Assembly: GCA_963787835.1 (NCBI GenBank)
Contig: CAWBEI010000002.1
Span: 448,001-512,000 of the forward strand
Source: Ignavibacteriota bacterium
Lineage (GTDB): Bacteria; Bacteroidota; Ignavibacteria; Palsa-1295
Length of the DNA: 64,000 nt
Direction: 5' to 3'
Shown here: positions 1 through 64,000 of the stretch, piece after piece
How the letters are laid out: every line of letters starts with the position of its first letter
Position numbering within the stretch: position 1 is the stretch's first letter
Notes under the pieces: generated by a model
Seen by the model: only the letters and a program-made list of their open reading frames with translations
What the model was told of the DNA's origin: nothing
Databases searched by the model: none
Translations under genes and position numbers: made by a program

Positions 1-129
1 CCAAGACCCTGGGTTCAACCACCGATGCCTCCACTTCCGCCTGGAGCAGTACCTCCACCCCATTTCCCAGGATCCCCCGGTAATATGCCACCACCACCAA
101 ATGGCGCGCCCGATACTACTCATCAATGA
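1..129 (+). CDS. 3' end of an upstream gene with a proline-rich tail (partial)
   Basis: Frame 1 is open from base 1 (PRPWVQPPMPPLPPGAVPPPHFPG...THQ*); its TGA overlaps the pyrK ATG (ATGA at 126-129). Confidence 0.65.
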   Translation, partial: PRPWVQPPMPPLPPGAVPPPHFPGSPGNMPPPPNGAPDTTHQ

Positions 130-923
130 ATGACCATCTTTTGTCCGAACGATCCCTCGTCACTCGGCGACGTGTGATCGCACCCGGCTTAGTGACCCTT
201 CGATTTCATAATCCACGAATTGCTCGCGAAACGTCCGCTGGCCAATTCGTCAATGTATTGCCTAAGATTGGATTTAGCGACCCAATGCTGCGGAGACCAT
301 TCTCCGTCTATTGGACCGAAGGCGACGAAGCCGAGATCATTGTGCAAGCACATGGACGCGGCACCGGAATTCTTGCCGAGACGCGTGAAGGTGAGGAACT
401 CGATGTACTCGGGCCACTCGGAAAGCCATGGATGTATAATTCGGCTGACTATGAGACTGCGATCCTACTCATCGGTGGAGTGGGCGTAGCTTCGATGCCC
501 ATGCTCACCCGCACGTTGGAACTAGAGGAATTGTCATTTCAAACCTTTTATGGAGCGCGAACCGCATCGCTCATTGCAAGGGATCGTCTCTCTAATCTAC
601 ACATCGCTACCGATGATGGGTCGGAGGGATTTCATGGATCGAACGTCATGCTCTTACGCTCCTATCTCGAAAAAGGAAGCCTGGAATCCCCAAAGATATT
701 CGCCTGCGGCCCAACAGCCATGATGCTCGCCGCCCAATTGCTGGCGGCGGAGTTTGGAATTCCATGCGAGGTCAGCCTCGAAACAGAAATGGCCTGCGGT
801 ATTGGAATCTGCCAGGGATGTCCCGTACGAAACGAGGAATCTGTGTTTGAACAAACGGGACGCCGATTCCGGCTTGTCTGCACCGAGGGGCCATCCTTCA
901 AGGCAGAGGAGATCGTCCTATGA
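126..923 (+). CDS. pyrK: Dihydroorotate dehydrogenase electron transfer subunit
   Basis: RRPFS FAD motif, GPLG, GGVG, CGP, and 2Fe-2S motif MACGIGICQGC...VCTEGP; coupled to pyrD. Confidence 0.95.
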   Translation: MNDHLLSERSLVTRRRVIAPGLVTLRFHNPRIARETSAGQFVNVLPKIGFSDPMLRRPFSVYWTEGDEAEIIVQAHGRGTGILAETREGEELDVLGPLGKPWMYNSADYETAILLIGGVGVASMPMLTRTLELEELSFQTFYGARTASLIARDRLSNLHIATDDGSEGFHGSNVMLLRSYLEKGSLESPKIFACGPTAMMLAAQLLAAEFGIPCEVSLETEMACGIGICQGCPVRNEESVFEQTGRRFRLVCTEGPSFKAEEIVL

Positions 924-1897
924 AAAAAGCTGCCTCGAACAACGGCATGACTGCACCTGATCTTAGCGTAAAACTTGGCAAGGTCACATTTAAAAATCCC
1001 ATACTCGTTGCAAGCGGGACCTTCGGGTATGGCGCCGAAGCGAAACAGTGGTGCGACATCGAACAATTAGGCGGCATTGTAACGAAATCCGTCAGCTGGA
1101 AACCACGCATGGGGAACCCTCCTCACCGGATTGTTGAAACAGCGAGCGGTATGCTGAACTCGATCGGACTTGCGAATGTCGGCGTGCATACGTTCGTCAA
1201 GGAAAAACTTCCCTATCTCGCGCAATTCGATACAAAGATCATCGCAAACATCGCGGCATCTTCGATGGAAGAATACCGTGACGTCCTCGAACATATCGAA
1301 GCAAATGCGGTGGAAAACCTCGCAGGATACGAGATCAACATTAGCTGCCCCAATGTAAAAGATGGCGGGCTTTCTTTCGGAACGAATGTCGAGCGAACGG
1401 AGGAGCTAACCACCCTGCTCCGAGCTTCCACCGATCGCATACTGATGATAAAGTTGACGCCAAACGTCACCAGTGTTGCGCCGTTCGCGCAAGCCTGCGA
1501 ACGCGCCGGAGCCGATGCCGTGAGCCTTATTAACACGCTTGTCGGAATGTCCATTGATATTTACACCCATGAACCACGGCTAAACACCGTCACCGGCGGA
1601 CTTTCCGGCCCGGCGATAAAGCCCATTGCGCTTGCTCAAGTATATCAGGCACGCAAAGCATGTGGAATTCCGATCATCGGGATGGGCGGAATAGTTACTG
1701 CTGAAGATGCGGTGGAATTCTTCATCGCCGGCGCAGACATGGTGCAGGTCGGAACTGCAAATTTTGTTTATCCTGATGCGGGCGTGCGCGTTGCAGAAGG
1801 TCTTGCAGAATTCATGCGAGTACAAAAGATCGAGGGAATGGGAGAGCTTGTGAATTCGCTCCGCGTGAGAGCAGATCTGAAGGCAGCGGGGTGGTGA
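920..1897 (+). CDS. pyrD: Dihydroorotate dehydrogenase, family 1B catalytic subunit
   Basis: NPILVASGTFG, NSIGLAN, NISCPNV, KLTPN, GGLSGPAIKP motifs. Confidence 0.97.
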   Translation: MKKAASNNGMTAPDLSVKLGKVTFKNPILVASGTFGYGAEAKQWCDIEQLGGIVTKSVSWKPRMGNPPHRIVETASGMLNSIGLANVGVHTFVKEKLPYLAQFDTKIIANIAASSMEEYRDVLEHIEANAVENLAGYEINISCPNVKDGGLSFGTNVERTEELTTLLRASTDRILMIKLTPNVTSVAPFAQACERAGADAVSLINTLVGMSIDIYTHEPRLNTVTGGLSGPAIKPIALAQVYQARKACGIPIIGMGGIVTAEDAVEFFIAGADMVQVGTANFVYPDAGVRVAEGLAEFMRVQKIEGMGELVNSLRVRADLKAAGW

Positions 1898-1941
1898 TTT
1901 AACATCGGGCACTATGACAACCATCAATAGGTTAGAATTTT

Positions 1942-2187
1942 ATGGACAGAGAACGAGAAGCCATTCGGGATGAAGCATTTGAACTCGACCCCGCAAGTCA
2001 GGCAATGCTTGCGGAGGAACTCGTGGAGAATCTTGCAAAAACTCCGAACATGACCGATTGGCTAGAAGAAGCTAAGCGCCGCCTCACAGCATACCGTCGA
2101 GGAGAAATGTCGACGGTTGATCCAGCTGAAACCTTTGCAAAGACGAAGCGAATGATCGAGGATGCTCGCCGCAGTGCACTTCGATGA
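1942..2187 (+). CDS. Addiction-module antitoxin (ParE/RelE partner)
   Basis: 81 aa, pattern L...QAMLAEEL...W..EAKRRL.AYRRGE; ATGA-coupled to a ParE-like frame. Confidence 0.8.
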   Translation: MDREREAIRDEAFELDPASQAMLAEELVENLAKTPNMTDWLEEAKRRLTAYRRGEMSTVDPAETFAKTKRMIEDARRSALR

Positions 2188-2476
2188 AGGTTAGAAATAC
2201 TTCGGCGGTCGATCAAGAAATCGTCGAAGCAGTTGCATTCTAACTAAACGAACATAGCCCTCAATCAGCAGCACGGTTTGACGATCTCCTGAAGATCGCT
2301 ATCCATGAAATTGAAGAGAGCCCATTTCTTTGTCCTATTCTCGATGAGAATGTAAGAGTAAAATTTTTGACTCCATTCCATTCTCGATTTTGTATTCTGT
2401 TGAAGAAACAGAGATAGTCATTATTGCGCTCGCTCATCAAAAACGAAAACCCGGATATTGGAAAAAACGTCTGTAA
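2184..2476 (+). pseudogene. ParE/RelE-family toxin, disrupted
   Basis: MKVRNTSAVDQEIVEAVAF* (TAA at 2241-2243), continues LNEHSPQSAARF...; after a frameshift near 2378 it reads SILYSVEETEIVIIALAHQKRKPGYWKKRL*, a typical ParE C-terminus. Confidence 0.85.
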
Positions 2477-2557
2477 GCTGTTTTATTCTTCGACTCCTTT
2501 AGAAACCACGCCTTCCCCCGCTCTGTTTAGCGCACTTCAATCTAAATAAAGGAAAAG

Positions 2558-3046
2558 ATGTCAAAACCTGTTGTCGGTATTATTATGGGGAGCGCGTCCG
2601 ATTGGGACACGATGCGCGAGTCCCACAAAATTCTGGAAGAATTCGGCGTGGAGCACGAGTACAAAGTGCTATCGGCGCATCGTGCCCCTGCGGCGGTAAC
2701 CGAATACGCCACGAAAGCACAAAAACGAGGACTGAAAGTGATTATCGGCGCGGCGGGCGGCGCAGCGCACCTTGCAGGCGTGCTCGCAGCACAGACCCTC
2801 CTTCCCGTGCTGGGGGTTCCCATTGAATCGCAGGCATTGAAAGGGATGGACTCTCTCCTTTCGACGGTACAAATGCCGGCTGGCATTCCTGTCGGAACGC
2901 TCGCCATTGGCAAAGCCGGAGCGAAGAATGCTGCACTCCTCGCAATTGCAATGCTTGCCACCACGGACGCTGGGTTAAGAGATAAACTGCAAGTTTACCG
3001 CGAAACGCAAACCAAAGCGGTGCTTGCCGCAAAATTGGAAGCCTAA
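2558..3046 (+). CDS. purE: N5-carboxyaminoimidazole ribonucleotide mutase
   Basis: [36 protein letters not shown]. Confidence 0.97.
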
Positions 3047-3050
3047 AATT

Positions 3051-3085
3051 AATTACGAATTTCAAATTACGAATTACGAATTTTG
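3051..3085. repeat. Heptamer tandem array (AATTACG type)
   Basis: AATTACG AATTTCA AATTACG AATTACG AATTTTG. Confidence 0.9.
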
Positions 3086-3754
3086 AAGCTCCAACTTTTT
3101 GCGGACGAACCGTACCTTCGGTCGTTTACAGACTATCTGTCCTCTATTCCATTGGTAGAACTCGTAAGCAGCGAGCCCGAGCTATTGCTCGATCTGAGTT
3201 TTATGGAACCCGTCGAAAAGGCCCGGTGGCTTTCCAAGGTTGAAACGAATGTCGCTATTATTTCAAACACGCTTACGATGAGCGCGACAACTGCTCAGAA
3301 CGCTTCGGGAAAAGATAATCGTATTATAGGCATGCCAATAGTGCCGCATTATTTCGAGCGGCAAAAAACAGTTGAATATTCATTCCCATTTGGCACGAAT
3401 GAGAAGAGCGATGGGGTCAACAAACTTCTGCAAGTACTTGGCAAGAGTGGCGAACAAGTAAAAGATGCTATTGCCGGAGTTTTTCCTCGAACGCTTGCCA
3501 TGATCGTCAACGAAGCAGCGTTCGCCGTGCAGGAATCCGTCGCAACCGCCGCAGATATTGACACGGCGATGAAGCTTGGAACGAATTATCCGAAAGGTCC
3601 CCTTGCATGGTGCGATGAAATTGGCGCAGAGGCCATCGTCGCTATGCTCGATGCGCTGGCCAGAGAATATGGCAGTGAACGGTATCGCGTTGCCACGCTG
3701 CTGCGACGCCATGCTGAATCCGGAATGAAATTTATCTCGACTTCTGCTGCTTGA
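3083..3754 (+). CDS. 3-hydroxyacyl-CoA dehydrogenase C-terminal-domain protein (like the second half of PaaH)
   Basis: RTLAMIVNEAAFAV..A.AADIDTAMKLGTNYPKGPLAW.DEIG; no GxGxxG motif; TTG start. Confidence 0.8.
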   Translation: MKLQLFADEPYLRSFTDYLSSIPLVELVSSEPELLLDLSFMEPVEKARWLSKVETNVAIISNTLTMSATTAQNASGKDNRIIGMPIVPHYFERQKTVEYSFPFGTNEKSDGVNKLLQVLGKSGEQVKDAIAGVFPRTLAMIVNEAAFAVQESVATAADIDTAMKLGTNYPKGPLAWCDEIGAEAIVAMLDALAREYGSERYRVATLLRRHAESGMKFISTSAA

Positions 3755-3760
3755 TTCTAA

Positions 3761-3785
3761 AATTCGTAATTTGAAATTCGTAAAT
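3761..3785. repeat. Heptamer array, inverted partner of 3053-3075
   Basis: AATTCGTAATTTGAAATTCGTAA (3761-3783) is the exact reverse complement of 3053-3075. Confidence 0.9.
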
Positions 3786-3793
3786 CTTAATTA

Positions 3794-4993
3794 ATGTCAC
3801 AAGCTTATATCATCTCCGCCTGCCGCACACCATTTGGAAAATATGGAGGCGCGCTAAAAGATCTGCGTCCTGATGACATGGCCGCGCTTGTTATGAAAGC
3901 CGCTGCCGAACGCGCGGGAATCGACGCAGCAGAAATTGACGATGTCATGTTCGGTTGTGCAAACCAAGCAGGTGAAGATAACCGAAATGTCGCCCGTATG
4001 GCTGCGCTGCTCGCAGGGTTCCCGGAACGAGTACCGGGAGTAACAGTTAATCGGCTATGCGGTTCGTCGCTGGATGCGATCATCCAAGCATCGCGAGCAA
4101 TAAAATTGGGTGAAGCCGATATTATCATCGCCGGCGGCGTTGAGAGCATGACGCGCGCACCGTATTCACTTCCGAAGAATGTATCCGGCGGAGCGGTTTT
4201 TGGAAACATTCCCGCGTACAACACCGCCCTTGGGTGGCGCTATCCCAATCCGCGTCACGAAGCAATGTTCCCACTCGAATCTATGGGCGAAACGGCGGAG
4301 AATGTTGCGGAACAATGGAATGTCTCCCGCGAAGATCAGGATGCCTTCGCATTCGAATCGCATCGCCGCGCCGTAGCCGCGCAGGAGCGCGGTGATTACA
4401 AGGATGAACTGCTCGAAGTAACGATCGAGAATCGAAAGGGCAAAACAGTTATCGCCCAGGATGAACAACCGCGTGCCGATACCACTCTCGAAAAACTTGC
4501 AACACTTAAATCAGCATTTCGCAAAGGCGGAACGGTAACGGCAGGAAACTCCAGCAGCTTAAACGATGGCGCGAGTGCTGTTGTGATCGCAAGCGAAGCA
4601 GTTGTAAAACGGCTTGGCATCGAGCCACTGGGAAGATACGTCGCAAGCGGAGTGGAAGGACTCTCACCGCGATGTATGGGAGTGGGGCCGATCTATGCAA
4701 CGCAAAAGGCGCTTAAGCAAGCAAAGTTGGAAGTAAAGGACATCGATCTTTTTGAGTTGAACGAAGCATTTGCTTCCCAAAGTCTTGCCGTTATACGAGA
4801 ACTTGGTCTTGACCCTGCAAAAGTAAATCCCAATGGCGGAGCTATTGCGATCGGCCACCCGCTCGGTGCAAGCGGCGGCAGGCTTGTCGGGGCACTGCTC
4901 TACGAAATGCGGAGAAAGAACCTGAAGCGTGGCGTTGCCACCATGTGCATCGGTGTGGGACAGGGTATCGCGGGAGTGTTCGAGAGAGACTAA
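3794..4993 (+). CDS. Acetyl-CoA C-acyltransferase (thiolase, PcaF/PaaJ-like)
   Basis: [41 protein letters not shown]. Confidence 0.95.
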
Positions 4994-5287
4994 ATTTAAG
5001 CCTCCTGTAGTCGGTTTCGCCCTCTCTTGGAGTGGCACAGTCCTTGTGGCTTCATTACATAGCGTTCATCGCTGTATAGTCAAAATGAAAATGGTTAACA
5101 CAATCACCGCCGCGCCTAACGCATTGCGCCGCATCACGGCAGGTATTTCCTGATGCCGTGGAGTGCGGTCGGCCCGTTCACTCGGGCATTTCGCCGCTAA
5201 TGCTCTCCACGGGAATTCGTCCGGCTGATCTCACACGGCGGCCATTCCGCGAAAAGCCTTTTTTTTAATTTAATCGCAACACTCGTT

Positions 5288-5815
5288 ATGAAAACGAACA
5301 AGATCCTCATTGCCTTTTCCTTCCCATTCGTGTTTGCCGCGTGCGGCACTGCGAATGATGATAGCAAACTCACCCCTATTTCGCGCTGGGCGTTGGCGGT
5401 CAATGCGCGGGTGCATCCGCCAGCCTTTTATGAACCGGATCATTCCTATGAAACGATCGCAGCGCATTGGGGGAATATCGTCAAGAGCGATATGAATATC
5501 GCGTGGCATTATGCGAATCGACCGGAACTTATTAAAGACAGCACGGTCATTGAGCTAACAGGCGAGTATGTGAAGTCCGACAGTCTGCCACAGTTCTTCG
5601 AGCATCACATGGCTATGCTCGATACCGCAGAGAATGTTCAGCTCAATTACACGATCGACTACAGCCGTCAGTTTGCCAGCGATCCAAGCTACTGGGTGCA
5701 TAAACCGGTCACAGAACATTCTGTCAATGAACACAAAGCGGAGTTAACGGCCCTCCGAACTGCACTGTCGCTTCACCGTCAGGTAACGGAGATGAACGAA
5801 ATGGCGGAACGATAA
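5288..5815 (+). CDS. Hypothetical lipoprotein
   Basis: MKTNK, hydrophobic stretch and lipobox FAAC. Confidence 0.75.
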   Translation: MKTNKILIAFSFPFVFAACGTANDDSKLTPISRWALAVNARVHPPAFYEPDHSYETIAAHWGNIVKSDMNIAWHYANRPELIKDSTVIELTGEYVKSDSLPQFFEHHMAMLDTAENVQLNYTIDYSRQFASDPSYWVHKPVTEHSVNEHKAELTALRTALSLHRQVTEMNEMAER

Positions 5816-5856
5816 TAATGAGCTAAACTAAATACCGAAGCTCTGTAAATAGCGAA

Positions 5857-5894
5857 GCTCCGATAGATGCGGCTAATGCCGCTCCTATCGGAGC
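5857..5894. terminator. Hairpin between convergent genes (probable bidirectional terminator)
   Basis: GCTCCGATAG..GCGGC TAAT GCCGC..CTATCGGAGC. Confidence 0.7.
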
Positions 5895-5917
5895 CTTTGC
5901 AACAGACGAACGATCAC

Positions 5918-7234
5918 TTACTCGAAGTGATACACGTCCCTCTTGGACTTGCCTTCGGGTCCCATTAGCACGAACGAGAGCTTGTGGAAATACTCCTTTG
6001 CGGCCTGCTGTACTTGTGCGGCAGTAACTTTTTCGGTTTCGGGCACGATCTTGAAAAAGATCCTCCAGTCGCCAGCTTCTACTTGATCCGTAAATAGAAT
6101 TTGTGCTTGCCGCAGGTTTTCCTGCGCTACATAATAGAAGGTCGTGATGCGCCCTTCTTTTGCGTGCCGCAGATCGGTCTCTGACACTTGGTTATTTTGC
6201 AGTTTTCGTAGTTCGTCGAACACAACATGCGTGGCAGAATCTGGCAGCACCGATTGCAATGAAATGGCAATGTCGAAGTTGGAATACGTTCCGTTCGGGT
6301 AGGCTCCGGGCGAGTAGGAAAGATTTCGCTTTGTGCGAACCTCATCGAACAGCCGCGCCTGAAGAATTTCGATCATAATACGCTCGGCCCACCAACTCGG
6401 TTCATTCATGGTCGTGGAGGAAGCGCGCATGTTCACATAGGTAGTCGGGAAATCCGCAGGCTTGGGAATGAATTTGAACGCATCGTGTACCGGTGTGATC
6501 TTTTCGACCTTTGGCCACGCGAAATCACCCTGCGGTAATGATTCCAGCGCGGCAAGTTTCGCCTCGACCTCTTTTCGTGAAACATCACCGACGATCACCA
6601 GCACCATGCGCGAACGTTGGAACTGGCTGTTACGGTATGCCTGAAGATCGCCGATCGTGATGTTAGTCACTTCCTCTACGGTGGAGACTTTATTCAAGCG
6701 GGAATTTCCCTTCCAGATGCTATCGGCAAGAAATGCCGAATAGCTCTCGGGATCTGCATCGCGGCCTTCGATGCCCTTGATCGCTTGCTCCCGAATCTTC
6801 TCCGCTTCGAGCGTATCGAAATGCGGATGCGTCAGAAGGTCGGCAAAGATATTCCACGCTGAGTTAAAGCTCGGGCGGATCGTACGCAGCGTGAAGGACA
6901 TCTGATATAGATTGCCGGAACCAGCGATCGTTGTCGAAAGAACGGCGAGCGAATCGCGGTACGCGGATTTCGGGTACTTATCGCTGCCACTCTGTGAAAT
7001 GAGCATAGCAGTCCCTCCGGCAAGAGATGTGTTATCCGTTTCGTTATACGCAAAACCGCCCTGAAATCCAAGGACTGCGCCGATAACCTGATTCGCGTTC
7101 GTCGTGCGAAGAATAACATGAATACCGTGGCTGGTAAAATCCTGCACATCGTTCGGTGCTTGCGCCGAAGCATCGTTGGCGATGGTTGCGAAGGCTATAA
7201 GCGAAGAAAGAATGATGAGTGTTAACGTTTTCAT
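5918..7234 (-). CDS. M16 (pitrilysin-family) peptidase, non-catalytic subunit, exported
   Basis: Signal peptide; RLFDEVRTKRNLSY (R/Y pair); lacks HxxEH. Confidence 0.85.
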   Translation of the reverse strand: MKTLTLIILSSLIAFATIANDASAQAPNDVQDFTSHGIHVILRTTNANQVIGAVLGFQGGFAYNETDNTSLAGGTAMLISQSGSDKYPKSAYRDSLAVLSTTIAGSGNLYQMSFTLRTIRPSFNSAWNIFADLLTHPHFDTLEAEKIREQAIKGIEGRDADPESYSAFLADSIWKGNSRLNKVSTVEEVTNITIGDLQAYRNSQFQRSRMVLVIVGDVSRKEVEAKLAALESLPQGDFAWPKVEKITPVHDAFKFIPKPADFPTTYVNMRASSTTMNEPSWWAERIMIEILQARLFDEVRTKRNLSYSPGAYPNGTYSNFDIAISLQSVLPDSATHVVFDELRKLQNNQVSETDLRHAKEGRITTFYYVAQENLRQAQILFTDQVEAGDWRIFFKIVPETEKVTAAQVQQAAKEYFHKLSFVLMGPEGKSKRDVYHFE

Positions 7235-8628
7235 TGTAAAAGGTCCTCCGCTTTGAGATTGAGTTTATCGAGCGCTTCCTGATTGGTGGTTACGCCGAGC
7301 ACGTATGGTTTTCCTTCGATCCAACGATTGAGATAGCGGTTGATGTCTGCGCGGGTAACTTTCTTCGCATTTTCTATATAGTGAAGATAATAGTCGAGTC
7401 CGGCGGAAGCCCACCATAGCGGAAGGGAACTCGTTGCGAACTCGGTTGCCGAAGCCGTTTCATAGATACGGTCGCCTTCCATGATGCGCTTGGCGGTTGC
7501 AAGCTCCTGGTCGGTATAATAATCGGGGTCGGTCCAGTGCGGAATCTCTGCCTCAATGGCCTTGATCGCTTTCTTCGTCGCATTGATCGGTAAATACCCA
7601 GTGATCGTGATCGGGCCGACGTTCTTTTCCGAGAACCATCCCGAATTCACCTGATACGCAAGCCGTTTATCCACCAGCGCCTTCTGGAACTTGCTGTTCT
7701 TCTGATTGATTATGGTATGGAACACGTCGGCTGCATAGCTATCGGCATTGTCTTTGCCGAGGCTCGGCCCTTGCCAGGTCATATCAATTTCGGTATAGGG
7801 CATCTCGGCTCCCTCACGCACTACGAGCTGCTTCTTGATCGGAGGGAACGGAGGTGGATCGTATTTCGGAAACGGCGCAGGGCCGGCCGGCCAGATCTTC
7901 GGGCCAAAATATTTTTCTGCCTCTTTATACACTTCCTCTGGCTTTACATCACCTGCAACGATGACGGCCATGTTGTTGGGAATGTAAAAGCGATGCTGAA
8001 TGGTATGCATCATCTCCGGCGTAGCGGCAAGAATGGCCGGACGCAACCCAAGCTGCTGCTTGCGGCTGAATAATTCCGGCGACCACACCGCGCTATCCAT
8101 GGCATAACGAAGCTTGAAATCCGGTTGAGCTTCATTGCGATCGAACTCGCCGAGGACAACGTGCGTCTCTTTCTCAAGTTCGGTCTTATCGAAGAGCGGC
8201 GTGCGAATGGCGTTGGACATGAAATCCATGCCGCCTGCCATATTACGGCTCGGAATAACGATAAAATAATTAACGTGCTCCTGATTCGTCGTGGCGTTAC
8301 TCACGCCGAGCGAGCCTCCCAGATCCTCCAGGCCATTCATAAATTGCTCCTGCGAGGGCAATTTCTGGTTCGCCTTGAAGAACATGTGTTCATATAAATG
8401 CGAAAGGCCGTTGTATTCCGGCGGCTCGGTGAAGCTGCCATTCTTCGCGACGAACTCGATTGTCACGAGCGGCACCATGTGGTTCTCGATGACGATCACA
8501 TCCAGCCCATTGGCCAGCGTTTTTTCGACAAAAGGAGCGGACTGTGCATTCGCATTACTCGAAATCAGCATTCCCATTAAAAGGAGTGCTCCGAGAATAC
8601 ATGCCCAGCAATATAGTCTATGGGTCAT
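7231..8628 (-). CDS. M16 zinc peptidase, catalytic subunit, exported
   Basis: GLSHLYEHMFFK (HxxEH), NATT; signal peptide from the Met at 8628 (ORF track starts at 8679). Confidence 0.92.
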   Translation of the reverse strand: MTHRLYCWACILGALLLMGMLISSNANAQSAPFVEKTLANGLDVIVIENHMVPLVTIEFVAKNGSFTEPPEYNGLSHLYEHMFFKANQKLPSQEQFMNGLEDLGGSLGVSNATTNQEHVNYFIVIPSRNMAGGMDFMSNAIRTPLFDKTELEKETHVVLGEFDRNEAQPDFKLRYAMDSAVWSPELFSRKQQLGLRPAILAATPEMMHTIQHRFYIPNNMAVIVAGDVKPEEVYKEAEKYFGPKIWPAGPAPFPKYDPPPFPPIKKQLVVREGAEMPYTEIDMTWQGPSLGKDNADSYAADVFHTIINQKNSKFQKALVDKRLAYQVNSGWFSEKNVGPITITGYLPINATKKAIKAIEAEIPHWTDPDYYTDQELATAKRIMEGDRIYETASATEFATSSLPLWWASAGLDYYLHYIENAKKVTRADINRYLNRWIEGKPYVLGVTTNQEALDKLNLKAEDLLQ

Positions 8629-8688
8629 ATTGTTAGGGGGTTGTGTTAAAAGCCGGTTTGAAACAGGGCAGCAAAGCATAAGATTCTC

Positions 8689-9471
8689 TTACTCTTTCAA
8701 TGCGGCCGGTCCGTGAAGCACGAACTCGAACCCATCAGGGGTGTGGCTCATCCCGCCAGAATAGGGATGATTCATTTCCGCGATCAGGAACAGGGTGACA
8801 GCTATCATCGCGGCCAGAAATCCGGTGATCAAATATTGCGACCACGGATGCGTTGAGGCAAACATATAGGTGAAGATGATGCAGACGATTCCGCCGCCCA
8901 TTAGGAGTATCCACATGATGGACGGCATCTTGCCATAAATTCCGATGATGCGCATGCGGCGGGAATCGTTAAAACTTGAAAGTTCATGCAGGGCTTCCCT
9001 ATAATAATCCTCGTCAGCGGGCGCCGGACGAAACGCATAAAACGAGTTCCATAATTTTTTGGATTTCGAATACGTCAAAGAATCGGAATGCCCTTGTGCC
9101 ATCGCGGGCCATTCACGCTGGATGACGGAATTTGCATAGTCGTTCACTTCCTCTGTGATGGCCTTCGAAACGGAATCGGGAAATGCTTTCGAGAGCTGCC
9201 TGATATTACCGAGGTGCATGGCCTCTTTTTCGGCAACGTCGTCGGCGCTTTGATATTGTTCCCACACCACCACAACCACGAACGCGAGCAGCACGGCATA
9301 GATCACTCCGACAACGGAATAGACATATCCGGCAACGTCGTGGGAATCCCGAAGCCGCTGCTTATCCGCGAACCGATGAAAGAGCGCAAGCCCACCCAAG
9401 GAAAGTGCCGTTGCAACTAATGCGGACAGTGCCGCAAGAACGATCAGAGGTAATGAAGAAAGAAAATTCAT
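8689..9471 (-). CDS. Membrane protein, DUF4239-like
   Basis: VGVIYAVLLAFVVVVVWE, Y..SVI..EWPAM, four TM segments, C-terminal HPYSG. Confidence 0.8.
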   Translation of the reverse strand: MNFLSSLPLIVLAALSALVATALSLGGLALFHRFADKQRLRDSHDVAGYVYSVVGVIYAVLLAFVVVVVWEQYQSADDVAEKEAMHLGNIRQLSKAFPDSVSKAITEEVNDYANSVIQREWPAMAQGHSDSLTYSKSKKLWNSFYAFRPAPADEDYYREALHELSSFNDSRRMRIIGIYGKMPSIMWILLMGGGIVCIIFTYMFASTHPWSQYLITGFLAAMIAVTLFLIAEMNHPYSGGMSHTPDGFEFVLHGPAALKE

Positions 9472-9645
9472 ATGGATGAGTGAAAGAAGAATCGCCGGGT
9501 TAACTCCGAGGCTGAATTGGAAGTTTCAGATGATGCCTGAGTGAATGAGATAATATGTGGATAATATATGTGGGTACGAAAAACCTCCCGAATTAGAATG
9601 CTCTTGGAAGATGTGCACCAATGTCGTTAGGAAAAAGGTATTTGT

Positions 9646-9670
9646 TGAAACAGAGGCTACCGTGAGCGTA
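9646..9670 (+). promoter_or_regulatory. ECF (SigW-like) promoter
   Basis: TGAAAC-N15-CGTA directly upstream of an ECF sigma gene, consistent with autoregulation. Confidence 0.55.
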
Positions 9671-9713
9671 TAATCCACACGAACATTACAATAATCCTTC
9701 TCACCTTTCGTCT

Positions 9714-10250
9714 ATGAACGCGAAGATGGCTGCTGTACTAACTGTGAACGATCTCGCCGGGCCGAACGCCGGAGCGATCCTGGCCGATGGCCGGGAGTCG
9801 ATCCTGAAATTCGTTCGCTCGAAGGTTCGCGATCTCGATACCGCTGAGGATATCGTGCAGGACGTGCTGTTCCAGATGGTCCGGGCGGTCGATGCTTCGG
9901 AAACGATCGAGGATATGGGGGCGTGGCTGTACCATGCCGCGCGCAACCGCGTCATCGATTGGTACCGCAAGAAAAAGCACGACCCGATGACCGACGCGAT
10001 CGAGCAAACAGCGGTCGCGGAAAAAACCGGCGGCGACACCACGCTGATGCGGGAAGAAATTTGGGGAACGCTAATGACGGCGCTCGCCGATCTTCCTGAA
10101 AAACAGCGCGATGTGTTCGTAATGCATGAACTCGAAGGATTCTCCTTCAATGAGATCCAGGAGATCACCGGCGAAAATCTGAACACGCTGTTGGCACGGA
10201 AGCGGTACGCTGTCCTCGCGCTTCGAAAGAAGCTGAAACATCTGAGATAG
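9714..10250 (+). CDS. ECF RNA polymerase sigma factor
   Basis: AEDIVQDV, WLYHAARNRVIDWYRK, LPEKQRDVFVMHELEGFSFNEI. Confidence 0.93.
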   Translation: MNAKMAAVLTVNDLAGPNAGAILADGRESILKFVRSKVRDLDTAEDIVQDVLFQMVRAVDASETIEDMGAWLYHAARNRVIDWYRKKKHDPMTDAIEQTAVAEKTGGDTTLMREEIWGTLMTALADLPEKQRDVFVMHELEGFSFNEIQEITGENLNTLLARKRYAVLALRKKLKHLR

Positions 10251-10322
10251 GGAACATTTGAGGTCGTTGGTTCGAGGGAACCACGTTGAGGCGCCATCCT
10301 AACGCATGGCAAGAAAGGATTA

Positions 10323-10721
10323 TTGGATAGTATGTTTATCATTGCAATATTTTTATTTGGCTGGATCGTCCAGCTGCTCTGGAATGCACTCATTCCAGAG
10401 CTATTTCATGGGCCGATACTTAGTTATTGGCAATCGGTTGGGTTGTTACTGCTCAGCAGATTCCTGGTCGGGTTTAAGGGCAAGCATCGAGGCTGGAAGC
10501 CGAAGAGTTGGAAACGTTACGGTCCACCGTGGAAATGGAACAAGTGGAACAGCTCACATTGCGAGGATTGGAATATGGGTCCCGGCCCAGACTATTGCGG
10601 GCCCTGGCAAGGAGGCTGGCAGAACTGGCAGAAAATGACTCCAGAAGAAAAACAGCAGGCCAAGGAAGAATGGCGAAAGAAAAAGGAAGAGTGGAAGGCA
10701 AACTGGAAGCATGGAGAATAG
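10323..10721 (+). CDS. Small membrane protein with Trp/Lys-rich tail (possible anti-sigma partner)
   Basis: FGWIVQLLWNALIPELF.GP.LSYWQ.VGLLLLSRFL, then WQKMTPEEK; start uncertain (TTG 10323 or ATG 10332). Confidence 0.75.
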   Translation: MDSMFIIAIFLFGWIVQLLWNALIPELFHGPILSYWQSVGLLLLSRFLVGFKGKHRGWKPKSWKRYGPPWKWNKWNSSHCEDWNMGPGPDYCGPWQGGWQNWQKMTPEEKQQAKEEWRKKKEEWKANWKHGE

Positions 10722-10818
10722 TGATCGCAGCGCCAGAAATATTTTGATCTGTGTATCTATTTCCACTGATGGTCTGCCGCTGCTATTAGAATAACTTGAC
10801 TTTGCTCCGAAAGTTTCG

Positions 10819-10826
10819 TATGTTTG
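10819..10826 (+). promoter_or_regulatory. Bacteroidota-type -7 promoter element
   Basis: TATGTTTG matches TAnnTTTG; TTG about 20 nt upstream. Confidence 0.55.
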
Positions 10827-10938
10827 CATAAGAAACGTCCGGAGCATCGCTAGCGAGCGGCATTTTGGGTGAGTCTGCTATCGAAGTCCCGTGTCTCAAT
10901 ACTGTATTGTAGTACCTTCATAATTTAATTTCCCACTT

Positions 10939-11343
10939 ATGGCACAAATTCATTGGCTGGCCGTTCTGGTAGCGGCGATCGTGTATTTCTTTTTTGGATC
11001 CTTGTGGTATCAACTGCTTTTTAGGAAGATATGGGCGCGCGAATCTGGCATCAAAATGGATAACCCTCCCAAAGGTGGCGCGATGATGACCATGATGCTC
11101 AAAAGCTTCCTAGGTAATCTTCTTGCAGTCATCGCACTGGCGTTCCTTTTGCACTATGCACAAGGGGGCGATCTGATGCGGAGTGCAAAGATCGGAGCAG
11201 TTGCTGCCTTTGGTGTTGCAGGAGGAACGCTGTGGATTAATTATAACTGGCACAGCAAATCCACATTACTTTGGATCATCGATACCGCTTACTACACGAT
11301 CGGCCTTGCATTGGCTGGCGCTGTTATTTCAATGATGGCATAA
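10939..11343 (+). CDS. DUF1761-like membrane protein
   Basis: IHWLAVLVAAIVYFFFGSLWY..LF.KIW; four TM segments; WIIDTAY. Confidence 0.85.
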   Translation: MAQIHWLAVLVAAIVYFFFGSLWYQLLFRKIWARESGIKMDNPPKGGAMMTMMLKSFLGNLLAVIALAFLLHYAQGGDLMRSAKIGAVAAFGVAGGTLWINYNWHSKSTLLWIIDTAYYTIGLALAGAVISMMA

Positions 11344-11388
11344 CCGCGCCTCAAAAATTCCTTTGTCGCTCGAATTCTTAATAAAACA

Positions 11389-11414
11389 AAGAAGCCTGCA
11401 TCTGCGGGCTTCTT
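11389..11414. terminator. Bidirectional intrinsic terminator
   Basis: AAGAAGCCTGCA TC TGCGGGCTTCTT between convergent genes. Confidence 0.8.
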
Positions 11415-11428
11415 CATGAAGAACAGCT

Positions 11429-13042
11429 TTATCGCTTAGCTCGCTTTTTCGTTGCATAATGTTTCGCGGATTTCTTTGCTATGGGTTGAATTTTCTCCGC
11501 AATACTCTTCCCCTGCATAAAATGCAGCAGATAATCATACCCACCCGCCTTCGAATCCGTGCCGGACATGTTAAATCCGCCAAATGGATGCGCCCCGACC
11601 ATCGCGCCAGTACATTTGCGGTTGATGTAAAGGTTACCAACGAAAAATTCCTTCTTCGCGCGTTCGATATTCCTTTGGCTCTTTGAATAGACGGCTCCCG
11701 TCAAGCCGTATTCCGTATTATTTGCAACTTCGAGAGCTTCATCGAAATTTTTCACCGGAATAAGCGCCAGCACCGGACCGAAAATCTCTTCCTGCGCCAG
11801 CCGTGCATTCGGAGCAATATCGGCAACGACGGTCGGCTGGATGAAGTACCCTTCGGTTCCCGAACGTTCGCCACCGGCGACCACGCGGCCCTCTTTGCGG
11901 CCAATATCGATATAGCTCATGATGCTGTTAAATGCCTTCTCATTTACGACCGGCCCGATGCGAACATTCTTCGTAGGGTCGCCAATCTCTAATGCCTTCA
12001 CACGTTCGGCAATCTTCTGGACCATCTTCGGATACACCGATTGCTCGATGATCGCCCTGGAACACGCGGAACATTTCTGTCCCTGGAACCCATACGCGCT
12101 AACAACGATACCCTCTGCCGCTGCATCGAGATCGGCATCCTTCGCAACGACGATCGCATCCTTACCGCCCATTTCTGCAACCACGCGCTTGATCCATTTC
12201 TGCCCTTCGCGTGGTGTTGCAGCGTTCTGCGCGACTCGCAATCCCACTTGCTTCGAGCCAGTGAAGGAAATGAACCGCGTGATCGTACTATTCACCAGAT
12301 AATCCCCCACTTCGCCGCCCGGTGCAGTCAGGAAATTCAGTACTCCGGATGGAAGCTCCGCTTCTTCCATGATCTCGTGGAACAGCCAGCCCATCATCGG
12401 CGAATCGCTGGAGGGCTTGAGAACTATTGTGTTGCCCGTCACAATGGCGGCGGCTGACATCCCCACTAAGATCGCGAATGGGAAGTTCCACGGTGGAACG
12501 ATAACCCCGACGCCCAGCGGAATATATTCCAGCCAATCGTGCTCGCCTTTAAGCTGATGAAGCGGTTGCGGCCCACCAAAACGCATCATCTCGCGTGCAT
12601 AAAATTCCAGAAAATCGATAGCTTCAGCGGTATCGGCATCGGCTTCCGCCCAGTTCTTGCCGACTTCCCGCACCATCCATGCATTGATTTCATAGCGACG
12701 CCGCTTTGCGATCTTCGCGGCTTTGAAAATATAATTCGCTCGCTTGTCATACGGAACTTTGCTCCAGGTCTGGAATGCATTCGCAGCCGTTTGGAGCGCC
12801 TCTTCCGCATGTTCAACCGTTCCCTTCGCAAAATTACCGATGATCTCGCTCGGCCGGGCCGGATTGCGCGATGCGATCGCATCGCTCGTTCCAATGCGCT
12901 TGCCGCCGATCACATTAGGATAGATCTTGCCCAAACTGTCGCCCGTTTTGCGCAGCGCGGCTTCCATAGCCTTGCGCTCGCGGGGCTGGGTGTAATCTTT
13001 GTAGGTCTCGTTCTGAAATGCGGGGATTTTCGTCTTGGCCAT
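11429..13042 (-). CDS. pruA: L-glutamate gamma-semialdehyde (1-pyrroline-5-carboxylate) dehydrogenase
   Basis: EADADTAEAIDF, PPWNFP, FTGS, AEMGGK, GQKCSACSR, EEIFGP, SGTDSKAGG. Confidence 0.93.
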   Translation of the reverse strand: MAKTKIPAFQNETYKDYTQPRERKAMEAALRKTGDSLGKIYPNVIGGKRIGTSDAIASRNPARPSEIIGNFAKGTVEHAEEALQTAANAFQTWSKVPYDKRANYIFKAAKIAKRRRYEINAWMVREVGKNWAEADADTAEAIDFLEFYAREMMRFGGPQPLHQLKGEHDWLEYIPLGVGVIVPPWNFPFAILVGMSAAAIVTGNTIVLKPSSDSPMMGWLFHEIMEEAELPSGVLNFLTAPGGEVGDYLVNSTITRFISFTGSKQVGLRVAQNAATPREGQKWIKRVVAEMGGKDAIVVAKDADLDAAAEGIVVSAYGFQGQKCSACSRAIIEQSVYPKMVQKIAERVKALEIGDPTKNVRIGPVVNEKAFNSIMSYIDIGRKEGRVVAGGERSGTEGYFIQPTVVADIAPNARLAQEEIFGPVLALIPVKNFDEALEVANNTEYGLTGAVYSKSQRNIERAKKEFFVGNLYINRKCTGAMVGAHPFGGFNMSGTDSKAGGYDYLLHFMQGKSIAEKIQPIAKKSAKHYATKKRAKR

Positions 13043-13264
13043 GTAATAAAAAAATTAGAGTGCCGCAAAACACGCTTTTGCCGGGTTCTGCTCCATAGCC
13101 AAGCCGTAAGATTTTTTAACGAATGGTATTCCCATAGAAATAGGTGCCATTTTTCTTTCTTGTGAGTTCCCGATGACCCTCGTTTCCGAGCCGTTTTCGC
13201 CATTTTGTTGCAACAAATGTTTTCTCAAAGAACTCGTTCATAAAGAAAGCTATCCCATCCCCCT

Positions 13265-13294
13265 TTCATCTTTCATAATTCATACTTTATAATT
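13265..13294. repeat. Degenerate heptamer array (TTCATAA/TTCATAC type)
   Basis: TTCATCT TTCATAA TTCATAC TTTATAA. Confidence 0.6.
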
Positions 13295-13473
13295 ACCAAT
13301 AGGTGCCTATCAAAGCAATAACTAATATACGACAACATTTTCTCCCACACATGAAATGCGAAATTTTGTTAGCCTGCGTTGCCAAGCGTGGTGTTTATAT
13401 TTCGTATATTATATTGAGAATGATAGGCACCATTGCCGCGTTTTCGTTCTTTTAGTTTAACATTAAATAGAAA

Positions 13474-14685
13474 ATGGCCTTACCCAAAAACTTGCGTTCT
13501 ATCCATCCATTCCCGGCGAGAATGGCACCGGAGCTTGTGTGGGATGAATTGCCTGATCACTTGCCACGGCTGCGAGTTCTTGACCCAATGGCAGGTTCCG
13601 GCACAACGCTCGTGACAGCAAAGCTTCGAGGACACGAAGCAATCGGGTATGACCGTGACCCGCTTGCTGTACTGATTGCTCGTTCATGGCTGACGAACGT
13701 CTCAAAAACTGAGGTTGAAGCTAAAGGGTCTGAGATTTTGGCAAGAGCACGCGCAAGGGCACGGAATATGAAAATAGCTGATGCCTATCCCAGAAGTGCA
13801 GACGATGAAACTAAAGCTTTTGTACGCTATTGGTTTGACAGCACGAATCGTGTTCAATTAGCAGCACTATCTGAGTCAATTTCCCGGCTGCATGATCCAT
13901 CTCTTCGTGATTTAATGTGGTGCGCATTTTCACGACTTATAATTACGAAGAAAATAGGTGCATCGCTCGCAATGGATATTTCCCATAGCCGCCCGCACAG
14001 AAGCTATGAAAAGGCTCCCATTCAAGCATTCGACAGATTTGAGCAAGCTGTAAAATACATTGTAAAAGCAGCCCCTTTTCCGAATATTAAATCTGATGGG
14101 CTGCAAGCATCAGTGGGATTTGCAGATGCACGTCATTTACCGCTTGGCGATAGTACGGTGGATATTGTTATCACGTCTCCGCCATATCTAAATGCGATTG
14201 ATTACATTCGCGGGCACAAATTTTCTCTTATTTGGATGGGTCATAGCATTGAAAAGCTCCGAAATGTACGAACAACTAATGTGGGAACAGAGACCGTGGC
14301 AAGAGAAGAAGAAGGAGACATTCTGACTGAGCAAATCATGAAAATGATGTGCCCAGTTGAGACACTTTCAACGCGTAACGCTGGCATGTTGCGACGATAT
14401 GTGCATGACATGCGCGATGTTCTCTCAGAGATAAAACGTGTGTTACGTTCCCAAGGTAAAGCTATTTTTGTCGTCGGGAATTGTAACCTTCGTGATACAT
14501 TCGTGCAGAACTCAAAATGTATAGAAGGTCTTGCCGTGGGGCTTGGAATGGTTGTCAATAAAGTTCGGAGTAGAGCATTGCCAGAAAATCGGCGTTACCT
14601 TCCTCCCCCTGAATCATTAACAGCGGGCAAGGCATTAAATCGGCGTATGCGCGAAGAGGTGATTATCACTCTGATGAAGCCTTGA
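13474..14685 (+). CDS. Site-specific amino-DNA methyltransferase (probably N4-cytosine; motif I precedes motif IV)
   Basis: IHPFPARM, VLDPMAGSGTT (SAM binding), ITSPPY (catalytic). Confidence 0.9.
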   Translation: MALPKNLRSIHPFPARMAPELVWDELPDHLPRLRVLDPMAGSGTTLVTAKLRGHEAIGYDRDPLAVLIARSWLTNVSKTEVEAKGSEILARARARARNMKIADAYPRSADDETKAFVRYWFDSTNRVQLAALSESISRLHDPSLRDLMWCAFSRLIITKKIGASLAMDISHSRPHRSYEKAPIQAFDRFEQAVKYIVKAAPFPNIKSDGLQASVGFADARHLPLGDSTVDIVITSPPYLNAIDYIRGHKFSLIWMGHSIEKLRNVRTTNVGTETVAREEEGDILTEQIMKMMCPVETLSTRNAGMLRRYVHDMRDVLSEIKRVLRSQGKAIFVVGNCNLRDTFVQNSKCIEGLAVGLGMVVNKVRSRALPENRRYLPPPESLTAGKALNRRMREEVIITLMKP

Positions 14686-17292
14686 CTTAGCTCTTATAAC
14701 ATCATCCGCAAAAGCATCATTACTACGAAGGCTCTCCAGTTGACTTGCGACAGCAGCCGCAACGCGGGGCGCGCTTGCATTTACTATTATTTTGTCGCCA
14801 TCGATAGCCAAAAGATCAGGAATCAAAATTGACAAACCCTTTGCAACAGCAAGTACATCGTCCTGCTTTACTCCAACTGCATTAAGTTCATCTCTGCATA
14901 TGAGTGCTATTGTACTGGCAGAGAGAGCGTCCGGTATTTTCCGCTTGAGTTTTTCTAAAGCTTGTAGGAAAATATCGAATGTCAATGGTCTGCTATCTTT
15001 TAAATCAGTTTTGAGCTTGATTATCCACTGCGAAACCAATTCAGGATCGTGGAATTCAAAAAGCTTCTTAATCTTTGTGAGCGGTATCGCCCCGTATTCT
15101 ACCGTGTATTCTAAGAGCTTGCCCAAATCGGATGCTTTCATTGGGGTAACTTTTTGCTGTTCGCAACGAGTAACTAAGGCACCTTCAGTGAACCCTGGCG
15201 CAACAACCAGCGCGTAAGTTGCTCCATATCTTTCCCTATGCTCCACGATGCCATCAAGTTTTATGTTGCCAGTTGAGGCTTCGTCATGCTTTGAGCTCTT
15301 AGCGTCGAAAGAGAAGCTGTAAAGGGGAGGGTTGGGTTGCTTTACGGTTGGAGTGCTGGTTGTTGGCAAAGGAAATGCCCTTGCGATTCCTTCTGGTTCT
15401 CCCGATTTAGCAAGATCTTGTACATCAAACCCAATATAGCGCAGTGCATCAGAGAGAACGGCTTCAAGGTACTTCCAATTCTTACTATCATGTTGTGTTT
15501 GGAGAAGTAACTGTGCAATATGTGCGCCGGATTGTCTCCGTTGCATGGCTTGAAAGCGCATTAACTTGTCGCGATATTCCCTTAAACTATTTAACGACTC
15601 TGGATCAATTCCAATATCGAGGGCATACATATCGGAAAGAAGGTTAACCATAGCAATCGTTCGCAATAGTTCCTTCTCTCGTTTTGAATGCGAATATTCA
15701 GCAACGAAAGGATGTTGCTTGTTTACAACAATAGTGCTGTCAGATATCCGGAATTTCACGAAACTTCCATCGTCCGAATTCTCATATTTTACCTCATTAA
15801 GCGCAGTCGTGATGTTTTCCGCTGTATTCTCTCGCCAAGATTTGCGTCGCTCTTCCCGATTCGGGATGTTCGTCTCATCAAAAAGACCAGGCAAGGGAGC
15901 CTCCGTGCGGAGTGTCTGTGATACAACGTTTCTAAGGGGGTTTAGAGAAAGTACGCCTAATGACTTGACCAATATATCTCCACCATGAGGCATCATGGCA
16001 CTCTTGTCGCTGTCATATTCAGTCCTGACTTTATTAAAGACCCGCCTAAGAAAGGCACGGAAAATCTTTAATTCCCTCGATTCGCGGAGCTTCTCTCTAT
16101 CCGTTGTAAGAAATTCATTCAGCCCATCTGCCCTAACTGTCATTCGGAAACGGCCCCACGCTGCATGACTCAGATTTTTTTCACCAAAGCTCGGATCATT
16201 CTGATTAACCACGCGCCCAAGCACGTTTACAAAAAAACCTGTCGACGAGCTTCTCTCTTCGCTCTTGCCGGTAAACGGCTCCTGGAATAGTACGACTGTC
16301 CCCGTCACCATTCCCAATCCAGGTATCGAAACATGAGGCAGCGGATTATTGCTCGATTGAATCGGTACCTTTGCCTCCTCGTCGTCGCTCCCATCTCCTT
16401 CGTTAATTTCGATTGAATCAATTCCAAGACTTGGGCCAAGTATCCACTCCGCGATCTTAGGAGCAGCAATTTTAGAAGATGAGAGAAGATCGCCGTTTAA
16501 AGAGATTGCCATTTCGCTTCCGAATGGCAATGCCGCCTCAAGCATGCGACGAAGAATTCCTATCTTTAGTCCTTTGGCGATTGGCTTCAGATCGGATAAT
16601 ACAACCAGCGTCCAAGTTCCGTCAGTACTCCTCTTAAGAGCTGACTCAGGAGCGCCGAACTCATCTTCACTTAAATCACCAGCAGGGCGCGGGAACTTGT
16701 TTTGAATAAGTTTGAGAATTTCATCCCCGCCATACACAGTTTTAATGGCGGAAGTTAACTCCGATTCGGTAACCTCATAAAGGGGGATTTGTAAATCGGT
16801 AATCAAATGCGCAGACCCGCTTTGGTTTTGACGGGGAATCTTACCATAATCCATAGTAACCCGTCTAATTTTGCCATCCGAAGCTTTGCAAATATACGTG
16901 AGTTTGCCAGCTAGCACGTAAGTCGCCAACTTGCCTATTCCAAATTTGCCAATTATTTGCCGTCCGAACTCTTCCTTTTTTCCCTCCTTTGGTGAGAATG
17001 CTATATGCCAAAGTTGGCGTAATCCTTCTTCGTTCATTGATGCGCCGTTATCGAGAACCGACATAGTAGCATTCGGCTCATCAAGGTTCTCAGATATCCT
17101 AACATCAACACAATCAGCTCCTGCATCCCACCCGTTTGAAATTAGTTCTTCAAAGGCCTTTTGCGGTGAAGAGTACAAATGCTCACTAAATTGCTCTAGA
17201 AAGCGAGTACCCAGCTCCACTGGGATTTTTACCACCTCCTGTCCTATTGTTTCGGGCGTATCGTTTTTCATTAGGGCAGTAACTGAACTCAT
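14635..17292 (-). CDS. MORC/GHKL ATPase fused to a C-terminal PD-(D/E)xK (Mrr-like) endonuclease domain
   Basis: LYSSPQKAFEELISNGWDAGA, DNGASM, IGKFGIGKLA, GTW; C-terminal LEAVLSDALRYIGF..SGEPEGIA..FSFDAKSS; likely start 17292 or 17271, not 17544. Confidence 0.85.
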   Translation of the reverse strand: MSSVTALMKNDTPETIGQEVVKIPVELGTRFLEQFSEHLYSSPQKAFEELISNGWDAGADCVDVRISENLDEPNATMSVLDNGASMNEEGLRQLWHIAFSPKEGKKEEFGRQIIGKFGIGKLATYVLAGKLTYICKASDGKIRRVTMDYGKIPRQNQSGSAHLITDLQIPLYEVTESELTSAIKTVYGGDEILKLIQNKFPRPAGDLSEDEFGAPESALKRSTDGTWTLVVLSDLKPIAKGLKIGILRRMLEAALPFGSEMAISLNGDLLSSSKIAAPKIAEWILGPSLGIDSIEINEGDGSDDEEAKVPIQSSNNPLPHVSIPGLGMVTGTVVLFQEPFTGKSEERSSSTGFFVNVLGRVVNQNDPSFGEKNLSHAAWGRFRMTVRADGLNEFLTTDREKLRESRELKIFRAFLRRVFNKVRTEYDSDKSAMMPHGGDILVKSLGVLSLNPLRNVVSQTLRTEAPLPGLFDETNIPNREERRKSWRENTAENITTALNEVKYENSDDGSFVKFRISDSTIVVNKQHPFVAEYSHSKREKELLRTIAMVNLLSDMYALDIGIDPESLNSLREYRDKLMRFQAMQRRQSGAHIAQLLLQTQHDSKNWKYLEAVLSDALRYIGFDVQDLAKSGEPEGIARAFPLPTTSTPTVKQPNPPLYSFSFDAKSSKHDEASTGNIKLDGIVEHRERYGATYALVVAPGFTEGALVTRCEQQKVTPMKASDLGKLLEYTVEYGAIPLTKIKKLFEFHDPELVSQWIIKLKTDLKDSRPLTFDIFLQALEKLKRKIPDALSASTIALICRDELNAVGVKQDDVLAVAKGLSILIPDLLAIDGDKIIVNASAPRVAAAVASQLESLRSNDAFADDVIRAKSRLHQSDNHLFAHTPI

Positions 17293-17388
17293 TGGATGAC
17301 AGTGCCCGCAAAAAAACAAATGTGCCCAGCTCTTTACTTTCGTCCCTTCGAGACCATCATATTCTACTTCGCTCCCCCTATAAATCCG

Positions 17389-17396
17389 TATTTTTG
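17389..17396 (+). promoter_or_regulatory. Bacteroidota-type -7 promoter element
   Basis: TATTTTTG about 54 nt upstream of the ATG at 17450. Confidence 0.5.
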
Positions 17397-17449
17397 CATA
17401 AATTTTCATTCCACTTCTGGCTATTTGGTGCAATAACGGCGTACACTTC

Positions 17450-18013
17450 ATGCAAACCTTACATTTCAAAACATCTGCGGATTTCCGGCAGTGGCTGGAG
17501 AAGAACCACACGGGATCAGGTGGTATATGGTTACGCATGTTCAAAAAAGATTCACAGGAACGATCCCTGACGTATGCGGAAGCGCTCGATCAGGCGCTTT
17601 GCTATGGTTGGATCGATGGCCAGAAAAAGCCCTTCGACGAACTATCATGGCTGCAGAAATTTACACCGAGACGCCCCAAAAGCGGGTGGTCGAAAATAAA
17701 CACGCAGCATGTGGAGCGCCTTATCGAGGCTGGAACTATGACACCCGCAGGAATGAAAGCGGTTGAAGCAGCAAAGTCCGATGGCCGGTGGGAGATCGCA
17801 TATAGTTCATCCAGAAGCGCTGCCCCGCCGGAAGATTTTCTGAAGGAGTTGAGTAAAAATAAAAAAGCAGAAGCCTTTTTTAAAACATTGAACAAAGCAA
17901 ATGTGTATTCGATCGTGTATCGTCTTGAAACGGCAAAGAAGCCGGAAACCAGAGAAAAGCGGATGAAGACGATCCTTGCCATGCTGGAGCAAGGCACAGC
18001 ATTTCATCCTTGA
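17450..18013 (+). CDS. YdeI/OmpD-associated family protein
   Basis: FRQWLEKNH, EALDQALCYGWIDG, FTPRRPKSGWSKIN, AKKPETREKR. Confidence 0.92.
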   Translation: MQTLHFKTSADFRQWLEKNHTGSGGIWLRMFKKDSQERSLTYAEALDQALCYGWIDGQKKPFDELSWLQKFTPRRPKSGWSKINTQHVERLIEAGTMTPAGMKAVEAAKSDGRWEIAYSSSRSAAPPEDFLKELSKNKKAEAFFKTLNKANVYSIVYRLETAKKPETREKRMKTILAMLEQGTAFHP

Positions 18014-18042
18014 TCCTACGTTATTTTGGGTACCTTATAATT

Positions 18043-18063
18043 TTTTACCCGTGTTGGGTAAAA
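18043..18063. terminator. Possible terminator hairpin
   Basis: TTTTACCC GTGTT GGGTAAAA after the stop of the YdeI-family gene. Confidence 0.4.
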
Positions 18064-18368
18064 TAGCGATCGACCCGGTGGTTGACCCCGACCGAAGAGC
18101 GATTATTATTGTGTATGCCGTGAGTTCCTTGTGAAGGAGGAAATTGAGTGGCTTGGAGCATTCATTCATGAGAGATCGTTTTCATGCATTCTCTAGACTT
18201 CTTCTCTGCGATAGTTTCATCAGATGGGTCAACAAGGATCCGGAGTTGGCGCCGGTGTAATGGGGGGGAACATAATCCCCAGGATAGTTTGATGGGATTG
18301 CCCCGACGATCCACAGTATAAACTGCACTCTTACAGCCCACGTAGACTCTCTGTGCGTTGCATAAAAA

Positions 18369-18890
18369 TCATCTGATTTTATGATATAGTCCAAGTCCTG
18401 TATCGATTCGTTGAACCGTATTGTAAGGAAGAACGGGCTCCAACATAATTCCTGACGAATGACCGTCATAAAGAAGGTTCAAAGCAAGATAATATAATAT
18501 TGAGTCGCTCCTCTTATAACCCAACAGGGTTACCACCCAAAATCGTGAATCGTTCTCCGATTGATCATGAACCGCTGAAGCTGTCGTATCAAACGAGGCG
18601 AATCTATAATGGATTGTATTCTCCGATCTCGTTCTCATGAAAAACTTATCGGTATCCCATTCTCCGCCGGGATAGCGGTGCAAATACGATCCACGGTAAT
18701 CTATTCCTACTTGCTGCACGTCGTGTAAAAAGATTAAAGTGTCATCTTTATTTGGTATGAGCACAAACGTTCCATATACGTCATCTCGACTCGGGAAATA
18801 GGGAGTGCATGATCCAACGATCAGGAGCAAGAATGCTAAAATTCTGCCATATTTGTTTGGATCATGCCTATACCGTTCCATCGATTCCAT
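18369..18890 (-). CDS. Hypothetical lipoprotein
   Basis: GGAGG 5 nt before the ATG at 18890; KYGRILAFLLLIVGSC lipobox-like signal; AT-richer DNA. Confidence 0.55.
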   Translation of the reverse strand: MESMERYRHDPNKYGRILAFLLLIVGSCTPYFPSRDDVYGTFVLIPNKDDTLIFLHDVQQVGIDYRGSYLHRYPGGEWDTDKFFMRTRSENTIHYRFASFDTTASAVHDQSENDSRFWVVTLLGYKRSDSILYYLALNLLYDGHSSGIMLEPVLPYNTVQRIDTGLGLYHKIR

Positions 18891-19104
18891 TCGGTCCTCC
18901 GATTGGAATGCAACTACTCTGCTACCGTCCGGGTTCCGACACTTAATTTGGTGTGTATTCGTATCGTAGATAAAATAGCGTCCATAGTAGACCCCTGGTT
19001 TCGGTGTGAGGACATCGGGAGATATTTGATCGCAGGGATCAGGATAAAGTGGAAGATGGGCGTGCCACTGAACCCCCTCGCTGTCTATTGCGTTGAGAAT
19101 TATT

Positions 19105-19323
19105 ATGCAAGATAGCATTACCATATCCATTCCGAAAGAGATCAAGCGGGCTCTAGACCGGGAGCGCAAAGCAAAAGGCATTTCGCGCAGCGCGGTCGTT
19201 TCCGATGCCCTGAAAAAATACCTCGCGCTTCGCGAGATCGCAGAACTCCGTCAAAAGATGATTCCCAAAACGCGCGCGCAGGGCATCTATTCCGATGTGG
19301 ACGTTTTCGCGCGTGTGTCGTGA
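19105..19323 (+). CDS. Ribbon-helix-helix (CopG-like) antitoxin
   Basis: SITISIPKEIKRALD...GISRSAVVSDALKKYL, C-terminal GIYSDVDVF. Confidence 0.85.
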   Translation: MQDSITISIPKEIKRALDRERKAKGISRSAVVSDALKKYLALREIAELRQKMIPKTRAQGIYSDVDVFARVS

Positions 19324-19340
19324 ATGTTGTGTTTCGTTAG
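19320..19340 (+). pseudogene. Remnant start of a probable PIN toxin
   Basis: GTGA-coupled to the antitoxin stop; reads MNVVFR*, resembling the MxVVFDTN start of PIN toxins; only six codons support this. Confidence 0.45.
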
Positions 19341-19344
19341 TTGA

Positions 19345-19399
19345 CCCAGGGTTCCACTTCGTTCCACCCTGGGCTGCGGGTACTTCGTCCCTCCGGGAC
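19345..19399. repeat. REP-like double palindrome
   Basis: CCCAGGGT-N13-ACCCTGGG followed by GTCCC TCC GGGAC. Confidence 0.7.
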
Positions 19400-19431
19400 T
19401 AACATATTCTACTCCGCTCCTAATAAAGCCG

Positions 19432-19439
19432 TATTTTTG
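19432..19439 (+). promoter_or_regulatory. Bacteroidota-type -7 promoter element
   Basis: TATTTTTG upstream of the CDS at 19476. Confidence 0.5.
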
Positions 19440-19475
19440 TAGAATATATTTATCACTTCGCACTTACACCCCGCC

Positions 19476-20216
19476 TTGCTCTCCCTAATCATACTTGCTG
19501 ACGTTTCCTCCGGCGATCCGAAGAGCGATTATCTCGGCGTGCTGCTATACACGTTCGGGCTGATCCTGCTTTTTTTTCTGCTGATGAATGTCGATCGGCG
19601 GTTTCGGGAGTATGCGGGGCGCTCCTTAGTACGTCCGTACAATTTCTTTTCGGATATTCGCGACCGGCGGCTTATTCCGAACGCTCAAACGGCAGTTCTT
19701 TCGTTCATTTGCTCCGGCGCGCTGGGGGTATTTCTCGCTACACTCATCATCGGCTTTAACGGACACGAGGCAGCAGGCAGGTATTTCACTGCATTTCTAC
19801 CACGCTCCCTCTATACCACGAATGCCGGCAGCACACTGCCATATTGGGCGCTTATTATTGCCGGCACTGCCTTCGGCTTTGCCGGGAGTGTCCTGTTAGC
19901 AGGACTGATGCGCTTTGCCGCTATGTTTATCCGAGGGCGTTATTACTTTGCCGATGCCTACAACGTGACCGTCTGGTCGCTTCAGCCGCTCGCTTTCCTA
20001 CTGGTGTTCGATCTGCTCCTGCCTCGATTGGAAATGGATCACCAGACTGCCGAGCTATCGCTCCTCCTTCTTGCTGGAATGTTGCTCTGGTGCTATTTCC
20101 GCATTCTCAAAGGCACCGGCGTCCTATTCGACATCTATCCAAGCAAGATCTATGGCTACGGTGCGCTTCTGATTGCCCTACTGATTGGCATCGGTTACGT
20201 ATTTCTTCAAAAGTAA
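19476..20216 (+). CDS. Hypothetical multi-pass membrane protein
   Basis: About six hydrophobic segments; RSLVRPYNFFSDIRDRR loop. Confidence 0.75.
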   Translation: MLSLIILADVSSGDPKSDYLGVLLYTFGLILLFFLLMNVDRRFREYAGRSLVRPYNFFSDIRDRRLIPNAQTAVLSFICSGALGVFLATLIIGFNGHEAAGRYFTAFLPRSLYTTNAGSTLPYWALIIAGTAFGFAGSVLLAGLMRFAAMFIRGRYYFADAYNVTVWSLQPLAFLLVFDLLLPRLEMDHQTAELSLLLLAGMLLWCYFRILKGTGVLFDIYPSKIYGYGALLIALLIGIGYVFLQK

Positions 20217-20230
20217 GGAACGGGGGGAGA

Positions 20231-20362
20231 AATTAAGAATTAAGAAGTAAGAATTAAGAATTAGGGCAGGTTTATTATTCCATTTTCTCGTCTCATGAGA
20301 TACTCATCGCTTAATCCGAAATTCCTTTTATTCTTAATTCTTAACTCTTAATTCTTAATTAA
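20231..20362. repeat. Inverted pair of heptamer arrays (AATTAAG / CTTAATT)
   Basis: AATTAAG AATTAAG AAGTAAG AATTAAG AATTA (20231-20263) versus TTCTTAATTCTTAACTCTTAATTCTTAATT (20331-20360). Confidence 0.9.
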
Positions 20363-20363
20363 T

Positions 20364-23300
20364 TTGTATCTTTCCAAATTAGAAATAATCGGTTTCAAGT
20401 CCTTTCCGCAGAAAACCCTGCTGAAATTTGACGCTGGCATGACGGCCATTGTCGGCCCGAACGGCTGCGGTAAATCGAACGTCGTCGATGCCATACGCTG
20501 GGGTCTCGGCGAACAACGCGCCGGGACGCTTCGCTCGGACGTGATGGAGAACGTCATCTTCAATGGCACGCGCACGCGCAAGCCGCTCGGCATGTCGGAG
20601 GTTTCGATCACGATCGAGAACAACAAGGGCATTCTCCCAACCGAATATCAGGAAGTGACGATCACGCGGCGGCTGTTCCGCTCCGGCGAGTCCGAATATC
20701 TGCTGAATAAAGCGCAATGCCGTCTGCGCGACATCGTCGAGCTGTTCATGGATACCGGCATGGGAGCGAACGCATATTCGGTGATCGAGCTGAAGATGAT
20801 CGAGACCATCCTCTCCGATCGCACAGAAGAACGCCGCAAACTTTTCGAAGAAGCCGCGGGCGTCACAAAATACAAAGCGCGTAGAAAAGAAGCGCTACGT
20901 AGATTAGATGAAGTCGCAGCCGATCTCGCCCGCGTCGATGATATTGTAAAAGAAGTAACGAAGACGGTCGCTTCATTAGAACGTCAGGCAGAAAAAGCGA
21001 AAAAACACGCCGAGCTTTCGGCTGAGCTTCGCGCACTTGAAATAGAACTGCTCGAACGCGAGTATTCGCAGACCTCCGAACGAATCGCGCCGCTCATCGC
21101 TGAACTTCAAAACGCCGAATCCACCCGCGACCGCATCACCACCGAACTTTCGAAATACGAAGCCCTGCTCGATGTCATCGAGCGTGAGGAAAATGAGATC
21201 GAGGAGCAGCTTATCGCGTCCGAGCGCTCGGTGAAGGAAAAATCCGAGATCATTCAGCGCACCCGCGAAACTATTATTGCAACCGAAGAGCGCATTCGTT
21301 CCCTTCACGAGCAGAAAGGCCGCGCGACTCAGGAATTCGAACGCCTCGAACGCGAGAAAGTTGAGCTTACAGAACGACTGGCATCGCTTCGTATCGCGTC
21401 AGAACGTGCCGTCGAGAACAAGCAGGAACTCGAAGAAGAAAAGCGAGAGAAGGAACAGATTCGCACCGAAGCGGAGAATGTTGTACGTACTCGCCGCAGC
21501 GAATTACAAAAAGCACGTGACCTGGTTTACTCCCTGCTCACCTCGCGCAACGAACGCTCCAACGAACTCGAACGCCGCAAAGCCCGCATCGAGGAATTAG
21601 AACGCCGCCTCTCGAAATTCGAAGGCGAATATGCGGCGCTGGATGAAAAGCACTCCGGACTCGAAGCAGAATCGGCTAAACTTGCTGGCGAATTAAACAC
21701 TGCGGGAACCCGGATCTCCTCTGCGGAAGCCGAGTATCAATCTGCTCAAGAAAAACAGGAAGCTCTGAAAGCCAAGCTTGAAGAATTGCAAAATTCTTCG
21801 TTCACGGTTCAGAATGAGATTGGCAAGAAGATCTCGAAGATAGAATTCTTCACGGGGCTTGTCGAGCAAGGAATTGGCGCAGGCGAAGGTACGCAATATT
21901 TGCTCTCGGAATCCGGCTGGGCATCAATGGATCCGATCACTGTTGCTGATGCCTTCGATTGCGATTCCGAATATCGCGCCGCCTTTGAAAGCGCGCTCGG
22001 CGAGATCGCATATTATCTTATTGTCGAATCCAGCAAAGATGCATTTGAAGCCGTTGATGTATTGCGGCATTCTCAAAAAGGCAAAGCGACGCTCATCGCT
22101 TTGGATCGGGTTCCAGCGACGACCTCCTCCGCCCCTATATTCCCGAATGGGTCAAAGAGCGCCCTCTCGCTCGCAAAATTTTCGGATCGCTTCCGCAATC
22201 TCTTTACGATGCTACTTTCAGAAATCGCGATCGTAGATTCTATCAAAGCTGGTTTCGATCTGCTCGATTCGGTTTCCGGCATTGAGCGGTGCGTTACAGT
22301 GGATGGCGAAGTAATCACTCGTGCTGGTTTCGTCAAAGGCGGTTCGAAAAAGAGCACCGAGGGAATTTTGATCGGCAAGCGTGACCAAATTCGGGAATTG
22401 GAAGTAGATGTCGCAAATCTCAAGGTGGAACTTAGCCGATACGAAGAAGAGATCGCAGATACGAACCGGGCATTTGAAGCGATCGATGTAAAATCGCTTC
22501 TGGCAGCTGTTCGTCAGGGCGAAGAAGCGCGCCGCACCCTCCAAGTACGTGAAGGTCAGGTACAATATGAGCTAAAACGCATCGGCGAGCAGCGCGAATC
22601 GCTTCAAAATGAAGAATCGCGCATGACGAATGATCGTTCGCCATTGGCAGATTCACTCGGTGCGATCGAAGTAGAAGTAGTAGAATTCGAGCGTCAGCAT
22701 GGCGAAGCGCTCGAAGAATCGGTGAAGTTGCAGCAAATGGTCGAAGAAGCGGAACGATTGCTTGCAGAAGAAGCGGCCCGTTCCACCGAAGCGCAGGTGC
22801 GTTTTGCGGGGCTTGTTTCCGAAGTCTCGCGCTTGGAAAGCGAGACACGCCAGACCGAACGCGCCATCGACAATGCAACCCAACTTGCGGAGCAGCGCCA
22901 GCGCGAACGCGAGCGCGCCGAACGCGATCACACCGAACTTTCCGCAAAGCTTGAAGAATTCCGCACGATGCTTACTGGCTTGGAAGAGCAACTCGTTTCC
23001 GCTACCGGCCGGCATGAGCACGTTGCAGAACTTCGCAAATCCAAGCAAGCCGAAGCACATAAATACCGCGAAGCGCTGCGTGAAGAACGGCAGGAACACG
23101 ATAAGACGATCAACATCACGCATGAACTCCAGATGAAAATTCAGGAGTTGGAACAGAAACTGCGTCAGATCGAAGACCGCGCACGCGAGGAATTTGAAAT
23201 TCAAGCTGTAGAGAAAAAAACATACCCGGAAGAAGATGCATTCAGTTTTGGAGATGCACGCGAACAAGTTCGGGAGCTAAAGCAAAAGGTCAAAAATTTG

Positions 23301-23951
23301 GGTGCGGTCAATCTGCTTGCGTATGATGAATTCCAGACGGAATCCCAACGCCTTGAATTTCTGACGACCCAGCGAAAAGATCTAACCGAAGCGCAGAAAA
23401 ATCTCACCGAGATGATCGAGGAGATCAATACCACGGCGACAACGCAATTTCTCTCCACGTTCGAACAGATCCGTTCGAATTTCCAGGATATTTTCCGTTC
23501 CCTTTTCGCGGAAGGCGATAACTGCGATCTAAATTTAGAAGAAGGAAAAGATCCGCTCGAAGCACAGATCGAAATTCTTGCACAACCGCGTGGAAAGAAG
23601 CCACATTCGATCGAGCTTCTCTCGACCGGCGAAAAAACGCTGACTGCCATTGCACTCCTATTCGCGATCTATCTCGTGAAACCGTCTCCATTCTGCATTC
23701 TGGATGAAGTCGATGCCCCGCTCGATGATAACAGCATCAACCGATTCCTTTCGATCATCCATCGTTTTGCGACAAACACGCAGTTCATCGTGGTTACACA
23801 CAACAAGCGCACCATGGCCGCTGCCGATGCTCTCTATGGCGTGACGCAGGAAGAAGACGGCGTCTCGAAGATCGTGAGCGTGCGGTTGAAAAAAGAAGGA
23901 ATGATCGTGCGCTCGAAAGAGAAGCAATTAGAGATGGCGGAAGCGGTGTAA
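20364..23951 (+). CDS. smc: Chromosome segregation protein SMC
   Basis: GFKSF, Walker A GPNGCGKSN, coiled coils with hinge (KGKATLI), LSTGEK, LDEVDAPLD. Confidence 0.98.
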   Translation: MYLSKLEIIGFKSFPQKTLLKFDAGMTAIVGPNGCGKSNVVDAIRWGLGEQRAGTLRSDVMENVIFNGTRTRKPLGMSEVSITIENNKGILPTEYQEVTITRRLFRSGESEYLLNKAQCRLRDIVELFMDTGMGANAYSVIELKMIETILSDRTEERRKLFEEAAGVTKYKARRKEALRRLDEVAADLARVDDIVKEVTKTVASLERQAEKAKKHAELSAELRALEIELLEREYSQTSERIAPLIAELQNAESTRDRITTELSKYEALLDVIEREENEIEEQLIASERSVKEKSEIIQRTRETIIATEERIRSLHEQKGRATQEFERLEREKVELTERLASLRIASERAVENKQELEEEKREKEQIRTEAENVVRTRRSELQKARDLVYSLLTSRNERSNELERRKARIEELERRLSKFEGEYAALDEKHSGLEAESAKLAGELNTAGTRISSAEAEYQSAQEKQEALKAKLEELQNSSFTVQNEIGKKISKIEFFTGLVEQGIGAGEGTQYLLSESGWASMDPITVADAFDCDSEYRAAFESALGEIAYYLIVESSKDAFEAVDVLRHSQKGKATLIALDRVPATTSSAPIFPNGSKSALSLAKFSDRFRNLFTMLLSEIAIVDSIKAGFDLLDSVSGIERCVTVDGEVITRAGFVKGGSKKSTEGILIGKRDQIRELEVDVANLKVELSRYEEEIADTNRAFEAIDVKSLLAAVRQGEEARRTLQVREGQVQYELKRIGEQRESLQNEESRMTNDRSPLADSLGAIEVEVVEFERQHGEALEESVKLQQMVEEAERLLAEEAARSTEAQVRFAGLVSEVSRLESETRQTERAIDNATQLAEQRQRERERAERDHTELSAKLEEFRTMLTGLEEQLVSATGRHEHVAELRKSKQAEAHKYREALREERQEHDKTINITHELQMKIQELEQKLRQIEDRAREEFEIQAVEKKTYPEEDAFSFGDAREQVRELKQKVKNLGAVNLLAYDEFQTESQRLEFLTTQRKDLTEAQKNLTEMIEEINTTATTQFLSTFEQIRSNFQDIFRSLFAEGDNCDLNLEEGKDPLEAQIEILAQPRGKKPHSIELLSTGEKTLTAIALLFAIYLVKPSPFCILDEVDAPLDDNSINRFLSIIHRFATNTQFIVVTHNKRTMAAADALYGVTQEEDGVSKIVSVRLKKEGMIVRSKEKQLEMAEAV

Positions 23952-23975
23952 TACGAACCATCCATTACCAAATTT

Positions 23976-24572
23976 GTGACCATGCCTATTCTGCACAAAC
24001 CAACCAATCCACTTGTTGAAAAATATATCGCGAAATTTAGGCAGGACGAGCGATATGCTCTTGCTGATCAAGCCATCACGAACTTATTCCAGAAATTCCC
24101 TGAGAATAAAATCGTGGAAGATGTTCTTTTGAAAATTAGCGTCATTAATGACCTTTATAGCACGAACATCTATGGAACGTTTAGGATGGCAGAGCATATT
24201 AAAGCTCTTAACATTGATAGCGAATTGCAATCGGGAACCCCACACATCGTAGCTAAGATTGCCACTGGTCACGGCATCATCTCTTCGGCATCAAAGAAGG
24301 AAATCATTTTTTATTCTTTCGCAACAAAATATTGTAGCTGGCATAACCAAAGTGCCTTTCCGATTTATGACAGATTCGTTGGCAGTCTTTTGGAAGCATA
24401 TCGAGACGCTGACCGTTTTGCCAATTTTTCAAAGGAGGACCTAAAGAATTATGAACGATTCAAGAGCATTATTACCGAGTTTAAGGATCATTATGGATTG
24501 ACTCAGGAGAATTTTAAAGGAATTGATAAATTCCTATGGATATACGGGAAGGAATGGAAAGCTCCAAAATGA
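23976..24572 (+). CDS. Hypothetical protein, possibly HhH DNA-glycosylase-like
   Basis: INDLYSTNI, FYSFATKYCSWH..FPIYDRFV, IDKFLW; AT-richer than its flanks. Confidence 0.7.
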   Translation: MTMPILHKPTNPLVEKYIAKFRQDERYALADQAITNLFQKFPENKIVEDVLLKISVINDLYSTNIYGTFRMAEHIKALNIDSELQSGTPHIVAKIATGHGIISSASKKEIIFYSFATKYCSWHNQSAFPIYDRFVGSLLEAYRDADRFANFSKEDLKNYERFKSIITEFKDHYGLTQENFKGIDKFLWIYGKEWKAPK

Positions 24573-24594
24573 AGGGGAGCATCTTCTAATTATT

Positions 24595-24807
24595 TCACGC
24601 TGCCTGTCGAGCTTGATTCTTCCCAGCCGCATCAGGAAGTAATCGGCTCAGATTCCGAAGTTCGAGTTGGACAAGATTGCCATCCTCGCCATATTCTGCG
24701 ACAAGTCCCCCGGAAAATTCCTCGCTATCGGCAATCTCTCCCGGACCAACATGGTCTCGGAGGCGAATGGTCAAAATATCTACTTCACTGTCATAATCGT
24801 AAATCAT
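24595..24807 (-). CDS. DUF2283-like small acidic protein (putative antitoxin)
   Basis: YDYDSEVDILTIRL...AEYGEDGNLVQLEL.N.S. Confidence 0.85.
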   Translation of the reverse strand: MIYDYDSEVDILTIRLRDHVGPGEIADSEEFSGGLVAEYGEDGNLVQLELRNLSRLLPDAAGKNQARQAA

Positions 24808-25070
24808 GGTTTCCTCCTATATCTCTGAAAACGCGAAGCCACGTAAATGGTTACAAGCGAAGGCGGCTCCTGAGCTTCGTCAACAAGCAAACGCAACAAA
24901 TACTTCCTCCCATTATCTCTCTCATAAATCCGCTGGTAAAAATATTTGGCTGATTCGGAATAAATTCGCTCCTCCGGGCGCATAAGTGTTTGCTCGATTT
25001 GATCTAAACTAACTCCTAACGCGATCATTTTTTCTGTCGCATGTTTCGTAAGCCGATATCGGGTTAGCAT
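24804..25070 (-). CDS. DUF4258-like protein (putative RelE-fold toxin)
   Basis: LTKHATEKM...I..TL..P, LLRLLV, LVTIY; ATGA-coupled to the DUF2283 gene. Confidence 0.8.
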   Translation of the reverse strand: MLTRYRLTKHATEKMIALGVSLDQIEQTLMRPEERIYSESAKYFYQRIYERDNGRKYLLRLLVDEAQEPPSLVTIYVASRFQRYRRKP

Positions 25071-25081
25071 GTCTTAGTAAC

Positions 25082-27154
25082 CTATGACTTCCCATTGAAC
25101 GTCAGATACGTATGATCCTGCAATCCTTTTTCGTAGTCGCTGAGCATACGCATTCCCTCGTTGGGTTTGAGGCGGTCGGATTTAATGGCCTCGTCGATCT
25201 GGACTTTCATGCGGCGCACGAGTTCCTTCTCGTGATATTGCGTTAGTTCCAATACCTGCGCGATAGAGTTCCCGGCAATGGTTTCCTCGATATAAAATCC
25301 GGATTCTTCATCGGGGTCGAGAAACACGTGCGCCTCGTTCACACGGCCAAAAAGGTTGTGCAGATCGCCCATGATGTCCTGGTAGGCACCCGTTAGGAAT
25401 AAGCCAATGTAATAGGGTTCGGAACCACCGCCGGCGCCATCTTTTGAAACGAGCGGATGAAGCGGCAGCGTAGTTCGCACGTCTTTAATATCCGCAAATT
25501 TTGAGACTTTTCCATCAGAGTCGCACGTAATATCGACAAGCGTTCCGTGAATGGTGGGAGGTTCGTTCAGCCGATGCACCGGCATGATGGGAAATATTTG
25601 CCCCAGCGCCCAATGATCGAGTAAGCTCTGAAAAACGGAAAAGTTACATAGATACTGATCCGCAAGATGTGGTGTAAGATCGGCAATTTCTTCTGGAATT
25701 TCTTCATCAATATCGGGATCTTCCGCACGGCGTTTATAGAGTCCCGCGATCTCCTCGACAATATGCCAGTAAAAGGTCTCGATCTTTGCTTTGGTGCGAA
25801 GATCGAGAATGCCAAGATCGAACGCATTCTGAGAATCATCCTTTATTTGCAGCGTATCGTGCAGCGCCTCTCGGGGATTTTCTTCGAGCCGGGCTTTGAT
25901 CTTTTGAAGTTCCTTGATCCACTTATGATCGCTCCGCTTGACGGTGAGATCATACTCCGCTTTCGTTTTTTCAATGGCACCGAAGACCTGCACAATAAGT
26001 AGCGAATGGTGCGCCACGATCGCACGGCCTGACTCCGAAACAATATGCGGATGCGGTACTGCTTCTTCATCACATACATCCATGATATTATAGACGGTGT
26101 CCGCAGCATATTCTTCCATCGTGTAATTCGTGGAAGAGTGAAAGCTGGTGCGGCTGCCATCGTAATCGACACCGAGGCCGCCACCAACATCGATATACTG
26201 AATGCCCGTGAGCCCCATCTTCACAAGCTTTGCATAATAGCGCGTGGCCTCGCGCGTGGCGCGTTTGATCGAAAGAATATCGGGAATTTGGCTGCCGATA
26301 TGGAAATGCACAAGCTGCAAACAATCAATGGAATCTTCTTTTTGTAAATATTCGATGGCTTCGACCAGATCCATCGTCGAAAGTCCGAACTTTGCAGATT
26401 CACCACCGGAGGTCGCCCAGATTCCTGTGCTTTTCGCTGCAAGCCGAACGCGTACTCCAATGATCGGCTTCACGCCGATCTCGCGTCCCACTTCAATGAT
26501 GGATTTTACTTCCTCCACTTTCTCCGCGATCATGATCACTTTCTTGCCCAGCTTGTTGCCGAGCAACGCAGTGCGAATGAACGCGGTATCCTTGTAGCCG
26601 TTGCATATAATAATGGATTCGTTATCCGAATGGGTGGCAAGGGCAGCAAATAATTCCGGTTTCGAGCCTGCTTCAAGGCCATAGTGGAAGGGTCGTCCGG
26701 CATCCTCGATCTCTTCGACCACCTCTCGTAGCTGATTCACCTTGATCGGGAAAACCCCGAGATAACTTCCCTGATAATTAGCCTCTTTGATCGCGTCGTT
26801 AAACCCTTTATTCAGATTCATCACGCGGTCGCGCAGCAAGTCCTGAAAGCGAATGACGAGCGGGAACCGAAGATTCCATTCATCAGCATCTTTAAGGACA
26901 TCCATCACATCGATCGTCGCACCGGCTTCCCGCGCGGGCGAGATCGTTACGTGACCTTTCGCATTAATACCGAAATATCCGAGACCCCACCGGTCGATGT
27001 TGTAGGTCTCGACCGCATCCTCGATCGTCCATACACTTTGAGGAATGAAGTCGGCAAGCGTCAGGTCACGGGAGGAATCGTGACCATTAGTGTTCAGCGC
27101 GTATTCGCGTGAATCAATCGCGGGCTGTTCGCTGGAAACAAGCTGCTCGGGCAA
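25082..27154 (-). CDS. speA: Biosynthetic arginine decarboxylase
   Basis: FPIKVNQ, GLEAGSKPEL, HFHIGSQI, GGGLGVDYDG, DITCDSDG, GAYQDIMGDLHNLFG. Confidence 0.97.
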   Translation of the reverse strand: MPEQLVSSEQPAIDSREYALNTNGHDSSRDLTLADFIPQSVWTIEDAVETYNIDRWGLGYFGINAKGHVTISPAREAGATIDVMDVLKDADEWNLRFPLVIRFQDLLRDRVMNLNKGFNDAIKEANYQGSYLGVFPIKVNQLREVVEEIEDAGRPFHYGLEAGSKPELFAALATHSDNESIIICNGYKDTAFIRTALLGNKLGKKVIMIAEKVEEVKSIIEVGREIGVKPIIGVRVRLAAKSTGIWATSGGESAKFGLSTMDLVEAIEYLQKEDSIDCLQLVHFHIGSQIPDILSIKRATREATRYYAKLVKMGLTGIQYIDVGGGLGVDYDGSRTSFHSSTNYTMEEYAADTVYNIMDVCDEEAVPHPHIVSESGRAIVAHHSLLIVQVFGAIEKTKAEYDLTVKRSDHKWIKELQKIKARLEENPREALHDTLQIKDDSQNAFDLGILDLRTKAKIETFYWHIVEEIAGLYKRRAEDPDIDEEIPEEIADLTPHLADQYLCNFSVFQSLLDHWALGQIFPIMPVHRLNEPPTIHGTLVDITCDSDGKVSKFADIKDVRTTLPLHPLVSKDGAGGGSEPYYIGLFLTGAYQDIMGDLHNLFGRVNEAHVFLDPDEESGFYIEETIAGNSIAQVLELTQYHEKELVRRMKVQIDEAIKSDRLKPNEGMRMLSDYEKGLQDHTYLTFNGKS

Positions 27155-27272
27155 GGTAGTTTGAGTATTAGAAATGAAGAAAAAAGAGCCTCTGAAAAAA
27201 AGGGAAACAGCGAGACCGAGAAATCCGTGCGATAGCGAATCACTACCCGCTTTTAAATAGATAAAAAGCTAT

Positions 27273-27298
27273 GAAACTTTCTCATAGTTTTGGGTCAT
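27273..27298 (+). promoter_or_regulatory. ECF-type promoter
   Basis: GAAAC-N16-GTCAT upstream of the lipoprotein-lipoprotein-ECF-anti-sigma cluster. Confidence 0.5.
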
Positions 27299-27332
27299 AT
27301 CCTGTTATAGACCCCTTTCAAGCTAACCTACT

Positions 27333-28082
27333 ATGAAGATCAAACAGACTATTTCCATCCTTTTCGTACTTGCGCTCGTCGGTGGATGCAGAACCACCAC
27401 CACCGATGTTGTCAATGATCTCGGCTCGTTTCGTGGCAATGTTGCCTTAGTCAGCGCGAGCGGCGATACGCTCTCGAACTATGCCGGTGCCACTGTACAG
27501 ATCCAGGGCACACAATTTCAGGCCACAAGTGCAGCGAACGGTGACTGGGAGATCGATAACGTCCCGGCCGGCATTTACAATATTATCTTCACAAAGCCAG
27601 GATTCGATACGCTTGTCCTTCCTCAATTTCAATTCAGCGGAGCTGGCACCACGTTCCTGATGAGCAATGCTATTCAGAAGATCCCGATGGACTCGTTGAC
27701 GTTCACCCTGAATAATACTGGCACCCAGGTATTGACCGGATACGATGGCAAAGGTAATCCGATCTATAACTATGAAGGTAGTTTGGCCGTCGAGGGTTAC
27801 GTTTCCGGGCCGGACACCGGTATCCAGGAATGTACGATAGCCTACACCTATTCTGCCCCATTTTCGACGTTAAGTTCACAGGACTTTGTCTATCTCATCA
27901 ACGACACGTTGCCGGCATTGGAAGAAACAATCCGGTATTCGGAACCACCAGTGACAAGCGGAACAGTACTCACGGTTCAAGCTTCTCTTACTGCGGCCCA
28001 ATCGGCAGTCACGGAATCCTTCGCGCATTTCCAGGCTGCCACTTCGCCATTTCATTCGGTACGAGCGTTCTCATTGCCGTAA
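27333..28082 (+). CDS. Lipoprotein with carboxypeptidase-regulatory-like domain (paralog 1)
   Basis: Lipobox VGGC; GATVQIQGT..S.ANGDWEIDNVPAGIYNIIFTKPGF. Confidence 0.85.
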   Translation: MKIKQTISILFVLALVGGCRTTTTDVVNDLGSFRGNVALVSASGDTLSNYAGATVQIQGTQFQATSAANGDWEIDNVPAGIYNIIFTKPGFDTLVLPQFQFSGAGTTFLMSNAIQKIPMDSLTFTLNNTGTQVLTGYDGKGNPIYNYEGSLAVEGYVSGPDTGIQECTIAYTYSAPFSTLSSQDFVYLINDTLPALEETIRYSEPPVTSGTVLTVQASLTAAQSAVTESFAHFQAATSPFHSVRAFSLP

Positions 28083-28131
28083 TGATAGAGATTGGCTCCC
28101 GTTATTCTGGAGCCTAAAAAAAGTAAATACT

Positions 28132-28839
28132 TTGAAAATTAGACCTATCCTTTCTATGCTCCTCGGACTTGCACTTTTTAGCGCATGTACGAACAGCTCG
28201 ACCGTGGTCGAGAATACAGCAGGCACGATGCTCGGGAATGTTGCCTTAGTAACTGCCCGTGGCGATACACTCCCGAGCTATGCCGGTGCGACGATCCAAA
28301 TAAAAGGCACCACCTTCCAAACCACCAGCAGCGCTACCGGAGATTGGAAGATTGAAAATATACCGGCTGGTATTTACACGATCCTTCTGACAAAACCAGG
28401 ATTCGATACTCTGGCTTTCTCCAATTTTGCATTTCGCGGTGTTGGAACATCCTATTTCCTGAGCACCGGTATTCAGGAGATCCCGATGGATTCCCTAGTT
28501 TATGCGGTGATCAACACCACGGAAGATTCGAATGTGAACGAGTATGAAGGTCTGATCAGCATGACTGGAAACGCATCTGGCCCCGATAGCGCTTTCTTGG
28601 GCGAAGGGTTGATGGCGGCTTCCGGCGGAATCAATCAATCCGTTAGCGCAACTTTAACGAATGGACAAATTTCTAATTTGGTTAAGGGCGTCATTGGCTA
28701 TTCCGAACCACCCTACACCAAAGGTGCAGTCGTAACATTTCGCGGATACATCTACGCAAACAATCCCATTATAGCATTCACTAATTTCCAACGAGCTGCG
28801 TCGCCCTATATCGTTCAGCGCACACTTACGCTGCCTTAG
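28132..28839 (+). CDS. Lipoprotein with carboxypeptidase-regulatory-like domain (paralog 2)
   Basis: Lipobox FSAC; shares GNVALV, GDTL.SYAGAT, TKPGFDTL, IPMDSL and YSEPP with paralog 1. Confidence 0.85.
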   Translation: MKIRPILSMLLGLALFSACTNSSTVVENTAGTMLGNVALVTARGDTLPSYAGATIQIKGTTFQTTSSATGDWKIENIPAGIYTILLTKPGFDTLAFSNFAFRGVGTSYFLSTGIQEIPMDSLVYAVINTTEDSNVNEYEGLISMTGNASGPDSAFLGEGLMAASGGINQSVSATLTNGQISNLVKGVIGYSEPPYTKGAVVTFRGYIYANNPIIAFTNFQRAASPYIVQRTLTLP

Positions 28840-28855
28840 CGATGCAAGACACCCC

Positions 28856-29434
28856 ATGACGAACGAGCGCCAGCGCGAATTCCTGGAGATGTTAGAACCG
28901 GCGTACGACCGGCTCTCTCGCTATGCGCTCGCCGTCACTCGAGACGAGATGGATGGCGAGGATCTGGTAGGAGCAACGGTGCTCGCCGCGTATGAACAGT
29001 TTGAACGATACACAGACGAAGCGCCCTTCTTGCACTTCCTGGTCAAAATTGCCTCGAGGTTATACAAGCGGCAGCGTTATCGCGAACGCAATCGGGTGCC
29101 ATACAATGAAGCATTGGCACTCGCAAATCGGGATTCAGGGACTTCCCCTGAAACCGCTGCCGAAATACGATTAGTCACAGAAGCATTACAATCGCTGCCG
29201 GAAAAAATGCGTGAGACGGTCGTATTATTTTATGTATCCGATTTTTCGCTCGAAGAGATCCGTCGCATTCAATCCGGAACGTTGAGCGGAGTAAAATCCC
29301 GCCTCAAGCGCGGTAGAGAACAATTAGCTCAAGTGCTTGGCGAGGAACCTTCGCAGGTGAGATCGCCGGTCATGAAGAAAAGGTCAGAGGATAATATGGC
29401 ATTCTTTCTTATTGCCGAGGAACGTTATGTATAA
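28856..29434 (+). CDS. ECF RNA polymerase sigma factor
   Basis: RLSRYA..GEDLV, LPEKMRETVVLFYVSDFSLEEI, SGVKSRLKRGR. Confidence 0.9.
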   Translation: MTNERQREFLEMLEPAYDRLSRYALAVTRDEMDGEDLVGATVLAAYEQFERYTDEAPFLHFLVKIASRLYKRQRYRERNRVPYNEALALANRDSGTSPETAAEIRLVTEALQSLPEKMRETVVLFYVSDFSLEEIRRIQSGTLSGVKSRLKRGREQLAQVLGEEPSQVRSPVMKKRSEDNMAFFLIAEERYV

Positions 29435-30530
29435 CAAAGACTATCAAGACTATTTCCAGGTGCTCCGCACGCGCGAAGCTCGACCCTCCTTCGAGCAGAT
29501 CGTGCAATTAGTAGCGAGCGCCGAAACTCGGGACCGATCGTTGATGCCATTCTATGCCAGGCTCGTAGGCCCGTTCGTGCTTGGCAGCATCATGGCGGCA
29601 GGTGCATGGGCACTTTTTACGCCACAGGGAGGGTCGAACGCGTCGCGAATCGTTCCTATCCGAGCAGCGATCTCAGTACGTGTTTCCGCATCATCTCTTC
29701 CGTCAGTTCCCGCACCAACAACGGAACTCGTTAGTGGAAGCGACATGAGGTTCGTTAGTACGAATGTCATCGAAAGTGGGAAAAATGTCAAAAATGGAAC
29801 CCAAATAATTCATAAGCAGATTATTGAGCCAATCTCGGTCATTCAATCCGATGCTCCGTCGGAGATAGTGATTCCGCAAGCGAATGTCGGCGACATAAAT
29901 GCTCCACTTTCTACATGCAATGTCCGGCAGCAAGCTTCCTCAATTCATCCAATTAGATATGAAGATCAACCAGCTCCTATCGCCATTCCATCGTCGGATG
30001 AAGAACTCACTGAAGATCTATTTGTAACTCTTGGCGGAGCGATCTCACAGCAACTTGGTACAAATACACAATTTCATCAGACCTCTTTCAGCGATGCATT
30101 CTTAGGCATTGGCTACGCATTCACGGCAAATTCGTCGGTACGCCTACTTGTCGGCGAGGAGGCGTTCTCCGAGCCATCCTCATTAACGACGGGCACCATT
30201 GTTTTTTACGACACGATCTTGGGCTCCAGCCATGACGTGATCGGCATGGAGAGAAACTCCAACACCCCTATACTGACCAGAATATGTTGGCTTGGAGGAA
30301 GTTACCGATATACCCTCGGCGATGAATCCTCCGTGCTCAGACCCTTTGCGGAAGTAATGGCTGGTGGCTCGACCGATGGATTCCTAACGCACCAGTCGAT
30401 TGGTGCTGAATTCATTACTTCGAATTCCATTAACTTCGATCTCCTCTTCGAAACGAGCGAATTGTTACCCTTGAATAGCTCGTGGCTGACAAAAGCTGGG
30501 ATCTCCGCAGCTATGCAATTCCGCTGGTAA
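29427..30530 (+). CDS. Putative anti-sigma factor: short N-domain, TM helix, low-complexity linker, beta-barrel-like C-terminus
   Basis: Overlaps the sigma stop; TM LVGPFVLGSIMAAGAWALF; amphipathic strands (FLGIGYAF, LGGSYRYTL, RPFAEVMAG) ending MQFRW. Confidence 0.7.
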   Translation: MYNKDYQDYFQVLRTREARPSFEQIVQLVASAETRDRSLMPFYARLVGPFVLGSIMAAGAWALFTPQGGSNASRIVPIRAAISVRVSASSLPSVPAPTTELVSGSDMRFVSTNVIESGKNVKNGTQIIHKQIIEPISVIQSDAPSEIVIPQANVGDINAPLSTCNVRQQASSIHPIRYEDQPAPIAIPSSDEELTEDLFVTLGGAISQQLGTNTQFHQTSFSDAFLGIGYAFTANSSVRLLVGEEAFSEPSSLTTGTIVFYDTILGSSHDVIGMERNSNTPILTRICWLGGSYRYTLGDESSVLRPFAEVMAGGSTDGFLTHQSIGAEFITSNSINFDLLFETSELLPLNSSWLTKAGISAAMQFRW

Positions 30531-30586
30531 GTTTGGTTCAGAACGTGAATGGGATTGCAAATCTCTCATTCTCGGTTTCCTGACTC

Positions 30587-31808
30587 ATGACTTATCACAT
30601 CACCAGAGCTGTAATCCAAGATCCAAGAAAAATTTCTCTCCTTCGCGCATTGCTGTTTGGCAGTGTGCTTATTTCCACTTCACTCTCAGTGGTTTCGTTT
30701 GCACAAATTCGAACGTTGTCGTCGCTTCCAAAGCCGGACCACATCCTTGTTGTTATTATGGAGAATCATAGCTATGACGAGATCATCGGCTCATCGGCAG
30801 CCCCGCATATCAACGCTCTCGCGAGTGGTGCAAACTCCGCAGTGTTTACACAATCGTTCGCCATCGAGCATCCGAGCCAACCGAACTATCTTGATCTCTA
30901 CTCCGGCAGCAATCAGGGGGTGACCAGTGACGACCAACCGACAAACTTGCCGTTCACAACACCTAATCTTGGCGGAGAACTAATCGACGCCGGACTTTCC
31001 TTCGCAACCTACTCCGAAGATCTTCCAAGTGTCGGATTTGGTGGCGCAACTTCCGGGAATTATGCCCAAAAACACAATCCCTCATCCGAATGGATGGGAA
31101 CCGGAACGAATCAGCTCTCGGATACCACGAACCAACCGTTCACAGCATTTCCCTCGGATTTTACACAACTGCCCACCGTGTGCTATGTCATCCCGAACCT
31201 GAACGACGACATGCACAACGGCACCGATCCATCTACCATTATCGCTGGTGACATGTGGGTCTATAACAATCTAAACACATATATCCAATGGGCGAATACG
31301 CACAATAGTCTTTTTATCATCACTTTTGACGAGGATGATAATTCACCGGTAAATCAGATTCCGACCATTTTTTCCGGGCAAATGGTAAAAACGGGGCAGT
31401 ATTCTGAAACGATCAATCATTTTAATGTACTTCGAACCATCGAAGATATCTATGGCCTTCCTCATGCCGGCAGTGCTGCAACGGCAACTCCGATCTCGGA
31501 TACCTGGCTCGTTTCATCTGACGTAACAACGCCAGAGAATCATCAACCAACGATCTCCATCTTCCCAAATCCAGCCACGAGCGGCACAAAAATTCAGTGC
31601 TCAATCGATAACATAGGTTTGGGAGAAGTTTTTATTGTCAACACACTCGGTGTTGAAGTGTCACGACTGTTTTCCGGGACACTCGTCACAGGAGATTACT
31701 CGTTTGTTTGGGATTCGACTGGAATGCCGGGCGGGGATATATGAATGTTGTATCAGAACGATCGGAACAATGGCTCATTTTCCGATTGTCTTAGTGGATC
31801 GAAACTGA
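30587..31808 (+). CDS. Phosphoesterase/acid phosphatase with T9SS C-terminal domain (frameshift near 31733)
   Basis: HILVVIMENHSYD, HPSQPNY, KHNP, DDMHNG, ITFDEDD; CTD starts IFPNP; the ORF stops at 31744 but another frame continues GIYECCIR...PIVLVDRN* to 31808. Confidence 0.85.
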
Positions 31809-31815
31809 TTCTGGA

Positions 31816-32472
31816 ATGCCCCGATTCATAAAATATAAATATTGCCTCGTCATCCTTGCGCTTGCAGGGATAACAGGCTGTGGAATGTTCGGTAAGGCAA
31901 CGAAGCCTGTTCCGATCGCCTCCCCGTATCCGCCGCTTGCCGGTGTGCTTGATGAAGAGTATCTACACTCACCATCCGGGGACATTGCCGGTCAATTTCC
32001 TAAGGGGTGGCTGCAAGTTGATATTCAAACCATCCCAATGAATAATGTCGAGGAGGTCTATACCGACCCAGAGCGCCGTTGGGCTCTGGTTCTTGCGGAG
32101 ATCCCTTCAACGGCAGAATTCCGCCGCAGCGTAGCCCGCGATGGCATGCTGGCGCTTCCGGACCAATCTTTTGCCTCAAAATATGCCAAAGCGCCCGGAA
32201 ATCTTGTCCTGACAAGGCCAGCAGAGGTCTATTCCGAAAATGGAAAGCTATTTGCAAGCTATAACTACTCTGAAACAGGAACAGACTCGCTGCACCGAAT
32301 AGAGAACCGGCAAGTGCTATTTACGACCGGCTCTAAGTTTTACGAGCTTGGAATGATAGAAATCGATACGACCGCGAACAGCCAGTCAGAGCGTGTTCAG
32401 AACTTCCGCCTGTTGGAGTCTGTTACGGCGTCGCTCGAAGGAGTAGCCGAAATTCGAGCAGACACGCTTTGA
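31816..32472 (+). CDS. Hypothetical lipoprotein
   Basis: Signal peptide with lipobox ITGC. Confidence 0.75.
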   Translation: MPRFIKYKYCLVILALAGITGCGMFGKATKPVPIASPYPPLAGVLDEEYLHSPSGDIAGQFPKGWLQVDIQTIPMNNVEEVYTDPERRWALVLAEIPSTAEFRRSVARDGMLALPDQSFASKYAKAPGNLVLTRPAEVYSENGKLFASYNYSETGTDSLHRIENRQVLFTTGSKFYELGMIEIDTTANSQSERVQNFRLLESVTASLEGVAEIRADTL

Positions 32473-32474
32473 AA

Positions 32475-32559
32475 GGATGAGGGCTGAAGGATAAAGGATG
32501 AAGGTAGGAAAATCCAAGAAATTTCCCCGTTCATACTTCATAATTCATACTTCATACTT
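32475..32559. repeat. Heptamer arrays upstream of tRNA-Gln
   Basis: GGATGAG GGCTGAA GGATAAA GGATGAA (32475-32502) and TTCATAC TTCATAA TTCATAC TTCATAC (32530-32557). Confidence 0.85.
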
Positions 32560-32564
32560 GCCAT

Positions 32565-32636
32565 TGGGGCGTCGCCAAGCGGTAAGGCACCGCCCTTTGG
32601 AGGCGGCATTCGGAGGTTCGAATCCTCCCGCCCCAG
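32565..32636 (+). tRNA. tRNA-Gln (anticodon TTG)
   Basis: Acceptor stem TGGGGCG/CGCCCCA, D arm GCCAAGCGGTAAGGC, anticodon arm CCGCC-CTTTGGA-GGCGG, T arm GGAGGTTCGAATCCTCC; CCA not encoded. Confidence 0.97.
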
Positions 32637-32650
32637 CTTTTTGGGAAAAG

Positions 32651-32751
32651 ATGAATTATGAAGTATGAAGTATGAAAGAATATCGGTATTTTTTCTCGCT
32701 TCTTAATCACTAAATTTTCCGGCATTTTTTCATACTTCATAATTCATACTT
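32651..32751. repeat. Heptamer arrays downstream of tRNA-Gln (mutually inverted)
   Basis: ATGAATTATGAAGTATGAAGTATGAA (32651-32676) and TTCATACTTCATAATTCATACTT (32729-32751). Confidence 0.88.
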
Positions 32752-32759
32752 GCTCAAAA

Positions 32760-34070
32760 ATGTTACCTACAGTTGCAATAGTCGGTCGGCCGAATGTCGG
32801 GAAATCGACGCTGTTCAACCGGCTGGCCGGTGAGCGGCGCGCTATCACCGAAGCGACATCCGGCGTTACCCGCGACAGGCATTACACCAAAGCCGAATGG
32901 TCCGGGTATGAGTATAATCTGATCGACACCGGCGGAGTTGTATCCGGTTCCAATGACATTTTCGAACGTGCGATCAAAGAACAAGCTGAGATCGCGATCG
33001 AAGAAGCCGATGTGATCCTCTTTGTTGCCGATGTCACCTCCGGACTTCATCCGCTCGATTCCGAAGTAGCGCAGATGCTGCGGAAATCCGGCAAACCCAT
33101 TTTTTTGCTTGCTAACAAAGCCGATAACGAAAAACGCGAACCGCTTGCAGCCAGCGAATTTTATCCGCTCGGCTTGGGCGAACCAATTCCTATCAGCGCC
33201 ATCAACGGACGCGGCGTAGCGGATTTCCTCGATGAGCTTCTGAAGAAATTCCCGCCCAAAGAAGAAAAAAGCGATGAGCCGGAGCCATTGAAACTTGCAA
33301 TCGTCGGCAAGCCGAACGTCGGAAAGTCAAGCTATTTGAATGCCCTGTTAGGACAAGACCGCGCCATTGTCACCCCCATCGCAGGAACCACGCGCGATAC
33401 GTTACATACCGATTACAGCTATTACGGACAAAAGATCACGCTCATAGATACCGCCGGACTTCGCCGTAAGAAATATATCTCCGACTCGATAGAACTTTAT
33501 TCCACCATCCGCACGATGAAGGCCATCGAGGAGTGCGACGTTGCACTGGTCATGCTCGATGCCACGCAGGGGATGGAAAATCAGGATGCAAAGATCGTTA
33601 ATGAAGTGGTTGAGGCGCGAAAGGGTGCAGTGATCGTCATCAACAAATGGGATGCCGTTGAAAAGGACACAATGACCTCAGCGAATTTCGAAAAGCAACT
33701 GCGCGAGACGTTCCGAACGCTGGATTACATTCCCATCGTCTTCATCAGCGCACTGACCCATTTGCGGCACACGAAACCCATTGATATTGCTCTGAAAGTA
33801 AATGCCGGTCGCAAGAAACGCATTGACACCAGCGAGCTGAACGGTGTTCTTCTCGAAGAGATCGGCCGCACTCCACCGCCCGGCGTGCGCGGACACGACC
33901 TGCGCATCAATTATATCACGCAAGTCAATACCGAGCCGCCCGTCTTCGCCTTTTTCTCCAATTTTCCCGAGGAGATCCCCAGCGCCTACAAACGCTTCCT
34001 CGAACGCGCGCTCCGTAACCATTTCGGCTTCGAAGGCGTGACGGTTTCGTTTGTGTTTAGGAAGAAATGA
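32760..34070 (+). CDS. der: Ribosome biogenesis GTPase Der (EngA)
   Basis: Two G domains (GRPNVGKS/DTGG/NKAD and GKPNVGKS/DTAG/NKWD) and a KH-like tail. Confidence 0.98.
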   Translation: MLPTVAIVGRPNVGKSTLFNRLAGERRAITEATSGVTRDRHYTKAEWSGYEYNLIDTGGVVSGSNDIFERAIKEQAEIAIEEADVILFVADVTSGLHPLDSEVAQMLRKSGKPIFLLANKADNEKREPLAASEFYPLGLGEPIPISAINGRGVADFLDELLKKFPPKEEKSDEPEPLKLAIVGKPNVGKSSYLNALLGQDRAIVTPIAGTTRDTLHTDYSYYGQKITLIDTAGLRRKKYISDSIELYSTIRTMKAIEECDVALVMLDATQGMENQDAKIVNEVVEARKGAVIVINKWDAVEKDTMTSANFEKQLRETFRTLDYIPIVFISALTHLRHTKPIDIALKVNAGRKKRIDTSELNGVLLEEIGRTPPPGVRGHDLRINYITQVNTEPPVFAFFSNFPEEIPSAYKRFLERALRNHFGFEGVTVSFVFRKK

Positions 34071-34116
34071 GCGGGGTCTATATTCATTCTTTCGTCAAGC
34101 TAAACATTAAGAGGCC

Positions 34117-34944
34117 ATGATTCGAATTGATGGTAAAGATACTTACATAGTATATGCCGACTGGAATATTTTTGACGATATTACAAAATCAAGACAGAAT
34201 GAGCTCGAGAAAGTTGTTGCTTTAGCAAAAGAGAAGAAATCAATTATTTGTCCATATTCCATCATCCACCTCCATGAGGCTAGCAACGTCGATCTTACAA
34301 TTCCCGATGGAGATAAATTAGTTGATATTAACTATAATTCAATCCGTTCTTTCTCAGATTTTTGGCATATCGAGAATGCCGATGCTTCGGATCTCAGAGT
34401 GCGAAGAGTCGATCCTTCCGAAATTCTTGACCCACCTTTAGCCCGATCGTTTATCACGAACTTTGAAAATGCGATAGCTCCAATTATGGAAGGAATTGCT
34501 ATAGTCCGTCAAAATGCTAAAGATCATGGATTAGATTCAAAAGTTTTAAATAACACATCGTCAAAAAATTTTATATCAAGAGTTGATGATATTCTTGTTT
34601 CACAAGAAAATTTAGCAGAATACAGGCATCTTGCACCTGAGGGTTTAACCTTCGATGATCTCTTGGTTTTAGGCTCAAAAATTGCTGGGACAAATGCCCA
34701 TCAGGAGCTTGTGCTTGTTTATGTTCTCTCAGACCTGACTGGCTATCACAGTGATCGCGTCGCTGATTTAAAATCGCTCTGGAGGGACGCCTCCCATGTC
34801 GCCTTTGCACGAGGTGCAGATGTTTTAATATCTTCAGATAAGCGTTTGCGACAGAAGGCTACCTTAACTTATGAAAAGCTTGGTTGGCCAACCATAGTTC
34901 TTGATGCCGTTGATGCTGCAAAATTAATTGAGCAAATCCCTTAA
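34117..34944 (+). CDS. Hypothetical protein with PIN-like motifs
   Basis: IVYADWNIF, PYSIIHLHE, DASHVAFARGADVLISSDKRL; markedly AT-rich. Confidence 0.7.
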   Translation: MIRIDGKDTYIVYADWNIFDDITKSRQNELEKVVALAKEKKSIICPYSIIHLHEASNVDLTIPDGDKLVDINYNSIRSFSDFWHIENADASDLRVRRVDPSEILDPPLARSFITNFENAIAPIMEGIAIVRQNAKDHGLDSKVLNNTSSKNFISRVDDILVSQENLAEYRHLAPEGLTFDDLLVLGSKIAGTNAHQELVLVYVLSDLTGYHSDRVADLKSLWRDASHVAFARGADVLISSDKRLRQKATLTYEKLGWPTIVLDAVDAAKLIEQIP

Positions 34945-35014
34945 TTTGATAGGCATTAAGAAATCCCCTCCCCATTCGGCACAACTTGGGCGATCTGTAA
35001 GTTTAAGAGCGTCC

Positions 35015-35066
35015 CGCATGATTGCTCATCCGATGACCGCTCATCCCCCGCGCATGATTGCTCATG
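35015..35066. promoter_or_regulatory. Three copies of the quasi-palindrome ATGA-N4-TCAT (possible operator)
   Basis: ATGATTGCTCAT (35018), ATGACCGCTCAT (35033), ATGATTGCTCAT (35054) just before the MBOAT ATG. Confidence 0.5.
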
Positions 35067-35077
35067 CTTGATTTTTC

Positions 35078-36499
35078 ATGGTTTTTAACAGCCTTGCGTT
35101 CGCCATTTTCCTGCCGATCGTCCTAATCGGCTATTACCTGCTGCCCTTCAAAGGCCAGAACAGGTTTCTGCTGGTGGCCAGCCTCTTTTTTTATGCCTGG
35201 TGGGACTGGCGGTTTCTGTTCTTGCTTGGCCTCACCATCGTCGTAGATTACTATTCCTCGCAGGCCATCAAGCGGGCTACGGAAAGGAAAATAAAGCTCC
35301 GCTGGCTTAGGCTATCGCTTGGAAGCAATCTTCTCGTACTCAGCATATTCAAGTACAGCAATTTTTTCATCTCTTCGTTCGCCGCGATGCTTACGCAGAT
35401 CGGGTTCCATGTGCATCCGGTTACACTCCAACTTGCGCTGCCGATCGGAATAAGTTTCTATACGTTCATGTCGATGTCCTACGTGATCGACGTGTATTGG
35501 GGCAAGTTCGATCCGGCCGAGAATTTCTGGGATTTCGGGCTCTTCGTTTCTTATTTCCCGCATCTTGTGGCTGGCCCAATTTTGCGTGCAGGTCAACTTC
35601 TGCCGCAGATCATGAAGCCGCGCACTGTTTCGAAAGAGCAGATACGCGATGGATTGGCGCTCATCCTGCTCGGACTCATTCGCAAAGTGCTTATCGCCGA
35701 TCTTGTGGCGGGTATGGTCGATGAAGCATTCACCAGCGTTCACGCGATGACAAGCGCCGATCTGCTGTTCCGCATGTGGCTCTTTACCATCCAAATTTAT
35801 GGCGATTTTGCAGGATATAGCGACATGGCTCGCGGCATCAGCAAATTATTTGGGATCGAACTCCATATCAATTTCGCGACGCCATTTCTATCGCAGAACA
35901 TCACGGAACTTTGGCGCAGATGGCATATCTCGCTTTCAAGCTGGCTGCGCGATTACGTTTATATCCCGCTCGGCGGAAGCCGAAAAGGACCTGCCCGAAC
36001 CTACTTCAATAATTTTATCACCATGATCGTGAGCGGCCTTTGGCATGGCGCGAACTGGACGTTCGTCGGTTTTGGCGCAGTCAATGGGATCGGACTTGCC
36101 ATTCATAAAGCGTGGCTTAGGATCACCAAACGAACGGTTCCCAAAGGATTTGGAACTCCCAAATGGACGTGGAAATCGCCATTTATGATTCTCATGACGA
36201 TCAATCTCTATTCTTTCTCCCTGTTGCTGTTTCGCACTCCAAATTTTGCTACATTCGGCGCGTATGTGTCTCGAATGTTTTCGTTCGTGCCGGGAATTCA
36301 TAAAGGAGCCACACTTTTTGTTCTGCCACTAATATTACTCTCGTTCACACTCGATATTCTGCAATACACAGGATTCGGACAGCGTATGTTCGAGCGCATG
36401 AATTTTGCAACGCAAACCGTGGCCTTCGGTATTCTCTTCGCGCTCGTGCTCATTGCCGGTTCGGATAATAGCATTCCATTCATTTATTTTCAATTCTAA
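35078..36499 (+). CDS. MBOAT O-acyltransferase (AlgI/PatA-like)
   Basis: LPIGISFYTF, QIYGDFAGYSDMARG, WRRWHISLSSWLRDYVYIPLGG, GLWHGA, C-terminal FIYFQF. Confidence 0.95.
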   Translation: MVFNSLAFAIFLPIVLIGYYLLPFKGQNRFLLVASLFFYAWWDWRFLFLLGLTIVVDYYSSQAIKRATERKIKLRWLRLSLGSNLLVLSIFKYSNFFISSFAAMLTQIGFHVHPVTLQLALPIGISFYTFMSMSYVIDVYWGKFDPAENFWDFGLFVSYFPHLVAGPILRAGQLLPQIMKPRTVSKEQIRDGLALILLGLIRKVLIADLVAGMVDEAFTSVHAMTSADLLFRMWLFTIQIYGDFAGYSDMARGISKLFGIELHINFATPFLSQNITELWRRWHISLSSWLRDYVYIPLGGSRKGPARTYFNNFITMIVSGLWHGANWTFVGFGAVNGIGLAIHKAWLRITKRTVPKGFGTPKWTWKSPFMILMTINLYSFSLLLFRTPNFATFGAYVSRMFSFVPGIHKGATLFVLPLILLSFTLDILQYTGFGQRMFERMNFATQTVAFGILFALVLIAGSDNSIPFIYFQF

Positions 36500-36502
36500 G
36501 GA

Positions 36503-37525
36503 ATGCAGAACCGATTCATCTCACAATACTTTGCGGAATTTCGCTACACATTTGCAGCGGGAATCTGCATTGTTGTAATTGCCTACGCGGTGATCGTTGG
36601 GCTTGTGCTTGCCGTGCCGCATTTGCCATTGGCGAACAAGCGCACCTTCTATGGCTTACTCCGAGCACAGATGGCAATCGATGAAGGCAAAAAGCTTCCG
36701 GAAACGAAGCAGGAGATGGTGCTTTTTCTTGGCAGTTCTGTGGTCGAACGCGGAGTTTCCGAACTTTCGATGGATAGCGTCTTCCGGAACGAACATCTTC
36801 CTTATGAAACGATGAACGCTGGCACCGGCGGTTTCTGCGCCGATGCAAACCTTCCTATGTTCCGCGCCATGCTCGATGATGGATTAAAGCCAACGTTCGT
36901 CATTTACGGCGTTAGCATTCAGGAGTTGAATGGCGCTTCAACCGTCCATGCTTTTTTGGGAACGAAAGATACGGCCTCCGTAAAACTAAAACCCAAAACA
37001 TTCTGGAATATCTTGCGTTATGGCCCAACGGCGCTTGCTCCTCTTATGAGTGGCGACCACTTCCACCAGTATGTTTTTGCGGCGAATAATGCCTTTCGAG
37101 ATGTGCCGAACCTGAACCTCTTCAACCGCCTGATGTTCGGCGAGAATAGCCCGCCACGCGACAGCACCTACGTGTTTAACCCTATCTACCTTCAGGATCT
37201 AAAAGAGATCGTGACGATGTGCCAGTCACGCGGGATAAAGGTAGCTCTTTATAATGCCCCGCTCCGCAAGCGCACAACGAGTGAGGTGGATATTCCGTAC
37301 GAACATCGCGGCGACAGTTACGAAAAAGTTCTCGGCCTCGCGAAAGAGCAGCATATTCCATTCTGGAATTTTGACAGAGTGGGAATTTTCACTTATTCGG
37401 AATTCCAGGATAATTACCATCTCACCCCGATGGGCGCGAAGAAGATCTCTGCCATGCTTGCCGATTCCATTGCTCACTGGCAAGCAAGTTCTCACACTCA
37501 GGATGGCATCGAGACGCTGGAATAA
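36503..37525 (+). CDS. SGNH-like periplasmic acyltransferase partner
   Basis: N-terminal TM, FLGSS, FQDNYHL (DxxH); follows the MBOAT gene. Confidence 0.8.
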   Translation: MQNRFISQYFAEFRYTFAAGICIVVIAYAVIVGLVLAVPHLPLANKRTFYGLLRAQMAIDEGKKLPETKQEMVLFLGSSVVERGVSELSMDSVFRNEHLPYETMNAGTGGFCADANLPMFRAMLDDGLKPTFVIYGVSIQELNGASTVHAFLGTKDTASVKLKPKTFWNILRYGPTALAPLMSGDHFHQYVFAANNAFRDVPNLNLFNRLMFGENSPPRDSTYVFNPIYLQDLKEIVTMCQSRGIKVALYNAPLRKRTTSEVDIPYEHRGDSYEKVLGLAKEQHIPFWNFDRVGIFTYSEFQDNYHLTPMGAKKISAMLADSIAHWQASSHTQDGIETLE

Positions 37526-38077
37526 CTAACTTCGGATCAGAAAAAAAAGCGCCACAACAGCAGCAGCCCCAAGCACGACCATAATCGGTTCCAGCGTGTT
37601 CGACCAAAAACCGCTCTGCGGAGGTCCGTAGTGCACGTAGCGCGATGCGTTATTCTGTAACTGCATCCAATCGCTCGGGGTGAGATCAATAGTTACTGTG
37701 CGAGCAAGCGTGCGTGAGACCGCGATGGAATTCATCGGCTGCAGGAGTTCGCCTTGCATTCTAATATCCATACGGGCCTTCCCGGAATCCATCCGCTGAA
37801 CATTCGCAGAAAGTTGGGATACATAAAAAAGCGGTGCAGAGGCAACCATCGCCTTTTGCACCGCCGTAAATAATGGAGTATAGGTGCTATCGCCAGCCAG
37901 TAATGCCTGGCTACCGTTGATTGAAGGCACCATCGGCATGAGCGAAGACGCAAGCACACTATCTACTCGAGTAAGTTGCGCACACAATCCTGACGGTAAG
38001 GCGAAGATCGTCGAGGTGAAGATCAAGAGATTTAACGCCATTGCGAGGAGAATAAAGCGACCCGCATGATCGGTCAT
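37526..38077 (-). CDS. Hypothetical exported protein with a C-terminal TM anchor
   Basis: Signal-like region from MTDHAGRF; C-terminal LEPIMVVLGAAAVVALFFLIRS; the longer start (38185) runs through a palindromic repeat. Confidence 0.7.
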   Translation of the reverse strand: MTDHAGRFILLAMALNLLIFTSTIFALPSGLCAQLTRVDSVLASSLMPMVPSINGSQALLAGDSTYTPLFTAVQKAMVASAPLFYVSQLSANVQRMDSGKARMDIRMQGELLQPMNSIAVSRTLARTVTIDLTPSDWMQLQNNASRYVHYGPPQSGFWSNTLEPIMVVLGAAAVVALFFLIRS

Positions 38078-38180
38078 GCGTGAAGGAATCTTATTAGACG
38101 AAGCAATCTCCGTCTCAACATGCAGCGATTGCTTCGAAAGAATCACTCCGCTTCGCTTCGTGACTCTTTCTCGCAATGAC
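38073..38180. repeat. Palindromic REP/RPE-like element
   Basis: Outer GTCAT.GCG...CGCAATGAC and inner GAAGCAATC...GATTGCTTC. Confidence 0.75.
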
Positions 38181-38215
38181 ATCATATCAATGTTTTTATT
38201 CTAGCGACGTGTACC

Positions 38216-39541
38216 TTATCCGTAGATGCCTCGCAACTTGAGCGTGCGGGCGACCTTATCGATCGCGAGGATATACGAGGCAAGCCTTAACGAGACCTTG
38301 TAATGAACGGACGTTTCATAGACCCGGTCGAACGCGCCATTCATCACCTCTTCAAGCCGATCGTTGACGACTTCAAGGGTCCAATGATATCCCATGCGGT
38401 TTTGCACCCACTCGAAATAGCTGACTGTTACTCCACCGGCATTTGCAAGAATATCCGGTACTACAAGAATGCCTTTGGATTCCAGGATCGGATCGGCACC
38501 GGCTGTGGTCGGACCGTTTGCGCCCTCGACGATCAGTTTCGCCTGAATATTATGCGCATTGCGCTTGGTGATACGGTCCTCACGAGCGGCCGGAACAAGT
38601 ACATCACAATCGAGCGTCAGGAGCTGTTCATTAGTGATCTTTTCCCCGCCCTTCCAGCCCTCGAGCAAGAAATCGTGCGATTCCGAATAGCGAATGGCAT
38701 TTTCAACATCAATACCACCATCGTTATAATAGGCTCCAGAAATATCTGAGATACCGATCACTCTTGCACCTTCGCGAGAGAGCAACTGCGCTGAGATCGA
38801 GCCGACATTTCCGAATCCTTCAACGGCAACGGTCGTGTCCCGAGGTTTGAGTCCAATTTTATCCATGGCACGTAACGCCGCGTGCATCACACCGCGCCCG
38901 GTGGCCTCTTTCCTTCCCTTACTGCCACCAAGCACGAGCGGTTTGCCCGTGACGACGCCTGGCTCGGTACGCTTCATGTGCATGGACCATGTATCTAAGA
39001 TCCACGCCATAACCTGCTCGTTGGTGTTAACATCCGGCGCTGGAATATCGCGATCCGGGCCGAAGACATCGAGCATATTAGCAGTGTATCTCCGCGTGAT
39101 CTTTTCGAGCTGCTGGATCGTAAGGTGCCGCGGATCGCAACGGACTCCGCCTTTTGCACCACCGAATGGGATATCGACGACTGCGCATTTCCATGTCATC
39201 CAGGCGGCTAAGGCTTTTACTTCGTCAAGATTTACATCCGGCGCGTAACGGATACCACCCTTGCTGGGACCTAAAATATCATTATGAATAACGCGGTAGC
39301 CGTCAAAGACCTGAATAGAGCCATCATCCATTTGAATGGGAATAGAAACGATGACGGATTTGACTGGGGTTTTGAGATATTGATAAATGCCTGGTTCGAG
39401 GTGAAGGATCTCTGCTGCGCGATCGAATCGCTGCATCATGGACTCTAATGGATTATCTTTATCAAGGATCGGAGCCGGCTCTTTATATACCGATGGAGCG
39501 GATTCGGCAGTTTGGGGGAGGTCGTTCGTTGTAGTTGCCAT
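38216..39541 (-). CDS. gdhA: Glutamate dehydrogenase (Glu/Leu/Phe/Val dehydrogenase family)
   Basis: GPSKGGIRY, PFGGAKGG, DIPAPDV, GFGNVG, EGANGP, NAGGVTVSYFEWVQN. Confidence 0.93.
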   Translation of the reverse strand: MATTTNDLPQTAESAPSVYKEPAPILDKDNPLESMMQRFDRAAEILHLEPGIYQYLKTPVKSVIVSIPIQMDDGSIQVFDGYRVIHNDILGPSKGGIRYAPDVNLDEVKALAAWMTWKCAVVDIPFGGAKGGVRCDPRHLTIQQLEKITRRYTANMLDVFGPDRDIPAPDVNTNEQVMAWILDTWSMHMKRTEPGVVTGKPLVLGGSKGRKEATGRGVMHAALRAMDKIGLKPRDTTVAVEGFGNVGSISAQLLSREGARVIGISDISGAYYNDGGIDVENAIRYSESHDFLLEGWKGGEKITNEQLLTLDCDVLVPAAREDRITKRNAHNIQAKLIVEGANGPTTAGADPILESKGILVVPDILANAGGVTVSYFEWVQNRMGYHWTLEVVNDRLEEVMNGAFDRVYETSVHYKVSLRLASYILAIDKVARTLKLRGIYG

Positions 39542-39627
39542 TCTTGTTTTGTTGAGTCAAGTCTGGGCGCAAGCCCTTTAAATGGGTACGCCGTTAAAAT
39601 ATTTGCCGGGGTATAACAATCCTCTTC

Positions 39628-40549
39628 CTACTTTCTTTCCACGAGATCAAAGAGTATTTCCCCTTCATCCGCGGATACAATGTCTGTGCCAAGTACCCGG
39701 GCAAGAAGACGCTGAGTAAGTGTGGGGTCATCATCCAGAAAATGGCGAGAGTGCTGACGCGCCTGACGAACCTGCTCTGGATCGATATCGGCAACGATCA
39801 GGTCTTCCTCAAAAAACGCCCCTCTATCGATCGTTTCTCCCGATGGAGCGACTATTTCCGATCCACCCCAAAAATTTACACCATCCTCGACTCCCACACG
39901 ATTAACGAATATGACGTAACAACCAAGCAACCTCGCATACGCTGCGTGATGCTCGCGGTTGATGATGTAATTCTCTGGTACGTTGGGATGATGGAGCTGG
40001 TTTTCTCCGGTACCTAAGCGGGTCGGGCTTGCAGCGATGGTTATGATAAGCTGCGCACCATCGAGTGCCAGAACATACGGAAGAGCGGGATGCCAGAGAT
40101 CTTCGCAAACCAGCATTCCGATGCGGCCTAGCCGATCTGATGTGAACGCCTCGGCTGCACGGCCAGCGGTAAAATATCTTCCTTCCTCGAAAATTCCGTA
40201 CGTTGGAGGATAGACTTTACGATGGGTATATTTGACCGTACCATCCTCGAATAAAAGTGCGGCATTGTAAACCGCGCCGCGCTCATCTTCCTCGATAGCC
40301 CCACAAATAATAGTGATCCTTTTTGAAAGTTTCCGTAATGGTGCGTAGGCCGCTGCTTCCGATCCGGCCGCACAATCGAAATTAAGATCGCGGACGGTGT
40401 AGCCGGTAAGTGAAAGTTCGGGAAAAATGATGGCATCAGCGCCCCGTTCGATCGCACGTTCTGCCCGTTCCACATGCCGCTCGACGTTGCGATCCACATC
40501 ACCAAGAACAGAGGAGATCTGGGCTAATGCAATGCGGGAGGGTTTTCAA
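39628..40549 (-). CDS. Carbon-nitrogen hydrolase (nitrilase superfamily); apparent frameshift near the start
   Basis: Triad FPEL / HRKVY / VCEDLW; RIALAQ is in frame upstream of 40497; removing one base at 40536-40538 gives MKTLRIALAQ from TTG 40549. Confidence 0.88.
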
Positions 40550-40573
40550 AAGCATCTTGTTTGGAAAGTCATT

Positions 40574-41875
40574 TTAGCGATCGATCACGAACATCCGCTC
40601 CGCATGTTGATCTCCAGACTCCAGACGATAATAATATGCACCGTTCGGGAGGGAGTGTCCGTCAAACGAAACATTGTATCTCCCTGGAGAATAATAGCCA
40701 TTGGTAACTATTGCTACCATGCGTCCGGTGAGGTCGAAAACGGAGAGCGAAATTGGCCCTGGGTCTGAAAGTGAAAAACGGATCGACGTCGCCAAGCTAA
40801 AGGGATTCGGTGAATTCTGATCCAGAACGATGGCAGACTGCGATCCCGCAGAGCCCTCCTTCACACCACCTAATCCGCTGGGGCTATATTTAAAAACACC
40901 GTTATCTGTAGCCGCGAACAGGGTTCCACTATTATTGAACGCAAGCGCATTGATAGTATCGGTCGTCAATCCAGAAGAAATGTCTTTCCAGGTTTTTCCG
41001 GTATCGGGCGAGACGGATATCCCCCCCGTCTTGCCATTGGTAGAATTCGTCCCTATGAAGATTTCTCCGTTCGAGGCTACCACTAAATTGTAGTACGTGG
41101 AATTGGTGGCCCACGGAGGGGTGATCGAAGCCCAATAGTTACCGCTATCCTTAGAAAAATACAGTCCGCCCGTTCCGCCTGCCACGATTAGCCCACTATT
41201 GAGAAAGCCGAATGCAACGCCAGCGCCGAAGGCTGGAGCTCCAGGAATCGAATCCCAAAACTCACCGGTTCGCCCCAAAGCGCGCGCAAGAGACGTTTGT
41301 GTTCCGGCAAAGATCAGCCCGGATTGGCTTGCTGCAACAAAGGAAGGAAAGTTGGTGTAATCCTGAAAGACCCCCTGCTCGTACCAGCTATCCCCATAAT
41401 TGTCGGAGGCCCATAACTCGCTGCCCTGCGAGGAAGCGAACATCGATCCCATCAGTCCAATGGAATATGATCCTATTACCGGATCAAATGGGTTGCCAGA
41501 ATCGATCACCATTTGCTGCCACGAATTTCCATCGTCCGGCGATCTGAATTGCCGTGTGCTCCCGCCCACAAAAAGTTCACCTTTCGCATCCACGCCATAC
41601 ACGGGACCCAGTTGGGCTTCCGCTATTGCAGGTTTAGGAATTAGTACCCAGGACCCTCCATTATTCGTCGAACGAAATACGCCTGCAAAACTGCCGAATT
41701 TGGTCAAAGCCCCGGCAAAAAGAGTTCCATCCGGGGAGACGGCGAGTGAACCTACCGGCGCGGAAAGACCAACCGTATCCGGTACCCAATATTGCGCATT
41801 CGCCACACCAGAACTAAGAGCAAGACTGAACGTTAGAATCCAAATGCATTGGATGAATGACAAGAAGCGAAGCAT
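40574..41875 (-). CDS. T9SS-secreted beta-propeller (BNR/Asp-box repeat) protein
   Basis: Signal peptide ANA-Q; repeated SxDxGxxW; CTD LDQNSPNPF...GAYYYRL. Confidence 0.88.
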   Translation of the reverse strand: MLRFLSFIQCIWILTFSLALSSGVANAQYWVPDTVGLSAPVGSLAVSPDGTLFAGALTKFGSFAGVFRSTNNGGSWVLIPKPAIAEAQLGPVYGVDAKGELFVGGSTRQFRSPDDGNSWQQMVIDSGNPFDPVIGSYSIGLMGSMFASSQGSELWASDNYGDSWYEQGVFQDYTNFPSFVAASQSGLIFAGTQTSLARALGRTGEFWDSIPGAPAFGAGVAFGFLNSGLIVAGGTGGLYFSKDSGNYWASITPPWATNSTYYNLVVASNGEIFIGTNSTNGKTGGISVSPDTGKTWKDISSGLTTDTINALAFNNSGTLFAATDNGVFKYSPSGLGGVKEGSAGSQSAIVLDQNSPNPFSLATSIRFSLSDPGPISLSVFDLTGRMVAIVTNGYYSPGRYNVSFDGHSLPNGAYYYRLESGDQHAERMFVIDR

Positions 41876-42050
41876 AACGTAAAAAACCCTTCCTATACTA
41901 AAGTGAACATCGTTGAGACCTTTTTGCGACTTCTAAAAAACAACTCAATGGCTGGAAAGTTACAGCCAATCATATGGTTTCTATCAGAAAGACCGCGCAC
42001 CTCACGAGCTTCGCTGGTGTTCACTGTAATCCGCACCACTATTCATTACG

Positions 42051-42881
42051 ATGATCACGACTTTTCGAGGCAAATCCAGCATCGCAGCACACGCTATTCT
42101 CCTTGTCGGGTGCATAACGATGTTCTTCCCGCTGGTGTGGATGGTGCTGCTTTCGGTAAGTAATAACCCTCCGGGCGATGCTTCGATTGGCGAACTGCTT
42201 CGCGGCGTATTTACGCTTTCGAATTATACGGACGCATTGCGATCCGATCAATTTGGGATCTATTTTTTGAATTCCGTGCTGGTCGCTTCGGTGGTTGCTG
42301 TTGGCAGCGCATTGTTCTCGACCACTGTAGCTTATGCCTTCGCCCACCGAGAGTTTAAAATGAAGAACTGGCTCTTTGCGAGCGTTCTTGGGGTACTCAT
42401 GGTCCCTCCACATGTTGTAATGATACCGCTCTTTCGTGAGATCGTGAATTTTGGATGGATCAATACGTATTTTGCCCTTACACTTCCGTTCATCGTCACA
42501 CCGTTCGGGATCTTTTTGATGAGGCAATATATCGAAGGACTTCCAAAAGAATTAGAAGAAGCCGCTCGAATCGATGGTGCAAGAACAGTTGGTATATTGC
42601 GTAGCATCATTTTTCCGCTCTCTACACCTATGCTGGTGGTGCTTTTCATCTACCAATTCCTTACAACGTGGAATGCATTCTTATTCCCATTTCTCTTCGT
42701 CAATAAAGCGACCATGCGTACCCTGCCGGTCGGGCTGGCATTTTATCAGGGCAAACAGTCGATCGATTGGGGCCATCTGATGGCTGGCGCAGGGATGAGC
42801 GCCATCCCCGTGCTGATCTTATTCGCTGTGTTCCAACGTAAGATCATTACCGGATTCACCGCCGGCGCGCTCAAAGGTTGA
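42051..42881 (+). CDS. Carbohydrate ABC transporter permease (MalG-like)
   Basis: EAA loop LPKELEEAARIDGA; WNAFLFP; six TM segments. Confidence 0.93.
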   Translation: MITTFRGKSSIAAHAILLVGCITMFFPLVWMVLLSVSNNPPGDASIGELLRGVFTLSNYTDALRSDQFGIYFLNSVLVASVVAVGSALFSTTVAYAFAHREFKMKNWLFASVLGVLMVPPHVVMIPLFREIVNFGWINTYFALTLPFIVTPFGIFLMRQYIEGLPKELEEAARIDGARTVGILRSIIFPLSTPMLVVLFIYQFLTTWNAFLFPFLFVNKATMRTLPVGLAFYQGKQSIDWGHLMAGAGMSAIPVLILFAVFQRKIITGFTAGALKG

Positions 42882-42895
42882 GCATGTCCATGTTA

Positions 42896-43456
42896 TTAAT
42901 TCAACTTCAAGTATCGTTTCATTTTATCAAAACGAGTTTCCCCAATACCGTGGACATTCATTAGTTCTTCGAGCGTTCGAAAATTCCCACGCTCTGTCCG
43001 GTATGCAAGGATCAGTTCCGCGGTTGCCGGACCAACCGAAGGCAGCCGAATAAAGTCTTCTTTTGTGCCCAGATTCAATGAGATCGAATACGGCGTGAGG
43101 CCATCGGTCTTCGAATGAGGTTTTGCCTTTGCTCGACGTACAGCCTCGGGCAATAGAGAATCTTCAGGAAGCGAAAAGAAGAGAGAGTCCCGAGTATTTG
43201 CTGCACCTGAGAGTGCAAGAAAAAGGCTGTCTGCTCGACGCCTATCGAGAGTCTCACTCGAATCTCGTTTTTCTGGAAACCATGTAAAATATGTCTGCTT
43301 GCCAAAACGGAATAAGAGCACAGCGATCCCAATACCAAGGAATAACGCCAAAGCCCGAAATTCACGCGGTGTGTAGAATTGAGAACCAGCCGCTACGATC
43401 TGCCGGCGAATTTTGCTCAACCATTGACGGAGTTTTCCTGGGACTATTCTTCTCAT
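42896..43456 (-). CDS. ComEA-like helix-hairpin-helix DNA-binding protein
   Basis: TM segment, then LPSVGPATAELILAYR..GNFRTLEELMNVHGIG; start moved to the Met at 43456. Confidence 0.85.
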   Translation of the reverse strand: MRRIVPGKLRQWLSKIRRQIVAAGSQFYTPREFRALALFLGIGIAVLLFRFGKQTYFTWFPEKRDSSETLDRRRADSLFLALSGAANTRDSLFFSLPEDSLLPEAVRRAKAKPHSKTDGLTPYSISLNLGTKEDFIRLPSVGPATAELILAYRTERGNFRTLEELMNVHGIGETRFDKMKRYLKLN

Positions 43457-43499
43457 CCCAGCGAAGTTACGGAAAAAATAGGAGTAGGACCAGAAACCC

Positions 43500-44702
43500 T
43501 TATGCGAAGATACTTCGAATATTCTCGAAGAGCCCGTCTTTGGAGGTCGCTTTCTTATGTCCCTTGCCCTGCTTGCCTTTTGGTTTATCCACCGGAGGCG
43601 CTTCTTTAGACGGTCGAAAATGCTCAAGGGTGGCGAGCCGTTCGAGAAGATCACGCTCCTCTTTCGTCAAATGATCGGGCGTAGCGATCTGTATTCGGAC
43701 GAGTTCGTCCCCTTTCCCGGAATGAGATAAATGTTGAATGCCTTTTCCTCGCATTCGAAGCAATGTCCCTGCCTGCGTACCCGCCTGGATCGTTAACAAC
43801 GAATGCCCGGCAAGCGTAGGAACTTCGACATCTGCTCCAAGCAATGCCTGCGGCACGGTGATCTCAAGATCAAATACGACATCATCCCCATCCCGCAGGA
43901 AATGATCGTGTGGAAGCTCTTGGACGACAACGAGCGCGTTCCCTGCCGGTCCGCCGCGCCGGCCCGCATGTCCCTGACCTGAAAGCGTGAGATAGTTACC
44001 TTCGCTAACGCCAGCGGGAATTTTCACGGAGAGTGTTGTTTCCTCCTGCACTCGGCCATCTCCATGGCAGACAGTGCATCGCTCACGGATCGTCTGGCCC
44101 GTACCTTGACAGGTAGGACAAACCGTCACATTCACAAATTGCCCAAAGCCCATAGAGCGAACCTGGCGAATTTGGCCTGACCCATGGCACATCTGGCATG
44201 TTTCGATCGCTGTTCCGGCTTTGGCGCCCGTGCCGGAGCACGTGGAACACGTTACTAAATGGCGAACTTTGATCTTCTTTTCAACGCCATCCGCGATCTC
44301 TTCCAGCGTGAGCGCTAACGGAATTTGAAGATCATTCCCACGCTCCGGCGCATTGGGATTGCGGCTTTGGCCGCCTCCAAAGAACTGCTCAAAAATGCTT
44401 CCGCCGCCCATGCCACCAAAAATGTCGGCAAAATGGGAAAAAATATCGTTGGTATTCTGATAGTGTCCAAAATCGGTCGCGCGAACGCCTTCATGCCCGA
44501 AGCGGTCGTAGCGGGCACGTTTGTCGGTATCACTCAATACTTCATACGCTTCGGTCGCTTCCTTGAATTTTTCTTCCGCCTCTCTATTGTCAGGATTGCG
44601 GTCCGGATGAAACTCCATCGCAAGCTTACGATACGACTTTTTGATCTCGTCGATCGTAGCTCCACGCGATACGTTTAGTATCTCATAATAATCACGCTTC
44701 AT
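43500..44702 (-). CDS. dnaJ: Chaperone DnaJ
   Basis: J domain with HPD, G/F region, four CxxCxGxG repeats. Confidence 0.98.
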
Positions 44703-44726
44703 GTATTAGCCGTACGCTCCCATTAA

Positions 44727-45239
44727 TTATTCTACCGCCTTTGACACGAACACTTTTGCATGGCGCAGAATAGCATCATGCAGAAAATATCCTTGTTGGA
44801 TCTCACGAGTGACCATACCAGGCGCAATATCGCTGCGCGGCTCTTCTAAGAGCGCATCGTGCTTCATTGGATCGAAGGCTTCGCCAACGGTCTGCATGGG
44901 GCGCACCCCATATCGTTCGAGCATCTTGAGAAAACTCTTGTAGATGAGTTCGACGCCTTGCGTCATAGGATCTTTTGCGGATAATGCATCTTTCGATTCC
45001 GAGGCGTGCTCAATTGTACGCTCAAGATCATCAATAATTCCGAAAAGATCCATGATGAGCCTTTTGTTTGCATCGTAGATCAGTTGCTCTCGCTCCTGCT
45101 GATGACGGCGGCGCATGTTTTCGAGCTCGGCAGTTCGCCGGAGCAGTTGATCGCGGGTACTGTCGAGCGTTCGCTCGACCTCGGCGATCTTGTCATCTAC
45201 AACATCCTCATTGATCAGATTTTCTTCGTTCTTCGCCAT
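44727..45239 (-). CDS. grpE: Nucleotide exchange factor GrpE
   Basis: RRTAELENMRRR, FDPMKHDAL, GY.LHD.ILRHAKV.V. Confidence 0.96.
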   Translation of the reverse strand: MAKNEENLINEDVVDDKIAEVERTLDSTRDQLLRRTAELENMRRRHQQEREQLIYDANKRLIMDLFGIIDDLERTIEHASESKDALSAKDPMTQGVELIYKSFLKMLERYGVRPMQTVGEAFDPMKHDALLEEPRSDIAPGMVTREIQQGYFLHDAILRHAKVFVSKAVE

Positions 45240-45251
45240 ACATTTTAAATA

Positions 45252-46358
45252 TTATTTTATAGCCAATAGCCCGGACATGGCACGCGCCACATATTCTACG
45301 AGCGGTGCAATGCGCCCATAGTCCATTCTCTTCGGCCCGATCAAGCCTATAATACCCCGCTCCCCGCCGATCTGGTACTTTGTGCTTATAAGGCTATAGC
45401 CCGTCATATTCTGTTCTTCCAGTTCACTACCGATGCGGATTGCGATCCCTCCAGTGGAAATAGAAGAATCATTTCCTGCCGCCCCTTCGAGTACATGGAT
45501 CACGACCTCTTGATTATCGATGAGTTCTATAATGCTTTGAAATTCTTCATCGCGAGTCAGATCCCGGCGCTGAAATTCCGGTTGAACGAAAATATTTTTT
45601 GCACCGCTGATCTTTACACGATCCGAACCACTCTCGTCGAACAGCCTTTCCGGTGCATCGATAAAAAGCCGGAGAATCGATCGATCATGCTCAGAAAGAT
45701 CGCTCATCCGCTCTCGAAAGGTTGCTTTTACTTCCCGAAAGCTGCGTCCGGCCAGCCGCTCGTTGAGCAAAAATCGGAGTTCGTCCAGCTTAGATTGAGC
45801 AAGCACGTTATCCGTTTCAAGCGTCACCGTTCTTACTCGTCCACTCGATGCCGCAAGGACCACAAGCAAACGGTTCGAGGAAAGCTGGGCGATCTCTACT
45901 CGTTCCAGTATTCCCTCATCCAATGCCGGAAGCAATGCAATCGAAAGTTGCTGCGAGAGCTTTGCAAGAATATCAGAGGACGCTTCCAAAACATCCTCTG
46001 CCGTGACAGCATCCGCAAGCGACCGTGCAACTGCTTTGCGATCTGCTGGTGTCACATGTTCCCGAGCCATCAGGTCGTTTACATAAAGCCGGTAACCTTT
46101 GTCCGTAGGCATTCGGCCTGCGCTTGTATGAGGATGATCGACATACCCCATATACTCGAGATCCGCCATGATATTCCTAGTGGAGGCATCGCTCAAACCT
46201 AACGAACTTACACGCGCAAGGTAACGAGAGCCGACCGGATTGGCTGTCAGAACATAATGACGTACGATCAACCGTAATATTTCTCGCTGGCGCTCGGTTA
46301 ATTCCGCACTTTGTGCTGTCACTACAGATTGATGTCGCTGTTTCGTGTCCTCCTTCAT
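45252..46358 (-). CDS. hrcA: Heat-inducible transcriptional repressor HrcA
   Basis: LTERQREIL, PVGSRYL, HPHTSAGRMPTDKGYRLYV, IGPKRMDY. Confidence 0.95.
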   Translation of the reverse strand: MKEDTKQRHQSVVTAQSAELTERQREILRLIVRHYVLTANPVGSRYLARVSSLGLSDASTRNIMADLEYMGYVDHPHTSAGRMPTDKGYRLYVNDLMAREHVTPADRKAVARSLADAVTAEDVLEASSDILAKLSQQLSIALLPALDEGILERVEIAQLSSNRLLVVLAASSGRVRTVTLETDNVLAQSKLDELRFLLNERLAGRSFREVKATFRERMSDLSEHDRSILRLFIDAPERLFDESGSDRVKISGAKNIFVQPEFQRRDLTRDEEFQSIIELIDNQEVVIHVLEGAAGNDSSISTGGIAIRIGSELEEQNMTGYSLISTKYQIGGERGIIGLIGPKRMDYGRIAPLVEYVARAMSGLLAIK

Positions 46359-46444
46359 ATCCTTGGCGAAGAACACGTTGGTTTACGAAGGGAGTTTCGT
46401 GAAGCGTATTAATGGTGCTATTCTGTAGCATTCGTTTAAATCGG

Positions 46445-46478
46445 GACTGCCCGCCGTGGATAACCACGGTGGGCAGTC
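46445..46478 (-). terminator. Strong hairpin downstream of giant gene 1
   Basis: GACTGCCCGCCGTGG ATAA CCACGGTGGGCAGTC. Confidence 0.7.
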
Positions 46479-46540
46479 GCTTGATTTCGGTTGGGATGTT
46501 TTTTGCTTCCCGTATGTCCGTCTTACCGAGCTTTCCCGTC

Positions 46541-49500
46541 TTACTGTTTTTCGATGGTGAGCTTGCTCGAGAGCGTGGCGCTGCGGCCGTCGGCTCCGGT
46601 GGCGGTCATCTCATAGAGATAGCTGCCGCTCGGTAGCGAGGTCAGGTCGAGCTTCACGTTCTGGGTGCCCGCCTCGAACGACTGGTTCGTCACCTCGCTG
46701 TTGACCACCTTGCCCGTCACGTCCATCACCCGCAGCGTTACCTGCGAGGCTTCCGGAAGCGTGAACGATACCTCCGTCACACCGGCCGAGGGATTCGGAT
46801 AGCTCTGGCCCAGTGTAAAGCCAAGCTGGCTTGCATCCGGACCCAGTTCCACCGTATTCGAGTACGTCTCCGCACCCGTCTCATCGACCGCCGCAATGCG
46901 GTACGTGTACGACTGCGAAGGATCCAGACCCGTGATCGAGGAGGCATAGTCCGTCTGATCCGCGACCGCCGTCACCGGATGCAGCACCGTCCAGCTGTTC
47001 TGGTTCTGCTGCTCCACATCGTAGCGTACCACGTTCGGCAAGCCTACCACATCCCACGTGATCGTCGCGGCATTACCGCTGACCCGCTGAATGCTCGCAC
47101 TCACATTGTCGATCGGTAGGATCGTACCATTGTGACTGCGGAAGAAGGCAAAGGCTGCTGCAAGCGTTCGTGTCGTACCGCTCGTCAATGCATCCTGTGC
47201 CGCCGTGCTCGGAGACGTCTGGTGCGGGTTCGCCCAGTCAAAGGCATAGAACACCGTGTTCACCAGGGGATCGTAATACGATACACCCGCTCCATTGTTC
47301 GGATTGCTGTACGAGTAGTTCGAGTACGTGTACGCATACCCGTTGACCTTCGGACCCACCGCAGGCGTCGTCAGGGATGGCATGATCACGTTCGGTGTCA
47401 GGCTCGAGGTCAGATCCGTCGAGCATTCCTCGCAGTCACTCCCGTTCGGATTGACCGGGATCGAAAGGCTGTCCGCAAACGTCCAGTACGCCGGCTGCTG
47501 GCCCACGATCCGGCCAATATACGAGGAACTCGTCGGGTAGTTCGCCACATACTGTGTGTGCATCGTCGATTGCATCCATTGCGTATCCGTCACCGGATTG
47601 TTCGACTGCACATACCCATTGTAGTAGGCAATGTGCTGGCCCGCGATCACAAGGCTCTTCTTCGCATAGCTCTGCCCTGCGCCCAGATACCGCGTGATCT
47701 CATCCGTCTCCTGCAGCGTCGGACCGCCCTGACCCGTCGACTGACCGGCAACCGGGGCAACGCCCGGATCGCCGCTCGACCACACGATCGTCCACCACGG
47801 CGTGTAATCGATGATCGTCGTGTTCGGAAGGCCCTTCGGAGCGTTACGGTCGATCGTGTCGAACGGTACCCCTAATCGGTTCAACGCCGCGATCACCGAA
47901 TCACGGTTCTGACGGCCATCCGAGGCCGCACCATTATAGGAAAGCAATACCGCATTCTGCTTCAACAGGATCGTAAACGTCTTCGTCTGCGAGTTGTTCG
48001 CGTCGTTCTGGTCGTTCGGGACGCTCACCGTTACCCGGAACACCCCCGTGCTGTTCGACGCCGTCAACGCCGGACCCTGGAACGCGACGCTCTTCGACTC
48101 GCCCACCTGCCACGTCAACGGGGCAGACGTGCCCGTATACACCGTCGTCCATACACCATTGACCGAACGCTGCACCGTCGCCGTGACCTTCTGGCTATAG
48201 ACGCCTACGCTCGATAGGTTCTTCACCACGCCCGTGATCCATAACGGACTCTCCGTCGTCACTAAGGACGTGTCGCTCGTCTGCGAGAACCCGCCCGGCT
48301 GTGAGATCTCTAAGACCGCAAGATCGTTCGTGAACTGGAACCCGTCCCATTCATCCGCCCCGATGTCCGGGCTCGGATTGTTCTGCGAACGAACGTCTCC
48401 GTCGAAATCATGAGCCTCCGACGACGTACCAAGCCACGCGCCGTTGTTCGAGGCCGGACTTTCGATGTACGTCAAGGCCGGTGGCATGTGCAACGAATCC
48501 ACTCCCATCGCTGGCGTACCGAACAACGGATCGCCCGATAACGAGTGGCTGTCCTGACCCACATACGTACGCCAGTCGTTCAAACGGCGGAAGTACAGGC
48601 TCTGGAATACCGTCCCATACCGTGCGTCGTACTCCGTCACCGAGTCGAAGACGTTCGTGCCACGCAAATCGAATACGTTATAGTCCGAACTGATCGAACT
48701 TGCATACGGACGAGGTACCTCTAAGTTGTAGTTCGTGTACGGACCGGTGCCCGTGTTCTGGAAAATGTTGTTCCAGATGAACGCGTGCTTCGCGTATTTG
48801 ATCGTGATGTTCGATGTCGCGTTGTTCGTCGAGATCGAGTTGTTGAACACCGAATCCTTGTCCGTCGAATACGGAACCGTGCCCGACGTCGAAGAGATCG
48901 TCGTCATCAGGATCGGGAACACCTTCCCCGCGCTCGTACGAAGGTCTAAGATCATGTTGTTCGTCAATCGGTTCTGCGTTACCGCCGGTAACGTCGATTT
49001 CACATTCGTCAGACCCGTGCTCGTGTACTGCCACGACGACTGCTGCAGCGCGATCCCATGCGTGTTGCCCGCTGCCGATGTCATGATACGGATCCGGTTC
49101 GCATCGATCCAGGCACCCGTCACGTTACCCGTGTCACCCGCCCACTGAGGGTTCGAAGGCGGGCCGATGTACGTGTTCATGTTCGGCTGTACAATGCCAT
49201 ACACATTCCACGTCGCTCCGCCGCCCTGCGGTACTACGTTCGCGTTCACGTTCGAGATCTCGTTGTGTGAGATCACGATCCCGGTCTCGCTGTTGAACTG
49301 GATGCCCGCGTACGATAATGGGTTCGACGACGTACCTACCGTGTTCCGCGTGATCACGTCATTGTAGTTGCGCCACGTCGTGTACGCACCCTTCACCGGA
49401 TCGTACGCATCGTGGTACCCGTGATCGTAGATCCCATACTTCGCATTGCCAAGCTCGCAGTTGTTGACCGTGATATTGCTCGTCGCAACCGTATCGTGGA

Positions 49501-52150
49501 TCCCGGATGAATACACGAAAAAGTTGTGCTCGTTGTAGATACGAACCGCCGAGCACGAGTCGTTCGCGAACATCCCGTTCCCGTGGATCACCAGATCCTT
49601 CAGCGTGATGTTGCTTGCACCGTATTCGATACCGAAGACCGCACCCGCCTTCGTCTCGTTGCTGACGATCGTCAAGCCGCGCTTCAAGGGCTCTGCCGTC
49701 ACCTTGTCCGGGGACGGAACCGTCGACGGGTTATAGCCCTCGAAGTTCATATAACCAGGGAAGTGGTCGCCCATGTAAAAACAGAATGGCTGTGAGCCGC
49801 TGAACGTGATCGTCGGATTTTGGCCCGGATATGGGATCCATGTTACCGTCGAACTCGCCGAAAGGCCGTTGATCTGGCCAAGGTCCACCGCGCCATACGG
49901 AGAGGCCACATCGGTGTTCCCGTTCTCCGTGTAGGACGCATCCGTCAGGATCATCCGTACGTTCGCTCCGATACCGCGGAACCGCATCGTGTCCACCGCC
50001 TGATGGATCGTCTGGAACTGGCGCCCTACGCCCACATAGTAATCGCCCTTCAAACGGTCGATGATCGAAAACTGCGTGCACGACGTGTCGTTCGTCTGGT
50101 TCTCGTCGCTGCCCGCGCTGCTGCTGAAGTCTGCGATCGCGCACAGCGTGTAGCATCCCGGCGGGATCGTCGCGATCGTGTGGTATGCACCCGCGTTCGC
50201 TGTCGTTGGAAACTTGAACAGCACCTGACCCTGGTCGATGTTCAAGGCATCTTCTACCGTATCCGACTGGAATGCCAGCAACCCATCCGAACAACGGCGG
50301 ATCTGGCAACGGATCTTGAAGCTGAACAGGTCCGATACACCCACCGACTGGAACAGCGCCGATGGCTGCCACGTCGTCAAATACGGCTTCTCTTCACCCG
50401 GCTGAGGGTTGAACACTCCCACCGAGGCCGCATCGTAAAGTGGAAGGATCGGCGTCGGAGATTTCGTCGTGTCGTCCGCACGCAGCTGATCGTTACCCAT
50501 GATCGCAATACCGAAGACCGTATCCACGCCCAGCGTCACCGGAGTCCACGTCGGGCTTGAAGGGAACGCCGTATCGTAATACGCGCCTCTACCCGGACCC
50601 TGACCGCTCGAGGAATAATCCGTCACCCCATCCGAGTTGCCACCCATTGGGCCGGAAGGCCAGTATGGGATCACGACCGTGTCACGGAAGACCACTTTGC
50701 CCGTCGCGTCGTGTACCGTTGCCGTCACCGGTACATTGTATTGCGTGTCCGTTCCAAGGTTACGGAAACGGATCGAGATCGGCGTCGCAATATCCACCTG
50801 AGTACGGGAACCCGCCGGAGGATTGATCACCGAGACCCCCTTGATATCGTTCGGTGGAGCGCACGTCCACTCATCCGTCGATTGGTTGTCCGATGGATCC
50901 TGATCTGCCGTCGGCTGCAGATTGAACACCGTCATCGTGTCCTCGTAAATACCGTAGCCCGTGCTCTGCGCTTCGCCGAACTGCGCCGGTTCGCCAGGTG
51001 CGAACGCCGGGAACGTGATCGTCGTCTGGCTGAACCCTGCCGGGATCTGCGAGCTGTTCAGCGTGATCGTCTGATTATACACCTGGCCTACGCCATACTC
51101 CGAGATCGTGAAGTTCACCTGGCACGACGTCGAGACCTGGGAACCCGAATTAGCAAGGATCGCCGTTGGGGTGAAATACGTATTGATCGCCTGTGGAGTT
51201 TCGCTGGCAGGATTGGTGATCGTACCGGCCGTCAGATTATATGGCCAAGCAATCGCGATGCGGTAACTGACCTGCGGGAGCAACGGCTCCGTCGCGTTGT
51301 CTTCCGCATATCCGTAATAATCGACGATCGGCTGATTCGATGGGTTGCCGCCGTTGCCGTTCCAGCCAATGGTCAGGAAGTCGCCGCCGCCCGATCCCTT
51401 AATGCCGGTCAGGCCGCTGTAAGCTTCAATAAGCCAGCCGCCATAGGAGTAATAGTAACCCCAGCTCGAATTAAATGTACCACTCTGTGGACCATAATTG
51501 AATTGGAAACTCGATATACCGCTTTCATAGACAACAGCCTGAAAATCTCCATTGAGGCCGGCCGAAGAGCCGTATTCATATGCATAAAGGCCGAGGGTCT
51601 GCACGACGAGCTCGCGGTTCGGGGCAGAGCCTAAAACGGCATAAGAGCAATTCGGAGCCGGACCATACGTGAGGAAGCCCTCGAACGGTGCTAGCTTATA
51701 GTTTGGATAATAGGACTCATAAGGAGCATAGTCATATTCACTCTCCAAAAAATCATACTCATAATCCTCGTACACATAGCCATACTCACTCAGATAAAAA
51801 AAATCGGCATCATAATCGTACGCATAGTTGGCGGTCCAAGTGGGGCTAAAGATGACAGAACCGTATGAATTAACTTCAAAATTGCCGGTGGTGGCGATCT
51901 GTTGGTTTTCAAACCGGAACGCGAACGGCACCGTATAACTCGGAGACATCTGATAATAATATCCCAGACCCGAGACCGCCGTTCCGCTGATCGCACTCCA
52001 GTTCGGGCCTGAACCCAAACCCTGAGCATCAGGCGTCGTGATCATGTGCACAAGATAGCTTCTCATAGAGTACGTTTGCGCACGCACGACCCCGGTGGAA
52101 ATCAAGCCGAACGCAACGAGCATGATTAGGAAAGCGTAGAGTTTTTTCAT
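46541..52150 (-). CDS. Giant T9SS-secreted surface protein, paralog 1 (Tyr-rich NIDO-like head, CARDB/Ig-like domains, beta-helix, Fn3-like domain, CTD)
   Basis: Signal peptide VRA-Q; VPFAFRF..NSYG..APF..LGSAPNRELVV head; NDIKGVSVINP and NDLAVLEISQP Ig-like starts; PDIGADE; CTD LGQSYPNP...SGSYLYEM. Confidence 0.9.
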   Translation of the reverse strand: MKKLYAFLIMLVAFGLISTGVVRAQTYSMRSYLVHMITTPDAQGLGSGPNWSAISGTAVSGLGYYYQMSPSYTVPFAFRFENQQIATTGNFEVNSYGSVIFSPTWTANYAYDYDADFFYLSEYGYVYEDYEYDFLESEYDYAPYESYYPNYKLAPFEGFLTYGPAPNCSYAVLGSAPNRELVVQTLGLYAYEYGSSAGLNGDFQAVVYESGISSFQFNYGPQSGTFNSSWGYYYSYGGWLIEAYSGLTGIKGSGGGDFLTIGWNGNGGNPSNQPIVDYYGYAEDNATEPLLPQVSYRIAIAWPYNLTAGTITNPASETPQAINTYFTPTAILANSGSQVSTSCQVNFTISEYGVGQVYNQTITLNSSQIPAGFSQTTITFPAFAPGEPAQFGEAQSTGYGIYEDTMTVFNLQPTADQDPSDNQSTDEWTCAPPNDIKGVSVINPPAGSRTQVDIATPISIRFRNLGTDTQYNVPVTATVHDATGKVVFRDTVVIPYWPSGPMGGNSDGVTDYSSSGQGPGRGAYYDTAFPSSPTWTPVTLGVDTVFGIAIMGNDQLRADDTTKSPTPILPLYDAASVGVFNPQPGEEKPYLTTWQPSALFQSVGVSDLFSFKIRCQIRRCSDGLLAFQSDTVEDALNIDQGQVLFKFPTTANAGAYHTIATIPPGCYTLCAIADFSSSAGSDENQTNDTSCTQFSIIDRLKGDYYVGVGRQFQTIHQAVDTMRFRGIGANVRMILTDASYTENGNTDVASPYGAVDLGQINGLSASSTVTWIPYPGQNPTITFSGSQPFCFYMGDHFPGYMNFEGYNPSTVPSPDKVTAEPLKRGLTIVSNETKAGAVFGIEYGASNITLKDLVIHGNGMFANDSCSAVRIYNEHNFFVYSSGIHDTVATSNITVNNCELGNAKYGIYDHGYHDAYDPVKGAYTTWRNYNDVITRNTVGTSSNPLSYAGIQFNSETGIVISHNEISNVNANVVPQGGGATWNVYGIVQPNMNTYIGPPSNPQWAGDTGNVTGAWIDANRIRIMTSAAGNTHGIALQQSSWQYTSTGLTNVKSTLPAVTQNRLTNNMILDLRTSAGKVFPILMTTISSTSGTVPYSTDKDSVFNNSISTNNATSNITIKYAKHAFIWNNIFQNTGTGPYTNYNLEVPRPYASSISSDYNVFDLRGTNVFDSVTEYDARYGTVFQSLYFRRLNDWRTYVGQDSHSLSGDPLFGTPAMGVDSLHMPPALTYIESPASNNGAWLGTSSEAHDFDGDVRSQNNPSPDIGADEWDGFQFTNDLAVLEISQPGGFSQTSDTSLVTTESPLWITGVVKNLSSVGVYSQKVTATVQRSVNGVWTTVYTGTSAPLTWQVGESKSVAFQGPALTASNSTGVFRVTVSVPNDQNDANNSQTKTFTILLKQNAVLLSYNGAASDGRQNRDSVIAALNRLGVPFDTIDRNAPKGLPNTTIIDYTPWWTIVWSSGDPGVAPVAGQSTGQGGPTLQETDEITRYLGAGQSYAKKSLVIAGQHIAYYNGYVQSNNPVTDTQWMQSTMHTQYVANYPTSSSYIGRIVGQQPAYWTFADSLSIPVNPNGSDCEECSTDLTSSLTPNVIMPSLTTPAVGPKVNGYAYTYSNYSYSNPNNGAGVSYYDPLVNTVFYAFDWANPHQTSPSTAAQDALTSGTTRTLAAAFAFFRSHNGTILPIDNVSASIQRVSGNAATITWDVVGLPNVVRYDVEQQNQNSWTVLHPVTAVADQTDYASSITGLDPSQSYTYRIAAVDETGAETYSNTVELGPDASQLGFTLGQSYPNPSAGVTEVSFTLPEASQVTLRVMDVTGKVVNSEVTNQSFEAGTQNVKLDLTSLPSGSYLYEMTATGADGRSATLSSKLTIEKQ

Positions 52151-52295
52151 AGACTTCAATGAATGGAAAAATAAGTGACTACAAATCGTTTTGCCCCAAA
52201 GGACGACCAGTTAAATAAAATAATACCTCAAGAATCGACCGGTTTTCCCCCAAGTATTTAACTCGACACGCCAGAACCACCGAAAGTTACATCCC
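52151..52295 (-). promoter_or_regulatory. Promoter and ~120-nt leader of giant gene 1
   Basis: TAACTTTCG (-7-like) at 52289-52281; leader blocks shared with copy 2. Confidence 0.5.
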
Positions 52296-52402
52296 GTTCT
52301 CAATTTTTTTGAAAATTTCTTAGAGAATCCTAAAACTAAGGCTTTGTCATATCTCCTTTGGCAACCCACAATTTTATATTGTATTTACTGCGTTTAAATT
52401 GG

Positions 52403-52436
52403 GACTGCCCGCCGTGGATAACCACGGTGGGCAGTC
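52403..52436 (-). terminator. Strong hairpin downstream of giant gene 2
   Basis: Identical to 46445-46478. Confidence 0.7.
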
Positions 52437-52498
52437 GCTTGATTTCGGTTGGGATGTTTTTTGCTTCCCGTATGTCCGTCTTACCGAGCTTTCCCGTC

Positions 52499-55400
52499 TT
52501 ACTGTTTTTCGATGGTGAGCTTGCTCGAGAGCGTGGCGCTGCGGCCGTCGGCTCCGGTGGCGGTCATCTCATAGAGATAGCTGCCGCTCGGTAGCGAGGT
52601 CAGGTCGAGCTTCACGTTCTGGGTGCCCGCCTCGAACGACTGGTTCGTCACCTCGCTGTTGACCACCTTGCCCGTCACGTCCATCACCCGCAGCGTTACC
52701 TGCGAGGCTTCCGGAAGCGTGAACGATACCTCCGTCACACCGGCCGAGGGATTCGGATAGCTCTGGCCCAGTGTAAAGCCAAGCTGGCTTGCATCCGGAC
52801 CCAGTTCCACCGTATTCGAGTACGTCTCCGCACCCGTCTCATCGACCGCCGCAATGCGGTACGTGTACGACTGCGAAGGATCCAGACCCGTGATCGAGGA
52901 GGCATAGTCCGTCTGATCCGCGACCGCCGTCACCGGATGCAGCACCGTCCAGCTGTTCTGGTTCTGCTGCTCCACATCGTAGCGTACCACGTTCGGCAAG
53001 CCTACCACATCCCACGTGATCGTCGCGGCATTACCGCTGACCCGCTGAATGCTCGCACTCACATTGTCGATCGGTAGGATCGTACCATTGTGACTGCGGA
53101 AGAAGGCAAAGGCTGCTGCAAGCGTTCGTGTCGTACCGCTCGTCAATGCATCCTGTGCCGCCGTGCTCGGAGACGTCTGGTGCGGGTTCGCCCAGTCAAA
53201 GGCATAGAACACCGTGTTCACCAGGGGATCGTAATACGATACACCCGCTCCATTGTTCGGATTGCTGTACGAGTAGTTCGAGTACGTGTACGCATACCCG
53301 TTGACCTTCGGACCCACCGCAGGCGTCGTCAGGGATGGCATGATCACGTTCGGTGTCAGGCTCGAGGTCAGATCCGTCGAGCATTCCTCGCAGTCACTCC
53401 CGTTCGGATTGACCGGGATCGAAAGGCTGTCCGCAAACGTCCAGTACGCCGGCTGCTGGCCCACGATCCGGCCAATATACGAGGAACTCGTCGGGTAGTT
53501 CGCCACATACTGTGTGTGCATCGTCGATTGCATCCATTGCGTATCCGTCACCGGATTGTTCGACTGCACATACCCATTGTAGTAGGCAATGTGCTGGCCC
53601 GCGATCACAAGGCTCTTCTTCGCATAGCTCTGCCCTGCGCCCAGATACCGCGTGATCTCATCCGTCTCCTGCAGCGTCGGACCGCCCTGACCCGTCGACT
53701 GACCGGCAACCGGGGCAACGCCCGGATCGCCGCTCGACCACACGATCGTCCACCACGGCGTGTAATCGATGATCGTCGTGTTCGGAAGGCCCTTCGGAGC
53801 GTTACGGTCGATCGTGTCGAACGGTACCCCTAATCGGTTCAACGCCGCGATCACCGAATCACGGTTCTGACGGCCATCCGAGGCCGCACCATTATAGGAA
53901 AGCAATACCGCATTCTGCTTCAACAGGATCGTAAACGTCTTCGTCTGCGAGTTGTTCGCGTCGTTCTGGTCGTTCGGGACGCTCACCGTTACCCGGAACA
54001 CCCCCGTGCTGTTCGACGCCGTCAACGCCGGACCCTGGAACGCGACGCTCTTCGACTCGCCCACCTGCCACGTCAACGGGGCAGACGTGCCCGTATACAC
54101 CGTCGTCCATACACCATTGACCGAACGCTGCACCGTCGCCGTGACCTTCTGGCTATAGACGCCTACGCTCGATAGGTTCTTCACCACGCCCGTGATCCAT
54201 AACGGACTCTCCGTCGTCACTAAGGACGTGTCGCTCGTCTGCGAGAACCCGCCCGGCTGTGAGATCTCTAAGACCGCAAGATCGTTCGTGAACTGGAACC
54301 CGTCCCATTCATCCGCCCCGATGTCCGGGCTCGGATTGTTCTGCGAACGAACGTCTCCGTCGAAATCATGAGCCTCCGACGACGTACCAAGCCACGCGCC
54401 GTTGTTCGAGGCCGGACTTTCGATGTACGTCAAGGCCGGTGGCATGTGCAACGAATCCACTCCCATCGCTGGCGTACCGAACAACGGATCGCCCGATAAC
54501 GAGTGGCTGTCCTGACCCACATACGTACGCCAGTCGTTCAAACGGCGGAAGTACAGGCTCTGGAATACCGTCCCATACCGTGCGTCGTACTCCGTCACCG
54601 AGTCGAAGACGTTCGTGCCACGCAAATCGAATACGTTATAGTCCGAACTGATCGAACTTGCATACGGACGAGGTACCTCTAAGTTGTAGTTCGTGTACGG
54701 ACCGGTGCCCGTGTTCTGGAAAATGTTGTTCCAGATGAACGCGTGCTTCGCGTATTTGATCGTGATGTTCGATGTCGCGTTGTTCGTCGAGATCGAGTTG
54801 TTGAACACCGAATCCTTGTCCGTCGAATACGGAACCGTGCCCGACGTCGAAGAGATCGTCGTCATCAGGATCGGGAACACCTTCCCCGCGCTCGTACGAA
54901 GGTCTAAGATCATGTTGTTCGTCAATCGGTTCTGCGTTACCGCCGGTAACGTCGATTTCACATTCGTCAGACCCGTGCTCGTGTACTGCCACGACGACTG
55001 CTGCAGCGCGATCCCATGCGTGTTGCCCGCTGCCGATGTCATGATACGGATCCGGTTCGCATCGATCCAGGCACCCGTCACGTTACCCGTGTCACCCGCC
55101 CACTGAGGGTTCGAAGGCGGGCCGATGTACGTGTTCATGTTCGGCTGTACAATGCCATACACATTCCACGTCGCTCCGCCGCCCTGCGGTACTACGTTCG
55201 CGTTCACGTTCGAGATCTCGTTGTGTGAGATCACGATCCCGGTCTCGCTGTTGAACTGGATGCCCGCGTACGATAATGGGTTCGACGACGTACCTACCGT
55301 GTTCCGCGTGATCACGTCATTGTAGTTGCGCCACGTCGTGTACGCACCCTTCACCGGATCGTACGCATCGTGGTACCCGTGATCGTAGATCCCATACTTC

Positions 55401-58159
55401 GCATTGCCAAGCTCGCAATTATTAACCACGAGATTGTTCATCGCTACGGTATCGCGAATACCCGAGCCATAGACATAGAAGTTGTGCTCGTTGTAGATAC
55501 GGACCGCCGAGCACGAGTCGTTCGCGAACATCCCGTTCCCGTGGATCACCAGATCCTTCAGCGTGATGTTGCTCGCACCGTATTCGATACCGAAGACCGC
55601 ACCCGCCTTCGTCTCGTTGCTGACGATCGTCAAGCCGCGCTTCAAGGGCTCGGCCGTCACCTTGTCCGGGGACGGAACCGTCGACGGGTTATAGCCCTCG
55701 AAGTTCATATAACCAGGGAAGTGGTCGCCCATGTAAAAACAGAATGGCTGTGAGCCGCTGAACGTGATCGTCGGATTTTGGCCCGGATATGGGATCCACG
55801 TCACCGTCGAACTCGCCGAAAGGCCGTTGATCTGGCCAAGGTCCACCGCGCCATACGGAGAGGCCACATCGGTGTTCCCGTTCTCCGTGTAGGACGCATC
55901 CGTCAGGATCATCCGTACGTTCGCTCCGATACCGCGGAACCGCATCGTGTCCACCGCCTGATGGATCGTCTGGAACTGGCGCCCTACGCCCACATAGTAA
56001 TCGCCCTTCAAACGGTCAATGATCGAAAACTGCGTGCACGACGTGTCGTTCGTCTGGTTCTCGTCGCTGCCCGCGCTGCTGCTGAAGTCTGCGATCGCGC
56101 ACAGCGTGTAGCATCCCGGCGGGATCGTCGCGATCGTGTGGTATGCACCCGCGTTCGCTGTCGTTGGAAACTTGAACAGCACCTGACCCTGGTCGATGTT
56201 CAAGGCATCTTCTACCGTATCCGACTGGAATGCCAGCAACCCATCCGAACAACGGCGGATCTGGCAACGGATCTTGAAGCTGAACAGGTCCGATACACCC
56301 ACCGACTGGAACAGCGCCGATGGCTGCCACGTCGTCAAATACGGCTTCTCTTCACCCGGCTGAGGGTTGAACACTCCCACCGAGGCCGCATCGTAAAGTG
56401 GAAGGATCGGCGTCGGAGATTTCGTCGTGTCGTCCGCACGCAGCTGATCGTTACCCATGATCGCAATACCGAAGACCGTATCCACGCCCAGCGTCACCGG
56501 AGTCCACGTCGGGCTTGAAGGGAACGCCGTATCGTAATACGCGCCTCTGCCCGGACCCTGACCGCTCGAGGAATAATCCGTCACCCCATCCGAGTTGCCA
56601 CCCATTGGGCCGGAAGGCCAGTAAGGGATCACGACCGTGTCACGGAAGACCACTTTGCCCGTCGCGTCGTGTACCGTTGCCGTCACCGGTACATTGTATT
56701 GCGTGTCCGTTCCAAGGTTACGGAAACGGATCGAGATCGGCGTAGCAATATCCACCTGGGTTCGGGAACCCGCCGGAGGATTGATCACCGAGACCCCCTT
56801 GATGTCGTTCGGTGGAGCGCACGTCCACTCATCCGTCGATTGGTTGTCTGCGGGATCCTGATCTGCCGTCGGCTGTAGATTGAACACCGTCATCGTGTCC
56901 TCGTAGATCCCATAGCCCGTGCTTTGGGCTTCGCCGAACTGCGCCGCCTGACCTGGCGCAAACTGCGGGAACGTGATCGTCGAATTGCTGAACGCCGCCG
57001 GGATCTGCGAGCTGTTCAGGGTGATCGTCTGATTATATACCTGGCCTACGCCATACTCCGAGATCGTGAAGTTCACCTGGCACGACGTTGAGACCTGCGA
57101 ACCCGAATTTGTAAGGATCGCCGTTGGGGTGAAGTTCGTATTGATCGCCTGTGGAGTTTCGCTGGCAGGATTGGTGATCGTACCAGCCGTCAGATCGTAC
57201 GGCCAAGCGATGAACACACGATAGCTCGATTGCGGGAGCAGAGGCTCCGTCGCGTTGTCTTCCGCTGCATAGCCATAGGCAAAACTGGTGTAGCCACTAT
57301 TAGAATAATTATTGCAGTATTGAACCAACGGTTGATTCGAAGGGCTGCCGCCGTTGCCGTTCCAGCCGATCGTCAGGTAATTACCGCCTGTGGATTTGAC
57401 GGCAGTGTAGCCCGAGTATGATTCGATCAGCCAGCCGCCATAGGAGTAATAATACCCCCAGCTTGAGTTCCACGTCCCGGTCATCGGACCATAATTGAAC
57501 TGGAAGTTCGAGATCCCTGACTCATAGACAACCGTCTGCCAGCTTCCAAAACATTGTGATAAGCCATAATAATAAGAGGGTACAGCATCGGCCTCTACGA
57601 CAAGCTCACGATTCGGAGCCGAGCCGAGAACCGTATAGAGCACGTTATAGCCAGAGCTGGGGCCATCTGTCAAAAACCCTTCGAAGGGGGCCAGCCTGTA
57701 ATTGCCGTAATAGGAGTACCCGTAGTTGTAATCCTCTTCGTTCTCATAGAGGCAGTATGGAATGTAGTCATACACGTACCCATATTCACTTAGAAAAAAC
57801 CAATCGTACCCACCGTAATCGTAGTTGGCAGTGCTGGGCCAGGTGGGGCTGAACACGACCGTGCCATAGTTGTTAAACCGGAACGTGTTTGTCGTCGCGA
57901 TCTGCGTGTTTAAGAACCGGAATGCAAACGGCACCTGATAGGCCGCCGACATTTGTTCGCCATCGTACTGCGATGACAATCCGCCGCTGGTGCCTGTGAC
58001 GGAATGCCAGTTCGAGCCGGAACCTAATCCCTGCGGATCAGGCGTATCGACCTTCCGGACGAAGTAGCTGGTCATCGTGTACGTTTGCGCCTGCGCAACC
58101 TCGGAGGAAATGATTCCGAGCGCGAAAAGCGCGAGAAGAAAAGCGTAGAGTTTTTTCAT
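52499..58159 (-). CDS. Giant T9SS-secreted surface protein, paralog 2
   Basis: Signal peptide AQA-Q; same architecture as paralog 1 with a divergent first ~320 aa. Confidence 0.9.
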   Translation of the reverse strand: MKKLYAFLLALFALGIISSEVAQAQTYTMTSYFVRKVDTPDPQGLGSGSNWHSVTGTSGGLSSQYDGEQMSAAYQVPFAFRFLNTQIATTNTFRFNNYGTVVFSPTWPSTANYDYGGYDWFFLSEYGYVYDYIPYCLYENEEDYNYGYSYYGNYRLAPFEGFLTDGPSSGYNVLYTVLGSAPNRELVVEADAVPSYYYGLSQCFGSWQTVVYESGISNFQFNYGPMTGTWNSSWGYYYSYGGWLIESYSGYTAVKSTGGNYLTIGWNGNGGSPSNQPLVQYCNNYSNSGYTSFAYGYAAEDNATEPLLPQSSYRVFIAWPYDLTAGTITNPASETPQAINTNFTPTAILTNSGSQVSTSCQVNFTISEYGVGQVYNQTITLNSSQIPAAFSNSTITFPQFAPGQAAQFGEAQSTGYGIYEDTMTVFNLQPTADQDPADNQSTDEWTCAPPNDIKGVSVINPPAGSRTQVDIATPISIRFRNLGTDTQYNVPVTATVHDATGKVVFRDTVVIPYWPSGPMGGNSDGVTDYSSSGQGPGRGAYYDTAFPSSPTWTPVTLGVDTVFGIAIMGNDQLRADDTTKSPTPILPLYDAASVGVFNPQPGEEKPYLTTWQPSALFQSVGVSDLFSFKIRCQIRRCSDGLLAFQSDTVEDALNIDQGQVLFKFPTTANAGAYHTIATIPPGCYTLCAIADFSSSAGSDENQTNDTSCTQFSIIDRLKGDYYVGVGRQFQTIHQAVDTMRFRGIGANVRMILTDASYTENGNTDVASPYGAVDLGQINGLSASSTVTWIPYPGQNPTITFSGSQPFCFYMGDHFPGYMNFEGYNPSTVPSPDKVTAEPLKRGLTIVSNETKAGAVFGIEYGASNITLKDLVIHGNGMFANDSCSAVRIYNEHNFYVYGSGIRDTVAMNNLVVNNCELGNAKYGIYDHGYHDAYDPVKGAYTTWRNYNDVITRNTVGTSSNPLSYAGIQFNSETGIVISHNEISNVNANVVPQGGGATWNVYGIVQPNMNTYIGPPSNPQWAGDTGNVTGAWIDANRIRIMTSAAGNTHGIALQQSSWQYTSTGLTNVKSTLPAVTQNRLTNNMILDLRTSAGKVFPILMTTISSTSGTVPYSTDKDSVFNNSISTNNATSNITIKYAKHAFIWNNIFQNTGTGPYTNYNLEVPRPYASSISSDYNVFDLRGTNVFDSVTEYDARYGTVFQSLYFRRLNDWRTYVGQDSHSLSGDPLFGTPAMGVDSLHMPPALTYIESPASNNGAWLGTSSEAHDFDGDVRSQNNPSPDIGADEWDGFQFTNDLAVLEISQPGGFSQTSDTSLVTTESPLWITGVVKNLSSVGVYSQKVTATVQRSVNGVWTTVYTGTSAPLTWQVGESKSVAFQGPALTASNSTGVFRVTVSVPNDQNDANNSQTKTFTILLKQNAVLLSYNGAASDGRQNRDSVIAALNRLGVPFDTIDRNAPKGLPNTTIIDYTPWWTIVWSSGDPGVAPVAGQSTGQGGPTLQETDEITRYLGAGQSYAKKSLVIAGQHIAYYNGYVQSNNPVTDTQWMQSTMHTQYVANYPTSSSYIGRIVGQQPAYWTFADSLSIPVNPNGSDCEECSTDLTSSLTPNVIMPSLTTPAVGPKVNGYAYTYSNYSYSNPNNGAGVSYYDPLVNTVFYAFDWANPHQTSPSTAAQDALTSGTTRTLAAAFAFFRSHNGTILPIDNVSASIQRVSGNAATITWDVVGLPNVVRYDVEQQNQNSWTVLHPVTAVADQTDYASSITGLDPSQSYTYRIAAVDETGAETYSNTVELGPDASQLGFTLGQSYPNPSAGVTEVSFTLPEASQVTLRVMDVTGKVVNSEVTNQSFEAGTQNVKLDLTSLPSGSYLYEMTATGADGRSATLSSKLTIEKQ

Positions 58160-58299
58160 AGACTTCTAATGAATGGAAAATAAGTGACTACAATTCTGTT
58201 GCCCGAAGGATGGCCGGTTATTCAAAACAATACCAAAAGAACCGGAGGGTTTCCCCCAGGTATTTACTCGACACGCCAAAACCACCGAAAGTTACATCC
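58160..58299 (-). promoter_or_regulatory. Promoter and leader of giant gene 2
   Basis: TAACTTTCG at 58294-58286; TGGCGTGTCGAGT, AATAC..GGGGGAAA and TGTAGTCACTTATTTT shared with copy 1. Confidence 0.5.
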
Positions 58300-58366
58300 A
58301 GTTCACGATTTTTTATGTATTCTTAAGGAGTGCCTGGGATAAGCAGGGAAATTCTTTCTAAAGATC

Positions 58367-61300
58367 CTACCGGTCAATAATAAAAGGAGTGGCAACCCGC
58401 CATCCAAGCGAGCTCACCTCAAGCATATACCGGCCAGAACTCAAAGCGTCCATCGGTATATTAATGGTATAAGTGCCACGGGTAAAGCTCTGAGCCAGAA
58501 TGTTTGTGATCAATTTCCCCGTCATATCATAGAGTCCGGCTTCAACGAACCCGTCGTTGCCAAGTTGAAGACCGAAACTGGCGGACTCCGAAGCCGGATC
58601 TGGCGTGACTGGTCCTATCGCGTAGTTGCCACCAGGCACGAATTGCCCATTCAATCCAGTGCAATCCGTCACCACAACGCTTCCACGGGTTACCTCAATA
58701 TTTACTGAAGTATCGGTCGTAAGTTTGAGCCCGATCGCAGAGGATGCTCGCGGGCCGAGCAGCGTCAGCCACGAAATGGCTTCTATAAAACCTGGGTTGC
58801 TGAAATCGATCGTTTCAGAAAAAGCAACGGAATCCTGCAAAACGGAATGCGCAGGGCTTGTAAACCCACTGATAAAAGCAACAACGGATGGATCGTAGGT
58901 AACAGCGACACTTGCCGGATATTGGCCTTTCAGCGATGATGAATCAAGACGGATCGTTGTGACAACAGTATCGCCTGCACGCGCCGCCGCATTAGAAATA
59001 GTGAAATGTGCCCAGAGACTTCCCTCTTTGAACCCTGTTCCACGAAGTGCCAATTTGAATGGCTGACCGATATTCGGATAGAGCGTCGCTGTATCGATCT
59101 CTGTGCCGGAGTCCGATGGACAAAAACGAAACTTCACTTCTGCCGATCCGAAAGATGGAACCAGAATCGGCATTGAAGAAGCAGGTTGAAACGCTGAACT
59201 CTTCCAGGCAATGGAGTCGATCGATACAGAGGGCCCACACGGGTTCCCGATGAGCGAGGAATCTTCGCCGCAATCCGGCACGAGAACGGAATCGAAGTCA
59301 ATACTTTCTGCGGCCAGACCGCTATCAATTCCTTTTCCGGATAGAATAATATCAATAGTAGAATCGCAGCCGGCATCACCCAAGATAAGTTGGACAGTGT
59401 CCAACATTTCGACGGTATCCGACGGCTCCGATGGGGTAAACGAAAATCGTAATGAGGAAATCTGGCCAGGAAGCATCCGGCTCACAGTATCCAGGATGGC
59501 GAACCGTCCTCCTGAATTGAGATTAGAAATCGAAACGGCAAGCGTGTCAAGCCCGAGATTGACCAAGCTATCGCCGGCCATCACACTATCGCTGATGCAG
59601 ACAAAATGAAATGGAACGACCGAATCGAAATGAACCTGTGCGCCCACCACTCGATACGAAAGGATCGTAGAAAGAATAGTATCGGAAAGCTGATAGAGGA
59701 TCGTATCGGTAAATCGCCCAGTGGAATCGGGAACCCATGAAATTTGCACAGGATAACGCTCGTTCGGCTGGAGTATCACATCGATGCTATCGTGTTGGGG
59801 AGGCTCTTTACGTTGCAATGTTTGGAGCGTGATGGTGTCATTCCCTAAGTTTGAGATAGTATCGGTAAAGGTGATGGTGTGTCCTAAGCAATTCGGCCCA
59901 AGATCATGTGCTCCAAGCGACGATGCAAGACGACTCACTCCTACACCTGCTAATTCGATCGAATCCTGACGGTCATCGAGCGCTTGCGTTTGTCGAACAT
60001 CGCCCGAATCCGTTGGGCAAAATGTAAGGATCAGCATTCTTTTCTGCGAAGGTGCAATTGCGGTATCAGGCGGATCGAGCCTCATAGAAAAAGGTGGAGT
60101 GTTCCACGAACTACGATCAAGGTAAAGCGTATCCGCTCCGGCGGAAAGAAGAGACACGGTGTCACTCTTGCACTGCCCGATCGGTACATTCCCAAAGTTG
60201 ACATTCGATGGGGAGATCACGAGGGAATCCTGCCTTACAAGTCCTGTTCCAAAGAGGGTCATAACTTTGGTTGAATCGGTTGGATCGTTAGAAAGGAATG
60301 TGATAGCGGCCACATCAGAAGCTGCAGAATCCGGGCAGAATTCTACCTGAAGTGTATCCGACTGGGATGGAGGGATCCGAAGCGCGGTATCGGGAACCAG
60401 TGAAAACCCGGAAGGGCCGGAGATGGAACCTTTGCCAATCGAGAGCGGTGCTTCCCCTTCATTCCGGATGACCAGCGCAAGTGTTTTGCAGCGGCCAACG
60501 CGCACGGTTCCAAAATCCAGTGTATCCTGAACAACAAGGAATGGCGATGCCGAATGGGAAATGATCGCCATGCTGACATCAGACACCAGCCAGCCCGGTT
60601 CATAGGTGAAGTGCATTGGATCGGATGATGGCTGGTTTACTTCAACAAACGCGACCACATAGAGCAAGGAGTCATGTAAAAGTGGTAACCATTTTGCCCA
60701 ATTCCCGGCCGGAGCTCGAACGGTGTCAACCCACTCCCAATCCGTGTGTTGCGTTCTATAGAATATCCTAATGGTATCGAGCGTATTTGTGAGATCCTGA
60801 GCGGTTCCCGTTACAAGCACAGAACCGTTCGAATTCACAATGGTCGGCGTGGGCACGACAGCGATGCCCTCAGTCCAGACCGGCGATAGTTGTTGAGCCG
60901 GAGTCATGTTCGAAGCACCATCTATACGTACGCGCCCAAGCCCACCAAGCCCACCAGCAAACCCAGATGAATCTATGCCCGGTTGACCTGCATTTCCACC
61001 ATCGACATTAATACTTGTAGAAGAACCACGAATGCCTTTTGGACTTGCCAGATAGATCGCACCACCTGATCCGCCGCCGCCGCCCGCAGCAATTTCTATG
61101 CCCGAAGTGCCTGAATCTCCTCGCGCGCTGAACGTTGAAGAAATTGCGACTATCGAATCGAAAGAAACCAGTTCGATCGCACCACCACCACCACCGCCCG
61201 AACCACCTAACGTACCATCGCCAAGATCGACCGAATTTCCCGCACCGCCGCCGGAACCTCCCGCAAGCGGCACGAGAAATCTTCCACCATTTACTTGACC

Positions 61301-62386
61301 GCCATTCGCCCCGTTCCCAAATTGCTGATCAAAACCACCAATGCCCGCAGTACCAAATCCCCCACCTCCGCCGCCGTATTCAATGAACGGATTAACATCC
61401 TCTCCTCCGCCGGAACCGCCACCAAAACCGCCAGATGACGATGGCGATGAACCCAAACTTGCCACACCGCTCATTCCATAGGGCGCACCGGTACCACCAC
61501 CACCACCCTGATCATCCGGATTACTTTGCCCTCCCACGACACCGGTCGCAGCGCCTCCTCCGGATGCGCCAAGCGTATCGAACCCCTCAGAAGCGGAACC
61601 GGAATTCCCAAGTGAATCGCTCGGGCAACTTCCTCCGCCAGTGAAACCTATTCCGCCGGCACCGCCCCAACCATGTCCACCCCCACCGCCACCGGGGCCC
61701 CCGTTGATACCTTCGGCATCGACGGAGACCGTCGAATTCGAAAGGCGAACCGGTCCTTTGGAAAGAAGCACAACCGGAAGGAGTCTTGGGTTGCTCGGGA
61801 ACGTATCAGGGTTAATTGTTGAAAAAAAGATATGTGCGTTCGTAACGATGAGCGAATCAACCAATAAGGTATTGCTTCCCGAGAGCTGGCCAAATCCATC
61901 ACCGATGGTGGTATCCTGTGTGATGGGGCCTAAGTGTTGCAGCGAATCAATATAAAAATTTACCGTGTCGGACTGCCCCAATAGCGGGCTAAATACAAAA
62001 AATGGCACTGACCCAAACGAGGCGCCGGGTACAATAAAGAGGGGGATCTGAAGCACCCTCCCATTCCAGGTAACGATGGTTGGTCCGACGATCACACGAT
62101 CGGTGTCCGCAGCATTTAATAGAACAAAGCGTACCGAGGAATCGAGTGCATCATATCCAAACGGACGGAAGTCGCTCCCGCGCGCAAGAAGTTCCACAAC
62201 TACATTCATTCCCGGCGCGGCACGGTCCGGACGAATCGTTACTATATGACCAACCTGAGCCTGTGCGGGAAACGCGAAAGACAGCGCGAGAATCAATAAC
62301 AACAAATAACCACTAACGAATGATGGATGAAGGAATTTTTCCCCCCATTCACCATTCGCCATTCGTAATTCGTAATTCCTTTTCAT
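58367..62386 (-). CDS. T9SS-secreted protein with a Gly-rich region, ASH/choice-of-anchor-D Ig-like repeats and a cohesin-like domain
   Basis: Signal peptide AQA-Q; many GGGGG runs; repeats LDFGTV..C..N.G...L...FCP; CTD VTPDPA...SSGRYML. Confidence 0.85.
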   Translation of the reverse strand: MKRNYELRMANGEWGEKFLHPSFVSGYLLLLILALSFAFPAQAQVGHIVTIRPDRAAPGMNVVVELLARGSDFRPFGYDALDSSVRFVLLNAADTDRVIVGPTIVTWNGRVLQIPLFIVPGASFGSVPFFVFSPLLGQSDTVNFYIDSLQHLGPITQDTTIGDGFGQLSGSNTLLVDSLIVTNAHIFFSTINPDTFPSNPRLLPVVLLSKGPVRLSNSTVSVDAEGINGGPGGGGGGHGWGGAGGIGFTGGGSCPSDSLGNSGSASEGFDTLGASGGGAATGVVGGQSNPDDQGGGGGTGAPYGMSGVASLGSSPSSSGGFGGGSGGGEDVNPFIEYGGGGGGFGTAGIGGFDQQFGNGANGGQVNGGRFLVPLAGGSGGGAGNSVDLGDGTLGGSGGGGGGAIELVSFDSIVAISSTFSARGDSGTSGIEIAAGGGGGSGGAIYLASPKGIRGSSTSINVDGGNAGQPGIDSSGFAGGLGGLGRVRIDGASNMTPAQQLSPVWTEGIAVVPTPTIVNSNGSVLVTGTAQDLTNTLDTIRIFYRTQHTDWEWVDTVRAPAGNWAKWLPLLHDSLLYVVAFVEVNQPSSDPMHFTYEPGWLVSDVSMAIISHSASPFLVVQDTLDFGTVRVGRCKTLALVIRNEGEAPLSIGKGSISGPSGFSLVPDTALRIPPSQSDTLQVEFCPDSAASDVAAITFLSNDPTDSTKVMTLFGTGLVRQDSLVISPSNVNFGNVPIGQCKSDTVSLLSAGADTLYLDRSSWNTPPFSMRLDPPDTAIAPSQKRMLILTFCPTDSGDVRQTQALDDRQDSIELAGVGVSRLASSLGAHDLGPNCLGHTITFTDTISNLGNDTITLQTLQRKEPPQHDSIDVILQPNERYPVQISWVPDSTGRFTDTILYQLSDTILSTILSYRVVGAQVHFDSVVPFHFVCISDSVMAGDSLVNLGLDTLAVSISNLNSGGRFAILDTVSRMLPGQISSLRFSFTPSEPSDTVEMLDTVQLILGDAGCDSTIDIILSGKGIDSGLAAESIDFDSVLVPDCGEDSSLIGNPCGPSVSIDSIAWKSSAFQPASSMPILVPSFGSAEVKFRFCPSDSGTEIDTATLYPNIGQPFKLALRGTGFKEGSLWAHFTISNAAARAGDTVVTTIRLDSSSLKGQYPASVAVTYDPSVVAFISGFTSPAHSVLQDSVAFSETIDFSNPGFIEAISWLTLLGPRASSAIGLKLTTDTSVNIEVTRGSVVVTDCTGLNGQFVPGGNYAIGPVTPDPASESASFGLQLGNDGFVEAGLYDMTGKLITNILAQSFTRGTYTINIPMDALSSGRYMLEVSSLGWRVATPFIIDR
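62346..62378. repeat. Heptamer array inside the 5' end of the 58367-62386 ORF
   Basis: CATTCAC CATTCGC CATTCGT AATTCGT AATTC. Confidence 0.8.
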
Positions 62387-64000
62387 TGGCCTCGCTCGAT
62401 GGTTATGTTAACGGTTCGAGAGAAGAAACGTCCCTCAGGAAGGTTGTTGTCGTACGGAAGATCTCGAGAACCACGCCCCTGACTATGAATCTCGATGGCT
62501 GTGGGTTCGACCCCTTCCGTACGAAGCATACCTTCGAGGCGAGATCGCACATTATCCGCCCGCGTCTCACTTAGTTCGTCGTTATGTGCGGGATCTCCCA
62601 TTTCATCCGTGTATCCTTGAATGAGGACACGCTTTACAGGCACTTTGGGTGTCATATCCGCTGCACTTCGAATCGAACGCTCGTTTCCAATGCCAAGCTG
62701 GGATTCGTCGAAGCCAAATAGAATAAGGCTAAAACGTTCGATTCGTTCCGGCCGGTCGCTCGCAACGCGGATGATACTCAGCGGGATGCTTGAATGCGCA
62801 TGAGCATGATCGCCAAGCGAGTCTGACACATCATAATCAATGTCGAGTGAATCTCGAAGCTTGTTCAACGTCTCTTCCGTCGGTGCCCATTCTTTTTCCT
62901 CGGCACGGTTCATGGAATCATTTCCAAAACTTTGAAGCACGATGCCCTGTGCACTGATCGTGGCGCTGGAACGGTCAATTGGTGATTGGGTCGTTACGGT
63001 GGGAAGCAGCTTGATTCGGTCCGGAGTAGCCAGATGCTCGATGTTCGTCACTGTAACGGGCGCCGTGATACGAAACGCCGTCGAATCGCTTCCATCCACG
63101 CGGAATTCTACCCGGCGATCCTCTTCCCGCCCATGTTCTGTTCCCGAAGGACTCGGCTTCGCTGGTAATAGCATCGCTTCAACTTTCAACCGCGAGGGAT
63201 CTATCTTCCAAATTTTGACAAGATAATTCTTTACCGTCTCCGCCCGTTTTCTTGCGAGCGCGAGTAATGCCGCATCGGAGCGATCTGCAATGCTATCGCG
63301 GTCGTCGGTATTATCCGTACTGCCGATGAGCGTGATACGAGTCTTCGGGAATTTTCGCATCCGGTCACCAAGAATATTCAATGTTTCCCGGTAAAGATCC
63401 ATCAGCTTAACGTCATGCCGTTCCGAGGAACCCTGAAATTCCCGCGCTGCCTCTTCCGGCGTGGCATACGTTACATATCGCGAGGGGAAATTTACAGACC
63501 CGGCATCGAAGAAAATATAATTAAGGATCGGGTCGGCGTTACGGGTACGGATCTCCTCGACCGTCATTTGCACCACCGGCGAGGTATCGCCACTCGATGA
63601 GATAGCAATTGCCCGAATCGAAGCACGTAGCTTTGGAACTTCCTCTGCTTGCGCTTTAGACAGTAGTGGCACGACGACCGGAACTTCACTTTTTACAAAA
63701 ACGGGTACCCGCTCCATCCTTGGCGTGAGATCGAACAGTAATGCGAACGTTGCATTTAATTCTATCTCTCGCCAATAACTTGCATCCCGCCCAATCGGAA
63801 CAGCGATGTTCCGCCACCGGCTTGACCACCGAATGGCATTGTTACTCCAAAGCCCGGCTCGGCCCACAGCTTCTTCGAAAGCGGCGCATCATAGTTCATG
63901 CCAAGTGAGAGTGCGGGAACCAGTGCAAATTTTTTCGGAAAATTTCCGGAACCGGTGGTCGTATCCCGTGTTCCGTCGTTGAGTTCATTCCCAGGCTCAA
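62383..64000 (-). CDS. OmpA-family protein (beta-barrel plus two OmpA-like domains), 5' partial, apparent frameshift near 63787
   Basis: YIFFD..IGSTD..LARKRAETVKNYL..RRVEF and LFGFD..QGYTD..LSETRA..SRTVNI; the upstream frame LSLGMNYDAPL..WAEPGFGVTMPF joins if one G is added to GGCGGGATG. Confidence 0.85.

Follow-up and report, generated by a model that had tools for sequence, protein, structure and literature searches.

Genomic setting of the gene pair

Does a DNA methyltransferase (MTase) that lies beside a large GHKL ATPase-nuclease form a restriction-modification (R-M) system with it, and how might such an enzyme work? The question is raised by two genes between pruA and ydeI in an Ignavibacteriota bacterium (GCA_963787835.1, contig CAWBEI010000002.1), in a stretch of 64,000 nucleotides that we call the window and to which all coordinates refer. 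Both open reading frames were confirmed: an amino-DNA MTase of 403 aa on the forward strand (13474..14685) and a GHKL effector on the reverse strand (14635..17292). The genes are convergent and their 3' ends overlap tail-to-tail by 51 nt (14635..14685), which is no operon layout; a public soil contig of 507 nt, from a sequencing run that may be that of the source sample itself, covers 14592-15098, across this junction, with zero differences. The effector has 885 aa if read from the ATG at 17292 and 877 aa from the alternative ATG at 17268. A 969-aa TTG-started version (to 17544) was rejected, as it overlaps ydeI and extends beyond the insert border at ~17370.

Similarity to the congener G002 extends to 13331 and resumes at 17371, which places the acquired insert at approximately 13332..17370, in a variable slot between pruA and ydeI. 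In this slot G002 carries a different insert of ~4.4 kb with Dam-like, HARE-HTH and HEPN genes, also defence-like in content, and another genome (G006) has only ~0.8 kb. The AT-richer island described earlier beside pruA is borne out, with a GC content of 45.3% over ~4.0 kb versus 53.4% in pruA (39-49% in 500-nt windows across the insert); 16 of the 889 4-kb windows of the genome are as low or lower. The insert was acquired recently. It holds two genes only, with no helicase gene and no specificity gene. Neither terminal nor att-like repeats were found around it, and promoter-like sites within it occur at chance level (9 versus 8.9). The cassette is patchy and sporadic in its distribution: the MTase is present in 2/401 genomes of the phylum, and 40 related genomes held no full-length ATPase relative. 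No full-length ATPase relatives were found in plasmids or phages, E. coli genomes gave no DNA match to the cassette, and viral contigs gave only motif-level MTase matches.

Linkage across genomes

An initial genome scan with a single protein as query returned no match. Among GTDB genomes we obtained at least 438 pattern-confirmed relatives, from which 80 loci were kept, 6 of them truncated and 74 with intact flanks. That the two genes co-occur elsewhere, which the preliminary description had made a test of its proposal, is clear from these loci: an MTase homologue adjoins the ATPase in 69/74. Gene order varies among the 69, with 58 ATPase-then-MTase and 6 MTase-then-ATPase (co-directional) and 5 convergent. 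Five of the 74 intact loci lack the standard MTase, and in four of these there is no MTase among the scanned neighbours; an m5C MTase adjacent to the ATPase at one locus (L045) was counted as a sixth type. The pair is linked across many phyla, in a mobile cassette whose catalytic residues are conserved.

No other gene is common to more than 8/80 loci. A Z1 SF2 helicase occurs in 8/80, in distant parts of the tree, and a search of the whole genome studied here gave no Z1 match. The earlier statement that the system has no separate helicase or specificity subunit therefore stands for this insert and fails for the eight relatives that carry Z1. Among flanking proteins of other loci, 19/94 match PADLOC models, 6 of them Z1 helicases, a count made with no background control.

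The methyltransferase

The MTase belongs to PF01555 (MTase_II E 1.5e-26). Its motifs follow the order FxGxG-like (DPMAGSGTT, residues 37-45), target-recognition region (~150-176, D-x-SHSRPH) and TSPPY (234-238, with SPPY at 235-238), the order of the alpha class. SPPY is kept in 57/57 partner MTases and the target-recognition motif in 53/57. Matches in the PDB include N4-cytosine MTases, and the protein is 26% identical to an enzyme on the small plasmid of D. radiodurans, presumed to be M.DraR1, which is described as an alpha-class m4C MTase with SPPY (PMC6712171). From SPPY and these homologues, we predict N4-cytosine methylation.

The histories of the two genes differ. AU tests rejected congruent MTase and ATPase trees (p 5e-58 and 3e-5; 30/57 pairs; trees built with FastTree or quick IQ-TREE), which indicates that the MTase gene has been swapped while the target-recognition motif was retained. 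Retention of the motif despite exchange fits a fixed target and the absence of a tight interface between the proteins. MTases are ~51% identical where the ATPases share 55-65% identity, and by this measure the effector is the better conserved partner of the pair. A restriction enzyme more conserved than its MTase is unlike orthodox Type II pairs. In 4/57 pairs the MTase has a different recognition region, and the effector loops discussed below are still largely conserved.

The MTase family also occurs apart from this ATPase family. Only 10 of 34 MTase-seeded genome loci have the ATPase within ~1.5 kb, and at 15 no partner was recognised; members of the family also adjoin other GHKL or Z1 machines (L105, L107, L109, L245).

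Architecture of the effector

All the motifs read earlier from the two proteins (MTase motifs, GHKL boxes, IVVNKQHPF, EPEG and FDAK) were recovered, those of the effector as EELISN (48-53), DNGASM (81-86), GKFGIGK (115-121), IVVNKQHPF (521-529), EPEG (632-635) and FDAK (662-665). The GHKL ATPase domain (residues ~15-240; 16573..17250, reverse strand; PF13589 E 6e-17) has the conserved residues E49, N53, D81, G83 and G118/G120, with E49/N53/D81/G83 in 102/102 aligned relatives, and its fold matches Hsp90/TRAP1, MORC2-4 and SMCHD1. The S5-like middle domain (~241-430; 16003..16572, reverse strand), which completes the GHKL + S5 module of the MORC family, has conserved loop residues (K343, S350, R360, N363, F369-G370 and H376) in a region modelled at pLDDT <50, and these loops are a candidate DNA-reading surface. 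H376 is kept in 55/56 effectors with the standard MTase and in 5/9 without it, a small and non-independent sample. The invariant R399 aligns to the arginine of the GRP94 LNVSRE loop, which we take to be the catalytic arginine of Hsp90.

A helical linker and the IVVNKQHPF domain follow (~431-590; 15523..16002, reverse strand), with N524/H527 invariant in 102/102. In a profile alignment this domain pairs with GRP94 FEINPRHPLI (conditional E 6e-6, independent E 1.1), and the family profile as a whole is collinear with the N, M and C domains of Hsp90 (GRP94), at independent E values of 57 and 1.1 for M and C. The domain is likely an Hsp90-like C-terminal dimerisation domain, judged from these alignments. 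The full-length model has a pTM of 0.46, with low confidence over the linker and IVVNKQHPF part, and an atlas search with residues 425-600 returned only unnamed clusters, at 0.82. The ATPase had been described as MORC-like, an identity that did not hold up: the G/R spacing of the MORC signature GhXhhpXXRhl is present in 102/102 relatives, the polar position in 0/102 and the full motif in 0/102 (GFFVNVLGRVV in the window protein), and the layout appears Hsp90-like.

The nuclease domain (~585-770; 14983..15540, reverse strand) has E610, P633-E634, D663, K665 and H685. Its AF2 model (pLDDT 85), compared with known structures (VIA), is closest to FokI (Z 16.1), HindIII (15.4) and Nt.BspD6I (14.6), with the next at 10.0; Foldseek matches range from E 9e-5 to 6e-4, and there is a profile match to HindIII ADAKS (E 0.006). 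The acid/acid/acid/K set is intact in 65/65 loci and 98/102 proteins. The PD-(D/E)xK fold proposed for the C-terminus thus agrees with the structure model, and its supposed Mrr-likeness does not: the model is FokI/HindIII/BspD6I-like and not chiefly Mrr-like, and Mrr_cat matches weakly in 9/69 family members and not in the window protein. Nor is the acidic residue at 634 a variant, as had been thought, since most of the family has glutamate there (E in 52 and D in 13 of 65 full-length members); all four combinations of D and E at 634 and 663 are seen, which speaks against covariation. The last domain, a putative winged helix (~771-860; 14713..14982, reverse strand), is the least conserved part: its median pairwise identity, 27%, is below the 40-46% of the ATPase, S5 and nuclease domains. 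For model residues 187-266, Z scores against winged-helix proteins are 6.5-7.7, values that chance arrangements often reach. We identified nothing in the effector that would be a dedicated target-recognition domain.

Proposed mechanism and alternatives

We propose, with a probability of about 65%, that the pair is a self-contained R-M system directed against foreign DNA, in which an ATP-gated clamp formed by the effector licenses cutting. The MTase would place N4-methylcytosine, the predicted modification, at a short, fixed DNA site, and the effector would cut DNA bearing the same site unmethylated. The effector would be an Hsp90-type dimer joined at the IVVNKQHPF domain; DNA would enter its lumen, where the site would be read by the conserved loops of S5, perhaps together with the winged helix. 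ATP binding would shut the N-terminal gate, with R399 employed as in Hsp90, and closure would bring two FokI-like domains onto the DNA, their pairing being needed to cut both strands. Methylation of the site would block this step, and the MTase would probably act apart from the effector and not as its subunit.

The effector might instead be a stand-alone, infection-triggered nuclease of the VcSduA or Tiamat kind, poorly sequence-specific and released when its Hsp90-like clamp detects a phage protein or DNA structure, while the MTase would accompany it in some minor or separate capacity. VcSduA and Tiamat are reported to work as single genes (PMC12137116; 10.64898/2026.09.30.754977), and the unusual conservation of the effector across phyla, the four intact loci with no MTase nearby and the occurrence of the MTase family alone or with other partners would all suit this reading. 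We consider it unlikely, given that the linkage survives inversions, reordering and gene replacement in 69/74 loci, as that of a passenger hardly would, that the nuclease falls in the FokI/HindIII group and not with DUF4263 or DUF3883, and that H376 is retained more consistently with the standard partner than without it, small as that sample is. Rather less probable is an MTase that serves as specificity subunit, like BrxX in BREX, binding unmethylated sites and recruiting an ATPase-nuclease that has no reader of its own. The effector does lack a recognisable target-recognition domain, its loops are largely conserved with three other MTase types, and the same MTase family stands beside other GHKL or Z1 machines. 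Exchange between ~40%-identical MTases is, however, hard to square with a protein interface; a recognition region in that role should diversify, yet it is conserved in 53/57, and sister MTases serve classical NgoMIV-type partners.

The preferred reading, an R-M system with a clamp-gated nuclease, also has to be set against the idea that a helicase-assisted system, with Z1 and sometimes a 150-160-aa protein, has here been pared down to its core, so that two-gene copies only nick DNA or are weakly active. The scatter of Z1 through distant parts of the tree and the SF2 helicase reported in ~70% of MORC neighbourhoods (PMC2292703) would fit, but 72/80 loci have no Z1 in the flank covered, this genome has none, and the catalytic residues are intact throughout, Z1 or not, which makes such a core very unlikely. 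We give hardly any credence to a role outside defence, in repair or chromosome handling akin to that of MutL/MutH, with methylation as the strand mark: a GHKL ATPase with a C-terminal nuclease is a MutL-like layout, but the genes are patchily distributed (2/401 and 0/40, as above), and their insert is low in GC, occupies a variable slot and has no repair genes conserved nearby.

Candidate target site

Sister MTases share 14-15 of 24 identical recognition-motif residues, versus 3/24 in outgroups, and at 8 loci, of which five are near-copies, they have an NgoMIV-family restriction enzyme as neighbour. These partners hint at a CCGG-core site, and a hexamer such as GCCGGC is our best lead for the target, albeit a tentative one. 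The partner of the L112-type MTases matched NgoMIV at E 0.18 only and had no PADLOC or Pfam match. When cassette genes were compared with flanking genes by synonymous-codon shuffles, no 4-6-mer stood out as depleted, and GCCGGC in cassette genes showed no depletion (67 observed, 60.6 expected, ratio 1.10). The genome as a whole avoids GTMKAC, CATATG, CTCGAG and other words, which are not assignable to a recently gained insert. Identities to the known nucleases (12-18%) and to the presumed M.DraR1 are too low for a target site to be transferred.

It is possible, though we would not wager on it, that the effector is a complete Hsp90-type machine, from N-ATPase through the catalytic-arginine middle domain to the C-terminal dimerisation domain, made into a restriction enzyme. 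The client-binding lumen would then trap DNA, the S5 loops would take the place of a conventional recognition domain in reading a CCGG-core site, and ATP-driven closure would proofread before two FokI-like domains made the cut. Were this so, restriction would gain a class outside Types I-IV that depends on ATP, consists of two genes and dispenses with a helicase, and the methylation-sensitive clamping of DNA by GHKL ATPases would have a simple model in bacteria.

Relation to known systems

Orthodox Type II enzymes cleave site-specifically at a fixed position, are blocked by cognate methylation and do not need ATP. The pair shares with Type II systems separate, linked MTase and endonuclease genes and a nuclease whose fold is known from restriction enzymes and whose catalytic residues are intact; its conserved ATPase suggests that ATP is likely needed, a departure from that definition. 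FokI, HindIII and BspD6I share the nuclease fold with the effector, at the low identities given above, and M.DraR1 shares the layout of an alpha-class SPPY N4-cytosine MTase (PMC6712171); these and the NgoMIV-family systems are all without an ATPase.

The design itself has precedents. Orlowski and Bujnicki reported GHKL-headed Type II restriction enzymes in 2008 (PMC2441816): like the effector, R.HgiDII/R.BbrUII (NF050001) have an N-terminal GHKL ATPase on the restriction enzyme and a separate adjacent MTase, and the putative R.VeiORF1182P has a C-terminal PD-(D/E)xK domain. NF050001 matches the effector over residues 32-158 only (55.2 bits, cut-off 550), which places it outside the BbrUII/HgiDII family. 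The HgiDII C-terminus carries no fold assignment in the accessible text of that article, and neither it nor the VeiORF1182P nuclease, as given in the supplement and compared by eye, looks similar to the effector nuclease (PMC2441816). The FokI-like nuclease, the putative winged helix and the alpha-class SPPY MTase set the effector family apart from HgiDII/VeiORF1182P. Prokaryotic MORC and paraMORC1-5 R-M operons were described in the same year by Iyer, Abhiman and Aravind, who proposed ATP-driven coupling of recognition to cleavage; here too a GHKL + S5 ATPase is encoded among mobile R-M genes, in a minority of cases with no helicase, and paraMORC3 has a fused restriction-fold nuclease (PMC2292703). 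Helicases are absent from most loci of the effector family, unlike MORC operons, and the family may be among the sequences listed there (PMC2292703).

ParaMORC3 was later equated with GHKL-Shedu (PMC12137116; 10.1101/2023.08.10.552793). In the same reports VcSduA (Shedu type 1D) resembles the effector in combining GHKL ATPase, clamp-like middle domain and PD-(D/E)xK in one chain, and it is antiphage, with ATPase or nuclease mutants each abolishing defence. Shedu is defined by DUF4263 and, as described in the accessible parts of these reports, acts without a cognate MTase; DUF4263 had no Pfam match at E 0.1 in the whole effector and was not among the 25/34 families shown for 69 C-terminal domains. 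Tiamat, likewise an Hsp90-like ATPase fused to a PD-(D/E)xK nuclease, with a predicted clamp dimer and demonstrated antiphage activity, has DUF3684/DUF3883 and TPR-like folds where the effector has S5, and prefers ssDNA (10.64898/2026.09.30.754977). Its MTase neighbours occur only together with helicases in the available part of that account, and neither DUF3684 nor DUF3883 was matched in the effector.

Predictions made in 2008 left it to be shown how GHKL ATPases serve in restriction (PMC2441816; PMC2292703). Our literature search, which covered few subscription papers, brought up neither a biochemical study of any ATPase-headed enzyme and its cognate MTase nor an experimental test of the effector family. 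The family overturns no paradigm, since the design was predicted and the related fusions VcSduA and Tiamat already defend, but it offers a tractable test case with two genes and catalytic residues that can all be named, and its natural variants with swapped, different or missing MTases could be used to map specificity. As the preliminary description had found, no named system fits the pair. A PADLOC search gave only two REase_II hits, both on the ATPase domain, and since PADLOC 2.0 and NCBIfam yield only weak matches to this domain, defence inventories would undercount the family.

Genomic context of the cassette

The methyltransferase gene (403 aa; 13474-14685, + strand) and the gene for the ATPase-nuclease, hereafter the effector (885 aa; 14635-17292, - strand), are convergent with a 51-nt overlap and lie between pruA on the left (11429-13042, - strand) and a YdeI/OmdA gene on the right (PF13376; 17450-18013, + strand). 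A preliminary description had read DPMAGSGTT and TSPPY in the methyltransferase and a longer list of motifs in the large protein; all were found in these two ORFs. The overlap junction is spanned with zero differences by one public soil contig, possibly from the source sample. The AT-richer island of the preliminary description was likewise recovered, the insert having 45.3% GC versus 53.4% for pruA, a value as low in 16 of 889 4-kb windows of the genome.

Each gene is present as one copy in this genome. None of 40 related genomes gave a full-length match to the ATPase, with weak matches to the ATPase domain alone in 4, and among 401 genomes from the phylum the methyltransferase was found in two, this one included. 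The surroundings of pruA were compared in six relatives. In the congener G002, similarity runs up to 13331 and resumes at 17371, the intervening sequence being a different insert (L101:7145-11394) with split or broken pieces of a Dam-family (D12) methyltransferase, a HARE-HTH protein, a HepT-like protein and DUF7226; in the related genome G006 the pruA-ydeI slot is ~0.8 kb. The remaining four diverge more broadly around pruA and do not set the ends of the insert, in which neither terminal repeats nor mobility genes were found. The cassette is an acquired insert in a variable slot.

Several features lie nearby. Upstream of pruA (13136-13294), contigs in public data, drawn from two or three runs, split or rejoin at ~13136-13173 and 13294, which suggests that the insert's left edge holds a repeated or variable element. 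Past ydeI, a second low-GC stretch, likewise absent from G002 and G006, encodes a 270-aa ORF with no Pfam match (18369-19181, - strand); G002 has a PIN-domain gene on the far side of ydeI from its slot insert. Further along the window are two tandem paralogous ~1880-aa proteins with type IX secretion tails at their C-termini (46541-58159, - strand), after which come an ASH/Ig-domain protein of 1339 aa and an OmpA protein.

Architecture of the effector

Residues 15-240 form a GHKL ATPase (PF13589, E 6e-17), and the top fold matches of the full model are Hsp90/TRAP1, SMCHD1 and MORC2-4. A family profile of 102 relatives (25-71% identity) is collinear with GRP94, a paralogue of Hsp90, over three segments: its ATPase, its LNVSRE loop, which corresponds to effector R399, and FEINPRHPLI, which corresponds to IVVNKQHPF. 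R399 is invariant, and so are N524 and H527. We take the latter two GRP94 segments to be the Hsp90 catalytic loop and dimerisation domain. Because their alignments are weak taken singly (independent E 57 and 1.1), we infer an Hsp90-type clamp as supported by the collinearity rather than demonstrated. The MORC signature was found in none of the 102 relatives.

Residues 585-860, modelled together with 69 relatives (pLDDT 85), match FokI with a Z score of 16.1 (2.8 rmsd over 152 residues), HindIII at 15.4 and the BspD6I subunits at 14.6 and 14.1, the next match being 10.0; Foldseek concurs. Structure prediction agrees with the PD-(D/E)xK nuclease proposed at this C-terminus and places it closest to FokI and HindIII rather than Mrr. 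The tail resembles winged helices (Z ~7). All 65 full-length loci keep the catalytic set E610, E/D634, D/E663 and K665 complete, as do 98 of 102 proteins from the databases. The acidic residue described earlier as variant, E634, is the commonest state in the family and no defect.

A 683-aa winged-helix protein on a Bacillus mycoides plasmid (L081:3702-5753) has only the nuclease domain in common with the effector (30%, residues 602-745) and carries the same module beneath a different head. Its neighbours are HEPN and PLD genes, and the annotation shows no methyltransferase.

Distribution and exchange of the methyltransferase

A protein search with the effector gave 967 of 7991 candidates at E<=0.001; the best 120 relatives are 60-71% identical, one self fragment aside. 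In GTDB, 438 stretches encode ATPase relatives, of which the best 80 were retained, with 14 phylum-level groups in the tree. Cultured carriers include Afipia clevelandensis ATCC 49720, Xanthobacter autotrophicus 7C, Phyllobacterium myrsinacearum DSM 5892 and Streptomyces sp. NRRL B-1140. The pairing noted in the preliminary description holds widely: a methyltransferase homologue adjoins the ATPase in 69 of these best 80 loci, the orders being ATPase-then-methyltransferase (58), methyltransferase-then-ATPase (6) and convergent (5). Six of the other 11 are interrupted by contig ends and five are intact, one of which has an HNH gene together with a methyltransferase of the m5C type. Proteins of 200 aa or more encoded within 1.5 kb on the flanks gave 160 candidates; the 103 nearest were taken, 9 fragments or near-duplicates were removed, and 19 of the remaining 94 matched PADLOC models (a raw count), among them components of Type I, IIG and III R-M, BREX and Hma. 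The domain make-up, conservation, linkage and mobility of the cassette are all directly observed.

Two Bacteroidota loci (L056, L070) encode ATPase-nucleases with no adjoining methyltransferase, one of them within a conjugative element. Their S5 loop is rewritten (H376/W379 missing) and their catalytic residues are intact; these effectors may have altered specificity or act alone.

The methyltransferase has the motif order of the alpha class and was assigned to MTase_II in the PADLOC search that had been proposed. M.DraR1 is described as an alpha-class SPPY m4C enzyme (PMC6712171), and a 26%-identical protein from the small plasmid of D. radiodurans is, to judge by its location, probably M.DraR1. 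The window's enzyme is predicted to make m4C. Dozens of metagenomic methyltransferase relatives are 70-81% identical; the nearest ATPase relative found is 71% identical.

The trees show that the methyltransferase has been exchanged. In the ATPase tree the window groups with L001, L002, L004, L007, L022 and L035 (support 99), and in the methyltransferase tree with L004, L007, L072, L073 and L079 (support 96), the last three having ATPases just ~30% identical. AU tests on 30 of 57 pairs, with groups chosen after inspection of FastTree trees, rejected each gene's clade on the other gene's tree (p 5e-58, 3e-5). The recognition motif SR-x-I-x-x-K...D-x-S-[HR]-SRPH is kept in 53 of 57 methyltransferases, with AH in place of SH in one member. 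The methyltransferases of L001 and L002 are 40% identical, and that of L068 has a different recognition region.

Proposed mechanism and relation to known systems

We favour, at a probability of about 0.65, a restriction-modification system with an ATP-gated effector. A dimeric effector clamp would capture DNA, the site probably being read by the conserved, poorly ordered S5 loops (K343, N363, F369-G370, H376); closure on ATP would bring the two FokI-like domains together to cut both strands, and methylation would block cutting. For the effector we infer that it dimerises, is gated by ATP, reads the site and restricts DNA.

It is unlikely that the effector is a stand-alone nuclease triggered by infection. 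A methyltransferase acting as specificity subunit we regard as quite doubtful; replacement of the methyltransferase with its motif preserved fits an endonuclease that has a fixed target of its own and forms no obligate complex. The sole recurrent additional gene, encoding a Z1-domain SF2 helicase, occurs in 8 of the 80 loci, L002 among them (a 150-160-aa protein in 3), and has no match in the window's genome; that the cassette represents a helicase system reduced to its core seems very improbable, and we give next to no credence to a role in repair.

MORC/paraMORC R-M operons, some helicase-free, and a nuclease-fused paraMORC3 were predicted by Iyer et al. 2008 (PMC2292703), and five GHKL-headed Type II subfamilies, one bearing a PD-(D/E)xK domain, are listed by Orlowski and Bujnicki 2008 (PMC2441816). 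VcSduA (PMC12137116; 10.1101/2023.08.10.552793) and Tiamat (10.64898/2026.09.30.754977) are described as tested GHKL-nuclease defences that lack a cognate methyltransferase. In line with the earlier failure to assign a named system, the effector falls outside BbrUII/HgiDII (55 bits versus 550 needed), MORC, Shedu and Tiamat, and no publication on its family was found in the literature covered, itself incomplete. The family is distinct, within an already predicted kind, and the finding is real, coherent and widespread, with a putative restriction role. The present analysis adds the collinearity with Hsp90, a test of methyltransferase exchange, a target lead and the hotspot context.

Other settings of the methyltransferase and a target-site lead

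A methyltransferase-seeded survey covered 34 genome loci in four phyla, 3 being seeds. Within ~1.5 kb, neighbours were an effector-type ATPase (10), an NgoMIV-family enzyme (6), a Z1 helicase (1) or an unassigned protein with faint NgoMIV resemblance (2), and 15 loci had no recognised neighbour; the methyltransferase family is not exclusive to the effector-type ATPase. Metagenome loci added two further NgoMIV pairs (PF09015, 346 and 385 bits). The NgoMIV-linked methyltransferases form a group neighbouring the ATPase-linked clade and have 14-15 of 24 recognition-motif residues in common with the window's enzyme, versus 3 of 24 for outgroups. NgoMIV cleaves GCCGGC; by analogy with these sister enzymes, a CCGG-core site is therefore a lead for the cassette. 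Against it, GCCGGC depletion was looked for in the cassette genes and not found, the recognition motif is not the same at key positions (HTRPH versus HSRPH), and near-copies account for five of the eight NgoMIV loci.

An unassigned protein family paired with sister methyltransferases (L112:1684-2418, L252:2664-3524, L276:2415-3515) has faint NgoMIV likeness (E 0.18), and its members are candidate uncharacterised Type II restriction enzymes. In Chloroflexota (L253-L257, L260, L111), a methyltransferase of this survey's family precedes a conserved 220-270-aa ORF, which had no Pfam or PADLOC match among those scanned, and then further ORFs; no nuclease was recognised within 1.5 kb, and the arrangement is possibly another undescribed module. 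On an Allorhizobium plasmid (L105; NZ_CP049245.1, 183395-189534), a 42%-identical methyltransferase is transcribed divergently from an operon that encodes a second amino-methyltransferase, a fusion of GHKL ATPase and histidine kinase, and two unknown proteins, an arrangement reminiscent of R-M-linked two-component-like elements.

What the first reader, a model, noticed from the sequence alone, without database searches (positions are those of the whole stretch)
46433..58299. Tandem giant surface proteins with a constant stalk and a variable head
Seen: two complete units (promoter, leader, ~5.6-kb gene, hairpin) at a 5958-bp offset. By eye about 3 kb (46443-49459 versus 52401-55417), including non-coding DNA, is identical, and ten alternative-frame ORFs repeat exactly. 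Synonymous differences then increase toward the 5' end, and the first ~300 aa diverge strongly with indels. Inference: gene conversion or unequal crossover homogenises the stalk and secretion signal while the distal domain diversifies, giving an adhesin or receptor repertoire in which crossover in the constant part swaps heads.
Basis: partly seen in the sequence, partly recalled or inferred. Interest (0 to 1): 0.75.

Follow-up and report, generated by a model that had tools for sequence, protein, structure and literature searches.

The report
Twin surface proteins, one shared stalk
Two neighbouring genes for a very large, likely surface-displayed protein of a soil bacterium share an identical back half but keep old, different front ends, most likely because gene conversion keeps copying the stalk while selection preserves two heads, a known process that recurs in several related genomes.

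Summary
Confirmed: two complete genes (1,869 and 1,886 aa) at offset 5,958, identical over 3,017 nt through the terminator. Short-read contigs carry both copies' variants and no variant in the identical part, so a polishing artefact is unlikely. Divergence is stepped, not smooth. The heads are old (synonymous sites saturated) and show pN far below pS, so they are kept different rather than rapidly diversifying. The protein is an uncharacterised type IX secretion cargo largely confined to one Kapabacteria-like family: NIDO-like head, three CARDB-type Ig domains, beta-helix, Ig, alpha/beta domain, FN3, sorting signal. Five of 15 genus genomes have two copies. Two species share the same four flanking genes, yet bodies are 96-99% alike within one genome and 73-78% between them: concerted evolution. 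Heads do not track bodies across species, and one genome carries a non-homologous head. Both copies have an ECF-sigma-type promoter motif. With two copies and no silent cassettes this is no within-genome repertoire. It parallels Helicobacter babA/babB and homA/homB. The scan noted a similar pair on other DNA (e1-4999186). New member of a known kind.

The parts
52499..58159 (-). Copy B gene, 1,886 aa; upstream copy, in the position that single-copy relatives use (after the ASH-domain gene)
46541..52150 (-). Copy A gene, 1,869 aa from ATG 52150; downstream copy, followed by hrcA-grpE-dnaJ
   Evidence: P0001 is 1,869 aa
58085..58159 (-). Signal peptide of B (aa 1-25, judged by eye; no predictor run)
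   Evidence: sequence
57200..58084 (-). Head of B (aa 26-320): beta-sandwich, NIDO-like by indirect evidence, 13.6% Tyr, variable loops
51242..52075 (-). Head of A (aa 26-303): same fold, 66-67% identical to head B, nearest to the head of another species' protein (P0009)
56000..57199 (-). Three CARDB-type Ig domains of B (aa 321-720); A/B divergence falls to near zero across the first one
   Evidence: 3idu Z 12.1, rmsd 2.3, 107 aligned
54290..55999 (-). Right-handed beta-helix of B (about aa 721-1290), pectate-lyase-like fold
   Evidence: 2pyg Z 24.5, rmsd 2.8, 328 aligned; PfbA adhesin Z 22.9
52502..54289 (-). Ig-like domain, alpha/beta domain, FN3 (aa 1703-1785) and type A T9SS sorting domain (aa 1801-1868) of B
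46443..49459 (.). 3,017-nt tract identical to 52401-55417
52401..55417 (.). 3,017-nt tract identical to 46443-49459
49460..49520 (-). Island of old divergence in a variable loop of the beta-helix (partner 55418-55478); both forms occur in short-read contigs
46445..46478 (-). Hairpin after copy A (15 pairs), same as 52403-52436 after copy B; likely terminator
52265..52291 (-). TGTAAC-N16-GTGTC promoter-like motif of copy A, predicted ECF sigma site
58270..58296 (-). TGTAAC-N16-GTGTC promoter-like motif of copy B

Best explanation
The two genes are an old duplicate of a family-wide type IX secretion cargo protein, likely an abundant cell-surface protein, whose shared 3' half is most likely kept identical by repeated gene conversion while selection likely blocks conversion across the distal head so that two different binding tips stay on one stalk. 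Shown: the identity, its mosaic edges, the old and purifying divergence of the heads, the same profile in other two-copy genomes, and head trees that disagree with body trees. Inferred from known T9SS biology: Sec export, SprA secretion, removal of the sorting domain and anchoring by the new C-terminus, which would leave the N-terminal head farthest from the cell. Inferred: both copies are transcribed from the same ECF sigma promoter type, so the cell would display both heads at once rather than switch; new heads likely arrive by recombination with DNA of other lineages or older paralogues, using the conserved signal-peptide region and first Ig domain as homology arms. The ligand (glycan, mineral or other cell; or the head as phage or predator target) is untested. 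Confidence is about 0.8 for the evolutionary mechanism and about 0.5 for a structural or adhesive surface role.
For: G001 (one contig) holds two copies 1.5 Mb apart and inverted, 93.7% identical over 5,818 nt, head 74% and body 96-99% in amino acids. G001 and G012 have copies beside the same four genes (urocanase, citrate synthase upstream; hrcA, MscS downstream), so that duplication predates their split, yet bodies are 73-78% identical between the species while the two G012 tails are 100% identical over 116 nt. G010's two 5' halves, one with a non-homologous head (14% identity), end in the same 107 nt that open one assembled body, and its two 3' ends are 98% identical. In G000, G001 and G003 pS is lower in the signal peptide (0.39, 0.06, 0.26), peaks in the head (0.66-0.95) and falls to 0.06 or less in the body: the peak of divergence that PMC3924837 describes as selection resisting conversion (passages). 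Head A groups with P0009 (99/96) and head B with G014 and P0002 (96/94); A+B as one clade is rejected, p-AU 4.7e-5, while their bodies are sisters (100). Pairwise head identity barely follows body identity (Spearman 0.06-0.28) while body segments follow each other (0.49-0.77), 19 sequences. Sorting domain over cut-off, SprA and three C25 (PorU-type) genes in the genome. Codon adaptation ranks 44 and 49 of 2,053 ORFs. Promoter motif upstream of 21 of 25 family copies and 8 of 2,111 G000 ORFs, two of which are ECF sigma genes.
Against: No listed read or contig spans both copies, and runs X1-X4 may come from the assembly's own source. G012, G010 and G003 are fragmented, so their copy pairing is reconstructed from contig ends. 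Once heads are about 30% diverged, recombination is blocked without any selection, so the peak need not be adaptive today. In G001 and G003 the two heads are sisters in the tree, so foreign origin of a head is not general. Eight of 15 genus genomes show only one copy, so two heads are dispensable. The G+C excess at third positions is small in single-copy G014 (0.593 against 0.585 for dnaJ), so the codon signal in G000 may partly reflect conversion or lineage and not expression. No function is shown by a shared fold.
Confidence: 0.7

Rival explanations
1. One-off recent event: the 3' part was duplicated recently and joined to a head captured from another lineage, with no lasting conversion.
For: Head A is closer to another species' head (70%) than to head B (67%); the pair is tandem, which one integration event could produce.
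Against: At least four divergence levels in one gene (0, pS 0.035, 0.24, saturated) plus an internal island; 24 synonymous changes expected in the identical tract at the neighbouring rate, none seen; shared flanks in G001 and G012 with species-specific bodies. A capture may still have started the pair.
Confidence: 0.14
2. A dedicated variation system in which crossover in the constant part swaps heads within cells to vary the surface.
For: Flanks of the two copies are exchanged between G001 and the G012 assembly; L073 has the G001 arrangement; non-homologous heads exist in the family.
Against: Two copies only; both carry the promoter motif, and head and promoter travel together, so a crossover in identical DNA changes no protein; no recombinase among the flanking genes I annotated; no chimeric joint other than the expected A/B cross-mapping; the G012 swap may be a mis-join across a collapsed repeat.
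Confidence: 0.06
3. Functional rival: the protein is a secreted polysaccharide-degrading enzyme (beta-helix lyase or hydrolase) and the heads are substrate-binding modules.
For: Best fold matches of the beta-helix are alginate epimerases, lyases and tailspikes (Z 20-24.5); Tyr-rich heads suit glycan binding.
Against: Sequence identity to those enzymes is 7-18%; the non-catalytic adhesin PfbA scores within 2 Z units; no Pfam or NCBIfam enzyme family hits; conserved position between envelope and chaperone genes, not in a sugar-use cluster. I did not test for catalytic residues.
Confidence: 0.2
4. Assembly or polishing artefact: reads of one copy overwrote the other.
For: The assembly has faults elsewhere (15-kb palindrome at the start of C2, a high-G+C end); all four runs read G at 56018 where copy B has A.
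Against: Short-read contigs show A-type and B-type forms wherever the copies differ, including the 61-nt island, and no other letter in the identical tract (pieces of 838, 1,836 and 1,018 nt with 0 differences on copy A); the same polarity recurs in independent genomes.
Confidence: 0.03
5. RNA-templated (cDNA) conversion starting at the transcript's 3' end.
For: Identity ends at the far side of the hairpin in G000 and G001 and decays toward the 5' end.
Against: In G012 identity ends 4 nt after the stop codon and in G010 just before it, with different hairpins; divergence drops again at the 5' end.
Confidence: 0.03

Closest known systems
Helicobacter pylori homA/homB and babA/babB adhesin paralogues (PMC2795765, passages read)
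   Same: Two loci; 3' segment under concerted evolution (paralogues of one strain cluster), 5' segment divergent; attributed to gene conversion; surface proteins.
   Different: Those are about 2-kb outer-membrane proteins of a host pathogen compared among strains; here a 5.6-kb T9SS cargo of a free-living soil lineage, the pattern repeats across species and independent duplications, and one genome carries a non-homologous head.
Porphyromonas gingivalis gingipains and HagA (PMC5266723, passages read)
   Same: T9SS cargo with identical repeats shared between genes that break assemblies; N-terminal variants not linked to the rest; mosaic unrelated to strain phylogeny.
   Different: Proteases with cleaved adhesin domains; no sequence relation found here; variation linked to the host.
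Yeast FLO/EPA/ALS adhesins (PMC3512402, passages read)
   Same: N-terminal binding head on a stalk; ectopic recombination makes chimaeras.
   Different: Eukaryotic, many copies, tandem-repeat stalks, function shown by experiment.
Long-lasting concerted evolution in prokaryotes (PMC6053082, passages read) and divergence peaks under conversion (PMC3924837)
   Same: Recurrent conversion across species; local peak of divergence where selection favours difference.
   Different: The 26 genes there are mostly members of core complexes (tuf, amo, flagellin); the term 'surface' does not occur in its main text.
Tannerella forsythia S-layer proteins TfsA/TfsB (PMC12398890, passage read)
   Same: Two large T9SS-secreted proteins covering the cell.
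   Different: No homology found; lattice formation and abundance untested here.
Giant1-5 surface proteins of Apilactobacillus kunkeei (PMC12863079, passages read)
   Same: Adjacent giant surface genes with a beta-solenoid, diversified by recombination.
   Different: Gram-positive, five genes, recombination mostly between positional homologues of different strains.

Membership tests
T9SS type A cargo | C-terminal sorting domain over curated cut-off | tested here: met
   PF18962 44 bits (cut-off 27), TIGR04183 37.9 (23)
T9SS type A cargo | N-terminal Sec signal peptide | tested here: inconclusive
   Typical by eye (MKK, hydrophobic core, AxA); no predictor run
T9SS type A cargo | Secretion machinery in the genome | tested here: met
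   SprA_N E 1e-43; 3 Peptidase_C25 genes over cut-off; other components not searched
Segmental concerted evolution (babA/babB type) | 3' segment: paralogues of one genome closer than orthologues at the same loci | tested here: met
   G001 bodies 96-99% alike, G001 versus G012 73-78%, shared flanks; A/B sisters in body tree
Segmental concerted evolution (babA/babB type) | 5' segment evolves apart from the paralogue | tested here: met
   A+B head clade rejected, p-AU 4.7e-5; in G001 and G003 heads are diverged but still sisters
Segmental concerted evolution (babA/babB type) | Conversion observed in living cells | not testable with these tools
   Uncultured organism; only contigs available
Cassette-type antigenic variation (vlsE, pilE/pilS, sap; features recalled) | Several silent or promoterless donor copies | tested here: not met
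   2 full-length copies and no head fragments in G000; both with promoter motif
Positively selected variable domain | dN above dS in the head | tested here: not met
   pN 0.235, pS 0.76 for A/B; same direction in G001 and G003. Pairwise averages cannot exclude selection at single loop sites
NIDO domain (PF06119) | Match to the family model | tested here: inconclusive
   0 of 17 heads hit directly; head profile matches P0062 at 655-719, inside its NIDO hit 612-719; 3 of 17 hits scanned carry a NIDO match; Atlas row 0.94 with NIDO in 14% of members, recognition score under the tool's threshold
S-layer protein | Most abundant surface protein forming a lattice | not testable with these tools
   Only codon bias; no RNA holder listed
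Beta-helix polysaccharide lyase or hydrolase | Conserved catalytic residues in the groove | not tested
   Fold match only

The most novel reading that the evidence does not exclude
This family-wide protein is the main surface coat of an uncultured soil lineage and works as a fixed chassis with an exchangeable, antibody-like Tyr-rich tip: heads, including wholly unrelated ones, circulate between species, duplication lets a cell carry two tips under one ECF sigma factor, conversion keeps the chassis uniform so both forms co-assemble, and the identical bodies double as hinges for chromosome inversion.
Probability: 0.2. Interest if true: 0.65.

Novelty: new member of a known kind. Interest (0 to 1): 0.42.

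Why it matters
The mechanism is known, mostly from host pathogens. The value here is a clean, repeated case in a free-living uncultured lineage: several independent duplications give the same profile of a converted body and a protected head, which points to the head as the part under ecological selection and makes it a defined target for binding assays. It also describes an unannotated, family-wide 200-kDa secreted protein and a candidate ECF sigma regulon. Practically, such identical bodies break short-read assemblies, so copy number of this gene is probably under-counted in public genomes.

Tried and rejected
Foldseek on both multi-domain models gave only generic Ig-array matches with TM-scores under 0.25. 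The head had no rows in the VIA search, which the Ig domains filled; the head was not folded alone, so its fold match is open. No PDB sequence match for the head profile. No Pfam or NCBIfam family for head, beta-helix or alpha/beta domain. The G010 alternative head shows no similarity to the internal alpha/beta domain by BLASTP; an Atlas look-up for it did not complete. No RNA holder listed, so expression is untested. A loose contig end at 52345 in X3 matches another place of the genome (C2:220098) at low depth and was set aside as a likely chimaera. A sigma-70 consensus scan was run only over 46300-46700 and found the hairpin. The G012 contig C256 hit is another T9SS protein, not a copy. The 354-nt, 95% overlap of two G021 contig ends may be strain variation and was not counted as a second copy. 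The metagenome scan (24 loci) showed no further locus with two copies inside one contig. Eight literature searches listed no paper on this protein family or on T9SS cargo of this lineage; the library lacks most subscription journals and supplements were not opened.
Full report
OBSERVATION. The window lies on contig C2 of a 3.57-Mb, 7-contig genome. Two minus-strand genes, B (52499-58159, 1,886 aa) and A (46541-52150, 1,869 aa), sit between an ASH-domain gene and hrcA-grpE-dnaJ. At offset 5,958, 46443-49459 equals 52401-55417 over 3,017 nt, through the hairpin after the stop. No third copy or head fragment was found by blastn or tblastn in the genome; other hits are sorting domains only. Codon-level comparison (copy A numbering): signal peptide pS 0.39; head aa 24-300, 182 of 274 residues identical, pS 0.76 (saturated), pN 0.235; aa 301-440 pS 0.24, pN 0.037; aa 441-870, 430 of 430 identical with 11 synonymous changes; aa 871-900, 23 of 30 identical, pS 0.66; the rest identical. 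The profile is a mosaic with a peak in the head, and the head is under purifying selection on average: 77 of 89 framework columns but 105 of 186 variable columns are shared.

ARTEFACT? Five public runs hold the stretch. Contigs of X1-X4 show A-type and B-type forms where the copies differ, including the 61-nt island, and no other letter inside the identical tract. These four runs are one study and may be the assembly's source; no listed piece spans both genes. X5, from a second study, holds a relative about 90% identical (164 differences in 1,693 nt, 270 in 2,819): its hrcA-side contig has depth 8.8, its body contigs 18-19, and the pieces break up near the head boundary. That fits two collapsed copies in a diverged lineage, but the tool warns that contig depth is no copy number, so it is a hint only.

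ORGANISM AND RANGE. Relatives fetched are titled Ignavibacteriota or Ignavibacteriae (one 'palsa_1295') and Candidatus Kapaibacterium, and P0017 is named Candidatus Kapabacteria; placement in the Kapabacteria branch of the Bacteroidota relatives follows from these titles and from recall. The beta-helix region matches 25 of 35 genomes of the order at E 1e-40; among 16 genomes of other families only 3 had weak hits. ASH gene upstream and hrcA downstream is the commonest setting.

PROTEIN. AlphaFold2 models (mean pLDDT 83.7 and 76.7) give a beta-sandwich head, three CARDB-type Ig domains (3idu Z 12.1), a pectate-lyase-like beta-helix (Z up to 24.5, identities 7-18%, adhesin PfbA among the top rows), an Ig-like domain, an alpha/beta domain, FN3 and a type A sorting domain. 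The head has a conserved framework with long variable loops and 13.6% tyrosine. It has no direct family hit, but its profile finds 835 proteins, many large and with several copies of the module, and in P0062 the match lies inside a Pfam NIDO hit; NIDO-like is therefore a lead, not a membership. SprA and three C25 genes are present and 87 ORFs resemble the sorting domain. By the T9SS pathway (PMC12398890, passages) the protein would be anchored by its C-terminus with the head outermost; this is inferred. Codon adaptation ranks 44 and 49 of 2,053 ORFs (12 reference genes, 58 high-G+C or suspect ORFs dropped), suggesting high expression, with the caveat that single-copy G014 shows little such excess.

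REGULATION. TGT(A/C)AC-N15-17-GTGTC lies upstream of 21 of 25 family copies examined and of 8 of 2,111 G000 ORFs. Two of the eight are ECF sigma genes (14 sigma-like ORFs), one of them 1.5 kb beyond the window's right end in the same gene cluster, where two relatives keep the motif (not found in two other loci, one of them cut). Self-regulation by ECF sigma factors is recalled knowledge. Both copies therefore look expressible; neither is a silent cassette.

OTHER GENOMES. Of 15 genus genomes, 5 show two copies (G000, G001, G003, G010, G012), 8 show one (two of them in pieces) and 2 incomplete ones none. G001 is one contig with copies 1.5 Mb apart and inverted: head 74%, body 96-99% in amino acids, identity running past the hairpin; each copy has a one-base frameshift, probably read error. 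G012 has copies beside the same four genes, so the duplication is older than the split, yet bodies are 73-78% identical between the species and the two G012 tails are identical over 116 nt. That is the standard test for concerted evolution. The G012 assembly pairs the flanks the other way round from G001 and L073: a real inversion through the copies or a mis-join. G010 has one ordinary and one non-homologous head; both halves end in the same 107 nt that begin a single assembled body, and its two 3' ends are 98% identical. G003 has two 5' ends converging to a 119-nt identical run at a contig end. The peak profile repeats in G001 and G003.

TREES. Head tree (32 of 39 homologous heads, 7 distant ones left out for time; 21 non-homologous or fragmentary rows excluded; LG+G4): A with P0009 (99/96), B with G014 and P0002 (96/94); A+B rejected, p-AU 4.7e-5. 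Body tree (aa 455-930, 41 of 56 rows, quick search): A and B sisters, P0009 with the G001 copies. G001's two heads and G003's two heads are sisters, so these duplications are separate from that in G000. Across 19 proteins head identity follows body identity poorly (Spearman 0.06-0.28 against 0.49-0.77 among body segments; kin are not independent, so no p-value). Heads thus move among bodies over evolutionary time; transfer and sorting of old paralogues cannot be told apart, and no donor is claimed.

MECHANISM. Best reading: homologous recombination between the copies repeatedly overwrites the body; tracts reach the head from both sides but rarely fix there, first because two tips are favoured and now also because 30% divergence blocks pairing. 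This matches the divergence-peak signature in PMC3924837 (passages). A crossover in identical DNA changes no protein, since promoter and head travel together; in a tandem pair it would delete or amplify a unit, in an inverted pair invert the chromosome. RNA-templated conversion was considered because identity ends at the hairpin in two genomes, but it ends at the stop codon in two others.

COMPARISON AND VERDICT. The pattern works like H. pylori homA/homB and babA/babB (PMC2795765, passages; lead taken from e1-4999186) and like gingipain domain mosaics (PMC5266723). It fails the tests for cassette variation and for positive selection on average. The protein family and its promoter motif were not found in eight literature searches. 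Observation confirmed, interpretation partly supported, new member of a known kind, interest 0.42.

Noticed in passing
window 13260-13303, 32525-32568, 32724-32767: Short intergenic repeat built on TTCATAATTCATA; 40 matches of this 13-mer and 17 of a 23-nt form genome-wide. Nature unknown.
   Followed up: partly
L062 3497-4144 (G000 C2:513496-514143), just beyond the window: ECF sigma gene heading the cluster sigma - two unknown genes - OmpA - ASH-domain gene - B - A - hrcA; carries the same promoter motif as A and B, as do a second ECF gene (C6:73123) and other secreted-type genes.
   Followed up: partly
L065 (G000 C2:1430176-1435597): Another tandem pair of T9SS cargo genes whose 3' 331 nt are 85% identical while an upstream part is 67%; the first has the same promoter motif.
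   Followed up: no
P0029, P0025, P0022, P0030: A clade of family members with alpha/beta or other heads; by eye P0029 and P0025 carry a head-like module inserted in the internal alpha/beta domain. P0029 and P0030 list the same longest contig length (131,393), perhaps another tandem pair; not verified.
   Followed up: partly
P0015 and P0018: Identity rises from 50% in the head to 98% at the C-terminus, the same gradient; whether they come from one genome is unknown.
   Followed up: no
window 56018: All four runs read G where copy B has A (the A-copy letter); assembly error or dropped variant.
   Followed up: no
G000 C2 1-15231 and C2 beyond about 1.84 Mb; C6 end; C4 start: A 15-kb palindrome and high-G+C segments that look foreign or mis-assembled; no ORF with the EF-Tu motif other than an IF2-sized one was picked up.
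   Followed up: no
L035 7583-13435 (G006): The family gene and its neighbours are full of frameshifts, probably read errors of that assembly.
   Followed up: no
window 58367-62386: Upstream neighbour: 1,339-aa protein with a glycine-rich N-terminal part, ASH/HYDIN Ig domains and a weak sorting domain; in G001, G012, G003 and G004 it lies away from the family gene.
   Followed up: partly
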